A stretch of DNA of 52,673 bases, taken from NCBI GenBank assembly GCA_041686315.1, contig JAWLEC010000001.1, positions 1 to 52,673 on the forward strand. The letters are read 5' to 3'. Below are positions 1 through 52,673 of the stretch, one piece after another (the stretch's first letter is position 1; each line of letters opens with the position of its first letter). The stretch is from Ilumatobacteraceae bacterium (GTDB lineage: Bacteria > Actinomycetota > Acidimicrobiia > Acidimicrobiales > Ilumatobacteraceae). Under the pieces are notes generated by a model that made no database searches, had not been told where the DNA came from, and worked only from the letters and a program-made list of their open reading frames with translations. The position numbers and the translations under genes are program-made.

Positions 1-365
1 TGCGAGTCGGTGCCGTTCGCGACGATCGGTGCCCCGCCGAACGCGGCGACGTCACCGCCGTGCCGCCGTGCGTCCGATGTCCGGCAGACGATCACCGAGT
101 AGTAGTCGCCCGGCGGGCAGGTCGGAAGATCGTCCGGAGCCACGTATGCCAGGGTGCCCAGCGGTACGACGGTGCCGGCTCCTTCACGGACGGGGTTGAG
201 CGAGCACACCTGATCGACCACCGTCGAGTGGTCCGACCACAGGTCATCCACGCCGTCCGGGCGGGTGAGCCGGTCCGGCGCATCGATCCCCGCCGCCCTG
301 AGCTGCCGGTGCACGAGTGACCAGAAGGTGTCCAACGCTGCACCGACCTCCGGCCAGTCGTACAT
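1..365 (-). CDS. PhnD/SsuA-like substrate-binding-domain protein, N-terminal 121 codons only (gene runs off left edge)
   Basis: Own minus-strand translation from ATG (CAT 363-365): MYDWPEVGAALDTFWSLVHRQLRAAGIDAPDRLTRP...CPPGDYYSVIVCRT. It is absent from the ORF track because there is no stop inside the window. The N-terminus looks like the cytosolic PhnD-domain family. Confidence 0.5.
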   Translation of the reverse strand, partial: MYDWPEVGAALDTFWSLVHRQLRAAGIDAPDRLTRPDGVDDLWSDHSTVVDQVCSLNPVREGAGTVVPLGTLAYVAPDDLPTCPPGDYYSVIVCRTSDARRHGGDVAAFGGAPIVANGTDS

Positions 366-385
366 GGGCAGTGCAGCACGTGCCG

Positions 386-1384
386 TCACTGCTGCACCGG
401 TTCGGTCGACACATCCACTCCGAGCTGCACGCGAAGATCCTGTTCGACCTCGCTGCGGCCCACCAACCACAGACCGGCGACCACGACGACGACCCCGAAC
501 CAGCCCATGGGCGGGATCGTCTCGTGGAGCACCACCGTGGCGAGCAGCGCGGCCGTGACCGGCTCGGCCAGCACCAACGTGACCGTGGTCGCCGACGTCA
601 ACCGTCGCAACCCGAATCCGAACAGCACGTAGGCCGCTCCCGTGGCGACCACCCCGAGGTAGAGGCCCATCGCCAGGCCCCCGTCGTCGCCGAGCCACTC
701 GTACGACTCACGGGACGCGAGCACCACCACGCCGACCGCGCCCACGGAGAACGGGGCGGCGAGAGCGAGCGTCGACGGCAGGCCACGTTGCATCGTCGAC
801 TTCGACGTGACCGAGTACACCGCATAGCCGAGCCCGGCGCACAGCGCCGCGGCGACACCGATCGGCTCGATGCCGGCATCGCCGGGTCGGGCACCGAGCA
901 CGAGGAGGCCGGCACCGATCACGGTGATCGTCGTGCCGGCGAACCAGCCTCCACGAGGCGGCGTCCGTCGCACCGTCCATTCGATCGCCCCGGCGAAGAA
1001 CGGGCCGCTCGAGATCGTGACGATCGTGCCGACGGCGACGCCGGCCCGGTCGACGGCGACGAAGAACAACGGCGTGTACGCCACGACGCCCAGACCGCCC
1101 AGCAGGATCCGCGGCCCGTGGCGGGAGAGCACCGCCTCGGGGAGCACGGGTTCGCCGTTCCGCCGTGCCAGGACCGTCACCACCGCCCACAGCACCACGG
1201 TGCCGACCACGATGCGCACGGCGCCGACCGACAGCGACGTCGCCGTGTCGGGCCCCAGCTCGCGGGCCGTTCCCGCCGTACCGAACAAGACGGCAGCGAA
1301 CAGCACCGACCCGATCGCCGCGGTCGTGGCGTCGACCGGTGGCTCGGGCTCGTCGCGCACGCCGCCAGTCTGGCCGACGGTCAC
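386..1384 (-). CDS. EamA/DMT-superfamily transporter
   Basis: 332-aa ORF with about 10 hydrophobic segments, Gly/Ala-rich, and a duplicated EamA-type architecture. Confidence 0.8.
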   Translation of the reverse strand: MTVGQTGGVRDEPEPPVDATTAAIGSVLFAAVLFGTAGTARELGPDTATSLSVGAVRIVVGTVVLWAVVTVLARRNGEPVLPEAVLSRHGPRILLGGLGVVAYTPLFFVAVDRAGVAVGTIVTISSGPFFAGAIEWTVRRTPPRGGWFAGTTITVIGAGLLVLGARPGDAGIEPIGVAAALCAGLGYAVYSVTSKSTMQRGLPSTLALAAPFSVGAVGVVVLASRESYEWLGDDGGLAMGLYLGVVATGAAYVLFGFGLRRLTSATTVTLVLAEPVTAALLATVVLHETIPPMGWFGVVVVVAGLWLVGRSEVEQDLRVQLGVDVSTEPVQQ

Positions 1385-1434
1385 GGCGCCCGCTCGTCCG
1401 GAATATCATTGCGCCCGCAAGCGTTGATCCGGGC

Positions 1435-2154
1435 ATGACCGTTCCTGCACCGACCGTCGACGTCAGGCGGGCGTCCGACCGGCCCGCCACCCGCATCGGC
1501 TGGCTCGACTCGAAGCACTCCTTCAGCTTCGGACGCCACTACGACCCCCGCAACACCCACCACGGCCTGCTGCTCGTGAACAACGACGACGTGGTCCGCG
1601 GCGGCTCCGGATTCGACACCCATCCGCATCGCGACATGGAGATCGTGACGTGGGTGCTGTCGGGCGAACTCGAGCACAAGGACTCCGAACGCAACCGGGG
1701 CGTGCTCTACCCCGGCCTCGCCCAACGCATGTCCGCCGGCACCGGCATCTGGCACTCGGAGATGAACAACTCGGGCAGCGAGGACGTCCACTTCGTGCAG
1801 ATGTGGGTGGTGCCCGACACCGAGTCGGTCGACCCCGGCTACGAGCAGCTCGACATCAACGCCGAACTCGACCGCGGTGGGCTCGTGCCCATCGCCTCCG
1901 GCCAGGGTCACGACGCCGCCATCTCGATCCGCCAGAACGGCGCCGTGCTGTACGGCGGGCGTCTGGCGGCCGGCGAGACCGTCGCCGTGCCCGACGATCG
2001 GCACGTGCACGTGTTCCTCCCCCGTGGAGCCGCCGACTTCGACGACGTCACGTCGCTGTCGACCGGCGATGCCGTGCGTCTCACGGGCGCCGGCGAGCGC
2101 ACCCTCAGCGCCGGCCCCGACGGGGCCGAGGTGCTGATCTGGGCCACTGCATGA
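1435..2154 (+). CDS. pirin family protein
   Basis: In-frame ATG at 1435 within ORF 1165..2154. Motifs WLDSKHSFSFGRHYDP and HPHRDMEIVTWVLSGELEHKDS are typical of the pirin cupin. Confidence 0.9.
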   Translation: MTVPAPTVDVRRASDRPATRIGWLDSKHSFSFGRHYDPRNTHHGLLLVNNDDVVRGGSGFDTHPHRDMEIVTWVLSGELEHKDSERNRGVLYPGLAQRMSAGTGIWHSEMNNSGSEDVHFVQMWVVPDTESVDPGYEQLDINAELDRGGLVPIASGQGHDAAISIRQNGAVLYGGRLAAGETVAVPDDRHVHVFLPRGAADFDDVTSLSTGDAVRLTGAGERTLSAGPDGAEVLIWATA

Positions 2155-2166
2155 CATCCTGAGTCC

Positions 2167-2793
2167 ATGTCCCCGATCGACCCCACGGCCACGACCACGA
2201 ACGTGGATGGCGAGGAAACCGACGTGGATCGCGAGGAGTTCGATCACTTCTCCGAGCTGGTGCGCCGTCGCCGGACCTCGATGATCGTCGACCGCGACCG
2301 CGATGTCCCACTGGACGTGATCGCCGAACTCTGCGGGCTCGTCACCTGGGCTCCGAACCACAAGAAGACCTGGCCGTGGCGGTTCGCCCTGTTCACCGGC
2401 GAGGGCCGGGCCCGGCTGGGCGAGACGATGGCCGCCGACATGCGCGCCGCCGACTTCGGCGACGACGCCAAGCGCGACAAGACCCGGAGCAAGTACCTGC
2501 GTACGCCGGCGACGCTGGTGGTCGGCTGTGCGCCACACGACGACGAGATGCTGCACGCCGAGAATCGCGACGCCGTCGCCGCGGGCATTCAGAACCTGCT
2601 GCTGGGGGCCACCACGCTGGGGCTCGCGTCGTTCTGGTCCACGCCGGCACTCGCCGACGCGCCGCACGTGCTGGAGCTGTCCGGCTTCGCGCCCGACGAC
2701 CGGATCGTGGGGATCGTCTATCTCGGATGGGCAGCCCAGGAGTGTCCCGCACCCCAGCGCCCCCCGCTGCCGATCACCCACGTCACGCGCTGA
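2167..2793 (+). CDS. nitroreductase family protein
   Basis: 208-aa ORF. RRRRTSM..., APNHKKTWPWRF and the C-terminal GIVYLGW are consistent with the nitroreductase fold. Confidence 0.75.
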   Translation: MSPIDPTATTTNVDGEETDVDREEFDHFSELVRRRRTSMIVDRDRDVPLDVIAELCGLVTWAPNHKKTWPWRFALFTGEGRARLGETMAADMRAADFGDDAKRDKTRSKYLRTPATLVVGCAPHDDEMLHAENRDAVAAGIQNLLLGATTLGLASFWSTPALADAPHVLELSGFAPDDRIVGIVYLGWAAQECPAPQRPPLPITHVTR

Positions 2794-2887
2794 GCGCCCG
2801 TCTCCCCGGCAACGGCTCGGGCGAGGTCCTTCGGGAGTCGACCCGACCGTTTTCGGATCGGCGGCGACGTCCGGCGACAATGGCGGC

Positions 2888-3520
2888 GTGACCGACCACG
2901 AGTGCCAGACGATCGTGACCCTCGATCTGGAGGGCGTGCTCGTCCCCGAGATCTGGGTCGCCGTCGCCGAGCGGACCGGTATCGAGAGCCTGCGCCGCAC
3001 GACGCGCGACGAGCCCGACTACGACGTGCTGATGCGGTACCGGCTCGACCTGCTGCACGAGCACGGCCTCACGATGGCGTTGATCGACGACGTGATCGCC
3101 GGGCTGCAGCCGCTCGACGGTGCCCGGGCGTTCCTCGACGAGCTGCGCGCCGAGACCCAGGTGGTGCTGCTGTCGGACACGTTCGAGCAGTTCGCCCGGC
3201 CGCTGATGCGCCAGCTCGGCTGGCCGACGGTGTTCTGCCACCGCCTCGTGGTGCAGGACGACCGCATCGTCGACTACCGGCTCCGCCAGCCCGACCAGAA
3301 GCAGCGTTCGGTCGAGGCGTTCCGCAGCCTCAACTATCGGGTGGTGGCGGCCGGCGACAGCTACAACGACACGACGATGCTCGGCGCCGCGGACGCCGGC
3401 TTCTTGTTCCATGCGCCGCCCAACGTGATCGCCGAGTTCCCGCAGTTCCCGGCGCTCGACACCTACGACGATCTGCTCGCCGCCATCCGCACCGCACTCC
3501 GAAAAATGCCCGATTCGTAG
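2888..3520 (+). CDS. thrH: phosphoserine phosphatase / homoserine phosphotransferase (ThrH-like HAD)
   Basis: GTG 2888 is in frame with ORF 2528..3520. LDLEGVLVPEIW...TTRDEPDYDVLM...AAGDSYNDTTML closely parallels Pseudomonas ThrH. The last 7 codons and the stop lie inside repeat A1. Confidence 0.8.
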   Translation: MTDHECQTIVTLDLEGVLVPEIWVAVAERTGIESLRRTTRDEPDYDVLMRYRLDLLHEHGLTMALIDDVIAGLQPLDGARAFLDELRAETQVVLLSDTFEQFARPLMRQLGWPTVFCHRLVVQDDRIVDYRLRQPDQKQRSVEAFRSLNYRVVAAGDSYNDTTMLGAADAGFLFHAPPNVIAEFPQFPALDTYDDLLAAIRTALRKMPDS

Positions 3521-3551
3521 CGCCTGGCGCTACGAACGAGGCATTTTTCGG
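3499..3551. repeat. 53-bp palindromic element, family A copy 1 (bidirectional terminator-like)
   Basis: CCGAAAAATGCCcgaTTCGTAGCGCctgGCGCTACGAAcgaGGCATTTTTCGG. It sits between convergent thrH and the mutase gene. Near-identical copies occur at 26131 and 40501. Confidence 0.85.
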
Positions 3552-3555
3552 GTGT

Positions 3556-5145
3556 TCAGGGGGTGTAGGTGCCGAAGACGTCACGGAGGGCGTCGCTGAT
3601 CTCGCCCAGGGTGGCGTCGGCACGCAGCGCGTCCTTCATGCCGTACAGCAGGTTGTCGCCTCCCGCGGCCGTGGCCTTCACCGCAGCGAGGGCCGACTCG
3701 ACGCCGGCGGTGTCGCGGTTGGCCTTGTACGCGGTGAGCCGGGCCACCTGGTTGCGCTCGAGCTCGGGGTCGGACGGGAACACCTGGGGCTCGGGTTCGT
3801 CGTCCATCGAGAACTTGTTGACGCCCACGATCACCCGCTCGTCGTCGTCGACCGACTTCGTGTACTCGTAGGCCGCCTGCTCGATCTCGTCCATCTGGAA
3901 ACCCGCCTCGATCGCCGTGACGGCACCGCCCATCTCGTCGATGCGCTCGATGTACTCCCAGGCGAGACGTTCCACGTCGTCGGTCAGCGACTCGACGAAG
4001 TACGAACCGGCCAACGGGTCGGGCGTGTCGGCCACCCCCGACTCGTAGCCGATGATCTGCTGGGTGCGCAGTGCCATGCGGGCCGCTTCCTCGGTGGGCA
4101 GGCTGAGTGCCTCGTCGTAGCCGTTGGTGTGCAGGCTCTGGGTGCCGCCGAGCACCGCCGCCATCGCCTGCAGCGTGACGCGCATGATGTTGTTCATCGG
4201 CTGCTGCGCGGTGAGCGTGGAGCCGCCGGTCTGGGTGTGGAACCGCAGCATCGCCGACTTCGGGTTCTGCGCACCGAACCGCTCGGTCATGATCCGGTGC
4301 CACATCCGCCGGCTGGCCCGGAACTTGGCCACCTCCTCGAAGAAGTTGTTGTGGCCGTTCCAGAAGAAGCTGAGACGGGGGGCGAAGTCGTCGACGTCGA
4401 GCCCCGCGTCGACCGCCGCCTGGACGTAGGCGATCGCGTTGGCAAGCGTGAACGCGATCTCCTGCACGGCCGTCGAACCGGCTTCGCGGATGTGGTAGCC
4501 CGAGATCGAGATGGTGTTCCAGTTCGGGACGTGCTTGCTGCAGTACTCGAAGATGTCGGTGATGATCCGCATCGACGGCCGTGGCGGGTACACGTAGGTA
4601 CCGCGGGCGATGTACTCCTTGAGCAGGTCGTTCTGGATGGTGCCGCCGATCTTGTCCGACGACACCCCGTTCTCCTCGGCGACCAGTTCGTACATCAGCA
4701 GCAGGATCGCCGCCGTGGAGTTGATGGTCATCGACGTGGTGACCTTGTCGAGCGGCAGGTCGGCCAGCAGCAGCCGCATGTCCTCCATCGAGTCGATGGC
4801 CACACCCACCTTGCCCACTTCGCCCTCGGCACGGCCGGCGTCGCTGTCGTAGCCCATCTGGGTCGGCAGGTCGAACGCGCACGACAGGCCCGTCTGGCCG
4901 GCGTCGAGCAGGAACTTGAACCGCTGGTTGGTGGACTCGGCGTTGCCGAATCCCGAGTACTGGCGCATCGTCCAGAGGCGACCGGTGTACATCGAGGAGT
5001 AGACGCCACGGGTGTACGGCGGCTGCCCGGGAGCGCCGAGCATCTCGTCGGGGTCCCATCCGTCGAGGTCGGTTGCGTCGTAGAGCCGCTTGATCGGGAT
5101 CCCCGAGTCGGTCTGCGGCAGGTCGTTCGCGTCAGCCATGGCCAC
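3556..5145 (-). CDS. methylmalonyl-CoA mutase family, catalytic (substrate-binding TIM barrel) subunit without B12-binding domain
   Basis: 529 aa. [37 protein letters not shown] and [11 protein letters not shown] are hallmark acyl-CoA mutase motifs. The length and C-terminus show no cobalamin-binding DxHxxG domain. Confidence 0.9.
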
Positions 5146-5255
5146 GATCGTATTGCAGCCCGGGCGGGCCGGCCCGATCCGTCCCGATCCGTCGCCGAGA
5201 GGTGCGGGCCGCCGGTGCGCGGACCGCGCCCGCTCGGCTCACACCTCGGCCACGG

Positions 5256-5645
5256 TCACGTCGACGCGGCGACGATGGCGACCTCCATCTTCCACTCCGG
5301 ACGGGCCAGGGCCGGGACGGTGACGAGCGTCGATGCCGCGCGGCGACCCTCCAGCGAACGATCGCGGGCGGCCATCACGGCACCGAGATCGTCGAGGTGG
5401 TCGGCCACGACGTAGGTGGTCACCGACACGACGTCGGTGGAGTTCATCCGTGCGTCACGCAACACCGCGGCGATGTTCGACCAGACGACGTCGGCCTGCT
5501 CGCCGATGTCGTCGGGGACCGACCCGTCGGGCGCAACCGGCACCACGCCGGAGGTGTGCAGCCAACGCGTCGGCGACGTGGTCAGCACGGCATGCGCATA
5601 GTTCGCGGCCGGCGCAGCGATGTCGCTCGGGGAGATCTCGGGCAT
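5256..5645 (-). CDS. RidA/YjgF/L-PSP family protein
   Basis: 129-aa tail of ORF 5256..6419 starting at MPEISPSD (CAT 5643-5645). The size and sequence pattern are typical of RidA. Confidence 0.8.
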   Translation of the reverse strand: MPEISPSDIAAPAANYAHAVLTTSPTRWLHTSGVVPVAPDGSVPDDIGEQADVVWSNIAAVLRDARMNSTDVVSVTTYVVADHLDDLGAVMAARDRSLEGRRAASTLVTVPALARPEWKMEVAIVAAST

Positions 5646-5699
5646 CACCCGATCGTACGGCCCGAACGCAGGTGGGTGCAGACGAGTACGGTTGGGCCC

Positions 5700-6530
5700 A
5701 TGGCCATCACCGAAGACGCTGCGCCCACCACCGACTCGCCGCGGATGATCGACGGCGTCGAACTCACGCCGAAGGACGTCGGGATGAGCTTCCCCGAGTT
5801 CGACTCGGTGGAGGACGAGCGCCACTACCGCAAGACCCACCTCGCGGGTGCGCTGCGCACCTTCGGGCGCTTCGGGTTCTCCGAGGGCGTCGCCGGACAC
5901 ATCACCGTGCGCGACCCCGAGTACCCCGACATGTTCTGGGTGAACCCGTTCGGCATGAGCTTCCGCCACATCAAGCAGAGCGATCTCATCCTGGTCGACC
6001 ACGACGGCAACGTCGTGTACGGCTCCAAGCCCGTCAACCGTGCCGCCTTCGTGATCCACGCAGCGGTCCACGCAGCACGGCCCGACGTGGTCGCCGCCGC
6101 CCACGCCCACTCCCCCTTCGGCAAGTCCTTCAGCTCGCTCGGCATTCCGCTGGCCCCGCTCACCCAGGACGCCTGCGTCTTCTACGAGGACCACCACGTG
6201 ATCTCCGAGCAGGGCGGCGCGGTGGTGTTCGACGTCGAGGCCGGCCGGGAACTGGCATCCGAGTTCCCCGACGGCAAGGCCGCCATCCACCAGAACCACG
6301 GCCTGTTCACCGTCGGCCAGACCGTCGACGAGGCGGCGTTCTGGTTCATCTCCATGGAGCGTTCGTGCCAGGCGCAGCTGATGGCCATGGCCGCCGGCGA
6401 CCCGATCGAGATCAACCACGAGTACGCCACCTACACCCGCGAGAACACGGCGTATCCCGCGGCCGGGTGGTTCAGCTTCCAGCCGATGTGGGACGAGATC
6501 TCCCAGAGCGAACCCGAGCTGTTCGACTGA
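5700..6530 (+). CDS. class II aldolase/adducin family protein
   Basis: ATG 5700 is in frame with ORF 5202..6530. GHITVRDP...MFWVNPFG...AFVIHAAVHAARPDV..AAHAHSP fits the class II aldolase fold with metal-binding His residues. Confidence 0.85.
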   Translation: MAITEDAAPTTDSPRMIDGVELTPKDVGMSFPEFDSVEDERHYRKTHLAGALRTFGRFGFSEGVAGHITVRDPEYPDMFWVNPFGMSFRHIKQSDLILVDHDGNVVYGSKPVNRAAFVIHAAVHAARPDVVAAAHAHSPFGKSFSSLGIPLAPLTQDACVFYEDHHVISEQGGAVVFDVEAGRELASEFPDGKAAIHQNHGLFTVGQTVDEAAFWFISMERSCQAQLMAMAAGDPIEINHEYATYTRENTAYPAAGWFSFQPMWDEISQSEPELFD

Positions 6531-7438
6531 GCGGGCAACCTCCCCGGGCGGGTTCGGGCCCGGTCGGGCGCTGGCTCGACACCACCCAGCCGGAGGCGCT
6601 GTTCGTCCTCTCGGCGGTGGCGCAGTACATCGGGGCGGCGATCGCCGTCGTCCTGTTCGACCGGGTCGAGCCGCAGACGGTCGCCTGGTTCCGGGTCATC
6701 GGCGCCGCGCTGGTACTGCTGGCGGTGTCGCGCGGGTGGCGGTCGGGATGGACACGCGAGCAACTCGTCGCTGCCGGCCTGTTCGGCGTGGCGACGGCGT
6801 TGATGAACACGTTCTTCTACCTCGCCATCGACCGCATCGACCTCGGCAAGGCGGTGACGATCGAGTTCATCGGCCCCATCGCCGTCGCTGCGGTCGCCAC
6901 CCGGTCGGCCCGCAACGCCGTGGCGCTGCTCTTCGCCGTGGGTGGCGTGGTGGTGCTGGGCGGCGGCGAGATCGAGGGCAATGCGATCGGCCTGCTGTTC
7001 ATCTTCCTCGCGTCGGCGATGTGGGCGGCCTACATCGTGATCGGATCGCGTGTCGCCCAGCTCGACCGTGGCGTCGCCGGGCTGGGCATCGGCCTGGCGA
7101 TCGGCGCCGTCGCCATCACGCCACTCGGTGCACCGTGGAGCGGGCCGGTGTGGACGTCACCGACGCTGCTGGCGCTGTGCCTGCTGGTCGGCGTGTTCTC
7201 GAACGCGATCGGCTACGGCATCGACCAGTTCACGATGCGTCGCATCCCGGTGCGGCGCTTCTCGGTCCTGTTGGCACTGCTGCCCGTGACCGCCGCGTTC
7301 ATCGGCTGGGTGGCCCTCGATCAGCGACCGTCGCAGCTCGAACTGGTGGGCATCGCCCTGGTGCTGGTCGGCGTCGCCGTGCAGGAACGCGAGCAACTCG
7401 CCCCGCTCGAAGCCGAGGTCCTCACCGAACCCAGTTGA
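6527..7438 (+). CDS. EamA-family exporter (RhtA-like)
   Basis: C-terminal ~290 aa of ORF 5333..7438 is hydrophobic and RhtA-like (AQYIGAAIAVVLF...IEFIGPIAVA). There is no in-frame ATG/GTG/TTG upstream of TM1. Candidate starts are CTG 6527 (overlapping the aldolase stop) or GTG 6617, so the start is uncertain. Confidence 0.7.
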   Translation: MSGQPPRAGSGPVGRWLDTTQPEALFVLSAVAQYIGAAIAVVLFDRVEPQTVAWFRVIGAALVLLAVSRGWRSGWTREQLVAAGLFGVATALMNTFFYLAIDRIDLGKAVTIEFIGPIAVAAVATRSARNAVALLFAVGGVVVLGGGEIEGNAIGLLFIFLASAMWAAYIVIGSRVAQLDRGVAGLGIGLAIGAVAITPLGAPWSGPVWTSPTLLALCLLVGVFSNAIGYGIDQFTMRRIPVRRFSVLLALLPVTAAFIGWVALDQRPSQLELVGIALVLVGVAVQEREQLAPLEAEVLTEPS

Positions 7439-7471
7439 GACAGTGGGGTCAGACCCCGTCGTCTCAACTGG
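7431..7471. terminator. Palindromic hairpin (family C) spanning both convergent stop codons
   Basis: CCAGTTGAGAC-agtGGGGTcagACCCCgtc-GTCTCAACTGG. The 11-bp outer arms contain TGA 7436-7438 (+ gene) and TCA 7464-7466 (- gene stop). The GGGGTCAGACCCC core is shared with 36883-36913. Confidence 0.6.
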
Positions 7472-8627
7472 TGAGGCCGGGGGCGCAGAGGCCCTCGAGC
7501 TCGCGGATCTCGATGCGGTCGCGGTTCGCGTAGGTCACCTCGTTGGCGGGATCGGCCCTGAGGTTGAACACCCGGAACTCCATCTCGGTGGTGTCGACGG
7601 TGAGGATCCGCCCGATCAGCGGGTCGCCGAGATCGAGGATCACCTTGATGGTCTCGAGCGCCTGGATCGATCCGACGATGCCGGGCAGCACGCCCAGCAC
7701 GCCGGCCTCGGCGCAGCTCGGAGCGAGTTCGGCGGGAGGCGGCTCGGGCACCATGTCGCGGTAGGTGGGGCCCTGGGTGGGATGGAACACGCTGACCATG
7801 CCCTCGAACCGGAAGATCGAGCCGTGCACCACCGGGATGCCGAGCTTGACGCTGGCGTCGTTGAGCAGGTAGCGGCTGGGGAAGTTGTCGGCGCCGTCGA
7901 CGATCACGTCGTAGCCGGCGATGATGTCGAGGATGTTCGACGCGTCGAGACGCGTGTCGTAGGTGACCACGTCGACGTCGGGGTTCAACATGGTGAGCGT
8001 CTTCTTGGCCGAGTCGACCTTGCGGTCGCCGATGCGGTCGATGTTGTGCAGGATCTGACGCTGCAGGTTCGACGAGTCGACCTCGTCCATGTCGACGACG
8101 CCGATCGTGCCAACGCCGGCAGCGGCGAGATACAGCGCGGCGGGTGACCCCAGGCCGCCGGCGCCGAGCATCAGCACCTTGGCATCGAGCAGCTTCACCT
8201 GACCCTCGGTGCCCACCTCGGGCAGGAGCAGGTGGCGCTTGTAGCGGTTGTTCTGCTCGGGCGTGAGCGACGCCGGCTGCTTCCACGGGCGGCCCTCGTC
8301 CTTCCAACGGCCGAAGCCGCCCTCCATCGACGTGACGTCGCTGAAGCCGAGTTCGGCGAGGGTCCTGGCGGCGAACGCCGACCGCACGCCGCCGGCGCAG
8401 TAGACGACCACCGGAGCGGTCTTGTCGGCGATGCGGTTCTCGATCTGGGCCTCGAGGTGACCGCGTGGGATGTGGATCGCGTGCTCGAGCGCACCTTCTT
8501 CGTATTCGTCGGGTTCGCGGACGTCGAGGGCGAGTGCGCCGTCGGCGATGTACTCGGCGGCGGTCTCGGTGTCGATCTCGCGGATCTCCGCCTTGGCGGC
8601 GGCGAGCAGGTCACGGAACGTTGCCAT
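7464..8627 (-). CDS. moeB: rhodanese-domain / MoeB-ThiF (E1-like) adenylyltransferase fusion
   Basis: 387 aa. The N-terminal rhodanese has active-site loop CAGGVRS. It is followed by the ThiF/MoeB Rossmann motif LGAGGLGSPAALYLAAAGVG..VDMDEVDSSNLQRQ. Confidence 0.9.
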   Translation of the reverse strand: MATFRDLLAAAKAEIREIDTETAAEYIADGALALDVREPDEYEEGALEHAIHIPRGHLEAQIENRIADKTAPVVVYCAGGVRSAFAARTLAELGFSDVTSMEGGFGRWKDEGRPWKQPASLTPEQNNRYKRHLLLPEVGTEGQVKLLDAKVLMLGAGGLGSPAALYLAAAGVGTIGVVDMDEVDSSNLQRQILHNIDRIGDRKVDSAKKTLTMLNPDVDVVTYDTRLDASNILDIIAGYDVIVDGADNFPSRYLLNDASVKLGIPVVHGSIFRFEGMVSVFHPTQGPTYRDMVPEPPPAELAPSCAEAGVLGVLPGIVGSIQALETIKVILDLGDPLIGRILTVDTTEMEFRVFNLRADPANEVTYANRDRIEIRELEGLCAPGLTS

Positions 8628-8756
8628 GCGAAGGACTCTACCGGCGAATCCCTACCGATCCGATCAGGTATCGGGATCCGTCCGGCCGGAACGTCGCTGC
8701 GGCGTGTTCTGACGCCCGTCGCAGCCCGACGACGTGGACCGCCGATGCGCCCGCCG

Positions 8757-9524
8757 TCAGGCCACGAGCGCCGGCAGGATGTCGCCGATCCGCCCGGTGA
8801 GCAGGACATCGGCGTACTGGTCCATCGCGGTGGCGTCACCGTTCACGATCACCACCCGGGCACCGGCGGCCCTGGCCCGGGGCACGCAGTTGGCGACCGG
8901 GAACACGCTCAGCGTGGACCCGACGGCGAGCAGCACGTCGCAGTCCTCACTCACCCGCAACGCCCGGTCGATCACGTCGGGCACCAGCGCCTGGCCGAAG
9001 CTGATCGTGTCGCTCTTGAGGATGCCGCCGCACACGAGACACGGCGGATCGGTCTCGCCGGCACGCACCCGGTCGAGGGCGTCTTCCATGGCCCGGCGGT
9101 CGTCACAGTCCCAGCACCGCGTCCACCACACCGTGCCGTGCACCTCGATCACCCGGTCGGGATCGTTGCCGGCCTTCTGGTGGAGCCCGTCGATGTTCTG
9201 CGTGACGAGGGCGTACAGCTTGCCCTGCCGCTCGACCTCCACGATCGCCCGGTGCCCGGCGTTGGGCTCGGCCGTCCACGCCGGTGTGTGGAGCCGGTTC
9301 TGCCAGGCCGCTGCACGTACCTGCGGATCGGAGAGGTAGTACTCGATGTTGGACGCCTTCTCGGCGGCAGGGTTCTTCGTCCAGAGTCCGTTGGGACCCC
9401 GGAAGTCGGGGATCCCCGAGTCGGTGGAGATCCCCGCACCCGTGAGCACCACGAGACGTTCGGCGGCGTCGACGACGTTGTTCGCCGCCGCGAGCAGGTC
9501 GGTGGTGGGACGCTGGCCGGCCAT
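8757..9524 (-). CDS. cobB: NAD-dependent protein deacylase (sirtuin, CobB type)
   Basis: Start at Met40 of ORF 8757..9641 (CAT 9522-9524). GAGISTDSGIPDFRG, QNIDGLH, HG and the Zn ribbon CWDC...CLVCGG are present. Confidence 0.9.
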   Translation of the reverse strand: MAGQRPTTDLLAAANNVVDAAERLVVLTGAGISTDSGIPDFRGPNGLWTKNPAAEKASNIEYYLSDPQVRAAAWQNRLHTPAWTAEPNAGHRAIVEVERQGKLYALVTQNIDGLHQKAGNDPDRVIEVHGTVWWTRCWDCDDRRAMEDALDRVRAGETDPPCLVCGGILKSDTISFGQALVPDVIDRALRVSEDCDVLLAVGSTLSVFPVANCVPRARAAGARVVIVNGDATAMDQYADVLLTGRIGDILPALVA

Positions 9525-9667
9525 CTCGACATGCTGGCCGGTTGCGGTCCCCGTCGCAACAGGACCCCGCCGCGATCCGGCGCCGGCGACCCCCGTGCCG
9601 GGCGACGAGCGGCGTCGGCGAGGAGGGCCCCACAGCAGCACGGCAGGACGCCGGTAGCGTCGACGTC

Positions 9668-11248
9668 ATGTCCGAGCAGGTGCTCTCCGAAGCGTCGCGC
9701 CGTCGCACCTTCGCGATCATCAGCCACCCCGACGCGGGCAAGACCACCCTCACCGAGAAGTTCCTGCTCTACGCCGGCGCCATCACCTCGGGCGGCGCCG
9801 TCAAGGCCCACGAGGGCCGCAAGGCCGCCACGTCCGACTGGATGGACATGGAACAGAAGCGCGGCATCTCCATCACCTCCACGGCGCTGAACTTCCCGTA
9901 CCGCGACCACGAGCTGAACCTGCTCGACACGCCCGGTCACCGCGATTTCTCCGAGGACACCTACCGCGTGCTGTCCGCCGTCGATGCCGTGGTGATGGTG
10001 CTCGACTCGGCCAAGGGCATCGAACCCCAGACACTCAAGCTGTTCGAGGTCTGCCGGTCACGCAACCTGCCGGTGATCACCTTCCTCAACAAGCTCGACC
10101 GTCCCGGCATGGAACCACTGGAACTCCTCGACCAGATCGAGGACCAGATCGGGCTCCGTCCCACACCCGCCACGTGGCCGGTCGGGTCGTTCGGCGACCT
10201 CCGCGGCGTGATCGACCGGCGTTCCGACGTGTTCACCCGCTTCACCCGCACCGCCCGGGGCTCGAAGATCGCGCCCGAGGAGGACGTGCCCGCCGAGCGC
10301 GCCGCCGAGGAGGAGGGCGCCGCGTGGGCCACGGGCGTGGAGGAGTCCGAGCTGCTCTCGGCGATGGGGGCCGACGTCGATCTGCCGTCGTTCCTGGCGG
10401 GCGAGTCCACCCCGGTGTTCGCCGGGTCGGCACTCACCAACTTCGGCGTGCGCCACCTGCTCGACGCCATCGTCGACCTGGCGCCGGCTCCGGCGCCGCG
10501 GCTCGACGTCGACGACAAGCCCCGCCACCTCGACGAGCCGTGCTCGGCGTTCGTGTTCAAGGTGCAGGCCAACATGGATCGCCACCACCGCGACCGCATC
10601 GCCTTCGCCCGGATCTGCTCGGGACGCTTCGACCGCGGCATGGTGATGACGTGCGAGCGCACCGGCAAGCCGTTCGCCACCAAGTACGCGTCCACGGTGT
10701 TCGGCGCCGAACGCACCACCGTCGACGAGGCGTTCCCGGGCGACGTCGTCGGGCTCGTCAACGCGACCGGTCTCAACATCGGCGACTCGCTCTACGACGA
10801 GACCGGCCCGCCGGTGAAGTTCCCGCCGATCCCGGCGTTCGCCCCGGAGGTGTTCGCCACCGCCCGGCCGGTCGACACCGGCAAGACCAAGCAGTTCCGC
10901 AAGGGCCTCGACCAGCTCAACGAGGAAGGTGTGGTGCAGGTGCTGAAGGACCCCGACTGGGGCGATGCGTCACCGGTGCTCGCCGCCGTGGGCCAGCTGC
11001 AGTTCGACGTGTTCTCCAACCGGCTCGACATCGAGTTCAACGCACCGATCGAGCTGTCGTCGGCGCCGTACCAGGCCATCCGCCTCACCGACAAGGCCTC
11101 GGCCGACGTGCTGCGGGAGAAGCCCGGCGTGCGGATCCTCGCCCGCTCGGACGGGCATCTCGTCGCCCTGTTCGAGAACAAGTACGCCCTCGCTCGCATC
11201 GAGCAGAACGAGCCCGAACTGGTGCTCGACCACATCATCGCGGGCTGA
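9668..11248 (+). CDS. prfC: peptide chain release factor 3
   Basis: ATG 9668 is in frame with ORF 9542..11248. RRRTFAIISHPDAGKTTLTEK...DWMDMEQKRGISITS..DTPGHRDF is a translational GTPase of the RF3 type. Confidence 0.95.
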   Translation: MSEQVLSEASRRRTFAIISHPDAGKTTLTEKFLLYAGAITSGGAVKAHEGRKAATSDWMDMEQKRGISITSTALNFPYRDHELNLLDTPGHRDFSEDTYRVLSAVDAVVMVLDSAKGIEPQTLKLFEVCRSRNLPVITFLNKLDRPGMEPLELLDQIEDQIGLRPTPATWPVGSFGDLRGVIDRRSDVFTRFTRTARGSKIAPEEDVPAERAAEEEGAAWATGVEESELLSAMGADVDLPSFLAGESTPVFAGSALTNFGVRHLLDAIVDLAPAPAPRLDVDDKPRHLDEPCSAFVFKVQANMDRHHRDRIAFARICSGRFDRGMVMTCERTGKPFATKYASTVFGAERTTVDEAFPGDVVGLVNATGLNIGDSLYDETGPPVKFPPIPAFAPEVFATARPVDTGKTKQFRKGLDQLNEEGVVQVLKDPDWGDASPVLAAVGQLQFDVFSNRLDIEFNAPIELSSAPYQAIRLTDKASADVLREKPGVRILARSDGHLVALFENKYALARIEQNEPELVLDHIIAG

Positions 11249-11307
11249 TCGTCGGCGGGCACGACTGGTCCTGCGGTCCACTTCGCTGCGCCACGGCCCT
11301 CACTAGG

Positions 11308-12030
11308 GTGTCGGCCGTGACCGCACTCCCCCGCCTCACCGTTCTCGCCCTGGTGGCCACAGCGGCCGTGCTGGTGCCGGCCGCGGCGTCGGCCACGGCA
11401 CCGCCTGCCACCGAGGCACCGGCGGAGGCCACCACCGCCGAACCCGCGCCGACCGAGCCTCCTGCCGACCCGCCGGCCACCGAGGCACCTGCGCCTCCGG
11501 CCGCCGAGACACCGGTCGACGGCGAGGTCGACGGGGACGACGACGGCATCGACATCCCCTGGGGAACGATCCTGCTGGTCGGGGCACTGGTGGTCGCGCT
11601 GCTCGTGATCGTCAGTGCGTTCTCCGGCCGGACGTCCTCGCGGGCTCGCCGGGCCGCCGCCCCGCGGCGCGCCGACCCGGCCCGCAGCAGCCTGCTCAGC
11701 ACGTCGCAGTGGGTCCACGACCAGCTCTCGCTCGAGCTGATGGCGGCGTCGCCGGCCAGTGCGCGTCAGCGCTGGGCCACCGAACGTTCGCGTCTCGACA
11801 ACGTGGCGATCGGCGCCCAGCAGCAGTGGACCGAGGGCCACGGCGAGGCGTGGCAGCGCCTCGGCCAGACCACATCGGCCCTGGCCGGTGCGCTCGAGAC
11901 CAACATCGCGCTGCGCGAGCAGGCCGAACCCAACCCGCAACTGGTGCAGCAGTCGGTCGACGTCGTCAACCGCAACCGGGCGGTGCTGCAACAGCTGATC
12001 TCGGCGCTGTGGCCCAGCGTGCACAGCTGA
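11308..12030 (+). CDS. hypothetical membrane-anchored protein (signal/TM, Pro-Ala-Thr-Glu linker, TM, helical C-terminal domain)
   Basis: GTG 11308 is in frame with ORF 10174..12030. The N-terminal region LPRLTVLALVATAAVLVPAAASA is hydrophobic. It is followed by a PATEAP-rich linker and a second TM (ILLVGALVVALLVIV). I recognised no family. Confidence 0.55.
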   Translation: MSAVTALPRLTVLALVATAAVLVPAAASATAPPATEAPAEATTAEPAPTEPPADPPATEAPAPPAAETPVDGEVDGDDDGIDIPWGTILLVGALVVALLVIVSAFSGRTSSRARRAAAPRRADPARSSLLSTSQWVHDQLSLELMAASPASARQRWATERSRLDNVAIGAQQQWTEGHGEAWQRLGQTTSALAGALETNIALREQAEPNPQLVQQSVDVVNRNRAVLQQLISALWPSVHS

Positions 12031-12055
12031 CGTCGATCACGCCGTCAGCCGGACC

Positions 12056-14482
12056 TCATCCCGGCTCGAGTTCCCGCTCCGACACCGGCTCGGAAGGCGA
12101 CTCCGACACCGGCTCGGCGAGAACGTCGGCTGCCCACCTCAACAGATCGACGGCCTGTTCGAGCGAGAGTCCCGAACCCTCCCGGACGGCGTACTCGAGT
12201 TCCTGCTCGGTCAACAACCGTCGGAGACGTTCGTCGGTGGCCTCGCGAAGCGACAACACCCGTTCGAAGCCGCCCTGTTCGAGCTCTCCGCTCAACGCCC
12301 GCAGCGCTGCCAGCATCGACGCCGCTTCGCGCGGGTGCGTGCGTACCATCGGTCGATAGGCGAACTCGAGGAAGTTGACCGTGGCCGTCCGCATGCCGGC
12401 CGACAGCATGATGTCGCAGGCATCGGCGAGGCTGCGCAGTTGCGCCGCATCGTCGCGGGCCGCCTCGTGCAGATGCGCGATGCCCAGGAGTGCGTATCCG
12501 GCCGCCGACGGACGCTTGATGGCGACCGAGAGGTCCGCGACCTCACGAGCCATGTCGAACGTCTCCGGCGCACCCGGTGTGGCGATCATCCGGTTGACGA
12601 GCGCCGTGATCGTGTGCACGGCACCGACGTCTCGAGCCATCGACACGCCCCGGTCCCCGATTGCCGCCGCCGCGGGCTCGTCGTCGGCAATCGCGTGCAC
12701 GATGCCGAGTACCCCGTAGAGGCGGGACGTCTCCGACGGGTCGGCGTCGAGGGCGCTCACCGTCTTGCGGAGGTGCTCGTCGGCCTCCTCGAGTTTGCCG
12801 CTGAAGGCGAGACGGAGTGCGAGCCGTGCGCCGGCGTAGGCCGGATAGGGCGACCCGTGCTCCTCGGCGATGCCGATCGCCTTGCGTGCCGCGGCCTCCG
12901 ACTCGTCGTTCCTGCCGATCAGCCAGTCGGCGCTGGCGAGCCAGCCCAGCACCCTCGTCCGCAGTTCGGGCGACACCTCGGGGACGTCGCAGCGCTCCAA
13001 CCAGTCGCGTGCTTCGCGCCCCATCGACCGGGTGGTCCACATGTCGGTGAGCCGGAGCGCCAACTCCGCTGCCTCGTCCGGATGGTGTTCGAGCAGCCAG
13101 ACGAAGGCGATGCGAGCGTCGTCCAACCAGCGGACCGCCAGGTCGATGTTCGCCCGTGCCGTCGCGGGATCCCGGTCGTCGATCGGCGAGGGAAGCTCGT
13201 GAAGCACCCAACGCGCCAGACGCCCGCGGACGGCGTCTCCCCGCTCGCCGAGGCGTTCGGTGCAGAACTCGCGCACGGGCGCCAGCAGCCGGAACTCGTC
13301 CTCGTCACGCATCACCAGCGAGCGGCTGCACAGCTCGTCGAGCACGTCGATGGCGTCGAACTCGTCCAGCCCGCACACGGCTGCAGCGGCGCGCCAGGTG
13401 AAGGCTCCCTGGAACACCGACAACGAGTCCAAGACCTCCGCGTCACCCGCATCGAGGAGATCGACGCTCCACCCGATGGCGTGACGCAACGTCCGATGGC
13501 GTCCGACACCGTCGCGCGAGCGCAGCAGAGCGAGCGCCTCGTCGAGATGGCCGAGCACGTCCTCGGGCGACAGCGTCCGGATCCGCGCCGCAGCCAGTTC
13601 GATCGCCAGTGGAAGGCCGTCGAGGCGCCGGCAGATCGCCGTCACCGTCGCGTGATCGGCGGCCGTCAGCCGGAAGCCGGGGTCGGCGTCCCGGGCCCGC
13701 TCCACGAACAGCCTGACCGCAGGAGCCGACGACTCGACATCGGGCTCCGGCATCGGAGTCGCCGAGCCCGACGGGCCGGTCGGGTGTCGGCCACTGTCGA
13801 GGGGTGCCAGGAGCACCACGTCCTCGATCTCGAGGCCCAGATGGCGCTGGGACGTGCACAAGATGGCCGACCGGATGTCGCTGTCGACCACAGCGCCGAG
13901 CGCATCGGCCGTCGCCTCCAGCAGGTGCTCGCAGTTGTCGAGCAGCACCAGCATCCGCCGCGTCGACAGTGCCGCTCGGAGTTCGTCCACCGGCATCGCC
14001 CCACCCTCGACCGTCAGGGCCACTCCGGTCACGATCGCCGCCACGAGCCGGTCGGGCTCGTCCACAGCGGCGAGGTCGACGAACCACACCCCGTCGGGGA
14101 ACGAGGAACGGAGGCGCTGCGCGACGTGCAGCGACAGGCGCGTCTTGCCGACGCCGCCGGGCCCGACCAGCGTCACCAGAGGTCGGCGCTCGACCAGCTC
14201 GGCGACGTCGCGCAGTTCGACGTCACGGCCGATGAGGCCTTCCGACACCGCCGGTAGCCAGCCGAGATCCACGTTCTCGGTGCGGAGCTCGGGGAACTCC
14301 GTGGGCAGTCCGTCGGCGACGAGTTGCAGCAGGCGCTCGGGTTGGTGCAGGCCACGCAGTCGGTGCACGCCGACGTCTCGGAAGTGCACGTCGGGATGGT
14401 CGGACACGATGTCGGCGAGCACGCCGCTGACGAGGACCTGGCCGCCGTGTCCCGCGGCCGCGATGCGGGCGCAACGATTCAT
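12056..14482 (-). CDS. STAND-type NTPase (NB-ARC/AAA + helical-repeat C-terminus) with only the tail of a class III cyclase domain
   Basis: ORF 12056..14638. I place the start at Met53 (CAT 14480-14482). Walker A is GPGGVGKT and the Walker B-like motif is MLVLLDNCEH, followed by long TPR-like repeats. The first ~40 aa (NRCARIAAAGHGGQVLVS..HRLRGL) are the last strands of a nucleotidyl cyclase domain. Confidence 0.75.
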   Translation of the reverse strand: MNRCARIAAAGHGGQVLVSGVLADIVSDHPDVHFRDVGVHRLRGLHQPERLLQLVADGLPTEFPELRTENVDLGWLPAVSEGLIGRDVELRDVAELVERRPLVTLVGPGGVGKTRLSLHVAQRLRSSFPDGVWFVDLAAVDEPDRLVAAIVTGVALTVEGGAMPVDELRAALSTRRMLVLLDNCEHLLEATADALGAVVDSDIRSAILCTSQRHLGLEIEDVVLLAPLDSGRHPTGPSGSATPMPEPDVESSAPAVRLFVERARDADPGFRLTAADHATVTAICRRLDGLPLAIELAAARIRTLSPEDVLGHLDEALALLRSRDGVGRHRTLRHAIGWSVDLLDAGDAEVLDSLSVFQGAFTWRAAAAVCGLDEFDAIDVLDELCSRSLVMRDEDEFRLLAPVREFCTERLGERGDAVRGRLARWVLHELPSPIDDRDPATARANIDLAVRWLDDARIAFVWLLEHHPDEAAELALRLTDMWTTRSMGREARDWLERCDVPEVSPELRTRVLGWLASADWLIGRNDESEAAARKAIGIAEEHGSPYPAYAGARLALRLAFSGKLEEADEHLRKTVSALDADPSETSRLYGVLGIVHAIADDEPAAAAIGDRGVSMARDVGAVHTITALVNRMIATPGAPETFDMAREVADLSVAIKRPSAAGYALLGIAHLHEAARDDAAQLRSLADACDIMLSAGMRTATVNFLEFAYRPMVRTHPREAASMLAALRALSGELEQGGFERVLSLREATDERLRRLLTEQELEYAVREGSGLSLEQAVDLLRWAADVLAEPVSESPSEPVSERELEPG

Positions 14483-14580
14483 CGGCGGACCAACAGGTCG
14501 CCCGCTCGCTGCTCCACCATGCCCCGGTGGGCGCCGATGCGGACGGCGAGCGGCTCCACCTCCGGTCTGCCCAGGTCGGC
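14479..14580 (-). pseudogene. out-of-frame remnant of the class III cyclase domain belonging to the STAND gene
   Basis: An alternative minus frame reads ADLGRPEVEPLAVRIGAHRGMVEQRAGDLLVRR*. Adding one G in TTGGTCC (~14488-14493) would give ...GDLLGPPMNRCARIAAAGHGGQVLVS, a canonical cyclase core. Nothing cyclase-like lies further upstream. Confidence 0.6.
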
Positions 14581-14611
14581 GGGGGCGCAACTGGGCCCAC
14601 TCGATGCGACG

Positions 14612-14983
14612 ATGCGAGACCTGATCTTCGGGTTCCACGATGCACCCGTGTACCGGCAGCTGGCGTGGGAGCGTCCGGCAGATCTCGCCGATCGGCTGTG
14701 GACGGTGCTCACGTCGCTCGACGCTCGACCGTTCCCCGCCACGTGGAAGCTGATCGAGGAGTACGGCGCCGGCGCCTACCTCGGCCTGGAGGAGACCTCC
14801 GGACCGATGTTCTGCAGCGAGCTCGTCGCCTTCACCTACCAGGGAGTGGGGCTGCTCGACGACCCCCCGCCGGCGAACGCCTACAGCCCGACCGACTTCT
14901 CCTCGACGTCGACCAGCTCGCTACGTGTTGCGCCGGTGGTCGGCGAATTCGCCGTCGACGTGGCGATCGCCGCCCCGTCCTGA
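14612..14983 (+). CDS. C-terminal fragment of a YiiX-like permuted papain-fold (C92-like) protein
   Basis: 123-aa ORF from ATG 14612. YLGLEETSGPMFCSELVAFTYQGVG resembles the Cys-containing C-terminal half of YiiX/DUF830 proteins. The N-terminal half with the His motif is missing. Confidence 0.4.
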   Translation: MRDLIFGFHDAPVYRQLAWERPADLADRLWTVLTSLDARPFPATWKLIEEYGAGAYLGLEETSGPMFCSELVAFTYQGVGLLDDPPPANAYSPTDFSSTSTSSLRVAPVVGEFAVDVAIAAPS

Positions 14984-14991
14984 GTCACCGG

Positions 14992-16797
14992 TCACCACGA
15001 CCCGGAACTGCCGCCGCCACCTCCACCACCGACGCCACCTCCACCTCCGCCACCGCCGCCACCGGAGCTCGACGGGGGCGTGTGGGAGGCACGGAACGCC
15101 GAACCGGCCGTGTACACGAGCAGCGGACCTGCGAGCGCCACGTCGGGGTCGGGGATGTTCGACGACTCGATCGCCCGCTTCCAGGCGTCGGCGGCGCCCA
15201 GTGCCACCGCCCAGGCGCTGTATTCACGGACCAGGCCGCGGTCCCACGCCCAGTCGACGTGGCGGCCCTCACTGGCGGCGAGGAAGCGGCGGAACGATTC
15301 GGTCCGCAGCGTCAAGGCCGATCCGGTGGCAGTCCTGGACGGGAACAGCCCGCGGTAGGCGACGGCCGCCACGAGCAGCGGTATCACGACCCCGACACCG
15401 ATGGCCGCCGCAGGCGACGCGAGGATCCGCCAGGCCGTGTCGGTGCCGAGGACCACGGCGGCGACGAGCACCACCACGCTCGCCACCGCCACGCCCACCG
15501 CCACCTTCGCCGGGGCGGTCCCCGAGCTGCCCGGACCACCGCGTGCCCACCAGCCGGCGGCGCCGGCGAACCGGCGCTGCTCCCGTTGCACCGTCTTCCA
15601 CACTGCGGTGAAGTTCTCGTCGTAGGTGCCGAGTGGCACCTCGTCGCGCTCGCTGAAGAGCCGTGCGATGTGCGCCTGGTCGACTGCATTGAGCCGTGTC
15701 ACGCCGGGACCCCGGGAGATCGTGGGGTTGCCGTCGTCGGTGGCGACGACGATGGCGTCGCGGGCCACCATCTCGGAGAACCAGGCGGCCGTCGAGTCGT
15801 CGTCGACCGACTCGCGCAGCAGCACTGCGCCGTGCCAGGGCTCGAGCCCGCGGGGCGGGGAGAACTCGATGGTCGCCATCTCGGCCAGCCGGGCGTCGGG
15901 GACGCGATAGGTGCCGACGTCGGCGACGGCGTCGCCGCTGCCCGGCACCGGGAGGTCACCGAAGGCGGCGTCGGCTGCACCCCCTGCCCCGGCGACCTCG
16001 TTGCTGCCGTACCGGCGACCCCACACGAACACGGCGCCGGCGGCGGCGACGCCGAGCGGGATCATCAGCAGCCCGAACGGCCGGAAGCCCGAGCCGCGTG
16101 GAGCGGGGGGCTCGGGGATCGCCGGTGGCGACGGTTCTGTGAAGCCGGTGATCCTTCCTTCGACCGTGATGCCGTCGCCCGGCGCCAGCGGCTCGATCAC
16201 CACCACGTGGTTGCCGGCGTCGTCGCGCTCCAGCTCGCAGCCGCCGAACGTGCCTCGGGAGCCGACGTTGCACGTCGTCCCGTCGAACTCGAACCCGGTG
16301 AGCACCACCTCGAACCGTCGGGTCTCGAAGGTCTCGTCGTTGCCGATGATGTCGAGCGCCAACCGGCCGCTCGACAGGTTCGCCTCGGGCAGGGTGTATT
16401 CGAGGACGTAGCGGTGGCGACCGGTGAACGTGACGGCGGGATCTCCGACGCGGATGCGTGTCTCGTCGCCGAACACCACCACGTCGACGCCGGCCTCGGC
16501 GTCGGGGGAACTGGCGGTCACGTCGGTGGGCACGCCGAAGTCGTTGGGCACGATGCGCTGGTAGCCGCGCCGTCGGGTCAGCCCGAAGTCGACGTCGACC
16601 ACCTCTCGGATCCGGACACCGTCGCCGCCCGCAGCGCCCGCCGCCGGCTGCACCGTCACCTGCTTGGCGTCGAAGTGCTCGGGCCGGACGAGGGTGTCGT
16701 CGCCGGCGCCGATCACCCGGAAGCCGGCGAGCAGCGTGATCGCGGCGATCACGAGCGCCACGACGACGTGTTGCCAGACCCTGACCTTGGTGAGCAT
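14992..16797 (-). CDS. DUF2207-like membrane protein with poly-Gly C-terminal tail
   Basis: Start at Met29 (CAT 16795-16797), since the longer ORF start would lie in repeat B1. It has an N-terminal TM, an extracytoplasmic beta-rich domain, three central and C-terminal TMs, and the tail SSSGGGGGGGGGGVGGGGGGGSSGSW, which is typical of DUF2207. Confidence 0.8.
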   Translation of the reverse strand: MLTKVRVWQHVVVALVIAAITLLAGFRVIGAGDDTLVRPEHFDAKQVTVQPAAGAAGGDGVRIREVVDVDFGLTRRRGYQRIVPNDFGVPTDVTASSPDAEAGVDVVVFGDETRIRVGDPAVTFTGRHRYVLEYTLPEANLSSGRLALDIIGNDETFETRRFEVVLTGFEFDGTTCNVGSRGTFGGCELERDDAGNHVVVIEPLAPGDGITVEGRITGFTEPSPPAIPEPPAPRGSGFRPFGLLMIPLGVAAAGAVFVWGRRYGSNEVAGAGGAADAAFGDLPVPGSGDAVADVGTYRVPDARLAEMATIEFSPPRGLEPWHGAVLLRESVDDDSTAAWFSEMVARDAIVVATDDGNPTISRGPGVTRLNAVDQAHIARLFSERDEVPLGTYDENFTAVWKTVQREQRRFAGAAGWWARGGPGSSGTAPAKVAVGVAVASVVVLVAAVVLGTDTAWRILASPAAAIGVGVVIPLLVAAVAYRGLFPSRTATGSALTLRTESFRRFLAASEGRHVDWAWDRGLVREYSAWAVALGAADAWKRAIESSNIPDPDVALAGPLLVYTAGSAFRASHTPPSSSGGGGGGGGGGVGGGGGGGSSGSW

Positions 16798-16845
16798 CAC
16801 CCCAGTCTGACGTCGCCACGGGGCTGCAGCCCGAGCAGGAGCGCC

Positions 16846-16893
16846 GAACGCGTGAACAGTGTGCGGCCGGTCGGCGCACACTGTTCACGCGTT
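16846..16893. repeat. 48-bp palindromic element, family B copy 1
   Basis: gAACGCGTGAACAGTGTGCG-gccggtcgg-CGCACACTGTTCACGCGTT with 19-bp perfect arms. It lies in a divergent intergenic region. Confidence 0.85.
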
Positions 16894-16913
16894 GCCCGGC
16901 GGGCCTGGTTCCG

Positions 16914-17546
16914 GTGAGCGCAGTTGGCCGCCCACCGTGGGACATGTCCGAGACCATCGACCCACCCGATCGAGCGACCACGGTCGAACCGGCGCTCATG
17001 ACGATCACGCCCTGGATCGACCCCGTGGTCGACGAGTCGGGGTTCGATCCGCGCAGCCGTTACGTCGAGACCTACTGGCTGGGCGTGCTCGGCCCGACGG
17101 CGACGTGGCTGGTGCGGCGCTTCGTCGCCGGGCTCGAGCAGGCGCCCGACGGCTACGAACTCGACCTGCGCGCCACGGCCCGCTCGATGGGGCTCGGCTT
17201 CCACCCGGGAAGGAACTCGCCGTTCGCCCGTTCGCTCGACCGATGCGTGATGTTCGGCGTCGCCCACCACACCGGTGGCGGGCTGGCCGTGCGTCGCCGG
17301 TTGCCGCCGGTGAGCCTGCGTCACCTCAAGCGCATGCCCGACGAGCTGCGCGCCGACCACGACCGGTGGGTGCGCCACACGGTGACTCTCGACGAACTCA
17401 CCCGGGCGCACCAGCTGGCCTGCGTGCTGCACGACACCGGCGACGAGACGTGGATCGTGGAACACCGCCTCGTCGCACTCGGCGTCAGCGACGTCGTCGC
17501 CGCCGAAGCGGTCGACAACCTCAGCCGGCTGACAGCAGCCGAGTGA
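16914..17546 (+). CDS. hypothetical protein
   Basis: 210-aa ORF (alternative ATG at 16944) with protein-like composition. I recognised no motif. Confidence 0.55.
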   Translation: MSAVGRPPWDMSETIDPPDRATTVEPALMTITPWIDPVVDESGFDPRSRYVETYWLGVLGPTATWLVRRFVAGLEQAPDGYELDLRATARSMGLGFHPGRNSPFARSLDRCVMFGVAHHTGGGLAVRRRLPPVSLRHLKRMPDELRADHDRWVRHTVTLDELTRAHQLACVLHDTGDETWIVEHRLVALGVSDVVAAEAVDNLSRLTAAE

Positions 17547-19011
17547 GTTCGGCGTCGGCAGCGGGATGCCCCTCGTCGCCCACCTCGGTCTGCAGCCGTG
17601 ACAGCTCGGCCTGCAACTCGAGCGCCACGTCGCGATACGCCGGGTCGCCGATCACGTTGTGCAGCTCCCACGGGTCGGCCTCGAGGTCGAACAGCTCCCA
17701 CTCCGGCGTGCCGACGGGGCCACGGGCGCCGGCCTGCCCGAGCGGGTCGTTGTAGTAGCCGATCAGCTTGTGGGTGCGGGTCCGGACGCCGTAGTGGGCG
17801 GGCACACGGTGGATGGCGTCGTCGTGCATCCAGTACCGGTAGTACATCGAGTCCTGCCAGTCGGCGGGCCGTTCTCCCTCCAACAGCGGGACCAGGCTGG
17901 CGCCCTGCATGTCGTCGGGGACGTCCACACCGGCGAGTTCGAGGAACGTCGGCGCGAAGTCGACGTTGAGGGCGAGGTCGTCGCACACGCTGCCGGCAGC
18001 CACCGCACGCGGGTACCGCACCAGCAGCGGCATCGCCACCGACTCCTCGTACATCATCCGCTTGTCGAACCAGCCGTGGTCGCCGAGGAAGAAGCCCTGG
18101 TCCGACGTGTACACCACGATCGTGTCGTCGGCGATTCCCTCGTCGTCGAGGCGGTCGAGCAACCGGCCGACGTTGTCGTCGACCGAGGCGATGGTGCGGA
18201 GGTAGTCCTTGATGTAGCGCTGGTACCGCCAGCGGACCTCCTCGTCCTCGGTGAGCCCGGGCGGCACGGTGGCCTTCAGGTCGACCACCGGGTCGAGGTC
18301 CATCAACCGCATGCGCATCGCCTGCACCACCTCGGCCCGGCCCTGATGGTCGTCGCGAATCGTCTCGGGTTCGGGGATGTCGACGTCGTCGAAGAGCGTG
18401 AAGTGCTCGCGGCTCGGTTCCCACGACCGGTGGGGTGCCTTGTGATGCACCAGCAGCGCGAAGGGCCGGTCGGGGTCGCGGCGGTCGAGCCACCGCAGCG
18501 CGTCGTCGGTGATCAGGTCGGTGACGTATCCGCCGCGCTCGACCACGTCGTGGCCGCGCCCGTCGCTGCGGGGCTGCAGCATGACCGGATTGTGGTAGTG
18601 CCCCTGGCCCGGGAGCACGCGCCAGCGGTCGAAGCCGGTCGGATCGTGGTCGGGACCGTGACCGAGGTGCCACTTGCCGAACAGCGCCGTCTGGTAGCCG
18701 GCGGCCTGCAGCCGCTTGGGGAACGTATCGAGCGTGTTGTCCATCGGCGTGACCAGGGTGGTCACCCCGTTGACGTGGTTGTACGTGCCGGTGAGCACCG
18801 ACGCCCGGCTCGGCGTGCAGATCGAGTTGGTGCAGTAGCACGAGTCGAACCGCATCCCGCCCTCGGCGATGCGGTCGAGGTGGGGTGTGTGGTTGATCTG
18901 CGGGCGGGCCGGCTGCACCGGGCGGGCGCCGGTGGTGTATGCGGAGATCGCGTGGGCGGCGTGGTCGTCACTCATCACGAACAGCAGGTTCGGGCGTGCG
19001 GGGGCGGTCAT
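17521..19011 (-). CDS. sulfatase (Cys-type, formylglycine-dependent)
   Basis: 496 aa. It has LLFVMSDDH and the sulfatase signature CTPSRASVLTG (C-x-P-x-R). Its 3' end overlaps the convergent ORF 16914..17546 by 26 nt. Confidence 0.9.
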   Translation of the reverse strand: MTAPARPNLLFVMSDDHAAHAISAYTTGARPVQPARPQINHTPHLDRIAEGGMRFDSCYCTNSICTPSRASVLTGTYNHVNGVTTLVTPMDNTLDTFPKRLQAAGYQTALFGKWHLGHGPDHDPTGFDRWRVLPGQGHYHNPVMLQPRSDGRGHDVVERGGYVTDLITDDALRWLDRRDPDRPFALLVHHKAPHRSWEPSREHFTLFDDVDIPEPETIRDDHQGRAEVVQAMRMRLMDLDPVVDLKATVPPGLTEDEEVRWRYQRYIKDYLRTIASVDDNVGRLLDRLDDEGIADDTIVVYTSDQGFFLGDHGWFDKRMMYEESVAMPLLVRYPRAVAAGSVCDDLALNVDFAPTFLELAGVDVPDDMQGASLVPLLEGERPADWQDSMYYRYWMHDDAIHRVPAHYGVRTRTHKLIGYYNDPLGQAGARGPVGTPEWELFDLEADPWELHNVIGDPAYRDVALELQAELSRLQTEVGDEGHPAADAELTRLLSAG

Positions 19012-19069
19012 CGCCGTCCTCGACGGGGGGCCGTGGTCGACGCCGTCGCCGTGGCGGTGGCTGCCACCG

Positions 19070-20542
19070 TCACGCCGGCGGGGCGAAGTTGCAGGCCAGG
19101 TCGATCAGCAGGCGGGTGCCGAACCCGGTGGCGCCCTTGGAGTGGATGCCTTCGTCGCTGTCGACCTTCATCGGGCCGGCGATGTCGAGGTGCGCCCACG
19201 GAACGTCGCCGGCGAACTCGCTGAGGAAGATCGAGGCGGTGATCGTGCCGCCGTACGGTCCGCCGATGTTGCGCATGTCGGCCACCACCGAATCCAGCAG
19301 CTTGCGGTACCGCTGCTTCTCGAGCGGCAACTGCCACACCGGCTCGTCGATGACGTCGGCACGTTCCTTCACCTGGTCGACGAGGCCCTGGTCGTTGCCG
19401 AGCAACGCCGCGATCTGCGGGCCGAGGGCCCCGAGCGCCGAACCGGTGAGGGTGGCGATGTCGACGATCGCGTCGGGCTCCTCCTCCACGGCCAGCGACA
19501 GCCCGTCGGCGAGGACGAGCCGCCCTTCGGCGTCGGTGTTGTGGATCTCCACGGTCTTGCCGTTGCGCATGGTGAGCACGTCACCCAGCTTCAGCGCACT
19601 GCCCGACGGCATGTTGTCGGTGCACATCAGCCAGGCGGTCACCTTCGTCCGGCACTTCAGGTCCTTCAATGCCGACATCGTCGACAGCACGGCCGCCGCT
19701 CCCGACATGTCCATCTTCATCACCTGGTGGAAGGCGTCGCTCGGCTTCAGCGAGATGCCGCCCGAGTCGTACATGATCCCCTTGCCCACCAGCGCCAGGT
19801 GACCGACGGGGTTGCGGGGCGAGTAGGTGAGCTTCACCATCCGCGGCGGCTCGGTCGACCCGCGGTTCACGCCGAGGAGACCACCGCAGCCGAGCTGTTC
19901 GAGCTGGTCCCGGTTGAACACCTCCACGTGGAGACCGCTCGCCGACCCGAGGTCGACGGCGCGCGCTGCGATGTCCTTGGCGTTGAGGTAGGTGGGCGGC
20001 GTGTTGGCCAGCTCGCGGGCGAGGCCCTGCGCGGCGGCGATCACCGACCCGCGAGCAGCACCCTGCTCCACGGCCTTGGCCCGCTTGCCGCCGGCCACCA
20101 ACGTGAGCGCCTTCAGCTTCGACCCGGAGTCGGCGTCGTTCTTCAGCCCGACGTAACGGTACGACGCCAGCAGCGCTCCCTCGGCGACGGCCTGGCCGGC
20201 AGCGCCGGGGTCGACGCCGTCGACGTCGGCGAGGTTGGTGGCCAGGCGGGCGTGCTGCGAGGCGGCTCGGCTGAACGACGCAGCAGCGGTGCGCAGCGCG
20301 TTGGCGTCGGGGCCGTCGCCCACGCCGACGGCCACGGCCACGCCGTCGGACGACGGCACCACCATGGTCTGGCCGAGCTTGCCCGTGAACCCGTTCGCCT
20401 CCAGCGCCGAACGGCTGATGCCGAGCTGGCGCGCCACGGCCCCCTTCGGAGCCACTGCGTAGCCGACGGCGGTGGCGGTCTTGGGGACGGATCGGGCCGT
20501 CGACACGTCGACGGCGGACAGGGCAACGCTGGCATCGGTCAT
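19070..20542 (-). CDS. pepA: leucyl aminopeptidase (M17)
   Basis: Start at Met21 of ORF 19070..20602. It carries the M17 signature NTDAEGRLVLADGL, VGKGIMYDSGG and DIATLTGS. Confidence 0.9.
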   Translation of the reverse strand: MTDASVALSAVDVSTARSVPKTATAVGYAVAPKGAVARQLGISRSALEANGFTGKLGQTMVVPSSDGVAVAVGVGDGPDANALRTAAASFSRAASQHARLATNLADVDGVDPGAAGQAVAEGALLASYRYVGLKNDADSGSKLKALTLVAGGKRAKAVEQGAARGSVIAAAQGLARELANTPPTYLNAKDIAARAVDLGSASGLHVEVFNRDQLEQLGCGGLLGVNRGSTEPPRMVKLTYSPRNPVGHLALVGKGIMYDSGGISLKPSDAFHQVMKMDMSGAAAVLSTMSALKDLKCRTKVTAWLMCTDNMPSGSALKLGDVLTMRNGKTVEIHNTDAEGRLVLADGLSLAVEEEPDAIVDIATLTGSALGALGPQIAALLGNDQGLVDQVKERADVIDEPVWQLPLEKQRYRKLLDSVVADMRNIGGPYGGTITASIFLSEFAGDVPWAHLDIAGPMKVDSDEGIHSKGATGFGTRLLIDLACNFAPPA

Positions 20543-20712
20543 GGTCGACCAGTCTGGCCGATGGAAGGTCGCTCGACACCAACCTCTTGCCCGCGCTCCC
20601 ATCGCGGTCTGGCTTCGCTGTCAGGTGACCGTCAGGTTGCCGTAGGGGAAACGAACAGCGCCACAGGCGCTGCAAGGGGGAACGATGCGAATCACGACCA
20701 GAAAAGGCGCTC

Positions 20713-21876
20713 GTGCCGCTGGTGGCGCTGGCACTGTTCGGCGCGGCATGCACGAGCGACGACGGCGACGACGCCACCACCGACGCCCCGGCCGACACCG
20801 ACGCTCCGGCCGACACCGAAGCACCCGCCGACACGGAAGCACCGGCTGACACCGAGGCACCCGCGGACACCGAGGCACCCGACGACACCGTCGAAGTGGT
20901 CCAGGGCGACGGTTCCACGCTGCAGGCCGTGCAGGACGCCGGCGTGCTGCGATGCGGCACCCGCGACGCGCTGCCCGGCTTCGCCGTGCTCACCGAGGAC
21001 GGTGACCACGTCGGCTTCGACAGCGACTTCTGCCGCGTGATCGCCGCCGCCGTGCTGGGCGACGCCGAAGCGGTCGAGCACGTCGACCTCGAGACCGCCG
21101 ACCGCTTCACCGCACTGCAGTCGGGCGAGATCGACGTCCTCGTGCGCAACACCACCTGGACGGCCAGCCGCGACGGCACCGAGGGCGCCACCTTCCTCAC
21201 CACGACGTTCTACGACGGTCAGGGAATCATGGTGGGCGCCGACAGCGGATTCGAGACGATCACCGACCTCGACGGCGTCATCGTGTGCGTCGCCCAGGGC
21301 ACCACCACCGAGGGCAACGCCGGCAACGAGGCCGCCCGGCTCGGGCTCGACTGGGAGGTCCGTGCGTTCGAGAGCACCGACCTGATCCAGGAGGCCTTCA
21401 TCGCCGGCCAGTGCGACGCCTGGTCGTCCGACCGCAGCCAGCTCGTCGCCCTGCGCAGCGAGTTCCCGGACGGCCCGGAGGCCCTCTCCATCCTGCCCGA
21501 GACGTTCTCCAAGGAGCCGCTCGCACCCGCCGTCGCCGATGGTGACACCGAGTGGGCGCAGGCCGTCAACTGGGCCGTGCTCGCCACCATCCAGGCCGAG
21601 GAGTTCGGCATCGACTCGACCAACGTCGACTCGTTCTCCGACACCACCGACCCCAGCATCCAGCGTTTCCTCGGCCTCGAGGTCGAAGGTGACGACGGCG
21701 CAGCGGTGCTCGACCCGGGCCTCGGTCTGCCGACCGACTTCGCCGCCCAGGTCGTGAGCCAGGTGGGCAACTACGGCGAGATCTTCGAAGCGCACCTCGC
21801 TCCGTTGGGTCTCGAGCGTGGGCTCAACTCGCTCTGGAACGAGGGCGGCCTGCTCTACTCGCCGCCGTACCGCTGA
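20713..21876 (+). CDS. general L-amino-acid ABC transporter substrate-binding lipoprotein (AapJ/BztA-like)
   Basis: 387 aa with the LFGAAC lipobox-like Cys and a family-3 SBP core (LRCGT..LPGF...GFDSDFCRVIAAA...RNTTWT). The GTG 20713 start gives a signal peptide without a charged n-region (see finding). Confidence 0.85.
   Translation: MPLVALALFGAACTSDDGDDATTDAPADTDAPADTEAPADTEAPADTEAPADTEAPDDTVEVVQGDGSTLQAVQDAGVLRCGTRDALPGFAVLTEDGDHVGFDSDFCRVIAAAVLGDAEAVEHVDLETADRFTALQSGEIDVLVRNTTWTASRDGTEGATFLTTTFYDGQGIMVGADSGFETITDLDGVIVCVAQGTTTEGNAGNEAARLGLDWEVRAFESTDLIQEAFIAGQCDAWSSDRSQLVALRSEFPDGPEALSILPETFSKEPLAPAVADGDTEWAQAVNWAVLATIQAEEFGIDSTNVDSFSDTTDPSIQRFLGLEVEGDDGAAVLDPGLGLPTDFAAQVVSQVGNYGEIFEAHLAPLGLERGLNSLWNEGGLLYSPPYR
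20785..20889 (+). repeat. 18-bp in-frame tandem repeat, 6 units, encoding (APADT[D/E])5-APDDT linker
   Basis: Read directly: gccccggccgacaccgac / gctccggccgacaccgaa / gcacccgccgacacggaa / gcaccggctgacaccgag / gcacccgcggacaccgag / gcacccgacgacacc. The units differ mostly at synonymous positions. Confidence 0.9.
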
Positions 21877-21932
21877 CGAATGACGTCTGATCGACGCCGG
21901 TCGCGAGGCCGGCGGGCTCCCGCCCGCCACTC

Positions 21933-23090
21933 GTGACCGGCGTGGTCAGCGCCCGCGTCCCCCTCTGGCGGGACGTGAGGGTGCTCAAGTGGGCACTGCA
22001 GTTCGCCGTCGTCGGGCTCGTCGCTGCACTGCTGGTGTGGCTCTACGGCAACTACGTCGAGAACACCGCCGAGCAGAACATCCCGACAGATCTCGGGTTC
22101 CTCGACAACCCGGCCAACTTCCAGATCACCGGCAACCCGCTCTCCCAGAACGCTCCCGTCCGGGACGCGCTCTACGAAGGCCTGCTGAACACCTTGCGCA
22201 TCTCGGTGGTCGGCGTCGTCGCCGCCACGTTGCTCGGCACGATCATCGGCATCGCCCGGCTCTCGAAGAACTGGCTGGTCAGCAAGCTGGCCGCTGTGTA
22301 CGTGGAGGCGGTCCGCAACGTGCCGCTGGCACTGTTCCTCGTGGCCGGGCTCCTGGTGGTGGTGCTCGGCGTCTTCCCGACCATCCAGGAGGCCTGGAAT
22401 CTCGGCGGCCTGATGATCGTCTCCAATCGCGGTGTCGCGGTGCCCTGGTTCGACGGCGCCGGTTACGGGCTGTTGATGTTCGCGCTCGTGGGCGTCGCCG
22501 CCGGGCTGGCCGTCGCCCGCTGGCGCAGGTCGGTGTCGGATCGCACCGGAGCCCTGGCTCGGAGCGGGCTGTGGGCCGGCGCCGCTCTCCTGCTCGTGAT
22601 GACGATCGGATGGTTCGCGTTCGGCTACTCGTGGACGCTGCCCGAACTCGACGGCCGCCGCACGGTGGGCGGCATGCGGGTCGACCCGTCGTTCTTCGCG
22701 CTCTTCTTCGCGCTCGTGATCTACACGGCGAGCCACATCGCCGAGATCGTGCGGGGGTCGATCCAGGCCGTGCCCCGGGGCCAAGGGGAAGCTGCCGACG
22801 CCGTGGCGCTCAGCGGGTTCCAGCGGATGTGGTACGTGGTGCTCCCGCAGGCGTTCCGCATCGCCATCCCGCCGATCGGCAACCAGTACCTCAACCTGAT
22901 CAAGAACTCGTCGCTCGGTGCGGCGATCGGCTACTACGACATCACGCTCGTCGCCCAGACCACCGTGGGCAACGGGTCACCCGCGGTGCCGGTGTTCACC
23001 CTGACCATGCTGTTGTACATCTCCATCTCACTCGTGACGTCGGTGATCGTGAACTACGCCAACCGTCGGATGGCACTGGTGGAGCGATGA
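21933..23090 (+). CDS. amino-acid ABC transporter permease (AapQ/BztB-like)
   Basis: 385 aa, multi-TM, with the EAA-type loop [25 protein letters not shown]. Confidence 0.9.
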
Positions 23091-24343
23091 AGGGTCCGAC
23101 GATGAGCCGGCAGCCGGACTCCCACGGCCGCCCGAACGCCAGGGTGTGGCTGCGCCGCAACCTGTTCCGCACGCCGCTCGACGGTGTTCTCACCGTCGTG
23201 TTCGGCGCGATCAGCATCTGGCTGCTCTACAAGACGCTGTCGTTCATCTTCGTCACCGGCCGGTGGGACATCATCCGCGTCAACCTGCGCCTGCTGATGA
23301 TCGGCCGCTTCCCCGAAGTCCACGTGCTCCGGATCGCCGTGACCATGGTGACCCTGGCCGGATGGGTCGGTCTGCTGGCCGGGTTCGTGCGCGGCCGACA
23401 GGTGCGCAGCGGGAAGGTTCCGGCCGACGATCGCTTCACGCTCGGCCGCGCCGCCGACATCGCCGAGCGGCTCTGGTTGCCCGCGGTCGTGATCCTGCTG
23501 CTGCTGATGCTGTCGGGTACTCCCGGGCCGTGGATCACCGCCGGTCTGGGTGTCGTCGCTGCGGTGGCGGGCCGACTCATCGGCCCCGCACTGGGCCGGC
23601 AGACGTTCGGCACCGTGGCGACTGCGGCGTTGTTCACCGCACTCGGAGCCGTCCCGCTCGTGTTGTACTTCTACGTGGTCACGGCCGTCGGGTTCGACGA
23701 CTGGGGCGGCTTCATGCTGAACATCTTCCTCGCCGTCTGCTCGATCGTGCTGTGCTTCCCGCTGGGCGTGCTGCTGGCGTTGGGCCGCCGGTCGGCGCTG
23801 CCGTTGGTGCGGGTCGTGTCGACGGCCTACATCGAGCTCGTCCGCGGCGCCCCGTTGTTCGTGCTGCTGCTGCTCGCCAACGTGGCCCTCGGTTTCTTCG
23901 TCCCCGACACGCTGGCGCCGGCCACCTCCACCCGCGCGATCGTGGTGTTCACGCTGTTCACCGCGGCGTACATGGCCGAGATCATTCGCGGCGGGCTGCA
24001 GTCGGTGCCGCGCGGGCAGTTCGAGGCGGCGAAGGCGGTCGGGCTCAGCCCGGTTCGCCAGACCGGGTACATCGTGCTGCCGCAGGCGTTGCGCAACGTG
24101 ATCCCGGCGCAGATCGGCCAGCTGATCAGCCTGTTCAAGGACACCACGCTGGCCGGCATCGCAATGGGGCTGTTCGAGATGCTCAACGTGTCGCAGGCGA
24201 TCACCGCCCAGGAGGACTTCCGGGGTCAGGGCCTGATCGGCGAGACACTCACGTTCACGGCGCTGCTGTTCTGGACGGTGGCCTACACGATGAGCCGCGA
24301 GAGCCAGCGGCTGGAGAAGCGACTGGGAGTAGGAGTCAGATGA
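23087..24343 (+). CDS. amino-acid ABC transporter permease (AapM/BztC-like)
   Basis: ATG 23087 overlaps the upstream stop (ATGA). It has the loop [25 protein letters not shown]. Confidence 0.9.
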
Positions 24344-25137
24344 CCGACCACACGGATCCGGACACGCACTCGGTGTACGCCGACGCCACGGCGATGAGGG
24401 GCTCGGGCTCGGCGATGATCGAGCTGGAGCACGTCGACAAGTTCTTCGGCGACTTCCAGGCGCTGGCCGACATCAACTTGAAGGTGGCGAGCCAGGAGGT
24501 CGTGGTGGTGATCGGCCCGTCGGGATCGGGCAAGTCCACCATGATCCGCTGCATCAACCGGCTCGAGGAGCACGACGCCGGACGCATCGTGGTCGACGGC
24601 ATCGAGCTGTCGAACGACATCCGCAACATCACCGAGATCCGCCGCGAGACCGGCATGGTGTTCCAGAGCTTCAACCTGTTCCCGCATCTCAGCGTGCTCG
24701 ACAACATCACGTTGGCGCCACGCAAGGTGCGTAAGTTGCCGAAGGCCACGGCGGACGAGCTGGGGATGGCGCTGCTCGAGCAGGTGCAGATCCCCGAGCA
24801 GGCGAAGAAGTACCCGGGGCAGCTGTCGGGTGGGCAGCAGCAGCGGGTGGCGATCGCCCGGGCGTTGGCGATGAAGCCGAAGGTGATGCTGTTCGACGAG
24901 CCCACGTCGGCGCTCGACCCGGAGATGATCGGCGAGGTGCTCGACACGATGAAGGAGCTGGCCAGGTCGGGTATGACGATGATCGTGGTCACCCACGAGA
25001 TGGGGTTCGCCCGCGAGGTCGCCGACCGGGTGGTGTTCATGTCCGACGGCCAGATCGTGGAGGTCGGCACCCCCGAGCACTTCTTCGAGAACCCGCGGGA
25101 GGACCGCACCAAGCTGTTCCTCTCCCAGATCCTGTAG
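24340..25137 (+). CDS. amino-acid ABC transporter ATP-binding protein
   Basis: ATG 24340 overlaps the upstream stop. Walker A is GPSGSGKST, the signature is [15 protein letters not shown] and Walker B is [12 protein letters not shown]. Confidence 0.95.
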
Positions 25138-25153
25138 GAATCTCCACCACCAC

Positions 25154-25197
25154 GGCGATGAGCAAGACCCCGCCATCGGGTGGTGTCGCTCATCGCC
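25154..25197 (+). terminator. hairpin after the ABC importer operon
   Basis: GGCGATGAGC-(24 nt)-GCTCATCGCC, starting 17 nt after the stop at 25137. The arms resemble those of the 50113/50175 duplicated element. Confidence 0.35.
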
Positions 25198-25245
25198 GAC
25201 CGAGCTCGACGCGGCGGACGGCGAGCGATCTGCAATCATTGCGCG

Positions 25246-26127
25246 GTGAACGATTCCACCGGCCGCACCGACCCCTCCGACACCGACCCGTCCCGAACCG
25301 GTTCGTCCCGGCGGTGGATCGTGTGGGTGCTGCTCGGCGTGGCCGGGCTGGTGGTGCTGGTGTACGCCGCCATCTTCGTCTACGCCAACGTGATCAACGA
25401 CTCGCCCGACGAACTCGATGCGAGCGATCTCAGCAATGCCCTCACCGCCACCACGGCGGGACCCGACACCACAGCGGCCGGAGCGGACACCACCACGCCG
25501 CCCGCCGGGGAGACGACCGTGGCACCGACCGGCAGCGAGGCGCCGGCCACGAGCGCCACCACGCCCGACACCGCCGCACCCGACACGGTCGCGCCTGCAC
25601 CGGACGGTTTCGACGGCGACTGGGTGCCGACCACGGCGTCGGAGTTCGGCTACCGCGTCGACGAGGTCATCGCCGGGGTCAACGTCACCGCCGTGGGCCG
25701 CAGCAACGAGATCGACGGCCTGCTGGCCATCGAGGGCACGCAGGTGACGGTGGTCGACATCGAGGTGCTCGTCGAGAACATCACCAGCGACGACAGCCGC
25801 CGCGACGGCCAGTTCCGCGGCCGGATCATGAACGCGGCCGAGTTCCCCACCGCCGAGTTCGCGCTCACCGCGCCGATCGAACTGGGCGAGATCCCGTCGC
25901 TCGGCGAGCAGGTGATCGCCGACGCCGTCGGCGAACTCACGCTGCGCGGCACCACCAACCCGGTCGAGTTCGAGGTCACCGCCGAGGCGACCGGCGACCG
26001 CATCGGCGTGCTCGGATCGATCCCGGTCGTGTTCGAGGACTACGGCATCCCGAACCCGTCGTTCGGCGCCATCACCACCGAAGACAACGGCCTCGTCGAG
26101 TTCGTCCTCGTCTTCGAGCGCCCCTGA
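25246..26127 (+). CDS. YceI-like domain protein with N-terminal TM anchor and Thr/Pro/Ala linker
   Basis: ORF 25180..26127. I prefer GTG 25246 because 25180 lies inside the upstream hairpin. It has the TM WIVWVLLGVAGLVVLVYAAIFV and a C-terminal YceI-type beta-barrel pattern (GELTLRGTTNPVEFEV). Confidence 0.75.
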   Translation: MNDSTGRTDPSDTDPSRTGSSRRWIVWVLLGVAGLVVLVYAAIFVYANVINDSPDELDASDLSNALTATTAGPDTTAAGADTTTPPAGETTVAPTGSEAPATSATTPDTAAPDTVAPAPDGFDGDWVPTTASEFGYRVDEVIAGVNVTAVGRSNEIDGLLAIEGTQVTVVDIEVLVENITSDDSRRDGQFRGRIMNAAEFPTAEFALTAPIELGEIPSLGEQVIADAVGELTLRGTTNPVEFEVTAEATGDRIGVLGSIPVVFEDYGIPNPSFGAITTEDNGLVEFVLVFERP

Positions 26128-26130
26128 GAG

Positions 26131-26183
26131 CCGAAAAATGCCTCGTTCGTAGCGCCTGGCGCTACGAACCGGGCATTTTTCGG
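26131..26183. repeat. 53-bp palindromic element, family A copy 2
   Basis: CCGAAAAATGCCtcgTTCGTAGCGCctgGCGCTACGAAccgGGCATTTTTCGG, between convergent genes. Confidence 0.85.
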
Positions 26184-26208
26184 GCTCTGCGGGCGTCCGA
26201 GCGATGGG

Positions 26209-27990
26209 TCAGACGGTCGGCTGGCTCTTCGCCCAGGCGGCGGCGAGCGCTGCGTAGCGCCCGCCGAGAGCCACGAGCTCGTCATGGCTGCCGAGTTCGG
26301 CGAGCCGCCCGGCGTCGATCACGCCGATGCGATCGGCGCGGCGGATGGTCGACAGGCGATGGGCCACCACGATCGTGGTGCGTCCGCCCATCAACGACTC
26401 GAGTGCGTGCTCCACGATCGCCTCCGTGCCGGGGTCGAGGTTGCTGGTGGCCTCGTCGAGCACCAGCACCGCCGGATCCACGAGGGCCGCCCGCGCCAGC
26501 GACACGAGCTGCCGCTCCCCCGCCGACAGCCGTGACCCGCGCTCGCGCACCTCGGTGTGGATCCCCTCCTCGAACGCCTCGAACCGCTCGAGTGCGCCGA
26601 TCGCGGCGAACGCCGCCCGGATGTCGTCGTCGGTGGCGTCGACACGGGCGATGCGCACGTTGTCGGCGATCGTGCCGCCGAAGAGGAACCCCTCCTGCGG
26701 CACCACCACCACCCGGCGGCGCAACGACGCCAGTGTGGCGTCGCGCAGGTCGACACCTCCGAAGGAGATGCTGCCCGACGTGGGGTCGTAGAGACGGGCC
26801 ATCAGCTTGGCCAGCGTCGACTTGCCGGCGCCGGTGGGGCCCACCAGCGCCAACCGCTCGCCGTCGGCGACGGTGATCGACACGTCGCGCAGCACCGGCG
26901 TCTCGGTGGCCGGATAGCGGAAGCCGACGTCGTCGACCACCATCTCGCCGGACCGCGGCAGGTCGAGGTCACCGTCACGGATGTCGGGCTCGGTGTCGAG
27001 GATCTGGAACAGCTTGTTCAGCGAGGCGGCCGACGACTGCACCGTGTTGTAGAGCTGCGAGAGCTGCTGGACGGGTTCGAACAGCTGCGCCAGCAGCAGC
27101 ACCGTGGCGATGATGGTACCGATCGACACGTCGCCACGGGTGAAGAGCCAGCCGCCCACGCCCACGACGAGCGCCGTGGCGCACACGCCCGCCGCTTCGA
27201 CGAGACCGAAGTACCAGGTGGAGACGCGCACGCTGTGGACGTGCGAGTCGTAGAGATCACGGTTCGACGCGACGAAGCGGCGGGTCTGCTCGGGCTCACG
27301 GCCGTAGGCCTGGATCACCCGGACACCGGCGATGCCCTCCTGCAGCGACGACAGGTTCTGCCCCACCCGCTCGCGCACCTCGAGGTAGGCGGCGTTCGAG
27401 TCACGCTGGAACTTGCGGGAGGCGACGATGATCACCGGCATCACGAGCAGCCCCACGAGCGCCAGCTGCCACGACATGGCGAACAGCAGCACCAGGGCGA
27501 ACACGATCAGCAGGGCGGCGGCGATGAACTGCAGCAGCCCCCACTGCACCAGCTCGGACATCGACTCGATGTCGGCGGTCATGCGGGCCACCAACACGCC
27601 CGACTTGTTGCGGTCGAAGAAGGCCAGCGACTGGCGCTGGATGTGGTCGAACACCCGGACCCGCAGGGCCCGGAGGAATCCCTCGCCGGCGCGGTTCACG
27701 AGCACGAACTGCTGGCGCGAGGCGAGGTAGGCCACGGCGACCACCACGACGTAGGCGATCACGGCGTTGCGCAACGTCGCCGAGTCGCGAGGTTCGATGC
27801 CCTCGTCCACGCCGTAACGCACGATCACCGGCCCGAGCAGCAGGCCGAGCGTGGACACGGCGGTGAAGGCGAGGGCGCCGGCGATCGTCTTCTTGAACGG
27901 CAGGGCCAGGCGGCCCGCCCGGCGCAGCACCTGCTTGGCCTCGTCGGTGTCGAGGCGGTCCCCCTCCTCCACGGCGCTCATGCGCTGCAT
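26209..27990 (-). CDS. ABC exporter, fused permease/ATPase (heterodimer partner B)
   Basis: 593 aa with 6 TM plus an NBD. Walker A is GPTGAGKST, the signature is LSAGERQLVSLARA and Walker B is VLVLDEATS. Confidence 0.9.
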   Translation of the reverse strand: MQRMSAVEEGDRLDTDEAKQVLRRAGRLALPFKKTIAGALAFTAVSTLGLLLGPVIVRYGVDEGIEPRDSATLRNAVIAYVVVVAVAYLASRQQFVLVNRAGEGFLRALRVRVFDHIQRQSLAFFDRNKSGVLVARMTADIESMSELVQWGLLQFIAAALLIVFALVLLFAMSWQLALVGLLVMPVIIVASRKFQRDSNAAYLEVRERVGQNLSSLQEGIAGVRVIQAYGREPEQTRRFVASNRDLYDSHVHSVRVSTWYFGLVEAAGVCATALVVGVGGWLFTRGDVSIGTIIATVLLLAQLFEPVQQLSQLYNTVQSSAASLNKLFQILDTEPDIRDGDLDLPRSGEMVVDDVGFRYPATETPVLRDVSITVADGERLALVGPTGAGKSTLAKLMARLYDPTSGSISFGGVDLRDATLASLRRRVVVVPQEGFLFGGTIADNVRIARVDATDDDIRAAFAAIGALERFEAFEEGIHTEVRERGSRLSAGERQLVSLARAALVDPAVLVLDEATSNLDPGTEAIVEHALESLMGGRTTIVVAHRLSTIRRADRIGVIDAGRLAELGSHDELVALGGRYAALAAAWAKSQPTV

Positions 27991-29798
27991 CAGTCACCAC
28001 CTGCCCCGGGCACCGGTGCAGTCACGCTGCGCGACGGCGCACCATCGGGGTCCGGTGGCCCGTCGGCATCCTCGACGGCCATCGCCGCCAGCACGTCGCG
28101 GTAGCGCGGTTCGGTGTCGAGCAGCTCCTCGTGCGGTCCGGAGGCCACGACGAGTCCACCGTCGAGCAACACGACCGTGTCGGCCAGCGCAATGGTGCCG
28201 GGCCGGTGGGCGATGACGATCGTGGTGCGCCCGTCCATCACGGTGGCCATCGCCGCGCGGATCTCGTGCTCCTTCGACGGGTCGACCGCCGACGTCGCAT
28301 CGTCGAGCACCAGGATGCGCGGGTCGGCGATGATCGCCCGGGCGATGGCGATCCGCTGGCGCTGCCCGCCCGACAGCGAGTAGCCGCGTTCGCCGAGCAT
28401 CGTGTCGTAGGCGTCGGGAAGGCCCATGACGAAGTCGTGGGCGCCGGCGAGCCTGGCCGCGCGCTCGATCATGTCGCGGTCGGCATCGGGACACGCGAAC
28501 GCGATGTTGGCGGCCACCGAGTCGTGGAACAGCAGCGTGTCCTCGAACACCACCCCCACGGCCCGGCGCAGTTCGTGCAGGCTGAGATCGCGCACGTCGA
28601 CGCCGTCGATCGCCACGCTGCCGGCATCGACGTCGTAGAACCGCAGCAGCAGACGGGCCACCGTCGACTTGCCCGAGCCGGTGGCACCGACCAGCGCCAC
28701 CGACTGGCCGGCGACCAGGTCGAGGTCGAATCCGTCGAGCACCGGAGCCGCGGTGTCGTATCCGAACCGGACACCGTCGAAGCGGACGGCGCCGACCTCG
28801 CCGCCGGTGGGCAGCGGTGTCGGACGGGCCGGGCTGGCCACCTGGGGCACCGTGTCGAGCACCTCGTTCACCCGCTCGAGTGCCGCGCCGGCGCGCTGCG
28901 CCCAGGCGATCGTCATGCCGATCATCCGCAGCGGCCACACGAGCAGCGCCACGAAGAAGTTGAACTGCACGAGCTGGCCGAGCGTGAGGTCACCGTCGAT
29001 CACGCGCATGCCGCCGAGGCCGAGTACGGCGATCAACCCGAGCTGCGGCAGCAGTTCGATGGCCGGCAGGAACTTCGCCCGGATGCGGGCGGCGCCGATC
29101 GAGACGCTACGGATGTCGTCGGCCTCGGTGCGCAGCCGGTCGGCCATCACCTGTTCGGCGCCGAACCCCTTGACCACGCGGACACCCCCCACCGACTCCT
29201 CCACCACGGTGGCGAGTTCCGCCTGCTCGGCCTGCACCTGCAGCACGGCTCCGTGGATGGAGTTGGAGAAGCGGCGGCCGGCGACGTTCACGAGCGGCAG
29301 CGGCGCCAGCGCGACGAGGGCCAGCAGCGGATCGGTGACGAACAGGATGACGGCGACGGTGAGGATCATCGCCAGGTTCGACAGCGTGACCGGGATCATC
29401 ACCACGAACATCTGGATCTGGTTGAGGTCGCTCGAGGAGCGGCTCATCAACTGTCCCGTCTGCGCTCGGTCGTGGTAACCGATGTGCAACGACATGATGT
29501 GCCCGAAGAGCTGCTCGCGCAGGCGCGTCTCGGTCCAACGGGCTTCGCGGAAGGCGTAGAACCGGCGCAGCGCCGTGAACGTGCCGGCCATCACGCCGGC
29601 GACGGCGATCAGCAGCGCCCACAGCCAGAGCAGCTCGCCCTGTTCGATCCCCCGGTCGATCCCGTAGCGGACGAGGATCGGCACCGACACCTTGCCCGCC
29701 ATCCACACCAGCCCGACGATCGTGCCGATGGCCAGGTTGCGACGCTGCGCACGCAGCGTGGCGCGCAGCAGCGCCCAGCGCGAGCGGGCGTCAGACAT
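27990..29798 (-). CDS. ABC exporter, fused permease/ATPase (heterodimer partner A)
   Basis: 602 aa. Walker A is GATGSGKST, the signature is LSGGQRQRIAIARA and Walker B is ILVLDDATS. The stop/start TGATG overlaps the downstream partner by 1 nt. Confidence 0.9.
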   Translation of the reverse strand: MSDARSRWALLRATLRAQRRNLAIGTIVGLVWMAGKVSVPILVRYGIDRGIEQGELLWLWALLIAVAGVMAGTFTALRRFYAFREARWTETRLREQLFGHIMSLHIGYHDRAQTGQLMSRSSSDLNQIQMFVVMIPVTLSNLAMILTVAVILFVTDPLLALVALAPLPLVNVAGRRFSNSIHGAVLQVQAEQAELATVVEESVGGVRVVKGFGAEQVMADRLRTEADDIRSVSIGAARIRAKFLPAIELLPQLGLIAVLGLGGMRVIDGDLTLGQLVQFNFFVALLVWPLRMIGMTIAWAQRAGAALERVNEVLDTVPQVASPARPTPLPTGGEVGAVRFDGVRFGYDTAAPVLDGFDLDLVAGQSVALVGATGSGKSTVARLLLRFYDVDAGSVAIDGVDVRDLSLHELRRAVGVVFEDTLLFHDSVAANIAFACPDADRDMIERAARLAGAHDFVMGLPDAYDTMLGERGYSLSGGQRQRIAIARAIIADPRILVLDDATSAVDPSKEHEIRAAMATVMDGRTTIVIAHRPGTIALADTVVLLDGGLVVASGPHEELLDTEPRYRDVLAAMAVEDADGPPDPDGAPSRSVTAPVPGAGGD

Positions 29799-29801
29799 GG
29801 G

Positions 29802-30167
29802 TCACGTGGTCGCAGCCCCCGGTCTCAGGAGTTCGGCGACCCGTTCCTTGGGCCGGCCGATGATCGCCGTGTCGGTGGTGACCACCACCGGGCGTTGCAG
29901 GAGCTGCTTGTGCTTCACCAGCACGTCGACGATCTGGTCGACGGTGGCGACGTCGTCGTCGGTGAGGCCCAGCTTCTTCCACATGCTGTCGCGCCGGACG
30001 AGGTCGGTCGGGTCGCCGTCGAGCTTGGCGATGATCGCGCGGAGCGTGGCGGCGTCGGGCGGGTCCTTGATGTACTTCACCACGTCGACCTCGACGCCCA
30101 GCTCCTCGGCAATGCGCACGGCATTGGCGGAAGAGTTTCAATGCGGGTTGTGGTAGATCGTGGCCAC
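29802..30167 (-). CDS. ArsC-family (glutaredoxin-type arsenate reductase/Spx fold) protein with in-frame TGA at the catalytic Cys position (candidate selenocysteine; alternatively a pseudogene)
   Basis: The ORF track lists only 29802..30119. The same frame continues upstream as (GTG 30167) V-A-T-I-Y-H-N-P-H-TGA(30140-30138)-N-S-S-A-N-A-V-R-I-A-E-E-L. Compare E. coli ArsC TIYHNPACGTSRNTLEMIR. Downstream matches are LVRRDSMWKKLGL, LLQRPVVV and IGRP. An alternative ATG lies at 30203. Confidence 0.6.
30102..30135 (-). promoter_or_regulatory. SECIS-like stem-loop starting 2 nt 3' of the in-frame UGA
   Basis: mRNA sense: CUCUUC-cgc-CAAUGC-cgugc-GCAUUG-cc-GAGGAG. Two 6-bp helices (one G-U pair) are separated by a small internal loop. 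The 5-nt apical loop contains G and begins 18 nt after the UGA. Confidence 0.4.
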
Positions 30168-30266
30168 GGGCGTGCCACCGGCGCTGTCGTCGTGCGTCCC
30201 CATGGCCGCCAGGTTATGTCGCCGTCACTCACTGCCTCGTATCGATTGCGACACCCGTCGCGCAAG

Positions 30267-30791
30267 ATGGCGGCTGCCGACTCCCCCTTCGACGTCCCGA
30301 CGAACGAGACGACACGCGATGAGCGAGGGGAAGCCATGTCCCACTTCTGCACCGGCCGTCACCTGCTGCGCGCCGGCGACCGTATCCACGACGAACTCGA
30401 CGCCCTCGGGGTGGTCTCGATGGCGCTCGCACCCGAGCCGGGGATCGGCGAGACCATCGCCCTGGTGCTCGACCGCGACCACCGCAGCCGTGAGATCGTG
30501 ATCGTGAACGACACGCCCGGCGGCGACGACCTCATCGGCGTCGTCGAGTGGCTGTGCGCGGCCGTGCGCAGCGGTGCACGGCCCGACGTGGGCGGCTACG
30601 TGGTCGCCTCCGTCAGGCCCCGCCAGCCGGTCGAGCCCGACGACGTCGGTCGGTGGTGCGAGGCGAGCGAACGCTGTGCGGCCGCCGGTGTCGAGCTCGT
30701 CGAATGGTTCGTGATCAGCGGCCACCGCGCTGCCGACGTGTCGTGCCCGCGCGATCTGATCGGCGAGCCGCCACGCTGGCGACGCCGCTGA
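30267..30791 (+). CDS. hypothetical protein
   Basis: In-frame ATG 30267 (alternative 30336) within ORF 28131..30791. The composition is protein-like (IALVLDRDHRSREIVIVNDT...VELVEWFVISG...CPRDL). It is faintly reminiscent of a degenerate RadC/JAB-like fold, but I do not assert this. Confidence 0.5.
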   Translation: MAAADSPFDVPTNETTRDERGEAMSHFCTGRHLLRAGDRIHDELDALGVVSMALAPEPGIGETIALVLDRDHRSREIVIVNDTPGGDDLIGVVEWLCAAVRSGARPDVGGYVVASVRPRQPVEPDDVGRWCEASERCAAAGVELVEWFVISGHRAADVSCPRDLIGEPPRWRRR

Positions 30792-30794
30792 GGC

Positions 30795-31091
30795 TCAGGA
30801 CGTCGCCGGCGAGGCAGCGATACGCGCGCGGCGTTCGGCCGGCGACAGCCGGAGTCCGGCGGCGCGCAGGCGGCGCACGAGTTCGCGGCTCTCGACGTGC
30901 TGTGCGCCGGCGGCGAGCAGGTCGTCGCGGTACTCCTCGGGGATGTCGTAGTGGTCGCCCTGGAAACCACGACGGGGAATACCCGCCGCATCGGCGAAGT
31001 CGTGCAGCTCGTCGTAGGAGACATCGCTGACCAGATGGCACCACTTGCGGCCGCGCCACCACCAGCGCGCGTCGTCGATGAGGATCGCCAT
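30795..31091 (-). CDS. DUF4031-like small protein
   Basis: 98-aa tail of ORF 30795..31328 from MAILIDDARWWWRGRKWCHLVSD...LHDFA..IGIPRRGF..DHYDI, which is typical of DUF4031. Confidence 0.7.
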   Translation of the reverse strand: MAILIDDARWWWRGRKWCHLVSDVSYDELHDFADAAGIPRRGFQGDHYDIPEEYRDDLLAAGAQHVESRELVRRLRAAGLRLSPAERRARIAASPATS

Positions 31092-31181
31092 GACGCCAGT
31101 GTGGCACCTTGCGGACGTGCACCGTCGAAGGAGCGGAGTCGGACGAGCGGACTCGCGCGACGAGGTGACACACTGGGCTCG

Positions 31182-31811
31182 ATGACAGCTCACGACGTCG
31201 AACTGCTCACCGCGTGGCAACGACACGTGGGCCACGACACCGGCCCGCTCGACGGGCTGCTGGCACGGCACCGCGAGAAGCACCGTCGCTACCACTCGGT
31301 CGACCACGTCGTCTGGGTCCTGCGCCACGTCGACGAACTCGTCGCCGAGGAACCCGTCGGTGACGTCGCGGCGATCGCTGTGGCGGCGTTATACCACGAT
31401 GCGGTGTACGAGCCGGCCTATCCGGCCAACGAACGGGCGAGTGCCCGCCTCGCCCGTCGCGATCTCGACGAACTGGGCTGGGACCGTGACCGCATCGACC
31501 GGGTGTCCGACATGATCGAGGCGACGGCCACCCACTGTGCGCCCGCCGACGTCGACACGGCGGTGCTCATCGATGCCGATCTCGCGGTGTTGGGGGCCGA
31601 ACCGGCGGCGTACCAGGACTACGTGGAGGGTGTCCGTTCCGAGTACCACAGCCTCGACGACGCCGAATGGGCCGACGGGCGCACCGACGTCCTGCAGCGG
31701 TTCCTCGATCGCGATGCCATCTTCACCACCGACACCGGCCGGGCGAAGTGGGAAGCCCGGGCGCGGGCGAACATCGCCGCCGAACTCGCCTCGCTGGCTC
31801 GGCCCGCCTGA
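31182..31811 (+). CDS. HD-domain-like metal-dependent phosphohydrolase (COG4339-like)
   Basis: ATG 31182 is in frame with ORF 30897..31811. The motifs RRYHSVDHV and ALYHDAVYEP are present. Confidence 0.65.
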   Translation: MTAHDVELLTAWQRHVGHDTGPLDGLLARHREKHRRYHSVDHVVWVLRHVDELVAEEPVGDVAAIAVAALYHDAVYEPAYPANERASARLARRDLDELGWDRDRIDRVSDMIEATATHCAPADVDTAVLIDADLAVLGAEPAAYQDYVEGVRSEYHSLDDAEWADGRTDVLQRFLDRDAIFTTDTGRAKWEARARANIAAELASLARPA

Positions 31812-31822
31812 TCATCGCCGCC

Positions 31823-33178
31823 TCATCCCCCGGCATCGGGTCGGGCGGGTTCGACGGGACGGACGGGGTCGACGAGAGACGCCGGACGGGCGGGCGGAGA
31901 GATCACGCCCTGCTCGATCTCGGCCTGGACGTCGCGTTCGAGAACTGCATAGACCGTCACGGCCGTCAGGGTGACCGTGCCCATCAGCACGATGGCGCTG
32001 CGCAGCCCGATCACCTCGGCGAGCAGGCCGAGCGGCGCCGCAGCGATCCCGAAACCGGCGAAGCTCAGCATCATCAGCGACTGGACGCGGCCCTGGTGGG
32101 TGTCGTCGGTCATGTTGAGTGCGATCGAGTTCGACATCGACTGGTAGCCCGTGGTGCCCGCACCGACGAAGACGATCACGGCGAACGCCAGGAAGAACAC
32201 CGGCGCCAGCCCGAACACGATCACACCGGCACCGAACACCATCCCCGACACCACCATCAGCCTCCACACGCCGGCGCCGTCGGCCCGGCCGGCCAGCGGC
32301 ACGGCGACGAAGACGGCACCGATCGAACTGGCCGACATCATCAGGCCCACCCAGCCGTCACCGAGCCCGAACTCGCCCTTCACCAGGGCAGGCACGAACG
32401 CCACGTAGTTGAAGCCGAACATGATGACCAGGAACGAGCTCACCACCAGCCGCCGCAGGCGGGGACGGGCTCGCACGTAACGGACACCGTCGATGATCTC
32501 GGCCAGGGGTTTGGCCGTCGACGTGGACCTCGGTGCGTTGCCGGCCGGGCAGCGCATCAGCAGCACGAACGAGCCCAGCGAGAACGCCGCCGACACGAGG
32601 TACGCGCCACCGATGCCGAAGAACGCCAGTCCGGCGAGTGCGCCGGCGGCCGACGGCGCGAAGACGCGGGTGCCGTTCATGCTGAGCATGGCGAGGGTGA
32701 TGGCGTTGCCGAGTTGCTCGCGACCGACGATCTCCGACGTGAACGCCATCCGGGTCGGCCCGTAGAAGCCGAACGCCACGCCCTGCGTGAGTGCCGCCAA
32801 CAGCAACATCCAGAACTGCACCAGGTCGGTGACGACCATCACGCCCATGAACACCGCGGCGACCAGGATCGCCCCCTGGCTCACGAGCAGCACGCGTCGC
32901 TTGGGCAGGCGGTCGGCGGCCACACCGCCGAACGGCGTGGACACCAGCATCGCGGCGCCGAAGCACAGGTAGACCAGACCGAGTGCGCCCTCGCGTTCGG
33001 TGAGGTCCCAGGCGAGCACCCCGCGCAGCAGGAACTGCATCTGCACGGACATGAACGAGAACGTCCCGGCCCACCAGAGCTTGCGGTAGTCGGGCAACCG
33101 CAGCGACGAGAACGACGCGGCGACCCCCGGACGAGCTGACAGCACCGGACCACTCTGCCCCGTGCCCGCCCCGATCAC
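31823..33178 (-). CDS. MFS transporter
   Basis: 451 aa with ~12 TM. DRLPKRRVLL (the MFS loop 2-3 motif) is present. Confidence 0.85.
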   Translation of the reverse strand: MIGAGTGQSGPVLSARPGVAASFSSLRLPDYRKLWWAGTFSFMSVQMQFLLRGVLAWDLTEREGALGLVYLCFGAAMLVSTPFGGVAADRLPKRRVLLVSQGAILVAAVFMGVMVVTDLVQFWMLLLAALTQGVAFGFYGPTRMAFTSEIVGREQLGNAITLAMLSMNGTRVFAPSAAGALAGLAFFGIGGAYLVSAAFSLGSFVLLMRCPAGNAPRSTSTAKPLAEIIDGVRYVRARPRLRRLVVSSFLVIMFGFNYVAFVPALVKGEFGLGDGWVGLMMSASSIGAVFVAVPLAGRADGAGVWRLMVVSGMVFGAGVIVFGLAPVFFLAFAVIVFVGAGTTGYQSMSNSIALNMTDDTHQGRVQSLMMLSFAGFGIAAAPLGLLAEVIGLRSAIVLMGTVTLTAVTVYAVLERDVQAEIEQGVISPPARPASLVDPVRPVEPARPDAGG

Positions 33179-33292
33179 TCACTCGGAGCCGGATGGCTGG
33201 GCCGGTGACGACATCTGCGGCGGTGCGCCGTGCCGACCCGACGACCCGGCCACGGGGGCTCTGTCGCCGACGGACCGGAGCGCGACGCTGCG

Positions 33293-34555
<1,263 letters not shown>

Positions 34556-34796
34556 GGTGGCCTCCTGGTGGTGGGGAACGAGGGTTCTCCGGAGACCGAC
34601 AGCGTCACCCGCCGCCGGTGTCCGGCTGGTCGGGCGAGTTCCACGATGGTTCAGCGGCGCTGAACTCGTGAGCCCCGCCGGACCCGTACCGGAATGAGTA
34701 CGGGTGCGGGGACGCGTGCTGCTGCGACTGCACCTGCTGCGACCATGACGGCAGCGACGAGAAGAGCGGCGATCAGCACGAGGAGAAGCGTAGCGC

Positions 34797-35111
34797 ATGT
34801 GGTTCACTGAACACATGACGGATCTCGAAACGATGCCCGAGACGACCACCCGCATCGACGTCGACACCGACGAGACCACGGAGACCGACGAACCGACGAA
34901 CGCTCACATCGTGAAGACGAAGCGGGGCGAGAACGCCGCCGCCGTGGTGCTCGAAGCCCGCATCACGGGTACTCCTGTGGAGGCCCTGTGCGGCTACGTG
35001 TGGGTGCCGTCGCGCGACCCCAAACAGCTGCCGGTGTGCGAGAAGTGCAAGAGCGTGTACGAGATGTACAAGGCGTTCAACGACGGCCTGCGGGACATGC
35101 CCACCGACTGA
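34797..35111 (+). CDS. DUF3039-like protein
   Basis: 104 aa. AHIVKTK..., ALCGYVWVPSRDPKQLPVCEKCKSVYE is the conserved actinobacterial Cys pattern. Confidence 0.7.
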   Translation: MWFTEHMTDLETMPETTTRIDVDTDETTETDEPTNAHIVKTKRGENAAAVVLEARITGTPVEALCGYVWVPSRDPKQLPVCEKCKSVYEMYKAFNDGLRDMPTD

Positions 35112-35160
35112 GATCCCGATCGGGCCCCGATCGAGATCACCGACGGGAGAGAACGACACG

Positions 35161-35652
35161 ATGTCCGAGTTGCGCATCCGTCAGGCGGTGCGGGCGCTGC
35201 TGCTCACACCCGACCGGCACGTGCTGCTGGTGCGGTTCGAGTTCCCGACCCGCACGGTGTGGGCGCTGCCGGGCGGGGGCCTGGATCCGGGCGAGACCCA
35301 TCTCGATGCGCTGCACCGCGAGCTGGTGGAGGAGGTGGGCCTGCACGATCCGGTGGTGGGCCCGCACGTGTGGAACCGCGAGCACATCATTGCGTTCGAG
35401 GACGGGCAGTGGGATGGCCAGCAGGAGCGGTACCACCTGGTGGAGACGCCCGAGCGCTTCGACCCGGCCCCGACGCTCAGCTGGGAGCAGCTGCGCGCCG
35501 AACGCCTCCACGAGCTGCGGTGGTGGCATCTCGACGAGATCGACACCGCCACGACCGACGACGTGTGGTTCGCTCCCGAGAGGCTCGGCGTCCTGCTCCG
35601 CGACCTCGCCGAGCACGGCCCTCCGCGCAGCCCCGTCGACACCGGCGTCTGA
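35161..35652 (+). CDS. NUDIX hydrolase
   Basis: The Nudix box is GGGLDPGETHLDALHRELVEEVGL. Confidence 0.85.
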   Translation: MSELRIRQAVRALLLTPDRHVLLVRFEFPTRTVWALPGGGLDPGETHLDALHRELVEEVGLHDPVVGPHVWNREHIIAFEDGQWDGQQERYHLVETPERFDPAPTLSWEQLRAERLHELRWWHLDEIDTATTDDVWFAPERLGVLLRDLAEHGPPRSPVDTGV

Positions 35653-35684
35653 CGGCGTCGGCCTGCGACCCCTAACGTGAACGC

Positions 35685-36872
35685 ATGCGGATCGTCGACT
35701 GCACCACGTTCGTGATCGCCAACCCGCCCCCGCACTTCGGTGGGCGGTACTTCATCGTGGTGAAGCTCACCACCGACACGGGCGTGGTCGGCTACGGCGA
35801 GATCTACGTGGCCACGGTGGGGCCGTACACGGTGGCGGCGATGGTCGACGACGTCGCCGACCGGCTGGTGATCGACGCCGACCCGAACCGGATCGAGCTG
35901 CTGTGGCGCCGGATGTACTCGTCGGGTTACGCCCTGCGTCCCGACCCCACCCTCGTGGGGATCATGAGCGGGATCGAGATGGCCTGCTGGGACATCGTGG
36001 GCAAGGACGCCGGCAAGCCGATCTCCGATCTGTTGGGTGGGCGGGTCCACGAGCGCATCCGCACCTACACCTACCTGTACCCGGCGGAGGGCCGTCCGGA
36101 CGTGTACACCGATCCTCGGCAGGCAGCCGAGCAGGCGGCGTTCGAGGTGGAGCGCGGGTTCACCGCGGTGAAGTTCGACCCGGCGGGCCCGTACACCGCG
36201 TTCGACGGGCACCAGCCGAGCGCCGACGACATCGACCGGTCGGTGGCGATCACCGCGGCGATCCGCGGTGCGGTCGGTTCGCGCGCCGACCTGCTGTTCG
36301 GCACCCACGGGCAGTTCACCGCCGCGGGGGCGATCCGGCTGGCCCGCCGGCTGGAGCCGTTCGATCCGCTGTGGTTCGAGGAGCCGACGCAGCCCGACCA
36401 GCCCGAGGAGATGGCGAGGGTCGCCCGCCAGACGTCGATCCCGGTCGCCACCGGCGAACGGCTCACCACGGTGTCGGAGTTCGCGGCGCTGGCCCGGCAC
36501 CAGGCGGCGGCAATCTGGCAGCCGAACCTCGGGCGGTGCGGCGGCATCCTGGCGGGCAGGAAGATCGCCGCGATCGCCGAGGCGTGGGGGTGCCAGATCG
36601 CACCGCATCTCTACTCGGGCCCGATCCTCGGTGCGGCCAACATCCAGCTCGCCGCCACCCTGCCGAACCTGTTGATCATGGAGGGCATCCAGGACTGGTC
36701 GGGTTTCCACGCCGACCTGCTCACCCGGCCGGTGGAGTGGGACGCCGGCGACGTGATCCCGTCACGCGAGCCGGGCCTCGGCACCGAGCTCGACGAGGAC
36801 GTCGCCCTCGCCCACCCCTACCCGGCCGACGGCGACCTCCACCTCTCGATGGTCGACACCCCCGTCCGCTGA
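35685..36872 (+). CDS. enolase-superfamily enzyme (mandelate racemase/muconate lactonizing family, sugar-acid dehydratase-like)
   Basis: 395 aa with an N-terminal capping domain plus a barrel. The pattern FKLKxG-like AVKFDP, WFEEP and GERL is present. Confidence 0.8.
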   Translation: MRIVDCTTFVIANPPPHFGGRYFIVVKLTTDTGVVGYGEIYVATVGPYTVAAMVDDVADRLVIDADPNRIELLWRRMYSSGYALRPDPTLVGIMSGIEMACWDIVGKDAGKPISDLLGGRVHERIRTYTYLYPAEGRPDVYTDPRQAAEQAAFEVERGFTAVKFDPAGPYTAFDGHQPSADDIDRSVAITAAIRGAVGSRADLLFGTHGQFTAAGAIRLARRLEPFDPLWFEEPTQPDQPEEMARVARQTSIPVATGERLTTVSEFAALARHQAAAIWQPNLGRCGGILAGRKIAAIAEAWGCQIAPHLYSGPILGAANIQLAATLPNLLIMEGIQDWSGFHADLLTRPVEWDAGDVIPSREPGLGTELDEDVALAHPYPADGDLHLSMVDTPVR

Positions 36873-36882
36873 CGTCGCCAGC

Positions 36883-36913
36883 CGTTCGTCAGGGGTCAGA
36901 CCCCGGACGAACG
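36883..36913. terminator. Hairpin (family C core) between convergent genes
   Basis: CGTTCGTC-a-GGGGTcagACCCC-g-GACGAACG. The GGGGTCAGACCCC core is the same as at 7445-7457. Confidence 0.5.
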
Positions 36914-36949
36914 TCGGCCCGGGATCCGCTCGTTGCATCTCGGGCGTGA

Positions 36950-39900
36950 TCAACGGAAGTTGCGGGTGACGACGCTCGACTCGGCGGGCACGGGGAGCGG
37001 GGCGAGGTGCTCGGCGACGATGTTCACCACGCCCTCGCTGCGTTCCAGCCGGCCGCGCACCAGCATCGCCGGCGCCTCCCGGGCCACCGTGCGGAACCGG
37101 GCCCAGCAGCCCTTCGACACCACCACGTTGACCAGGCCCGTCTCGTCCTCGAGGTTGAGGAACGTCACCCCCTGCGCGGTCATCGGCCGCTGGCGGTGCG
37201 TGACCACACCGGCCACCTGCACGGTCGACCCCGGCTCGGGCTCGACCAGCTGGTCGGACGTGAGCACCCCGAGTTCGGTCAACCGGTCGCGCACGAAGAC
37301 GGTGGGGTGCCCGTCGGGCGACACACCGGTGGCCCACAGGTCGGCCACCGCCTCCTCCACCGGCGTCATCCCCGGCAGACGGGGTGCGTCGGCACCGGTG
37401 ACCACACCGGCCAGCCGGCCCGGGCGTGACTGTGCCGTGGCGCCCACGGTCCACAGCGCCTCACGCCGGTCGAGTCCGAAGCACTCCTCGAATGCGCCGG
37501 CGGTGGCGAGCGCCTCCAGTTGCGGCAGCGTCAGCGGCGGCACACGTCGCACGAGGTCCTCGGTGTCGGCGTAGGCGCCGTCGGCGGCACGCACGGCTTC
37601 GATCTCCTCGGCCAGGTCGGCACCGATCCCGCGCACCGAACCCAGCCCGAGCCGCACCGCGACCTCACCCACCGACTCGGCGCTCGGCTCGAGGGTGGCC
37701 GCGGCCGACGAGGCGTTCAGGTCGGGCGTGCGCACCACCACCCCGTGGCGGCGGGCGTCGCGTACCAGCGTGTGCGGTGACCAGAACCCCATCGGCTGGG
37801 CGTTGAGCAGCGCCGCGCAGAAAGCCGCCGGCTCGTGGTACTTGATCCACGACGAGGCGTACACGAGGTAGGCGAAGCTCACCGAGTGCGACTCGGGGAA
37901 GCCGTAGTCGGCGAACGCCTTCATCTTCGCGAACAGCTCGTCGGCGACCTCGCCGGTGATCCCCCGCTCGGCCATCCCCGCGTACAGCCGCTGCTTCAGC
38001 CGCTCCATCCGTGCCGCCGAGCGCTTCGACCCCATCGCCTGGCGCAGCTCGTCGGACTCGGCCGGCGTGAACCCGGCCACGTCGATCGCCATCTGCATCA
38101 GTTGTTCCTGGAACAGCGGCACCCCCAGCGTCTTGCCCAACGAGTTCTCGAGCAACGGGTGGAGATAGGTGACGGGTTCCCTGCCGTTGCGCCGCCGGAT
38201 GTAGGGGTGCACCGACCCGCCCTGGATGGGGCCGGGGCGGATGAGCGCCACCTCCACCACGAGGTCGTAGAAGCGGCGCGGCTTCAGCCGTGGCAGGGTG
38301 GCCATCTGGGCGCGTGACTCGATCTGGAACACGCCCACCGTGTCGGCCCGGCACAACATGGCGTAGACGTCGTCGTCCTGCGGGATGGTGGCCAGGTCGA
38401 TCTCGTACCCACGGTGCTCGCGCACGAGATCCACGGCGTAGTGCAGCGCCGACAGCATCCCCAGGCCCAGCAGGTCGAACTTCACGAGGCCCGTGCGGGC
38501 GCAGTCGTCCTTGTCCCACTGCAGCACCGACCGCTTGTCCATCCGTGCCCACTCGACGGGGCACACCTCGATCACCGGGCGATCGCAGATCACCATGCCG
38601 CCCGAGTGGATGCCGAGGTGCCGTGGCGCGTCCTCCACCTCCGCCGCCAGCTCGATCACCGGCTCGGGGATCGAACAGCCGGGCTGCGCCGCCGTGGCCG
38701 CCACACCACCCCACCCGTCGACCTGCTTCGACCAGGCATCCTGCTGGCCAGGCTCGAACCCGAGCGCCTTGGCCATGTCGCGTACCGCCGACCGTGCCCG
38801 GTAGGTGATCACGTTGGCCACCTGTGCGGTGTGGTGCCGTCCGTACTGTCGGTAGACGTACTGGATCACCTCTTCGCGCCGGTCGCTCTCGATGTCGACG
38901 TCGATGTCGGGCGGCCCGTCACGCTCGGGCGACAGGAACCGCTCGAACAGCAGCCCCAGCGACACGGCGTCGGCGGCGGTGACGCCGAGGGCGTAGCAGA
39001 CCGCCGAGTTGGCGGCGCTCCCCCGCCCCTGGCAGTAGATGTCGGCCCGGCGGCAGAACTCCACGATGTCCCACACGATGAGGAAGTAGCCGGCGAAGCC
39101 GAGTTGCTCGATCAGGGCCAGTTCGTGGTCGATGGTGCGCCACGCCCGGGCCCGCAGCGACAGGTCCTCCGAGCCCGTGGGCCGTTCGCCGTACCTGCGC
39201 CGGGCGCCCTCCTCGGTGATCCGCCGGAGGTACTGCATCTCGGTGAGCGGTTTCCCGTCGGGCCCGTCGGGGCACGGGAACGGCGGCAGCTTGGGCGCCA
39301 CGAGCGCGAGGTCGAACGCCGCGGCGCGCCCGATCTCGGCGGCTCGCTCCACCACTCCCGGATAGCGGCGGAACCGGCGCGCCTGCTCGGCGCCCGACCG
39401 GAGGTGGGCTCCGGCGGCCGCCGGCAGCCACGGGTCGATCTGGTCGAGACTGCGGCGCGACCGCACTGCTGCGAGCGCGGTGGCCAGGCGTCGTTGGGCG
39501 GGGGTGGCGTAGTGCACGTTGTTGGTGGCCACGCAACCGACGCCCTCCCGGTGGGCGATCTCGACCAGCGCATCGTTGCGGGCCGAGTCGAGCGGGTCGC
39601 CGTGGTCCCACAGCTCCACCAGCACCCGGTCGCGCCCGAACGCCGACACCAGGCGCTGCAGCTCGCGCCGGGCGGCCGCCGGGCCGTGGGCGACGAGTGC
39701 GGCGGGCACCGCCCCCTTCCGGCAGCCGGTGAGCACCCATCCGTGTCCGGCCAGTTGATCGGCCACGTCGTGGAACCCGAACCGGGGGGCCCCTTTCTCG
39801 CCGGCGAGATGGCCCTGGCTGAGAGCCCGCGAGAGCCGGGCGTAGCCGTCGGGGCCGTCGGCCAGCACCAGCAGGTGGGTGCCCGACGGGTCGGGGGCGT

Positions 39901-40462
39901 GGGCGTCGGGTACCCGGCCGGTGGGGACCTGGGCGACCGTGTCGGCCTCGGTGAGCACCACCGACCGGCGAGCGCCGGCGCCGACGCCGGCATCTGCGAC
40001 GGCGGTGGTGGCGGCGGTCGCGGCAGTGGCGGCCTCGGCCGCATCGGTGAGGGTGATCTCGGCGCCGAACACGGTGGGCAGCCCCACGGCCGCGGCGGCC
40101 TCGGCGAATCGCACCACGCCGTAGAGCCCGTCGTGGTCGGTGACGGCCAACGCCTCGAGCCCCAGTCGGGCGGCCTCGGTGGCCAGTTCCTCGGGATGCG
40201 ACGCCCCGTCGAGGAACGAGAAGTTCGAGTGGCAGTGCAGCTCGGCGTAGGGCATGTGGTCGACCGGCCGTGACGGGGCCTCGTCGGGGCCGTCGGGCGC
40301 CTGGAACGGCTGGCGGCGTCGGCTCCATGCCGGCCCGTCTCCGCCGGCGTTCCACGACGGGCTCCCGGGGGCGCGCCCGTCCCGGCCTGTCCGTCCCGGC
40401 GGCTTTCCCGACAGTGTCGCTTCGAGTTCGCTCCAGGACCAGGACGGGTTGTTGAACCCCAC
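36950..40462 (-). CDS. dnaE2: error-prone DNA polymerase III alpha, DnaE2 (ImuC)
   Basis: ORF 36950..40480. The PHP domain motif is YAELHCHSNFSFLDGASHPEEL. The N-terminus from the second GTG (40462), (M)GFNNPSWSWSELEATLSGKP, parallels the mycobacterial DnaE2 N-terminus. The first GTG (40480) lies inside the SOS box. Confidence 0.9.
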   Translation of the reverse strand: MGFNNPSWSWSELEATLSGKPPGRTGRDGRAPGSPSWNAGGDGPAWSRRRQPFQAPDGPDEAPSRPVDHMPYAELHCHSNFSFLDGASHPEELATEAARLGLEALAVTDHDGLYGVVRFAEAAAAVGLPTVFGAEITLTDAAEAATAATAATTAVADAGVGAGARRSVVLTEADTVAQVPTGRVPDAHAPDPSGTHLLVLADGPDGYARLSRALSQGHLAGEKGAPRFGFHDVADQLAGHGWVLTGCRKGAVPAALVAHGPAAARRELQRLVSAFGRDRVLVELWDHGDPLDSARNDALVEIAHREGVGCVATNNVHYATPAQRRLATALAAVRSRRSLDQIDPWLPAAAGAHLRSGAEQARRFRRYPGVVERAAEIGRAAAFDLALVAPKLPPFPCPDGPDGKPLTEMQYLRRITEEGARRRYGERPTGSEDLSLRARAWRTIDHELALIEQLGFAGYFLIVWDIVEFCRRADIYCQGRGSAANSAVCYALGVTAADAVSLGLLFERFLSPERDGPPDIDVDIESDRREEVIQYVYRQYGRHHTAQVANVITYRARSAVRDMAKALGFEPGQQDAWSKQVDGWGGVAATAAQPGCSIPEPVIELAAEVEDAPRHLGIHSGGMVICDRPVIEVCPVEWARMDKRSVLQWDKDDCARTGLVKFDLLGLGMLSALHYAVDLVREHRGYEIDLATIPQDDDVYAMLCRADTVGVFQIESRAQMATLPRLKPRRFYDLVVEVALIRPGPIQGGSVHPYIRRRNGREPVTYLHPLLENSLGKTLGVPLFQEQLMQMAIDVAGFTPAESDELRQAMGSKRSAARMERLKQRLYAGMAERGITGEVADELFAKMKAFADYGFPESHSVSFAYLVYASSWIKYHEPAAFCAALLNAQPMGFWSPHTLVRDARRHGVVVRTPDLNASSAAATLEPSAESVGEVAVRLGLGSVRGIGADLAEEIEAVRAADGAYADTEDLVRRVPPLTLPQLEALATAGAFEECFGLDRREALWTVGATAQSRPGRLAGVVTGADAPRLPGMTPVEEAVADLWATGVSPDGHPTVFVRDRLTELGVLTSDQLVEPEPGSTVQVAGVVTHRQRPMTAQGVTFLNLEDETGLVNVVVSKGCWARFRTVAREAPAMLVRGRLERSEGVVNIVAEHLAPLPVPAESSVVTRNFR

Positions 40463-40472
40463 CCCTCCAGTA

Positions 40473-40488
40473 TCGAACACACGTTCGC
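40473..40488. promoter_or_regulatory. LexA (SOS) box upstream of dnaE2
   Basis: TCGAACacacGTTCGc matches the actinobacterial consensus TCGAAC-N4-GTTCGA. It lies 11 nt upstream of the preferred start. Confidence 0.7.
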
Positions 40489-40500
40489 CATCCGCAACTT

Positions 40501-40553
40501 CCGAAAAATGCCTGGTTCGTAGCGCGTGCCGCTACGAACGGGGCATTTTTCGG
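40501..40553. repeat. 53-bp palindromic element, family A copy 3
   Basis: CCGAAAAATGCCtggTTCGTAGCGCgtgccGCTACGAAcggGGCATTTTTCGG, between the NUDIX stop and the dnaE2 SOS box. Confidence 0.85.
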
Positions 40554-40564
40554 GGTTTGGCGGG

Positions 40565-41173
40565 TCAGGTGAGGCGTTCGGCGAGGGCGATGAGGGCGCC
40601 GCGGAGGCCGGGGTCGGCGATGGCGATGGCCTGGGTCCAGCCGAACCAGGCGATGTCCTGACTCTCACCCTCGGGCGGTGCGGGGTCGGCGTCGCCGCCG
40701 TCGATGAGATAGCGCAGGTCGAGATGGGTGTGGCCGCGTCCGCCCGGGTGCACGTCGACGTGGATCAGTTCCGGGACGCCGCGCGATTCGATGTCCGACG
40801 CGGCGTCCGGGTCGGCGCTCGAGGCCGCCTCCGACTCGTCGAACGAATCGAACGACACGTCGAGCCCGGTCTCCTCCGCACTTTCGCGCAGGGCCGCGTC
40901 CCACGGTGTCTCACCCGGGTCGATGTGGCCGCCGGGTTGCAGCCAGATGCCGAGCCGCTTGTGCTTCAACAGCACCACTCCACGGTGCCCGACCACGATC
41001 CCCGAACCGGTCACGTGGACCGGATCGAGGCGCTGGTCGAACGGATCCGCCAATCCGTCGAACGCCTCGAGAAAGGCCGCCACCGACCGTTCCTCGCGCT
41101 CGTCGACCGGTGCCCGCGCGGCCACGGAGGCCTGCACGTGGCGGCGGACGTCGACCGGAAGATCACCCATCAC
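40565..41173 (-). CDS. NUDIX hydrolase
   Basis: 202 aa. The Nudix box is GGHIDPGETPWDAALRESAEETGL. Confidence 0.8.
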   Translation of the reverse strand: MMGDLPVDVRRHVQASVAARAPVDEREERSVAAFLEAFDGLADPFDQRLDPVHVTGSGIVVGHRGVVLLKHKRLGIWLQPGGHIDPGETPWDAALRESAEETGLDVSFDSFDESEAASSADPDAASDIESRGVPELIHVDVHPGGRGHTHLDLRYLIDGGDADPAPPEGESQDIAWFGWTQAIAIADPGLRGALIALAERLT

Positions 41174-41342
41174 CCCTGCCTAGCAGGAGGTCCACACCCA
41201 TCGCACCGAATCACACGCGTGTCATTTCTCTTCGATTTCTCCTTGAGTTCGCAAGTGGGGTGACCGATAGCAACACCAGAACACGAACTCGGGCGACACC
41301 AGCTCGACCACACCAGTCGGCGGAACTGACGGACGGACACCC

Positions 41343-42110
41343 ATGGACTACGACACCAACATCGCACCTCGCATCCTGATCGCCGTGGACGATCCGGATC
41401 TGCGCCGGATCAGTGTGGCCGGGTTGCGGTCGGCGGGATTCAGCGTCAGCGCCCCCACCGACGGCGATGCGGCGATCATGTTGGCCGAGTCCTTCTCCCC
41501 CGACGTCCTCATCGTGTGCTCACGTCTGCGGGCCCCCGACGGTCGCCCGCTCTACGAACGACTCCGCGACTCGAGCGAGCAGTACCTCCTCTGCATCACC
41601 GACGAGGGAGCCCACCGGATCCGCGCCGCCGTACTCCACTCCGGTGCCGACGACGCCGTCTCCGTGCCGGTGTCGGCCGAGGAGCTGGCCGCCCGGTGCC
41701 ATGCACTCCTGCGCCGGCCGCGCCAGATGCAGGGTCGGGTGGATGCGGTGTTCGCCTCCACCCTGGTGCTCGGACCGCTGTCGATCGACCTCGGTCGCCG
41801 TGAGGTCCGCGTCGACGACGAGGAAGTGGCCACCACCCGGATCGAGTTCTCACTGCTCGAACAGCTGTGTCGGCGGCCGACCGAGGTGTGCACCCGCGAG
41901 GATCTCCTCGACGCCGTGTGGGGGCCGAAGTGGGTCGGCGACCACCACGTGGTCGACGTCCACCTGTCGAACCTGCGCCGCAAGCTCGACAAGGCGGCGC
42001 CCGAGCTGAAGGTGATCCACACCGTACGCGGCGTGGGTTTCCGTCTCGCCAACGACGTCACCGACCAGCTCGACATCTCCCAGCCGTTCGGCCTCGCCGC
42101 CGTCGTCTAG
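41343..42110 (+). CDS. OmpR/PhoB-family response regulator with degenerate receiver (no phospho-acceptor Asp)
   Basis: 255 aa with a receiver plus winged-helix domain (TRIEFSLLEQLC...VVDVHLSNLRRKL...IHTVRGVGFRL). The position aligned to PhoB Asp53 is Cys59 (TGC 41517-41519), and the conserved Lys is Val. Confidence 0.8.
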   Translation: MDYDTNIAPRILIAVDDPDLRRISVAGLRSAGFSVSAPTDGDAAIMLAESFSPDVLIVCSRLRAPDGRPLYERLRDSSEQYLLCITDEGAHRIRAAVLHSGADDAVSVPVSAEELAARCHALLRRPRQMQGRVDAVFASTLVLGPLSIDLGRREVRVDDEEVATTRIEFSLLEQLCRRPTEVCTREDLLDAVWGPKWVGDHHVVDVHLSNLRRKLDKAAPELKVIHTVRGVGFRLANDVTDQLDISQPFGLAAVV

Positions 42111-42148
42111 CAGGCGTCGAGGAGCGTCTCCTCCGACCCGCTCACGCC

Positions 42149-42197
42149 GAACGCGTGAACAGTATGCGGGCGCTCGGCGCACACTGTTCACGCGTTC
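42149..42197. repeat. 49-bp palindromic element, family B copy 2
   Basis: gAACGCGTGAACAGTaTGCG-ggcgctcgg-CGCACACTGTTCACGCGTTc, between convergent genes. Confidence 0.85.
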
Positions 42198-42198
42198 G

Positions 42199-43947
42199 TC
42201 AGTCGTAGCGGGCGCTGATCCACCATCGACGGTGCTCGGCGACCACGAGATAGCCGCACTGGTCGTCGGTGACGACCTGGAACCGCGCCAGGCGTCGATG
42301 CCGCTCGGGCTCCCACCACCGCTCCTCCACCGGCCAGGGGCCCGCCCACCCCACCACCGGCCGCGGCCGGCCACGACGCCACCCCGATGCGGCGTCACCC
42401 GACAGCAGGTGCAGTGTGGCCGGAGGCGCCGACACGGCGCCGCGCCCGGTCACGGTGAGCGATTCGCCGTGCTCGTCGAGCAGTTCGGCCGGAACGGGTT
42501 CGGCGAGCACCGTGGCCGGTGACGGCGACGGCAGCGAACCCGGCCACGGCCCCGCGGGCCCGCTGCCGGTGCCGGCGTGGGACACCGCCCGGTGCTCGAG
42601 GTCGACCGTGGTGGCCGGCACCCACCGGTACCGGTCGGCCGGCAGGCGGCCACCGCGCCACACCGGAACGGTCACCGCATCGTCGGAGGTGAGCGTGGTG
42701 AGCCGGGCGATGGTCCGCGCAGCCCGCCGGTCGGCGTCGGACTGCCCGCCCCACAGACCCAGCTGGACACCTTCGTCGGCACGCACCTCGTCGGGGCTGA
42801 GCCGGATCAGCGAGATCCCGCCCGTGAGTTGGTGGTCGCTGCCCGGCGGGAGCCCGATCCAGGCGTCGAGTTGCCAACGGATCCGTTCGACCATCGCCGC
42901 TGCGGTGAGCCCACCCGAGCGGTACCACGACCGTTCGGAGCGTTCCCCGTGTTCGGATTCGAGCAGCACCACCAACCGGGTGCACACCCGGCCGTCGGCC
43001 GCCAGCGTGCCGGCCAGCTCGTCGGCCAGTTGCTTGGCCACGAACACCACCGCGCTCGACTGGGCCGCAGGATCGTCGAGCACCTGATCGAGCCGTCGCT
43101 CGGGGGCCGGGTCGGTGGTGCCCGACGGGCGGACGTCGGCTCCCGACGCCAGGCGGTGCGCATGCACGCCCGCATGGCCGAAACGGCCGAGGACATCGGC
43201 GGCGTCGAGCGCCGCGAGGTGGCCGAGGCGGCGGAGGCCGAGCCGGGTGAACAGCTCGACCAGATCGGGATCGGCCTCGCCCAGGGTCTGCAACCAGCCG
43301 ATCGGCAACGGAGCGCAGAAAGCCGGCGAACCGGTGGGGTCGACCACCACCGGTTCGCTACGACGCACCGCCAACCGGGCCGCCACGCTCGATGCGAACC
43401 GCCCGTCGGCCACGCCCACACCCACGTCCACCTTCATCCCGGCATCGGCGGCACCGGCTGCATCGTCTGCAGCGCCTGCGCCGGCCACAGCGCCGGCACC
43501 GTCTGCAGTGTCTGCATCGGCTGCACCAGCGTCGCCGGCACCGGCGCTCGCGACGGCCGCCGCCGAAGCAGCAGTCGGCGCCAGCCGCTCGGCGAGGGAG
43601 CGATCGCCGCCGAAGTACCGCGAGGGGCCACGCGCCGACAGCGTGATCCAGCCGGGTTCGACGACATCGAGCCGAGGTGAGATCTCGGCGACGGCGCGTA
43701 CCACCGGTTCGAATCGGCCGGCGTCACGGTCGGGGTCGTGGTCGACGAGCCGGATGTGCGGGCAACGTCGCTGCGCCTGCCGGCGCCGCTGGCCGATCAC
43801 CACACCCTCGGCGGCGGCCGCAGGTGTGCGCGCCACCACCCGATTGGCGCGCATCACTGCGCCTGGCACGTCCGGACGCAACCCCGCGGCCACTGCCGGC
43901 CAGTCGGGGAACCACACCGTGACGATCCGCTCGGGCTGCTCGTTCAT
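42199..43947 (-). CDS. imuB: ImuB (Y-family polymerase-like mutasome subunit)
   Basis: Start at Met52 of ORF 42199..44100 (MNEQPERIVTVWFPDWP is the typical ImuB N-terminus). It lies 5 nt downstream of imuA'. Confidence 0.85.
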   Translation of the reverse strand: MNEQPERIVTVWFPDWPAVAAGLRPDVPGAVMRANRVVARTPAAAAEGVVIGQRRRQAQRRCPHIRLVDHDPDRDAGRFEPVVRAVAEISPRLDVVEPGWITLSARGPSRYFGGDRSLAERLAPTAASAAAVASAGAGDAGAADADTADGAGAVAGAGAADDAAGAADAGMKVDVGVGVADGRFASSVAARLAVRRSEPVVVDPTGSPAFCAPLPIGWLQTLGEADPDLVELFTRLGLRRLGHLAALDAADVLGRFGHAGVHAHRLASGADVRPSGTTDPAPERRLDQVLDDPAAQSSAVVFVAKQLADELAGTLAADGRVCTRLVVLLESEHGERSERSWYRSGGLTAAAMVERIRWQLDAWIGLPPGSDHQLTGGISLIRLSPDEVRADEGVQLGLWGGQSDADRRAARTIARLTTLTSDDAVTVPVWRGGRLPADRYRWVPATTVDLEHRAVSHAGTGSGPAGPWPGSLPSPSPATVLAEPVPAELLDEHGESLTVTGRGAVSAPPATLHLLSGDAASGWRRGRPRPVVGWAGPWPVEERWWEPERHRRLARFQVVTDDQCGYLVVAEHRRWWISARYD

Positions 43948-43952
43948 GTCAC

Positions 43953-44633
43953 TCAGGCGGGGACGGCGAACTCGCCGCGCCGCACACCCGGTGACCGGCG
44001 CCCGGCAGCCGACACGTGTACGGCCCGGCGGCGCAGGTGTCCGCAGCCGTCGCCGATGCCCTCCCACGGCCGGCCGTCGGCGTGGAGTTCGCCGTCGCAC
44101 GGCAGGATGCCCGGCTCACCCAGCACCACGACCACCGCCCCCTGCTGCTGGATGCGGGTGACGAGCTTGCGCACCATGGCGGAGGGCAACCCGGTCGGCA
44201 CACGCACCAGCAACACGTCGAATCCGTCGGCTGCTGCAGCGACCGCCTCGATCCACCGGCGAGGATCGCCACCGGTGTCGACGGCGACCACGCGCTCCAA
44301 CGGCACCCCGAGTTCACTGGCGGCGTCGAGTCCGAGTGTGGGGAGGTCGACCACGGCCACCCACCCCCCGGCCGCCACGGTGGGGGCGAGCAGCGAGCAG
44401 GCGAACGACGTGGCCGCCGACCCGGCGCACGACAGCACGCGTCCACGCACGAGCCCGCCGTCGGGGAACAGGTGGGCGACGGCGTCGGGGACGGGCAGGA
44501 TGCGCTCACGGGCGAGCGTGAGCGGCGCCACCCGCTCCCCCAGTGCCGCGAGCGCCTCCGAGAGACCAGGACGGGCGGGCGTGTCGGACGGATCGGACGT
44601 GGGGATCGGACCGGAGGTGAGTGCGAGGCTCAT
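43953..44633 (-). CDS. imuA: ImuA' (RecA-fold mutasome accessory protein)
   Basis: 226 aa. Its position directly upstream of imuB with an SOS box supports the call, and the sequence pattern (LFPDGGLVRGRV...GGWVAVVD) resembles mycobacterial ImuA'. Confidence 0.75.
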   Translation of the reverse strand: MSLALTSGPIPTSDPSDTPARPGLSEALAALGERVAPLTLARERILPVPDAVAHLFPDGGLVRGRVLSCAGSAATSFACSLLAPTVAAGGWVAVVDLPTLGLDAASELGVPLERVVAVDTGGDPRRWIEAVAAAADGFDVLLVRVPTGLPSAMVRKLVTRIQQQGAVVVVLGEPGILPCDGELHADGRPWEGIGDGCGHLRRRAVHVSAAGRRSPGVRRGEFAVPA

Positions 44634-44645
44634 CCCACCATGGTA

Positions 44646-44660
44646 TCGAACATGTGTTCG
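44646..44660. promoter_or_regulatory. LexA (SOS) box upstream of imuA'-imuB
   Basis: TCGAACatgtGTTCG, 13 nt upstream of the imuA' start. It shares the extended GTATCGAACA flank with the dnaE2 box. Confidence 0.7.
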
Positions 44661-44735
44661 GTACCACCGAGCGCAGAGACTTCCGGCGTCGGTCGAATTC
44701 GGGTGGCGAATCCTGCCCTGGTCGGGCGTCGCGGG

Positions 44736-45194
44736 TCAGCCCTGTTTGGCGTTCCAGCGTTCGCGGCCGGCGCGGCTGCGTTCGAGGATGTGCGCCGGGA
44801 CCCGTTTGGCGGCTTCGGAGAGCCCCGAATCGCCACCGTCGTCGCCACCACCGCCGGTGTCGACCGGCTCCTCGGGTTGGAGGTCCTCGAACGACGGGGG
44901 CGTCACACCCGGCTTCCAGTACTGGTACATGTACCGGATGATGTCGGACAGCCCCTCGGCGTCGTGGCCCTTCTCGAGGTCGACCGTGATGATGTTGGCG
45001 AACACGTGCACCGCATCGACCTGACCGGTGGCGAACAGGCGGCGGGCCAGCTCGTCGGACGGGCCATCGCCGTAGGCGTCGGCGAGCGAGTCGTAGTGCT
45101 CGTGGCCCTGGCCCGACAGCGTGCGGTTGATCTCGAAGCGGACGACACCTCGTGTCGAACTCGGCTTCTCGGTGACGGCGACCAGCTGACCCAT
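44736..45194 (-). CDS. hypothetical protein, possibly Nfu_N-like domain plus acidic/Gly tail
   Basis: 152 aa. VVRFEINRTL...DELARRLFATGQVDAVHVFANIITVDLEKG resembles the Nfu/NifU N-terminal domain pattern (weak call from memory). Confidence 0.5.
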   Translation of the reverse strand: MGQLVAVTEKPSSTRGVVRFEINRTLSGQGHEHYDSLADAYGDGPSDELARRLFATGQVDAVHVFANIITVDLEKGHDAEGLSDIIRYMYQYWKPGVTPPSFEDLQPEEPVDTGGGGDDGGDSGLSEAAKRVPAHILERSRAGRERWNAKQG

Positions 45195-45255
45195 GACGCC
45201 GCAACGCTAGCGCCCGCACACCGCTGCCGCCCAGCTCCGGCGCCCACCCAGTTCC

Positions 45256-45303
45256 GAACGCGTGATCAGTTGGCGGCGAGTGACCGCACACTGATCACGC
45301 GTT
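45256..45303. repeat. 48-bp palindromic element, family B copy 3 (compensated variant)
   Basis: gAACGCGTGAtCAGTtgGCG-gcgagtgac-CGCACACTGaTCACGCGTT. The A-to-T change in the left arm is matched by T-to-A in the right arm. Confidence 0.85.
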
Positions 45304-45305
45304 GG

Positions 45306-46697
45306 TCAGATGAGGGCGTCGGCGAGCACGGCGGGGAACTCGTCGGGGGTGGTGGACAGCACCGTGGCACCCAGTTCGGCGAGTGCGGCGGCGTGGTCGT
45401 GGTCGTGGCTGGGCGTGCCCTCGTCGCTGAGCGCCAGCAGCACCACCACCGTGACACCGCCGGCCACCAGCTCGGCCACCCGTCGGCGCATGAGGTCGGC
45501 GTTGCCGCCCTCGAAGAGGTCGCTCACCAGGAACAGCACGCTCTCGCGCGGCCGTTCGATCAGCGACTGGCAGTAGCCGAGTGCCGCTGCGATGTCGGTG
45601 CCTCCGCCGAGTTGCACCCCGAACAGCACCTCGACCGGATCGTGGAGATACGCCGTCAGGTCGGTCACCGAGGTGTCGAATGCCACGAACGACGTCCGCA
45701 AGGCCGGCAACTGGGCGAGCACGCCCCCGAACAGCGAGGCGTACACGACGCTGTCGGCCATCGACCCCGACTGGTCGACGGCGATCACCACGTCACGGGC
45801 CAGGCTGCGCTGGCGCCGGCCATGGCCCACCAGCCGCTCGGGGATCACGGTGCGGTGCTCGGGGATCCAGTGCCGGAGGTTGGCGGTGATCGTGGTGGGC
45901 CAGTCGATGTCGCCGGGACGGGGCCGGCGGGTGCGCGCCGACCGGGCCAGCGCCCCGCGCACGGCCTGGCGGGTGTGGTCGGTGAGCCGGGCCTCGAGGT
46001 CGGCGAGCACCCTGGCGATCACCTGGCGGGCGGTGGCCCGGGTCTCGTCGGGAAGATGCCGGTTGAGTTCCACCAGCAGGGTGACCAGGTGCACGTCGGG
46101 TTCCACCGCCTGCAGCAGCTCGGGTTCGAGCAGCAACTGACGGAGGTCGAGCCGGTCGACGGCGTCGCGCTGGAGGATCTGCACCATCGGTGTCGGGAAG
46201 TAGCGGCGGATGTCGCCGAGCCAGCGCACCACCCCGGGTCGCGACCTCCCGAGCCCACCGGATCGGCTGCCCGCCCCACGGCGCACCGACTCACGGTCGT
46301 AGAGCGCGCCCAGCGCCGCATCGATCCGCACGTCGTCGCCGGTCAGCCTCCCCCCGATGCGGTCGCCGCCACCGGGTCGTGAATCGTTGCGCCGCCCGGC
46401 ACCCCCACCGTCGCCCGGACCGCCGTCACCCTCGGATCGTCCGCTTCCGTCGGCACCATCACCGGCGCCATCACCAGCGCCGTCACCGCCGGCAGCGCCA
46501 CCTTCACCGGCATCCTCTCCTCCGGCAGGGCCGTCACCACCGCCCGCACCCGGCTCGGCGCCTGTCGCGTCGTTCCCGGCGCCGCTGTCGAGTGGGTCGT
46601 CGGTGTCGAGTTCGGCCGCCGCACCCAGCACCAGGCGCCACCGGCGCAGCCGTTCACCCTCCGACACGCGCAGCGCCGTCGGTTCCACCGGGCTCAT
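45306..46697 (-). CDS. VWA-domain protein with Gly/Asp/Ala-rich N-terminal region
   Basis: 463 aa. The MIDAS residues are DQSGSM, GGGTD and SDLFEGG. The start overlaps the upstream stop (ATGA). Confidence 0.85.
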   Translation of the reverse strand: MSPVEPTALRVSEGERLRRWRLVLGAAAELDTDDPLDSGAGNDATGAEPGAGGGDGPAGGEDAGEGGAAGGDGAGDGAGDGADGSGRSEGDGGPGDGGGAGRRNDSRPGGGDRIGGRLTGDDVRIDAALGALYDRESVRRGAGSRSGGLGRSRPGVVRWLGDIRRYFPTPMVQILQRDAVDRLDLRQLLLEPELLQAVEPDVHLVTLLVELNRHLPDETRATARQVIARVLADLEARLTDHTRQAVRGALARSARTRRPRPGDIDWPTTITANLRHWIPEHRTVIPERLVGHGRRQRSLARDVVIAVDQSGSMADSVVYASLFGGVLAQLPALRTSFVAFDTSVTDLTAYLHDPVEVLFGVQLGGGTDIAAALGYCQSLIERPRESVLFLVSDLFEGGNADLMRRRVAELVAGGVTVVVLLALSDEGTPSHDHDHAAALAELGATVLSTTPDEFPAVLADALI

Positions 46698-48967
46698 CGC
46701 ACCTCCACTCGCCGGGTCGACGGGCGTCTCGCCGGATCAGCCGCCGCCGTGCGGCCCGGATCAGCCGCCACCTCGGGCAGGCCCAGCATCGCCCGGACCG
46801 TTGCCAGCGCCTGCGCCGCCCGGACGGGGTCCACCTCCGGCCCGAAACCCTCCCGGCGCGGCACACCCCGACCGGCCAACAGCGACATCAGCTGCCGCCG
46901 CTCGGCCGGCTCGAATGCCCCGAACGTGCGTCGCAGGAGCACCAGCACGGCGTCGAAGTCGTCGGTGGTGAGGCCGGCGAGCCAGCCGTCGAACACGTCG
47001 AGCAGCTCCGCGTCGTGCACCAGCACGGTGCCCGAGCCGGCGACGAAGCCCTCGACGAACGCCGCTCCATGGCCGGGCGGGGTGCCGCCCGACAGGGCGC
47101 GACCGACCCGCCCGCGCACACGAGATGCCGGCCACTGACCGGCATCGTGCAGCAGCCGCGTGGCGCGACCCTCCACCAGGCCGTGGCCGCCGTGTTCGGC
47201 GAGACGGCCGAGCACCGCCGGGTACCCGCGGCGCCGTTCGGGATGGTCGAGCGTGGCGAGTGCCCCCTGGAAGCCGGTGAGCCGCTCCACCATCGCCTCG
47301 GCGGCGTCGTCGTCGAACGAGGCGCACGCCGCCGGCAGTGCCGCCAGGACGCGGGCCACCAGGCCGTCGAACACGGCGCGCAACGACGGCACGTCGGTGC
47401 CGCGCACGTCGCCGTACCGCAGCGCGTGGGCCAGGGGGACGGCGGCGTCGAGCAGGTGGCCCACGTCGGTGTCGACGGCGGCACGGTCGCCGAGACGGCG
47501 GATGCACGGTTCGACGGCGTCGGGCAGTGCGGCGAGCAGCGCCGTGTCGAGCACGGCCACCAGCTCGGTGAGGCCGGCCGCACCGTCGGCACGCTCGACG
47601 AGCCGGGCGGTGGCCGCAGCGACGACGGTGGTGCCGTACCCGGCGCGCTCGACGATGCGCACCGACAGTTCGGGCTCCCAGCGCAGGCTCCAGGTCTCCC
47701 GGAACGTGCCCGACGACCCGCGGCCTTCGGTGAGGCTGCCCCAGCCGATGCCCAACGCCACCAGGCGGTGGAGGAGGTGCGACTTGCGAAGCCCGGTGGG
47801 TGTGCGGAGATCGACCTCGAGCGTGACCGCTCCGGCGGTGGGACGCAGGCGCGCCGACCGCTGCGCGGCCGCCACGTCGCGGGCGAGGGGCACCTGCGGC
47901 GCCGACGACGGCACCCTGCCCAGTGCGTCGCCCACCACCAGCTCGTGGCGGACAAGATCGAGGCTGCCCATCACGGCGTCGGCGGCGTCGAGCACCTCCG
48001 CCAGTCCGGCACGTGGGCGGCCCCTCATCGCCGCCAGCGAGTCGGCGAGGCGGGTGCCGGCGATCAGGTGGTCGGGCGACGCCGCCCCGCCGTTGTCGCG
48101 CACGACCTGTGCCGCGTGCACGAAGAAGCGTGAGACGCCGTCGGGGCCGGGATGGGCGAACACGTGCCGGTACCAGCCGGGGCTGTCGACGCCCGCGCCG
48201 TACCCGGACGCAGCGGTGAGCCGACGGTGCGTCCAGGGCACCCAGGCCACCGACACCTTCATCTTCGGGAGCTTGCGCAGCAGCGCGTTGTCGGCGGCGG
48301 CGGTGGTGGCACCGACGTCGAGCGCAGGGACGTGCCACGCACCGCAGACCACGGCGACGGTGCCGGCGCCGTCCTTCACGGCGGCGCGGATCGCCCGTCG
48401 CATGTGTGCTTCCCGGCGACGCTCGCCGAGGGTGGGCACGAACCCCTCGCGGGCGGCGGCCATGGCGTCGGCGACGGCGTCGAAGGCGGGTGCCCCGTCG
48501 CCGCGGTGCTCGATGACGTCCTCCCACCACCGCTCGGGGTCGGGATCGCCCGCTGCCGCTGCCAGCTCACGGATCGGGTCGGGGGGCGACGCCTCCGCGA
48601 GCAGCTCGGCAGCGCCGTCGCTGCCATCCCGGCCGCCATCGACGTGCGGGGCGGCGAGCGTGTGGGCGAGCGGGAGGTCGATGGCCCGCACCGGCACGTC
48701 GTGTGCGTTGGCCCAGGCAACGGCCTGCCATTCGGGACTGAAGTCGGCGAACGGAGCGAACGCCGCCCGGGCGGGCTCGGCCACCACCCAGCCGAGCAGC
48801 GACACCGGCGGCACGAGATCGGGGTCACCGATCCAGCCGAGCGCCGACTGCACGTCGGCGGGCACCTCCACCAGCACCACGTCGGGTCGCAGTTCGTCGA
48901 GCGATCGGAGCACCGAACGCGCCGACCCGGGCCCGTGGTGACGGATCCCGAGCAGATGGGTCGTCAT
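46694..48967 (-). CDS. large uncharacterised protein (DUF5682-like)
   Basis: Start at Met21 of ORF 46694..49027, giving 757 aa. The N-terminus is LLGIRHHGPGSARSVLRSLDELRPDVVLVEVP. The family name is from memory and should be confirmed by HMM. Confidence 0.7.
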   Translation of the reverse strand: MTTHLLGIRHHGPGSARSVLRSLDELRPDVVLVEVPADVQSALGWIGDPDLVPPVSLLGWVVAEPARAAFAPFADFSPEWQAVAWANAHDVPVRAIDLPLAHTLAAPHVDGGRDGSDGAAELLAEASPPDPIRELAAAAGDPDPERWWEDVIEHRGDGAPAFDAVADAMAAAREGFVPTLGERRREAHMRRAIRAAVKDGAGTVAVVCGAWHVPALDVGATTAAADNALLRKLPKMKVSVAWVPWTHRRLTAASGYGAGVDSPGWYRHVFAHPGPDGVSRFFVHAAQVVRDNGGAASPDHLIAGTRLADSLAAMRGRPRAGLAEVLDAADAVMGSLDLVRHELVVGDALGRVPSSAPQVPLARDVAAAQRSARLRPTAGAVTLEVDLRTPTGLRKSHLLHRLVALGIGWGSLTEGRGSSGTFRETWSLRWEPELSVRIVERAGYGTTVVAAATARLVERADGAAGLTELVAVLDTALLAALPDAVEPCIRRLGDRAAVDTDVGHLLDAAVPLAHALRYGDVRGTDVPSLRAVFDGLVARVLAALPAACASFDDDAAEAMVERLTGFQGALATLDHPERRRGYPAVLGRLAEHGGHGLVEGRATRLLHDAGQWPASRVRGRVGRALSGGTPPGHGAAFVEGFVAGSGTVLVHDAELLDVFDGWLAGLTTDDFDAVLVLLRRTFGAFEPAERRQLMSLLAGRGVPRREGFGPEVDPVRAAQALATVRAMLGLPEVAADPGRTAAADPARRPSTRRVEVR

Positions 48968-48977
48968 GGCGCGTCCA

Positions 48978-50111
48978 TCACGAGTCGAGGACGCGGCAGG
49001 CCTCGTAGAAGTCGCTCCATCCCGCACGGTCGCGGGCCACCGTCTCGAGGTACTCCCGCCAGGCGACGGCGTCGTGCACCGGATCGCTCACCACGGCGCC
49101 GACGATGCCCGCGGCGACGTCGCCGGCCGCCAGCTCGCCGTCACCGAAGTGTGCTGCGAGCGCCAGGCCGTTGGTGATCACCGAGATCGCCTCGGCCGTG
49201 GAGAGCGTGCCGGTGGGCACCTTGAGGCTGCGCTGGTCGTCGGCAGTGACACCCGAGCGCAGCTCGCGGAACACCGTGACGACCCGGCGGATCTCGTCGG
49301 CGGCGGCAGGCACCTCGGGCAACGACAGCGCCACGCCGAGTTCGGCGACGCGGCGGCTGACGATGTCGATCTCCTCGTCGATGGTGGCCGGCAGCGGCAG
49401 CACGACGGTGTTGAAGCGGCGGCGGAGCGCACTCGACAGGTCGTTCACGCCACGGTCGCGGTCGTTGGCGGTGGCGATCACGTTGAAGCCGCGGATCGCC
49501 GCGATCTCGGTGTCGAGTTCGGGTACCGGCAGCACCTTCTCCGACAGCACGGTGACGAGTACGTCCTGCACCTCGGGCGGCATCCGGGTGAGCTCCTCCA
49601 CGCGCACGAGGGCGCCGCGCTGCATCCCCCGGTACACGGGGCCTGGGACGAGCGCCTCGATGCTCGGCCCCTCGGCGAGGAGGCGGGCGTAGTTCCACCC
49701 GTACCGCAGCGTCTCCTCGGTGGTGCCGGCGGTGCCCTGCACGAGCAGCGTGGAGTCGCCGCTGATGGCGGCGGCGAGGTGCTCGCTCACCCAGGTCTTG
49801 GCGGTGCCCGGCACGCCCAGCAGCAGCAGGGCGCGGTCGGTGGCGAGGGTGGCCACGGCGATCTCCACCAGCCGTTGCCGGCCCACGTACTTCGGCACGA
49901 TCACGGTGCCGTCGCTCAGCTCACCGCCGAGCAGGTACCGCACGACCGCCCACGGTGACAGCTTCCAGCCGGGCGGCCGCTCGCGGTCGTCGAGGGCGTC
50001 GAGCGCCGCCAGCTCGTGGGCGTACTGGTGCTCGGCGTGTGGTCGCAGGACGTCGCCGGGCACCGGCGGCAGGACGGTCATCGCCATGACGTTACCGAGG
50101 GCGTGTCGCAC
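48978..50111 (-). CDS. AAA+ ATPase, MoxR/AAA_5-like
   Basis: 377 aa. Walker A is GVPGTAKT, the Walker B-like motif is ALVRVEELTR and the sensor-1 region is FNVIATANDRD. The start is GTG 50111, with alternatives ATG 50087 and 50081. Confidence 0.85.
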   Translation of the reverse strand: MRHALGNVMAMTVLPPVPGDVLRPHAEHQYAHELAALDALDDRERPPGWKLSPWAVVRYLLGGELSDGTVIVPKYVGRQRLVEIAVATLATDRALLLLGVPGTAKTWVSEHLAAAISGDSTLLVQGTAGTTEETLRYGWNYARLLAEGPSIEALVPGPVYRGMQRGALVRVEELTRMPPEVQDVLVTVLSEKVLPVPELDTEIAAIRGFNVIATANDRDRGVNDLSSALRRRFNTVVLPLPATIDEEIDIVSRRVAELGVALSLPEVPAAADEIRRVVTVFRELRSGVTADDQRSLKVPTGTLSTAEAISVITNGLALAAHFGDGELAAGDVAAGIVGAVVSDPVHDAVAWREYLETVARDRAGWSDFYEACRVLDS

Positions 50112-50112
50112 C

Positions 50113-50154
50113 CACCGATGAGCGACGGGACAGACGTGTCGGCCGCTCGCTCAT
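50113..50154 (+). repeat. 42-bp direct repeat, copy 1 (contains internal inverted repeat GATGAGCGA...TCGCTCATC)
   Basis: caccgatgagcgacgggacagacgtgtcggccgctcgctcat. It matches the copy 62 bp downstream at 39 of 42 positions. Confidence 0.85.
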
Positions 50155-50174
50155 CGCATGCCCACACAGGCCCA

Positions 50175-50216
50175 CACCGATGAGCGACGGGACAGACGTG
50201 CTGGCCGTTCGCTCAT
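50175..50216 (+). repeat. 42-bp direct repeat, copy 2
   Basis: caccgatgagcgacgggacagacgtgctggccgttcgctcat. It contains the ATG of ORF 50180..50377. Confidence 0.85.
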
Positions 50217-50377
50217 GGCAGGGTGGATCGAGCACCTGGTCGGTCGCACTCGCCGAGCCAGTCTCACTTCCGGGCCCGGATCAGGTGATCGTGGTGCACT
50301 TCGACAGCCACGAGCTGGACTTCGACTACATGGTGTCCCGCGCCACGCCGGTGCTGGACAGCATCGAGTTCGTGTGA
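50180..50377 (+). CDS. small hypothetical protein (65 aa)
   Basis: From the ORF track only (MSDGTDVLAVRSWQGG...). Its first 7 codons are duplicated in repeat copy 1. No family was recognised. Confidence 0.3.
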   Translation: MSDGTDVLAVRSWQGGSSTWSVALAEPVSLPGPDQVIVVHFDSHELDFDYMVSRATPVLDSIEFV

Positions 50378-50446
50378 CCCCGAGAGCGAGCGCCACCCGG
50401 CCCTCCGACGACCATTCCGTAGCATGCCTAGCTAGCATCCCGTGCT

Positions 50447-50656
50447 ATGGCCACGACCCGGACGACGTTCAGTCTCGATGAGGCGCTCGCCGAACAGGCT
50501 CGCAGGCTCGGCGTCAACGTCTCGGCCGCTGCCCGTGAGGGAGTTGCTGCCGCGGTACGCGCAGCCATGGCTCGAAGCGACCGGGAGGCCTACGTCGACA
50601 GGCCCGAGTCTCCCGACGACGTCTGGGTCGAAGCCGAGGCGTGGGGTGCCGAGTGA
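50447..50656 (+). CDS. type II antitoxin, ribbon-helix-helix (MazE/CopG-like)
   Basis: 69 aa. TTFSLDEALAEQARRLGVNVSAAAREGV is an RHH pattern. The stop overlaps the toxin start (GTGA). Confidence 0.75.
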   Translation: MATTRTTFSLDEALAEQARRLGVNVSAAAREGVAAAVRAAMARSDREAYVDRPESPDDVWVEAEAWGAE

Positions 50657-50964
50657 ACCGCGGCGAGGTCTACTGGCTGGCAGAGGTCGGACGCAAACGC
50701 CGCCCCGTCCTGGTGCTGACACGTACGGAGGTGCTCGACGTCCGATTTCTCGTGACCGTTGCCGAGATCACCGCATCGGCGCGCGGACTCGCAGCGGAAG
50801 TCGACTTCGACCACGTCTCGGTGGGGCTCGAGCGAGGATCCGTCGTGAACTGCGACAGCCTGCACACGGTGGCCCAGTCCACCCTGACCGCACACGTCGG
50901 TGACGTCGACGACGACACCATGCGACGCGTGTGCTCCGCAATCGGCTACGCGCTCGGATGCTGA
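50653..50964 (+). CDS. mazF: MazF/PemK-family endoribonuclease toxin
   Basis: GTG 50653. RGEVYWL......RPVLVLTR.....VTVAEITAS.RGL..EV......SVVNCDSLHTV parallels mycobacterial MazF toxins. Confidence 0.85.
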   Translation: MNRGEVYWLAEVGRKRRPVLVLTRTEVLDVRFLVTVAEITASARGLAAEVDFDHVSVGLERGSVVNCDSLHTVAQSTLTAHVGDVDDDTMRRVCSAIGYALGC

Positions 50965-51021
50965 AGCGTCGCCCCGGCATCAGGACGGCCAATCGGTATC
51001 ACTCAGTTCGCGGTTCGGGTC

Positions 51022-51453
51022 TCACGCGAGCGTGGCTGGAGCGACGGCGAGGCCGACCGCAGCGGCGCCGGCGTGCAGGCGCTTGTCCCACACTGCGACG
51101 GTGAGATCCGTCGGGCCGAGTGCGAGCGCACTTGCGAGATGAACCGCGTCCGCCCCGCGGAGCTGATGTGTTGCTGCGAGCGACCCCGCAGCTCGCTCGA
51201 CGTCGGCAGACAACTCGACCGGGCGCATCGATGCCCAGAACTGCTCCCAGTCGGACACAGCCGCCGACGCCTCGGGCTCGGTGAGATCGTGGTTGCGGAC
51301 GGCGGCGGCGAGGGCCGCGCAGACCTCGGGATGGGCCAGCCGACTCGACAGCGCCACATCGCACGCGTTCCACAACGCTGCGGCGATGTCTGACCCGACC
51401 TCGTCGAGCACGAGCTTGACGAGCGCGCTCGAATCGAAATAGACGAGGGCCAC
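51022..51453 (-). CDS. vapC: PIN-domain toxin VapC
   Basis: 143 aa. The N-terminal VYFDSSALVKL and the later ADAVHLASAL provide PIN acidic residues. Confidence 0.85.
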   Translation of the reverse strand: MALVYFDSSALVKLVLDEVGSDIAAALWNACDVALSSRLAHPEVCAALAAAVRNHDLTEPEASAAVSDWEQFWASMRPVELSADVERAAGSLAATHQLRGADAVHLASALALGPTDLTVAVWDKRLHAGAAAVGLAVAPATLA

Positions 51454-51455
51454 GT

Positions 51456-51719
51456 TCAGCGACGCTGCTCGCTGACGATCTCTGCAACCGGTCGTTTCGG
51501 CGTCGGCCGTCGCCGGTCACCGGCGACCGGCCGGGTCGAGCGCGTCGGCCGACTGATGACGCCCTGGGCGGTGAGCCGGTCGATGGCCGATGTCGAGTCG
51601 AGGGCGACGATTCGGGCGACCGGAGTCCCTCGATCGGTGATCACGATCTCGTTGCCCTCGCGTGCTGCGTCGATCCACCGGCCGAGGTGAGCTCTGAGTT
51701 CGGTGACTGCGACGTCCAT
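51456..51719 (-). CDS. Phd/YefM-family antitoxin
   Basis: 87-aa tail of ORF 51456..52400 from MDVAVTELRAHLGRWIDAAREGNEIVITDRGTPVARIV. There are 2 nt between its stop and the vapC start. Confidence 0.8.
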   Translation of the reverse strand: MDVAVTELRAHLGRWIDAAREGNEIVITDRGTPVARIVALDSTSAIDRLTAQGVISRPTRSTRPVAGDRRRPTPKRPVAEIVSEQRR

Positions 51720-51728
51720 TCCCCCAAG

Positions 51729-51758
51729 TGTACATGACGCCACGGCCCGATATGTACA
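51729..51758. promoter_or_regulatory. candidate operator: two TGTACA palindromes 24 bp apart upstream of phd-vapC
   Basis: gTGTACAtgacgccacggcccgataTGTACAga lies 10-39 nt upstream of the antitoxin start, in a locally A/T-richer stretch. Confidence 0.4.
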
Positions 51759-51829
51759 GATTGCCGCCCGCTGTCCCGATTCGCGTCGAGCGCACCGACA
51801 CTCCGAGATGACCGAACTGCGTGACGAAT

Positions 51830-52673
51830 TCAGGCCCAACCGAGTTCGTCGAGCATCCGCCGGCGGGTGGTGGCGAGGTCGGCGAGCACGCTGGCGAGGC
51901 CGTAGCCGGGGGAATCGGCGGGTACGGCGTCGAGTGCCTCGGCGATCGCCGGCAGGCCGTCGGGTCGGCAGCGGGCGATCAGGTTCACCAGCACGCCGCG
52001 GTGGGCATGGACGAGCTGCCCGGCATCGATGGCTCGGGCCAGGGCGGGGCCCGTCTCGGTGCCGGGAGCCGTCAGCATCGGCTGGAGGTCGGCCGGGATC
52101 GCCAGCTCGGGCAGCTCGCCGACGTGTTCGAGTGCCGCAGCGAGGTCGGCGGGCCGGGCGTGGGGACCACGCGGCGCCAGCGCGGGGACGTGCCCGGTCA
52201 ACCACTCGGCGAGTGGCCCGCACGCAAGTTCGGTACGCGCCCGGCGGATCGGATCGCTGCGGTGGCGAGCGAGCAACGGGGGGACCAGTTCGGGGGCGAC
52301 GCGCCAACCGTTGGCGAGCAGGGTCAGCACCCACTCGTCCTCGAGCACCGGCCACGACGCCACCAGGTGGTGCCAACGGTCGACGGCGGCGGGCACGCAC
52401 ACCGCACGACCGTCGGCGGGCGGCTGGGCCAGGCGCGGTCGTGGTGGCGCCGGCATCACGCCGGCACGCCGGACGGCGACGGTGGCGGCGACCTGGGCGA
52501 GCATCCGTTCCGACGGCGTCGGCCGCAGCGTGTCGTCGACCAGATCCGCGACGGGATCGGGCGGTCGCGGCGGGTCACGTCGGTCGGTGCCGAGCATGGC
52601 GGTGGCGACCAGCGCCTCCCAGTGGTCGGCGACGGTGCCCGACGGAGTCGCCCCCTCCCGCCGGTCGCCGGTC
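51830..52673 (-). CDS. 3' part of a large uncharacterised gene (DUF5691-like), running off the right edge
   Basis: ORF 51830..52597, and the same frame stays open to 52673 (own translation ...TGDRREGATPSGTVADHWEALVATAMLGTDRR...). The family assignment is from memory of the SWIM/DUF5691/AAA/DUF5682/VWA neighbourhood. Confidence 0.5.
   Translation of the reverse strand, partial: TGDRREGATPSGTVADHWEALVATAMLGTDRRDPPRPPDPVADLVDDTLRPTPSERMLAQVAATVAVRRAGVMPAPPRPRLAQPPADGRAVCVPAAVDRWHHLVASWPVLEDEWVLTLLANGWRVAPELVPPLLARHRSDPIRRARTELACGPLAEWLTGHVPALAPRGPHARPADLAAALEHVGELPELAIPADLQPMLTAPGTETGPALARAIDAGQLVHAHRGVLVNLIARCRPDGLPAIAEALDAVPADSPGYGLASVLADLATTRRRMLDELGWA

Follow-up and report, generated by a model that had tools for sequence, protein, structure and literature searches.

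Does the in-frame TGA at positions 30140-30138 of an arsC-like gene from an Ilumatobacteraceae bacterium end translation, or is it read as selenocysteine (Sec)? The question arises in a stretch of DNA of 52,673 nucleotides, referred to here as the window, in which the listed ORF 29802..30119 had been noted to start in the middle of an ArsC fold, with the same frame continuing upstream across a TGA. On the minus strand, positions 30203..29802 translate as MGTHDDSAGGTPVATIYHNPH-TGA-NSSANAVRIAEELG...GAATT; around the recoded codon the read-through frame is ATIYHNPH-TGA-NSSANAVRIAEELG, and it ends at a second TGA. We consider it very probable that this frame encodes a 133-residue ArsC-family selenoprotein with a glutaredoxin-type arsenate-reductase fold, in which the UGA at 30140-30138 specifies Sec. 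The features of the locus are collected in Table 1.

Table 1. Positions of the putative Sec-ArsC gene, its predicted recoding signals and its downstream neighbours in the window.
Feature	Position	Strand	Remarks
-10-like hexamer TAACCT (TANNNT)	30211..30216	-	7 nt 5' of ATG
Complete putative Sec-ArsC coding sequence	29802..30203	-	133 codons including the Sec codon; terminal TGA 29804-29802
In-frame TGA, predicted Sec codon (codon 22)	30138..30140	-	Column of catalytic Cys12 of R773 ArsC
N-terminal coding segment 5' of the Sec codon, from ATG 30203-30201	30141..30203	-	Codon-position conservation
Conserved SECIS core	30110..30126	-	RNAalifold consensus; zero synonymous variation in codons +5..+9 of Sec forms
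Core 5' arm CAAUGC	30126-30121	-	
Apical loop CGUGC, 5 nt	30120-30116	-	Loop starts 17 nt after UGA
Core 3' arm GCAUUG	30115-30110	-	
Full 34-nt hairpin: lower stem CUCUUC/GAGGAG, GC/GC step, core	30102..30135	-	Starts 2 nt past UGA
ABC exporter half-transporter (transmembrane domain and ATPase)	27990..29798	-	PF00664 and PF00005
Second ABC exporter half-transporter	26209..27990	-	PF00664 and PF00005; one-base overlap with the first

Judged by its sequence, the product of 30203..29802 is a member of the ArsC family (PF03960). The read-through protein matches this family over residues 17-124 with 51 bits (gathering score 24), and the listed ORF begins only at residue 29, inside the domain, just as had been noted. 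The best NCBIfam match of the protein is TIGR00014, at 102.3 bits (scored with C in place of U and with the N-terminal extension kept); this is 3.7 bits short of the equivalog cut-off of 106.05, a narrow miss that leaves equivalog status, that is, the same function, not established. Residues 15-128 align with ArsC of the E. coli plasmid R773, a glutaredoxin-coupled arsenate reductase (PDB 1I9D and 1JZW), at E=1.8e-16, and the TGA falls in the column of Cys12 of these solved structures, which bears out the initial placement of the codon at the catalytic Cys. In the same comparison U22, R70, R104 and R117 correspond to Cys12, Arg60, Arg94 and Arg107 of 1I9D, and the equivalents of the three arginines are invariant among the homologues (alignment A1). 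The window protein therefore shares with E. coli R773 ArsC the active-site strand TIYHNP, the position of the nucleophile and the arginine triad, but differs from it in having Sec for Cys, NSS rather than GTS after the nucleophile, and no ars operon. The motif that begins at the recoded codon is U-N-S-S, or UxxS, with Ser at codon +3 in 73/73 Sec forms. This distinguishes it from the 'arsenate reductase-like, UxxC' family (NF041106; Spx/ArsC-related; PMC13188914), which likewise belongs to the ArsC/Spx superfamily and carries an N-terminal Sec but has UxxC, whereas the window protein combines UxxS with the Arg triad of true ArsC; NF041106 is absent among the seven NCBIfam families listed for the window protein at E<=0.01.

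Whether relatives carry TGA or TGC at this codon, and whether a hairpin goes with the TGA, can be read from a gapless alignment of the window gene with 86 homologous genes (pairwise nucleotide identity 67-100%). The recoded codon is TGA in 73 and TGC in 7 of 80 species-level Ilumatobacteraceae/Acidimicrobiia genomes, with TGA present on further metagenome contigs as well, and in the wider gene set the same column holds TGA in 76 genes and TGC in 11. Cys is the sole sense codon ever observed at this position, and a Cys/Sec pair at the position of a thiol nucleophile is the classic selenoprotein pattern. About five independent Sec-to-Cys switches are implied by a gene tree on 255 nt. Identity by codon position is 0.93/0.88/0.79 over the eight codons before the TGA (about 0.4 farther upstream) and 0.90/0.92/0.78 downstream of it, and none of the TGA-bearing homologues has a frameshift or another stop; to judge from these alignments, the frame is unbroken, and purifying selection acts on it both before and after the TGA.

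The public databases bear the mark of this codon. Among the top 120 database homologues, truncation at exactly the recoded position affects at least 31, whose entries start just past the TGA, and the full-length ones read ..TIYHNxHCNSS..; automated annotation thus systematically truncates Sec-ArsC. Within the window, 30140-30138 is alone among in-frame TGAs in having a coding signature both before and after it, no other candidate being found there, and TGA serves as an ordinary stop in 29 of the 30 window genes, the terminator of the Sec-ArsC gene itself included, which excludes reassignment of the codon.

The preliminary description had proposed a 34-nt stem-loop starting 2 nt after the UGA. 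This structure is present, and folded alone it has an energy of -13.7 kcal/mol (z=-3.3), but only part of it is conserved: the 6-bp upper stem and its loop, CGUG(C/A), recur across relatives around an invariant 15-nt core (AAUGCCGUGMGCAUU), whereas the lower stem is not kept, its pairs forming in only about 30-80% of sequences and missing from the RNAalifold consensus. The full 13-bp structure was set aside as the conserved element, with 77% pairing across the alignment, weak covariation and a variable lower helix. The 66-nt region around the hairpin has an unremarkable folding energy (z=-0.28), a quantity that cannot discriminate in DNA of 70% G+C; comparative analysis was used in its stead, and the decisive evidence for the hairpin is comparative.

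All pairs of the 5-bp core are kept in 75/76 Sec forms, against 0/11 Cys forms (Fisher p=2.5e-9 for core against codon in the first 80 sequences, in a test that ignores phylogeny). The Sec-form codons that make up the core are AAT in 70/71, GCC in 73/73, GTG in 73/73, CGC in 55/55 and ATT in 71/72 cases, so that AAT and ATT, both rare codons, are fixed in the TGA genes with nil synonymous variation. The Cys forms encode the same amino acids with AAC and ATC in 7/7 and vary in their Ala and Val codons, and the other Ala, Val and Arg codons of the gene show 1-2 bits of synonymous entropy. One TGA homologue (L063) has a compensatory change from a U-A to a C-G pair, at the cost of an Ile-to-Val substitution, and two others (L014 and L040) have A-U to G-U changes. 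The mean minimum free energy (MFE) is the same in the Sec and Cys classes, which indicates that a specific structure is selected, not general stability. Presence of the core with TGA, its loss with TGC, the fixed rare codons and the compensatory change together tie the hairpin to the TGA.

This hairpin resembles known bacterial SECIS elements in its layout, as had been suggested at the outset. The bSECIS model calls for an apical loop of 3-9 nt with G in loop positions 1-2, an upper stem of 4-16 bp, a distance of 16-37 nt from the UGA and an MFE of -7.5 kcal/mol or lower (PMC13188914, Fig. 2); with a 5-nt loop, a 6-bp stem, 17-nt spacing and the energy given above, the window hairpin agrees with all four published criteria. 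Among the Sec forms, the hairpin with its extension has a median of -11.1 kcal/mol, and 57/76 lie at or below -7.5. The loop G stands at position 2 and is followed by U, and this GU is invariant. The element shares with the E. coli fdhF SECIS and the bSECISearch consensus an in-CDS stem-loop right 3' of the UGA, a small loop with G then U and a loop 16-37 nt from the UGA, but it has no primary-sequence resemblance to fdhF, and what is conserved in it is just a 6-bp A/U-rich stem with no conserved bulged U. Bacterial SECIS elements are poorly covered in Rfam, so that finding no SECIS family there, either in the whole window at the gathering threshold or in 29950-30250 at E<=10, is expected. When 1.27 Mb were searched for the SECIS core, or for a TGA with a CGUGM-loop hairpin, elsewhere, arsC alone was found to have it; three other matches were out of frame and were discarded as G+C-rich noise.

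Of the two candidate starts put forward initially, GTG 30167 and ATG 30203, the ATG is most likely the true one on sequence grounds, and the GTG was set aside, given the placement of a TANNNT hexamer. In 73/75 loci this motif stands at -14..-12 relative to the homologous ATG, and it is nearly absent from the rest of the 60 nt before that codon; a Shine-Dalgarno-like motif is found in only 3 loci. Taken with the known promoter architecture of actinobacteria, the TANNNT placement suggests that the mRNA is probably leaderless. An E. coli-type scan for promoters and terminators gave no matches, and the TANNNT analysis is the more fitting one for this lineage. Relative to most homologues, the N-terminal segment carries a 10-residue insertion (GTHDDSAGGTP); the N-terminus of the window gene recurs in two of the loci (L081 and L086).

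These features can be assembled into a proposed mechanism. Once translation arrives at the UGA, codon 22, a SelB·GTP·Sec-tRNA(Sec) complex would bind the stem-loop C-AAUGC/CGUGC/GCAUU-G, which sits 12-28 nt downstream of the UGA, and delivery of Sec by SelB would compete with release factor 2. In the finished protein, the selenolate, flanked by R70, R104 and R117, would attack an oxyanion substrate, most probably arsenate, and might then be regenerated by a low-molecular-weight thiol together with a glutaredoxin- or mycoredoxin-type partner.

Neither the 52.7-kb window nor the approximately 1.27 Mb of related loci yielded a selA, selB, selD or tRNA-Sec gene; over the window and all loci, ARAGORN detected no tRNA-Sec, and approximate SelD and SelA sequences of E. 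coli, used purely as probes, gave no tblastn matches. Linkage of these genes to a selenoprotein gene is not expected, so this result is uninformative on the genome as a whole. The same result would also fit recoding that is independent of Sec, in which the UGA is decoded as Trp, Cys or Arg by a near-cognate or suppressor tRNA and the hairpin, instead of binding SelB, stimulates read-through or makes the ribosome pause, and downstream RNA structures do stimulate stop-codon read-through in some other systems. We regard such recoding as quite unlikely: the position is that of the catalytic nucleophile, with Cys as its only observed sense codon, the hairpin matches bSECIS geometry down to the invariant GU and the 17-nt distance between the UGA and its 5-nt loop, the family is already established as a selenoprotein family, and Sec machinery is present in the class, having been documented in full in Actinomarinales, another order of it (bioRxiv 10.64898/2026.04.03.716425).

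Genuine termination at the UGA is less credible still. It would yield a 21-residue upstream peptide and a truncated ArsC-like protein initiated at GTG 30119, with the hairpin steering re-initiation, and the presence of this GTG, or of an ATG equivalent, in many homologues would account for the starts of the database proteins. Such an arrangement would, however, split one thioredoxin-like ArsC fold, with loss of the nucleophile and the first beta-strand; the upstream TIYHN is the conserved ArsC active-site strand, identical in the uninterrupted Cys forms, and the M/V at the supposed start is the Val of a NAVRIAEELG motif, encoded by GTG in 73/73. The least plausible explanation, offered as the alternative in the preliminary description, is a recent nonsense mutation (pseudogene) or a sequencing or assembly error in one copy, for which a single-base change from TGC would suffice and with which the annotation of the downstream 105-residue ORF alone by gene callers would agree, but the same TGA recurs in the independent species-level genomes and metagenome contigs counted above, with coding conserved on both sides and neither frameshifts nor extra stops, and conservation of the nucleotides right after the recoded codon is higher where that codon is TGA than where it is TGC, contrary to what decay would produce. 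The selenoprotein reading, by comparison, is strongly supported by the TGA in 73/80 genomes and by the TGA-linked hairpin.

A Sec-containing ArsC has been known since 2005, and in concept the window gene adds little to it. The selenoprotein family 'arsenate reductase (ArsC) 1, UxxS' was reported by Zhang, Fomenko and Gladyshev from the Sargasso Sea in 2005 (PMC1088965, Table 3) and appears again in GOS in 2008 (PMC2398784) and in reviews (PMC9312934, PMC13188914), with MBT3519430.1 as an example (PMC13188914); the reviews describe the Sec form of ArsC as functionally uncharacterised (PMC13188914). Compared by description, the window gene and this family share a PF03960 / COG1393 / TIGR00014-like fold with Sec for the N-terminal catalytic Cys, a stem-loop directly 3' of the UGA with G in a small apical loop, and widespread Cys homologues. 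Most of the published members were found in marine metagenomes and have no assigned lineage, whereas the window gene is placed in the Ilumatobacteraceae (Acidimicrobiia, Actinomycetota), where Sec is the majority form (73/80 species), and it has an invariant SECIS core, a putatively leaderless start and an ABC-exporter operon. Ilumatobacteraceae are abundant soil, freshwater and marine actinobacteria, and most of them appear, from the distribution of this codon, to decode UGA as Sec. We found no literature report of selenoproteins in Ilumatobacteraceae, and for Acidimicrobiia one 2026 preprint, on Actinomarina. The natural series of Sec and Cys genes (76 and 11), with the 17-nt stem-loop present or absent, allows a minimal actinobacterial SECIS to be defined unusually sharply.

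The genes downstream bear on function. The first ABC gene has its ATG 3 nt past the arsC stop and is probably co-transcribed with arsC; 55 loci have it 3' of arsC in the same orientation, Sec and Cys forms alike, and the second is kept in 54, the two half-transporters being probable heterodimer partners. Their NCBIfam matches are generic (MsbA/SmdAB/CydDC-like) and all below equivalog cut-offs, and no specific identity was assigned to them. The conserved neighbours of the Sec-ArsC gene are these two exporter genes and a DUF4031 gene, and no ars gene (arsR, arsB/acr3, arsA/D) is among the 30 annotated genes of the window. An ars operon is a common context for ArsC, with no strict requirement for it; its absence nearby makes arsenate a presumptive substrate. 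The three-gene module of Sec-ArsC and the ABC pair occurs in 55 or more Ilumatobacteraceae/Acidimicrobiia genomes, without ars genes. A bolder proposal, which we hold only tentatively and think rather unlikely, is that the Sec-ArsC-like protein is the redox part of this module with a heterodimeric ABC exporter, serving a role other than arsenic detoxification, and, as a separate point, that the 15-nt core is a lineage-specific SelB recognition element. Were this so, the selenol reductase would process another oxyanion, or a thiol/selenol conjugate, for export by the ABC pair, and the core could serve as a guide for mapping a selenoproteome of Ilumatobacteraceae that has yet to be described. 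For the Sec-ArsC family as such, the conserved pair of ABC exporters provides a lead on biochemical function.

The minus-strand gene arsC of the window very probably encodes a selenoprotein in which UGA is read as Sec, a proposal of the preliminary description that is now supported by a conserved TGA, by a Sec-specific core structure and by the fit of that structure to the bacterial SECIS model. Translation of the frame (RRHNLAAMGTHDDSAGGTPVATIYHNPH*NSSANAVRIAEELGVEVD...GAATT*, asterisks denoting stops) contains the internal TGA that had been claimed. At this place the mechanical ORF list of the window holds only a 105-residue ORF (29802..30119), and the read-through protein has 133 residues. 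With Cys put in place of the TGA for profile searches, this protein matches Pfam ArsC (PF03960) at 51 bits (cut-off 24) over residues 17-124, in keeping with the earlier observation that the listed ORF starts inside an ArsC fold, and reaches 102.3 bits against NCBIfam TIGR00014, 'arsenate reductase (glutaredoxin)', slightly below the cut-off of 106.05. In a phmmer alignment to PDB sequences, R773 ArsC (1I9D, 1JZW) matches residues 15-128 (E=1.8e-16), and its Cys12 falls on the TGA, which had been placed at the nucleophilic Cys. Residues R70, R104 and R117, invariant in our homologue alignment A1, align with Arg60, Arg94 and Arg107 of R773 ArsC, the oxyanion-binding triad described for that enzyme, and the residues after Sec (N-S-S) form a UxxS motif. 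Its chemistry is most likely that of a glutaredoxin-type ArsC with a selenolate nucleophile, with substrate and reductant inferred.

Features of the window discussed in the text
Feature	Position	Strand	Basis or content
arsC internal stop TGA	30140-30138	minus	translation
arsC terminal stop TGA	29804-29802	minus	translation
34-nt hairpin	30135-30102	minus	starts 2 nt past UGA
Apical loop	30120-30116	minus	CGUGC
TANNNT hexamer	30216-30211	minus	TAACCT, ahead of ATG 30203
Second upstream motif	30234-30248	minus	CAATCGATACGAGGC
ABC exporter gene 1	27990-29798	minus	PF00664 + PF00005
ABC exporter gene 2	26209-27990	minus	PF00664 + PF00005
MoeB-type gene	7464-8651	minus	NF006444, 528 bits
AAA_16/AAA_22 protein	12056-14920
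AAA_5, DUF5682, VWA cluster	45306-50150	minus	DUF5682, 771 bits
PIN-domain gene	51022-51516

A search of a 5.8-billion-protein collection returned close homologues in two length classes: longer proteins of about 117-125 residues (..TIYHN(P/T)HCNSS.NAVRIAEELG...) and shorter ones of about 102-115 residues, all of which start at (M/V)RIAEELG, right behind the site of the TGA in the window. Of the 120 closest database homologues, at least 31 have the short annotation (among P0006, P0013, P0043, P0055-P0120). These are copies of the selenoprotein that gene callers systematically cut short; one database protein, P0098 (183 aa), is a fusion to an unrelated upstream reading frame. For codon comparison, 80 loci were fetched from species-representative genomes, all of them MAGs labelled Ilumatobacteraceae, Acidimicrobiales, Acidimicrobiia or other Actinomycetota, with one labelled Isosphaeraceae. 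The codon aligned with the window TGA is TGA in 73 of these loci (Sec forms) and TGC in 7 (Cys forms); no gap interrupts the alignment between the TIYHN strand and GRPK in any of the 80, and pairwise nucleotide identity among TGA genes is 67-100%. Over the 8 codons 5′ of the TGA, conservation at codon positions 1, 2 and 3 is 0.93, 0.88 and 0.79, the pattern of translated sequence; farther upstream it is about 0.4 at all three. The alternative raised at the outset, that a nonsense mutation or sequencing error makes this a recent pseudogene or an artefact, is excluded by the recurrence of the same TGA across these loci, without gaps and with coding-like conservation. Reassignment of the TGA codon is ruled out because TGA is an ordinary terminator here, ending 29 of the 30 window genes, arsC included. 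No other in-frame TGA with a coding signature on both sides was found in the 52.7-kb window.

Behind the UGA, the predicted Sec codon, the mRNA folds as described in the preliminary account, into a hairpin whose 5-nt apical loop contains G. Folded alone, the hairpin has z=-3.3, and folding energy alone settles nothing because the 66-nt segment around it is ordinary for 70% G+C DNA (z=-0.28). Per-codon analysis of 73 TGA genes (the window and 72 genome loci) showed that the nucleotide sequence itself is fixed at codons +5 to +9 (Asn-Ala-Val-Arg/Ser-Ile): AAT for Asn (70/71), GCC for Ala (73/73), GTG for Val (73/73), CGC for Arg (55/55) and ATT for Ile (71/72). In the rest of arsC, synonymous entropy amounts to 1-2 bits at Ala, Val and Arg codons, and nearly every Ile and Asn codon is ATC or AAC. 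In the 7 TGC genes the amino acids at +5 to +9 are unchanged, but Asn and Ile are written AAC and ATC (7/7) and the Ala and Val codons vary freely. RNAalifold applied to the 73 TGA sequences yields a single consensus helix, C-AAUGC / GCAUU-G, topped by the loop CGUG(C/A); of 76 Sec forms, 57 have CGUGC and 19 have CGUGA. Within this core stem, locus L063 combines AAU->AAC with AUU->GUU, a compensatory U-A to C-G change at the price of an Ile-to-Val substitution, loci L014 and L040 replace A-U with G-U, and L010 alone has a single A·C mismatch. The core stem is present in the MFE fold of 61 of the 73 Sec forms and none of the 7 Cys forms, at an identical mean MFE of -16.7 kcal/mol; what Sec forms keep is therefore a specific structure rather than general stability. 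Of the two-part stem originally described, the upper part is conserved but the lower (CUCUUC/GAGGAG) is not, its pairs forming in about 30-80% of sequences with weak covariation. The core is usually extended; counted with its extension, the hairpin has 11 pairs and -11.1 kcal/mol at the median (57/76 Sec forms at or below -7.5).

In the first 80 sequences, core and codon are associated with a Fisher p of 2.5e-9, uncorrected for phylogeny. DNA was also obtained for four Cys-form proteins from metagenomes that have 78-83% identity to the window protein and are nearer to it than any genomic Cys form. The stem is lost in all four, in two only partly (AAT kept, ATT changed to ATC), and these partial stems look like decay after a Sec-to-Cys switch. 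In two near-identical Sec relatives the TGA, the stem and the same N-terminus are all retained. Variation of the hairpin with TGA among orthologues had been proposed as a check, and it is borne out by the compensatory change in L063 and by the final tally, in which the 5-bp core is intact in 75 of 76 TGA genes versus 0 of 11 TGC genes. On this comparison, the hairpin is a Sec-specific element in its upper part only. Codons +15 to +99, which lie outside the element, were used for a neighbour-joining tree; it makes Sec the ancestral state within the sample and calls for about 5 independent switches. Directly before the UGA (window 30141, minus strand), 70 of 76 Sec forms have U, via the rare codons CAT and AAT, as against only 1 of 11 Cys forms, a hint that the 5′ surroundings of the Sec codon are under selection. 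The TGA form of arsC, its SECIS core intact, occurs on two contigs of MAG MFD02979.bin.1.133 (L017:10028 and L021:8408), either as a paralogous pair or through strain or assembly duplication.

The claimed bacterial SECIS layout agrees with the published consensus for loop, stem, loop G, spacing and MFE (PMC13188914, Fig. 2A) throughout: an apical loop of 5 nt (required 3-9), an upper stem of 6 bp (4-16), a G at loop position 1 or 2, with G or U as the usual next base (here C-G-U-G-C), a UGA-to-loop spacing of 17 nt (16-37) and an MFE of -13.7 kcal/mol for the window hairpin (<= -7.5). An Rfam search gave no match to the arsC element, an outcome that others have had with bacterial SECIS elements (bioRxiv 10.64898/2026.04.03.716425).

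The arsC ATG is preceded, at a distance of 6-8 nt, by a TANNNT hexamer (hexamer start -14 to -12) in 73 of 75 loci; the hexamer is nearly absent at other positions in the 60 nt upstream, and just 3 loci have an SD-like motif. Of the two starts previously proposed, ATG 30203 is retained because the fixed-distance TANNNT precedes it, and GTG 30167 is rejected on the same ground. The mRNA is probably leaderless, a reading that leans on the known architecture of actinobacterial leaderless genes and that would place the Sec-UGA merely 33 nt from the transcript 5′ end (63 nt in the window). Because of a 10-residue insertion in the window protein and its two nearest relatives, Sec is here residue 22 rather than the usual 12. 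A second upstream motif, CAACCGATGAGAGC, is conserved in the closest clade at about -45 to -31 from the ATG (loci L001-L040), in the intergenic region between arsC and a divergent gene of about 150 residues, and could be a -35 region or regulator site.

Downstream, exporter gene 1 has its ATG 3 nt past the arsC stop and overlaps exporter gene 2 by one base; the two would form a heterodimeric ABC pair. They are on the same strand as arsC in 55 and 54 loci, Sec and Cys forms alike; NCBIfam gave only generic MsbA/SmdAB/CydDC-like matches, every one below cut-off. Upstream, DUF4031 occurs in 50 loci and a divergent small ORF in 46. No ars or sel genes were found among the 30 annotated window genes, and no selA, selB, selC or selD in the window or the approximately 1.27 Mb of fetched loci, all from one same neighbourhood; sel genes do not necessarily lie near the genes they serve.

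An arsenate reductase UxxS family was among the new selenoprotein families of the Sargasso Sea in 2005 (14 sequences, predicted SECIS shown; PMC1088965) and was found again in GOS data as 'ArsC 1, pfam03960, UxxS' (77 Sec sequences; PMC2398784). Reviews of 2022 (PMC9312934) and 2026 (PMC13188914) list UxxS ArsC under COG1393/TIGR00014 as functionally uncharacterised. The window gene has the defining features of this family and is distinct from 'arsenate reductase-like UxxC', a family of its own. Lineage evidence for the Sec machinery comes from one source, a 2026 preprint on Actinomarinales, another Acidimicrobiia order, which shows the machinery to be complete there, with about 5 selenoproteins in each genome (bioRxiv 10.64898/2026.04.03.716425). 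A selenoprotein specialist would find the gene unsurprising; its practical use lies in annotation and in testing SECIS elements. Modestly new are the Ilumatobacteraceae lineage, in which most arsC genes are Sec forms, a sharply delimited putative minimal SECIS core backed by a natural Sec/Cys comparison, the probable leaderless start, and the conserved operon of arsC with an ABC exporter.

Sec-containing members are also known in the MoeB family; the window's MoeB-type adenylyltransferase, which has an N-terminal rhodanese domain, contains no in-frame TGA. Two stretches of about 2-2.6 kb each (23090-25162 and 42110-44736) hold no coding-like ORF by a G+C-third-position filter. A three-gene cluster encodes AAA_5 (a MoxR/dynein-like ATPase), DUF5682 and a VWA CoxE-like protein; it is accompanied by a PIN-domain gene and a large AAA_16/AAA_22 protein.

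Follow-up and report, generated by a model that had tools for sequence, protein, structure and literature searches.

Seven subfamilies of MoxR AAA+ ATPases are recognised, YehL among them. The CoxD-CoxE-CoxF system matures the metal cluster of CO dehydrogenase, and the CobS/T/N and BchI/D/H chelatases join an AAA protein and a VWA protein to a large third subunit that binds the substrate. The TIKI superfamily comprises Tiki, TraB/PrgY/GumN, RRSP, erythromycin esterases/Bcr135 and ChaN; some TIKI-fold proteins, among them ChaN and PMT, are not enzymes. In MoxR-vWA pairs, the vWA domain captures a peptide for ATP-driven remodelling (PMC7159879). The YehL subfamily of MoxR, to which no function has been assigned (PMC3893208), takes its name from the Snider & Houry classification as it is cited in that paper.

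Although E. coli K-12 and nearly all sequenced E. coli carry the YehL operon, the literature searched contained no experimental function for yehL, yehM or yehP, and no mention of DUF5682 or DUF5691. An earlier note on the DNA studied here had stated that no experimental function was known for the arrangement it described, and this held for the E. coli counterparts as well. Here, we describe three genes in a 52,673-nucleotide stretch of Ilumatobacteraceae DNA (the window) that almost certainly form the same conserved YehL-type MoxR core module as E. coli yehL-yehM-yehP. This correspondence is new in this analysis, and the tie to the E. coli operon makes the hypotheses below testable in the best available genetic system.

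Layout of the locus and its three core genes

The features of the locus are, in order of position:

45306-46697, minus strand, VWA gene, 463 aa
46694-48967, minus strand, DUF5682 gene, 757 aa
48978-50081, minus strand, AAA gene, 367 aa from the likely ATG (the longest ORF extends to GTG 50111)
50108-50158 and 50170-50220, plus strand, insert boundary repeats (51-nt direct repeats, 88% alike)
50180-50377, plus strand, 65-aa ORF that starts in the second repeat
50447-50656, plus strand, CcdA-like antitoxin in the insert (Pfam CcdA, 6.7e-7)
50656-50964, plus strand, PemK/MazF toxin in the insert (Pfam PemK_toxin, 4.5e-12)
51022-51453, minus strand, VapC PIN toxin in the insert (Pfam PIN, 4.8e-11)
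51456-51719, minus strand, Phd/YefM antitoxin in the insert (Pfam PhdYeFM_antitox, 4.7e-11)
51830-52673, minus strand, DUF5691 short-form gene, partial at the window edge (Pfam DUF5691, 2.4e-18)

The coordinates confirmed three tightly packed minus-strand genes, with a 10-nt spacer between the AAA gene stop (48978) and the DUF5682 gene ATG (48967), and with the DUF5682 gene stop overlapping the VWA gene start via ATGA. The span given for the trio in the earlier note stood at its 45306 end; at the other end, 50111 is only the GTG of the longest ORF. Because near-identical strains (L083 and L084) diverge from the window upstream of 50113, ATG 50081 is the likely start of the AAA gene, giving a predicted 367 aa. 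All motifs quoted earlier were found, namely GVPGTAKT, VRVEELTR and NVIATAND in the AAA protein, DQSGS, GGGTD and SDLFEGG in the VWA protein, and LLGIRHHGPGSA...RPDVVLVEVP at the N terminus of the middle protein. Against a 95%-identical relative that carries the same insert as the window, dN/dS was 0.05 for the AAA gene, 0.13 for the DUF5682 gene and 0.11 for the VWA gene; all three are under purifying selection. Since these ratios are accompanied by 96-100% conservation of the catalytic motifs, the trio consists of real genes rather than chance ORFs, and sequence comparison confirmed them as well-conserved genes of an ATPase machine. The locus is followed downstream by an ImuA'-ImuB-DnaE2-type cassette, a response regulator and a NUDIX gene, and a LipA/LplA gene lies upstream.

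The AAA_5/MoxR-like call made earlier was borne out by the HMM check, in which the AAA protein matched Pfam AAA_5 with 125.2 bits (cut-off 22, E 2.4e-36). It has a Walker A motif (GVPGTAKT), a Walker B motif (VRVEE), a sensor-1 residue (N208) and arginines R223/R224 in the place of the Arg finger/sensor Arg; the Walker A Lys K97, the Walker B acidic pair E164/E165, N208 and R223/R224 were 97-100% conserved among 73 homologues. The protein aligned with E. coli YehL over its full length (42% identity, 368 columns); this similarity, together with the YehM- and YehP-like genes directly downstream, indicates that it belongs to the YehL subfamily. By sequence match to the PDB, its closest solved relatives were the AAA domains of midasin (3e-12), followed by NorQ (3.6e-7), the nearest small solved ATPase. 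The match to Pfam bpMoxR was weak and sub-threshold (24.6 bits, cut-off 27).

The VWA protein matched VWA_CoxE (PF05762; 172 bits, cut-off 26.4, E 1.3e-50) and was 40% identical to E. coli YehP. Its C-terminal VWA domain contains the complete MIDAS noted before (D308, S310, S312, T367 and D393), and the Gly/Asp/Ala-rich N-terminal stretch, also noted before, is a linker at residues ~30-120 (about 46338-46610). The MIDAS residues and a conserved N-terminal RWRLxLG motif were 96-100% conserved among 24 homologues. The middle protein, which the earlier note had placed as the DUF5682 member, matched PF18934 over the full length of the profile (771 bits, E 1.2e-231, positions 2-727 of 727). It was 28% identical to E. 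coli YehM (E 3e-35), which itself matched the DUF5682 profile at 2.4e-98. The order AAA_5, DUF5682, VWA_CoxE, with tight coupling, is the same in the window and in E. coli K-12 yehL-yehM-yehP.

The trio was retained in 64-66 of 69 eligible loci. SWIM and DUF5691 genes were both present in 65 of the 66 related loci, so that the five-gene neighbourhood named in the earlier note, of SWIM, DUF5691, AAA, DUF5682 and VWA genes does recur; however, it is not specifically actinobacterial, as had been supposed, but spans at least 8 phyla and includes E. coli yehLMPQ. The phylum-level distribution of the system is patchy. The earlier note would have been contradicted by a characterised family for the middle protein or by a lack of co-occurrence outside this genome, and neither was seen: DUF5682 has no characterised function as a family, and other genomes carry the genes together. 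Among complete E. coli genomes, 5353 of 5426 (98.7%) carried yehLMPQ, single-copy and chromosomal. Of 72,556 plasmids, 27 carried the operon, and most of these were megaplasmids; a single phage record, of doubtful status, also contained it. Across the flanks of 35 loci (140 flanking genes, 161 Pfam families), no family occurred in more than 7 and there was no conserved client gene; the flanking genes were of housekeeping type, with sporadic matches to defence models.

The SWIM-DUF5691 module and the toxin-antitoxin insert

The gene at the window edge had been predicted to be DUF5691-like, as its Pfam match now supports. The match to PF18944 (67 bits, cut-off 27) is limited to positions 2-148 of the 491 in the profile. 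The short form is common to the whole Acidimicrobiia clade with the same endpoint, and is therefore not a truncation. In contig L087 (97% identity to positions 52637-49912 of the window), the gene encodes 282 aa and its start codon lies ~5 nt past the window end. There it is preceded, with a 4-nt overlap, by a 446-aa SWIM zinc-finger gene (PF04434, 2.1e-6, 27.6 bits, cut-off 19.6), placing the predicted upstream SWIM gene just beyond the window end.

A 1.7-kb insert (50112-51829), absent from the earlier note, parts the DUF5691 gene from the trio. The two toxin-antitoxin pairs lie in this insert and are not parts of the machine. In relatives L009 and L015, the DUF5691 gene abuts the AAA gene without the Phd/YefM-VapC pair; the CcdA-like/PemK pair was also called in L082, L087 and L088. 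Each 51-nt boundary repeat holds an internal imperfect palindrome, and the repeat pair is unique within the window, with 0 expected by chance. The 65-aa ORF had no Pfam match. We also observed that the near-identical strains part from the window exactly at the repeat boundary, and that toxin-antitoxin, HNH and other cargo is found inserted at the module junction. The window copy is an ordinary family member, and its local peculiarity is the toxin-antitoxin cargo between two modules.

The orientation of SWIM-DUF5691 relative to the trio varies: 44 loci were co-directional and 21 divergent, and in Streptomyces the two are naturally divergent transcription units. The internal order of SWIM-DUF5691 is kept whether it is co-directional with the trio, divergent from it or split from it by an insertion.

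The DUF5682 N-domain and a proposed mechanism

AF2 models of the DUF5682 protein (pLDDT 81 and 76, the latter for the N-domain model, with pTM 0.80) suggest an alpha/beta N-domain (residues 1-~260), a mixed region (~270-430) and a C-terminal helical-repeat scaffold (~430-700). In the N-domain, R9, H10, (H11), E34, E79, D97, E153, R185, E186, C208, G209 and H212 are invariant, and these His, Glu, Arg and Cys residues are kept across sequences that are only 25% identical.

The top Foldseek match of the N-domain was an accessory subunit of Tetrahymena complex IV (probability 0.96, E 0.013, TM 0.36); the matched chain, 7w5z_E, may not be the TraB-family protein that this complex is reported to include (PMC10060162). 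The list also held Bcr135 (3b55/2rad, E 1.5) and ChaN (2g5g, E 6.3), both named members of the TIKI superfamily (PMC6254334). These scores are weak (E above 0.01, TM-scores 0.30-0.36), and their ranking is consistent. No Tiki-clan profile matched the N-domain above its gathering threshold; sub-threshold Pfam matches from the clan recurred, namely TraB_PrgY_gumN (best 0.02), Cofac_haem_bdg (0.07) and Erythro_esteras (0.039). The order and spacing of the motifs are those of the E. coli TraB-family protein YbaP: GxxH, ~25 residues, E, then R[EN], ~24 residues, GxxH. In an hhalign comparison with a single TraB sequence, only the second GxxH motif aligned. The TIKI catalytic set consists of two His, two Glu and a conserved basic residue (PMC6254334). 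H10, H212, E34 and R185 are invariant with the order and spacing of YbaP, and the candidates for the second Glu are E79 and E186; among the Glu residues, only E34 is clearly equivalent in position to the TIKI set.

We conclude with moderate confidence, at sub-threshold similarity, that the N-domain resembles the TIKI/TraB/ChaN/erythromycin-esterase fold. The earlier hunch of a TraB/ChaN-type N terminus gains moderate support in the same way, all of the profile matches that bear on it being sub-threshold.

We give a probability of about 0.5 to the reading that the trio couples a remodelling motor of the MoxR-VWA kind to a hydrolase or scaffold that is TIKI-like, SWIM-DUF5691 being a separable module. 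In such a machine, the AAA_5 ATPase would form the ring motor, and the CoxE-type VWA protein would be its adaptor, capturing an acidic residue or a peptide of the client via the MIDAS. DUF5682, translationally coupled to both others, would be the third subunit of the complex, with its helical C-terminal half as scaffold. The TIKI/TraB-like N-domain could cleave or trim the client once it is remodelled, acting as a hydrolase of the metal-dependent or His/Glu type; alternatively, the motor may switch the N-domain on. The core almost certainly works with a SWIM zinc-finger protein and, in the majority of lineages, also with a DUF5691 protein, and the SWIM-DUF5691 module would most likely serve client selection or signal sensing.

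A more specific version, which we offer tentatively, is that YehL-YehM-YehP represents an unrecognised class of AAA+-gated hydrolase, in which a client is fed to, or unmasked for, a TIKI-type peptidase or esterase in DUF5682 by the MoxR ring and MIDAS adaptor, under SWIM control. If true, organisms from E. coli to Acidimicrobiia would share an AAA+-gated hydrolase that has no relation to Lon, Clp, FtsH or the proteasome and that would amount to a new type of ATP-driven processing machine. The invariant His/Glu/Arg/Cys site in the TIKI/TraB-like domain of YehM is a concrete prediction that can be mutated; should the hydrolase idea be wrong, mutants of the same site would still help to separate a cofactor-delivery role from a conflict role.

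Alternative functions and comparison with known systems

It is also conceivable, though we regard it as unlikely, that the trio acts as a chaperone for the insertion of a cofactor or metal, in the manner of CoxD-CoxE-CoxF, NorQ-NorD, CbbQ-CbbO or CobS-CobT-CobN, in which a ChaN-like DUF5682 N-domain would hold metal or haem and the MoxR-VWA pair would deliver it into a client encoded elsewhere. The placement of the VWA protein in the CoxE Pfam family, NorQ as the closest small solved ATPase, and ChaN in both the fold list and the sub-threshold matches (Cofac_haem_bdg) are consistent with this, and the invariant His/His/Cys/Glu set could make a metal site. By analogy, AAA plus VWA plus a large third subunit might mirror the CobS/T/N and BchI/D/H chelatases, and a chaperone fits a system that belongs to the E. 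coli core and lies among genes of housekeeping type. However, no candidate client enzyme is conserved beside the operon, whose flanks vary between lineages; the only conserved partners of the trio are SWIM and DUF5691, which to our knowledge are not cofactor-handling families; and DUF5682 seems to keep the whole His/Glu/Arg set of catalytic type, as would be expected of an enzyme more than of a carrier.

The earlier note had also raised an NTP-dependent conflict system. Here, the trio would be of the MoxR-vWA 'ternary' type, with SWIM/DUF5691 as sensor and DUF5682 as effector, e.g., a protease that kills or arrests the infected cell; we judge this improbable. Several predicted conflict systems have a MoxR-vWA pair as their switch (PMC7159879), and in Actinomycetota a pathway of this kind has recently been shown to sense epibionts (PMC13622651). 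In E. coli, H-NS silences yehL and yehM (PMC3686432). The sub-threshold bpMoxR match, the patchy cross-phylum distribution and the cargo at the module junction point the same way. Distribution and context nevertheless lend the conflict framing no support; they speak against a typical defence island, which narrows the choice of hypotheses. PADLOC models gave no match for DUF5682, the VWA protein or DUF5691 and one weak match for the ATPase (IetA, E 0.0076), SWIM and YehL are not mentioned in Kaur et al. 2020 (PMC7159879), and no recognisable toxic effector domain or polymorphic C-terminal region is present. A defence role is not favoured because yehLMPQ is near-universal in E. coli, which is core behaviour as opposed to the variable presence of defence islands, has no PADLOC match of its own, seldom occurs on plasmids and is flanked by housekeeping-type genes with only sporadic defence-model matches.

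That the system is disabled or decaying in this genome, with the 1.7-kb insertion having uncoupled the trio from SWIM-DUF5691 and DUF5691 having been shortened to the small matched part of its profile, is highly improbable: the short form is clade-wide with the same end residue, all ORFs are intact with conserved motifs, comparison with a strain that has this insert too gives dN/dS of 0.05-0.13, and co-transcription of the two modules is not required because those of Streptomyces are divergent transcription units.

Among known systems, we rejected a known anti-phage system, given the lack of a PADLOC match beyond the weak IetA one, of variable presence and of a defence-island context. The MoxR-vWA ternary conflict systems (PMC7159879) and the Esr pathway (PMC13622651) share with the trio a MoxR protein, a vWA protein and a large third component, the pair having a proposed switch-like role. 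VMAP, iSTAND and beta-propeller components and effector-domain arrays were not found in the five proteins; a ternary system of Kaur et al. 2020 was rejected, as the required third component is lacking and bpMoxR is below threshold.

CoxD-CoxE-CoxF, NorQ-NorD and CbbQ-CbbO likewise pair a MoxR-class AAA+ ATPase with a VWA/MIDAS protein. However, no CODH, NOR or Rubisco genes lie near the trio or are conserved with it, its third subunit is DUF5682 rather than CoxF, and those systems have no SWIM or DUF5691 partner; a CoxD-CoxE-CoxF-type maturation system was rejected for want of an adjacent client (coxMSL or equivalent). In midasin/Rea1, as in CobS-CobT-CobN and BchI-BchD-BchH, an AAA_5-type motor works with a MIDAS domain, but midasin is a single giant polypeptide of eukaryotes that acts on pre-ribosomes, and the large subunits CobN and BchH showed no relation to DUF5682 in any search run.

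The likeness to the TIKI superfamily concerns the DUF5682 N-domain only: its predicted alpha/beta fold would contain a parallel sheet, and its sequence has two motifs of the GxxH type, a Glu that follows the second strand, and R-E/N before the second GxxH. It differs by an extra invariant Cys (C208), a His-His doublet, and fusion to ~500 residues of helical scaffold in a MoxR-VWA operon; we know of no TIKI member with such a fusion inside such an operon.

Compared with E. coli yehLMPQ, the VWA protein of the window has an extra ~85-aa Gly/Asp/Ala-rich linker. The SWIM gene yehQ (614 aa) comes after the VWA gene in E. coli, whereas here SWIM and the short DUF5691 precede the trio, with two toxin-antitoxin pairs between. 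Because no DUF5691 was detectable in E. coli and the zinc-finger motif is all that the E. coli SWIM protein has in common with the actinobacterial type, the accessory module is loosely defined. The three core proteins, however, are 42/28/40% identical to YehL/YehM/YehP over essentially their full length, and a SWIM protein is associated with both systems.

A close-packed gene trio

The earlier note had described three tightly packed minus-strand genes in the window (G+C ~70%), and we confirmed the gap, the overlap and all of the open reading frames in the sequence:

45306-46697, minus strand: VWA gene, ORF of 463 aa
46694-48967, minus strand: DUF5682 gene, ORF of 757 aa counted from its ATG
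48978-50111, minus strand: ATPase gene, longest ORF

The ATPase gene stops at 48978, 10 nt before the ATG of the 757-aa gene, whose stop overlaps the start of the VWA gene in an ATGA. Every motif quoted in the note was also located. Pfam searches, proposed there as a check, assigned the ATPase to AAA_5 (2.4e-36), the middle protein to DUF5682 (1.2e-231, all 727 profile positions matched), the VWA protein to VWA_CoxE (1.3e-50) and the incomplete gene that reaches the window edge to DUF5691 (2.4e-18), while an NCBIfam search of the proteins gave no useful match. Similarity to two contigs, L083 and L084 (95% identity across the trio), breaks off immediately upstream of 50113, and the gene call in a third relative, L082, is 367 aa long, which makes the ATG at 50081 the likely start of the ATPase (367 aa).

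Against L082 (DNA identity 95%), dN/dS was 0.05 for the ATPase gene, 0.13 for the DUF5682 gene and 0.11 for the VWA gene. The Walker A Lys, Walker B Glu-Glu, sensor-1 Asn and Arg pair of the ATPase were 97-100% conserved among 73 homologues; among 24 homologues of the VWA protein, the MIDAS residues D308, S310, S312, T367 and D393 were 96-100% conserved and the N-terminal R-W-R-x-x-L-G motif was 100% conserved. Judged from sequence, the three are working genes. Consensus scans of 44800-52673 found no promoter or terminator, as expected for a high-GC actinobacterium.

VWA residues ~30-120 (window 46338-46610) form a Gly/Asp/Ala-rich low-complexity linker of ~85 aa, which separates the conserved RWRLxLG motif at the N-terminus from the remainder of the protein. 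This linker is missing from E. coli YehP (378 aa), and at two loci, L011 and L041, it caused profiles to extend spuriously.

Two modules and a variable junction

Synteny was analyzed, again as the earlier note had proposed, from a scan that took a single genome for each species and found at least 594 DUF5682 relatives. The family as a whole numbers 3961 representatives at 50% clustering. The best 80 of the at least 594 loci span Actinomycetota, Cyanobacteria, Bacteroidota, Clostridia, Planctomycetota, Gemmatimonadota, Myxococcota and Proteobacteria. Within this set, we observed the close-packed, same-strand order ATPase, DUF5682, VWA in 64 of the 69 loci with enough flank, or 66/69 once two coordinate artefacts were discounted, the real exceptions being L032, L042 and L075. 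The two upstream genes of clean low-GC loci encode a ~440-aa SWIM and a ~500-aa DUF5691 protein (Pfam); profiles built from these proteins detected SWIM and DUF5691 in 65/66 loci of the same set, running in the same direction as the trio in 44 and divergently, mainly in Streptomyces and Kitasatospora, in 21. In E. coli, SWIM follows VWA and DUF5691 is not detectable. These three layouts argue for a system in two modules: the trio, which is invariant, and a SWIM(-DUF5691) pair whose arrangement is looser. The five-gene arrangement, put forward as actinobacterial, was confirmed in that group but also extends beyond it, given the eight groups among the best 80 of at least 594 loci.

The trio is loosened in several cyanobacteria (L027, L032, L075 and L031): the ATPase-DUF5682 gap is 1.1-2.4 kb in L027 and L032, the ATPase gene was not found upstream of DUF5682 in L075, and the VWA gene was not found downstream of it in L032 and L031. 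L042:10001-12205 is an orphan DUF5682 gene without ATPase, VWA, SWIM or DUF5691 neighbours, with an acyltransferase (DAGAT/Acyltransferase) gene immediately upstream. In many Streptomyces loci, a conserved gene pair (~392 and ~294 aa) follows the VWA gene at a distance of 1.5-2 kb (for example L037:15226-17308 and L038:15485-17569), perhaps through genus-level synteny, and a few flanking genes, possibly the same ones, match the PADLOC models mad2, mad3 and mad8. DUF5682-VWA and AAA-DUF5682 fusion proteins, all in single-member clusters, were set aside as evidence; with genes that overlap or adjoin, such fusions may stem from frameshifts or from errors of assembly.

The DUF5691 match in the window is confined to the first 148 positions of the 491-position profile. 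Truncation by insertion was rejected, as all Acidimicrobiia relatives have a short DUF5691 (~255-282 aa) with the same end residue, and contig L087, 97% identical to window 52637-49912, holds an intact 282-aa gene. L087 extends upstream into a 446-aa SWIM gene (PF04434, 2.1e-6) that overlaps the DUF5691 gene by 4 nt. Because so close a relative carries it there, the SWIM gene predicted in the earlier note evidently exists just outside the window end. An insert separates DUF5691 from the ATPase gene:

51830 (DUF5691 stop) to the ATPase gene: insert of 1.7 kb
In the insert, minus strand: Phd/YefM and VapC pair
In the insert, plus strand: CcdA and PemK/MazF pair
In the insert: 65-aa ORF without family match
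50108-50220: two direct repeats of 51 nt each, 88% alike and 62 nt apart, marking the inner edge of the insert

At 50180-51719, two type II toxin-antitoxin pairs thus stand back to back within the operon. The first repeat abuts the ATPase start, the 65-aa ORF has its start codon within the second, and each repeat contains an imperfect palindrome (ATGAGCGACGG...CCGyTCGCTCAT). Found nowhere else in the window, the repeat may serve as an operator or may have arisen as an insertion scar or by duplication.

The same toxin-antitoxin insert is present in L087 and L088 (97% identical). L083 and L084 differ from the window upstream of 50113, where another gene end (...DQPFDWLAGRLPADGRA, then stop; positions 1-137 of both contigs) lies directly upstream of the ATPase gene in place of the insert; both variants co-occur, because L083 and L087 share one sample. 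DUF5691 directly adjoins the ATPase gene in L009 and L015, the junction in L012 (5270-8694) holds GNAT acetyltransferase and M20 peptidase genes, and that in L003 (7200-8732) holds an HNH-like ORF. Since its contents differ among these loci, the junction is evidently a permissive site that varies between strains, and the unrelated cargo in other Ilumatobacteraceae (L012 and L003) suggests a recurrent insertion hot spot. The window instance is ordinary, save for toxin-antitoxin cargo splitting its two modules.

The N-terminal domain of the DUF5682 protein

Structure prediction of the 757-aa protein, also proposed earlier, was run on the full length and on its N-terminal domain. The full-length AF2 model (pLDDT 81, pTM 0.76; 51 sequences) divides into three parts: residues 1-~260 form an alpha/beta domain at the N-terminus, the middle is mixed, and helical repeats make up the C-terminal part. 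Its fold search gave weak helical-repeat matches (TPR, HEAT, PPR; all E > 0.01), and because these were driven by the C-terminal half, the N-domain was modelled alone (pLDDT 76, pTM 0.80). That model matched a Tetrahymena complex IV accessory subunit (probability 0.96, E 0.013, TM 0.36). A TraB-family protein has been reported among the components of this complex (PMC10060162), and the matched chain is only a candidate for it; a PDB search with E. coli TraB-family YbaP, aimed at the identity of this chain (7w5z_E), found no relative. The same list holds Bcr135 (3b55/2rad) and ChaN (2g5g), both among the TIKI-superfamily structures in PMC6254334. Four motifs follow the order of YbaP, at similar spacing:

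H10: G-x-x-H ending strand 1
E34: Glu after strand 2
R185-E186: R-E/N
H212: second G-x-x-H

All of these, and C208, E79, D97 and E153 as well, stay unchanged from one clade to another at only ~25% identity. When 25 diverse N-domains were scanned singly, the Tiki-clan families TraB_PrgY_gumN, Cofac_haem_bdg and Erythro_esteras recurred below threshold. An hhalign comparison of the N-domain profile with the single YbaP sequence aligned the second GxxH motif alone, and searches of the PDB with the DUF5682 sequence and the N-domain profile gave no meaningful match. The TraB/ChaN resemblance noted from the N-terminus is moderately backed by fold list, recurrent matches and motif order but stays below formal family thresholds. 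We consider, with moderate support, that the N-domain is a divergent TIKI/TraB-type domain with catalytic-type residues kept.

Possible function and the E. coli counterpart

MoxR-vWA pairs work by peptide capture through the vWA domain, with remodelling of the peptide by the ATPase (PMC7159879). From this knowledge and the anatomy of the locus, we propose, with a probability of about 0.3-0.4, that the YehL-type ATPase would be a ring motor, the YehP-type VWA protein a MIDAS adaptor, YehM/DUF5682 a scaffold and TIKI-type hydrolase, and SWIM(-DUF5691) a separable selector or sensor.

Cofactor or metal delivery, as in CoxDEF, NorQD or chelatases, is a less probable reading, as neither the distribution nor the flanks (35 diverse loci, two genes each side) revealed a client enzyme. 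The same flanks showed no sixth conserved partner; they were heterogeneous and of housekeeping type, with sporadic defence-model matches. A conflict system is improbable, its distribution and flanks being unlike those of a typical mobile defence island. PADLOC models did not match the DUF5682, VWA or DUF5691 proteins, and the ATPase gave a single weak match (IetA, E 0.0076). Among 72,556 plasmids, 27 carry DUF5682, and most of these are megaplasmids or chromids; a single phage record, a doubtful one, has it as well. In turn, yehLMPQ is chromosomal and single-copy in 5353/5426 complete E. coli genomes (at least 80% of the query covered in 5210 of the 5353). The PADLOC result, plasmid rarity, near-universal E. 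coli presence and housekeeping-type flanks make a mobile defence island of the typical sort unlikely. The survey of Kaur et al. (PMC7159879) does not include SWIM and YehL systems. Local decay in the window genome is very improbable, given the rejected DUF5691 truncation and the dN/dS of 0.05-0.13 across the trio.

The region downstream of the trio (36950-45194) holds an error-prone polymerase cassette, whose adjacency is not conserved in other lineages:

36950-40480, same strand as the trio: DnaE2-type error-prone polymerase gene
41343-42110, plus strand: response regulator within the cassette
42199-44100, same strand as the trio: ImuB-like gene (DinB-related)
43953-44633, same strand as the trio: ImuA'-like gene (MT3502_N in L082)
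44736-45194, same strand as the trio: 152-aa ORF, weak Nfu_N match, between trio and cassette
Within the cassette: NUDIX gene

The literature searched contained no paper naming DUF5682 or DUF5691 and no functional study of yehL, yehM, yehP or yehQ, in agreement with the earlier note, whose observation and interpretation were supported overall. YehL is the namesake of one of seven MoxR subfamilies (PMC3893208), H-NS represses yehL and yehM (PMC3686432), and the FSscan paper (PMC2790909) treats yehP at length, as a gene predicted to be a hot spot for +1 ribosomal frameshifting. Many E. coli YehM clusters (P0131-P0138, P0153-P0159, P0170-P0173) are shortened to 420-690 aa at >90% identity, and in K-12 the neighbouring yehH (L001:4411-7270, in the E. 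coli yeh region) is a pseudogene; although nearly universal, the locus may tend to be inactivated in some lineages. WGR-domain and DUF4132 ('MolR') genes lie just upstream of yehLMPQ, in the yehF, yehH and yehI region (L001:3475-10912); as extra partners, WGR/DUF4132 (yehF, yehI) were rejected, being absent at E < 1e-5 from 80/80 related loci (best 80 of at least 594).

The locus belongs to a catalogued yet uncharacterised kind. In K-12, Pfam assigns yehL to AAA_5, yehM (759 aa) to DUF5682 (2.4e-98), yehP to VWA_CoxE and yehQ to SWIM. The window proteins are 42% identical to YehL, 28% to YehM (E 3e-35) and 40% to YehP, and the gene order is the same, so that the trio is almost certainly the yehL-yehM-yehP counterpart. 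Its value lies in this tie to E. coli yehLMPQ and in a specific, testable prediction of a hydrolase site.
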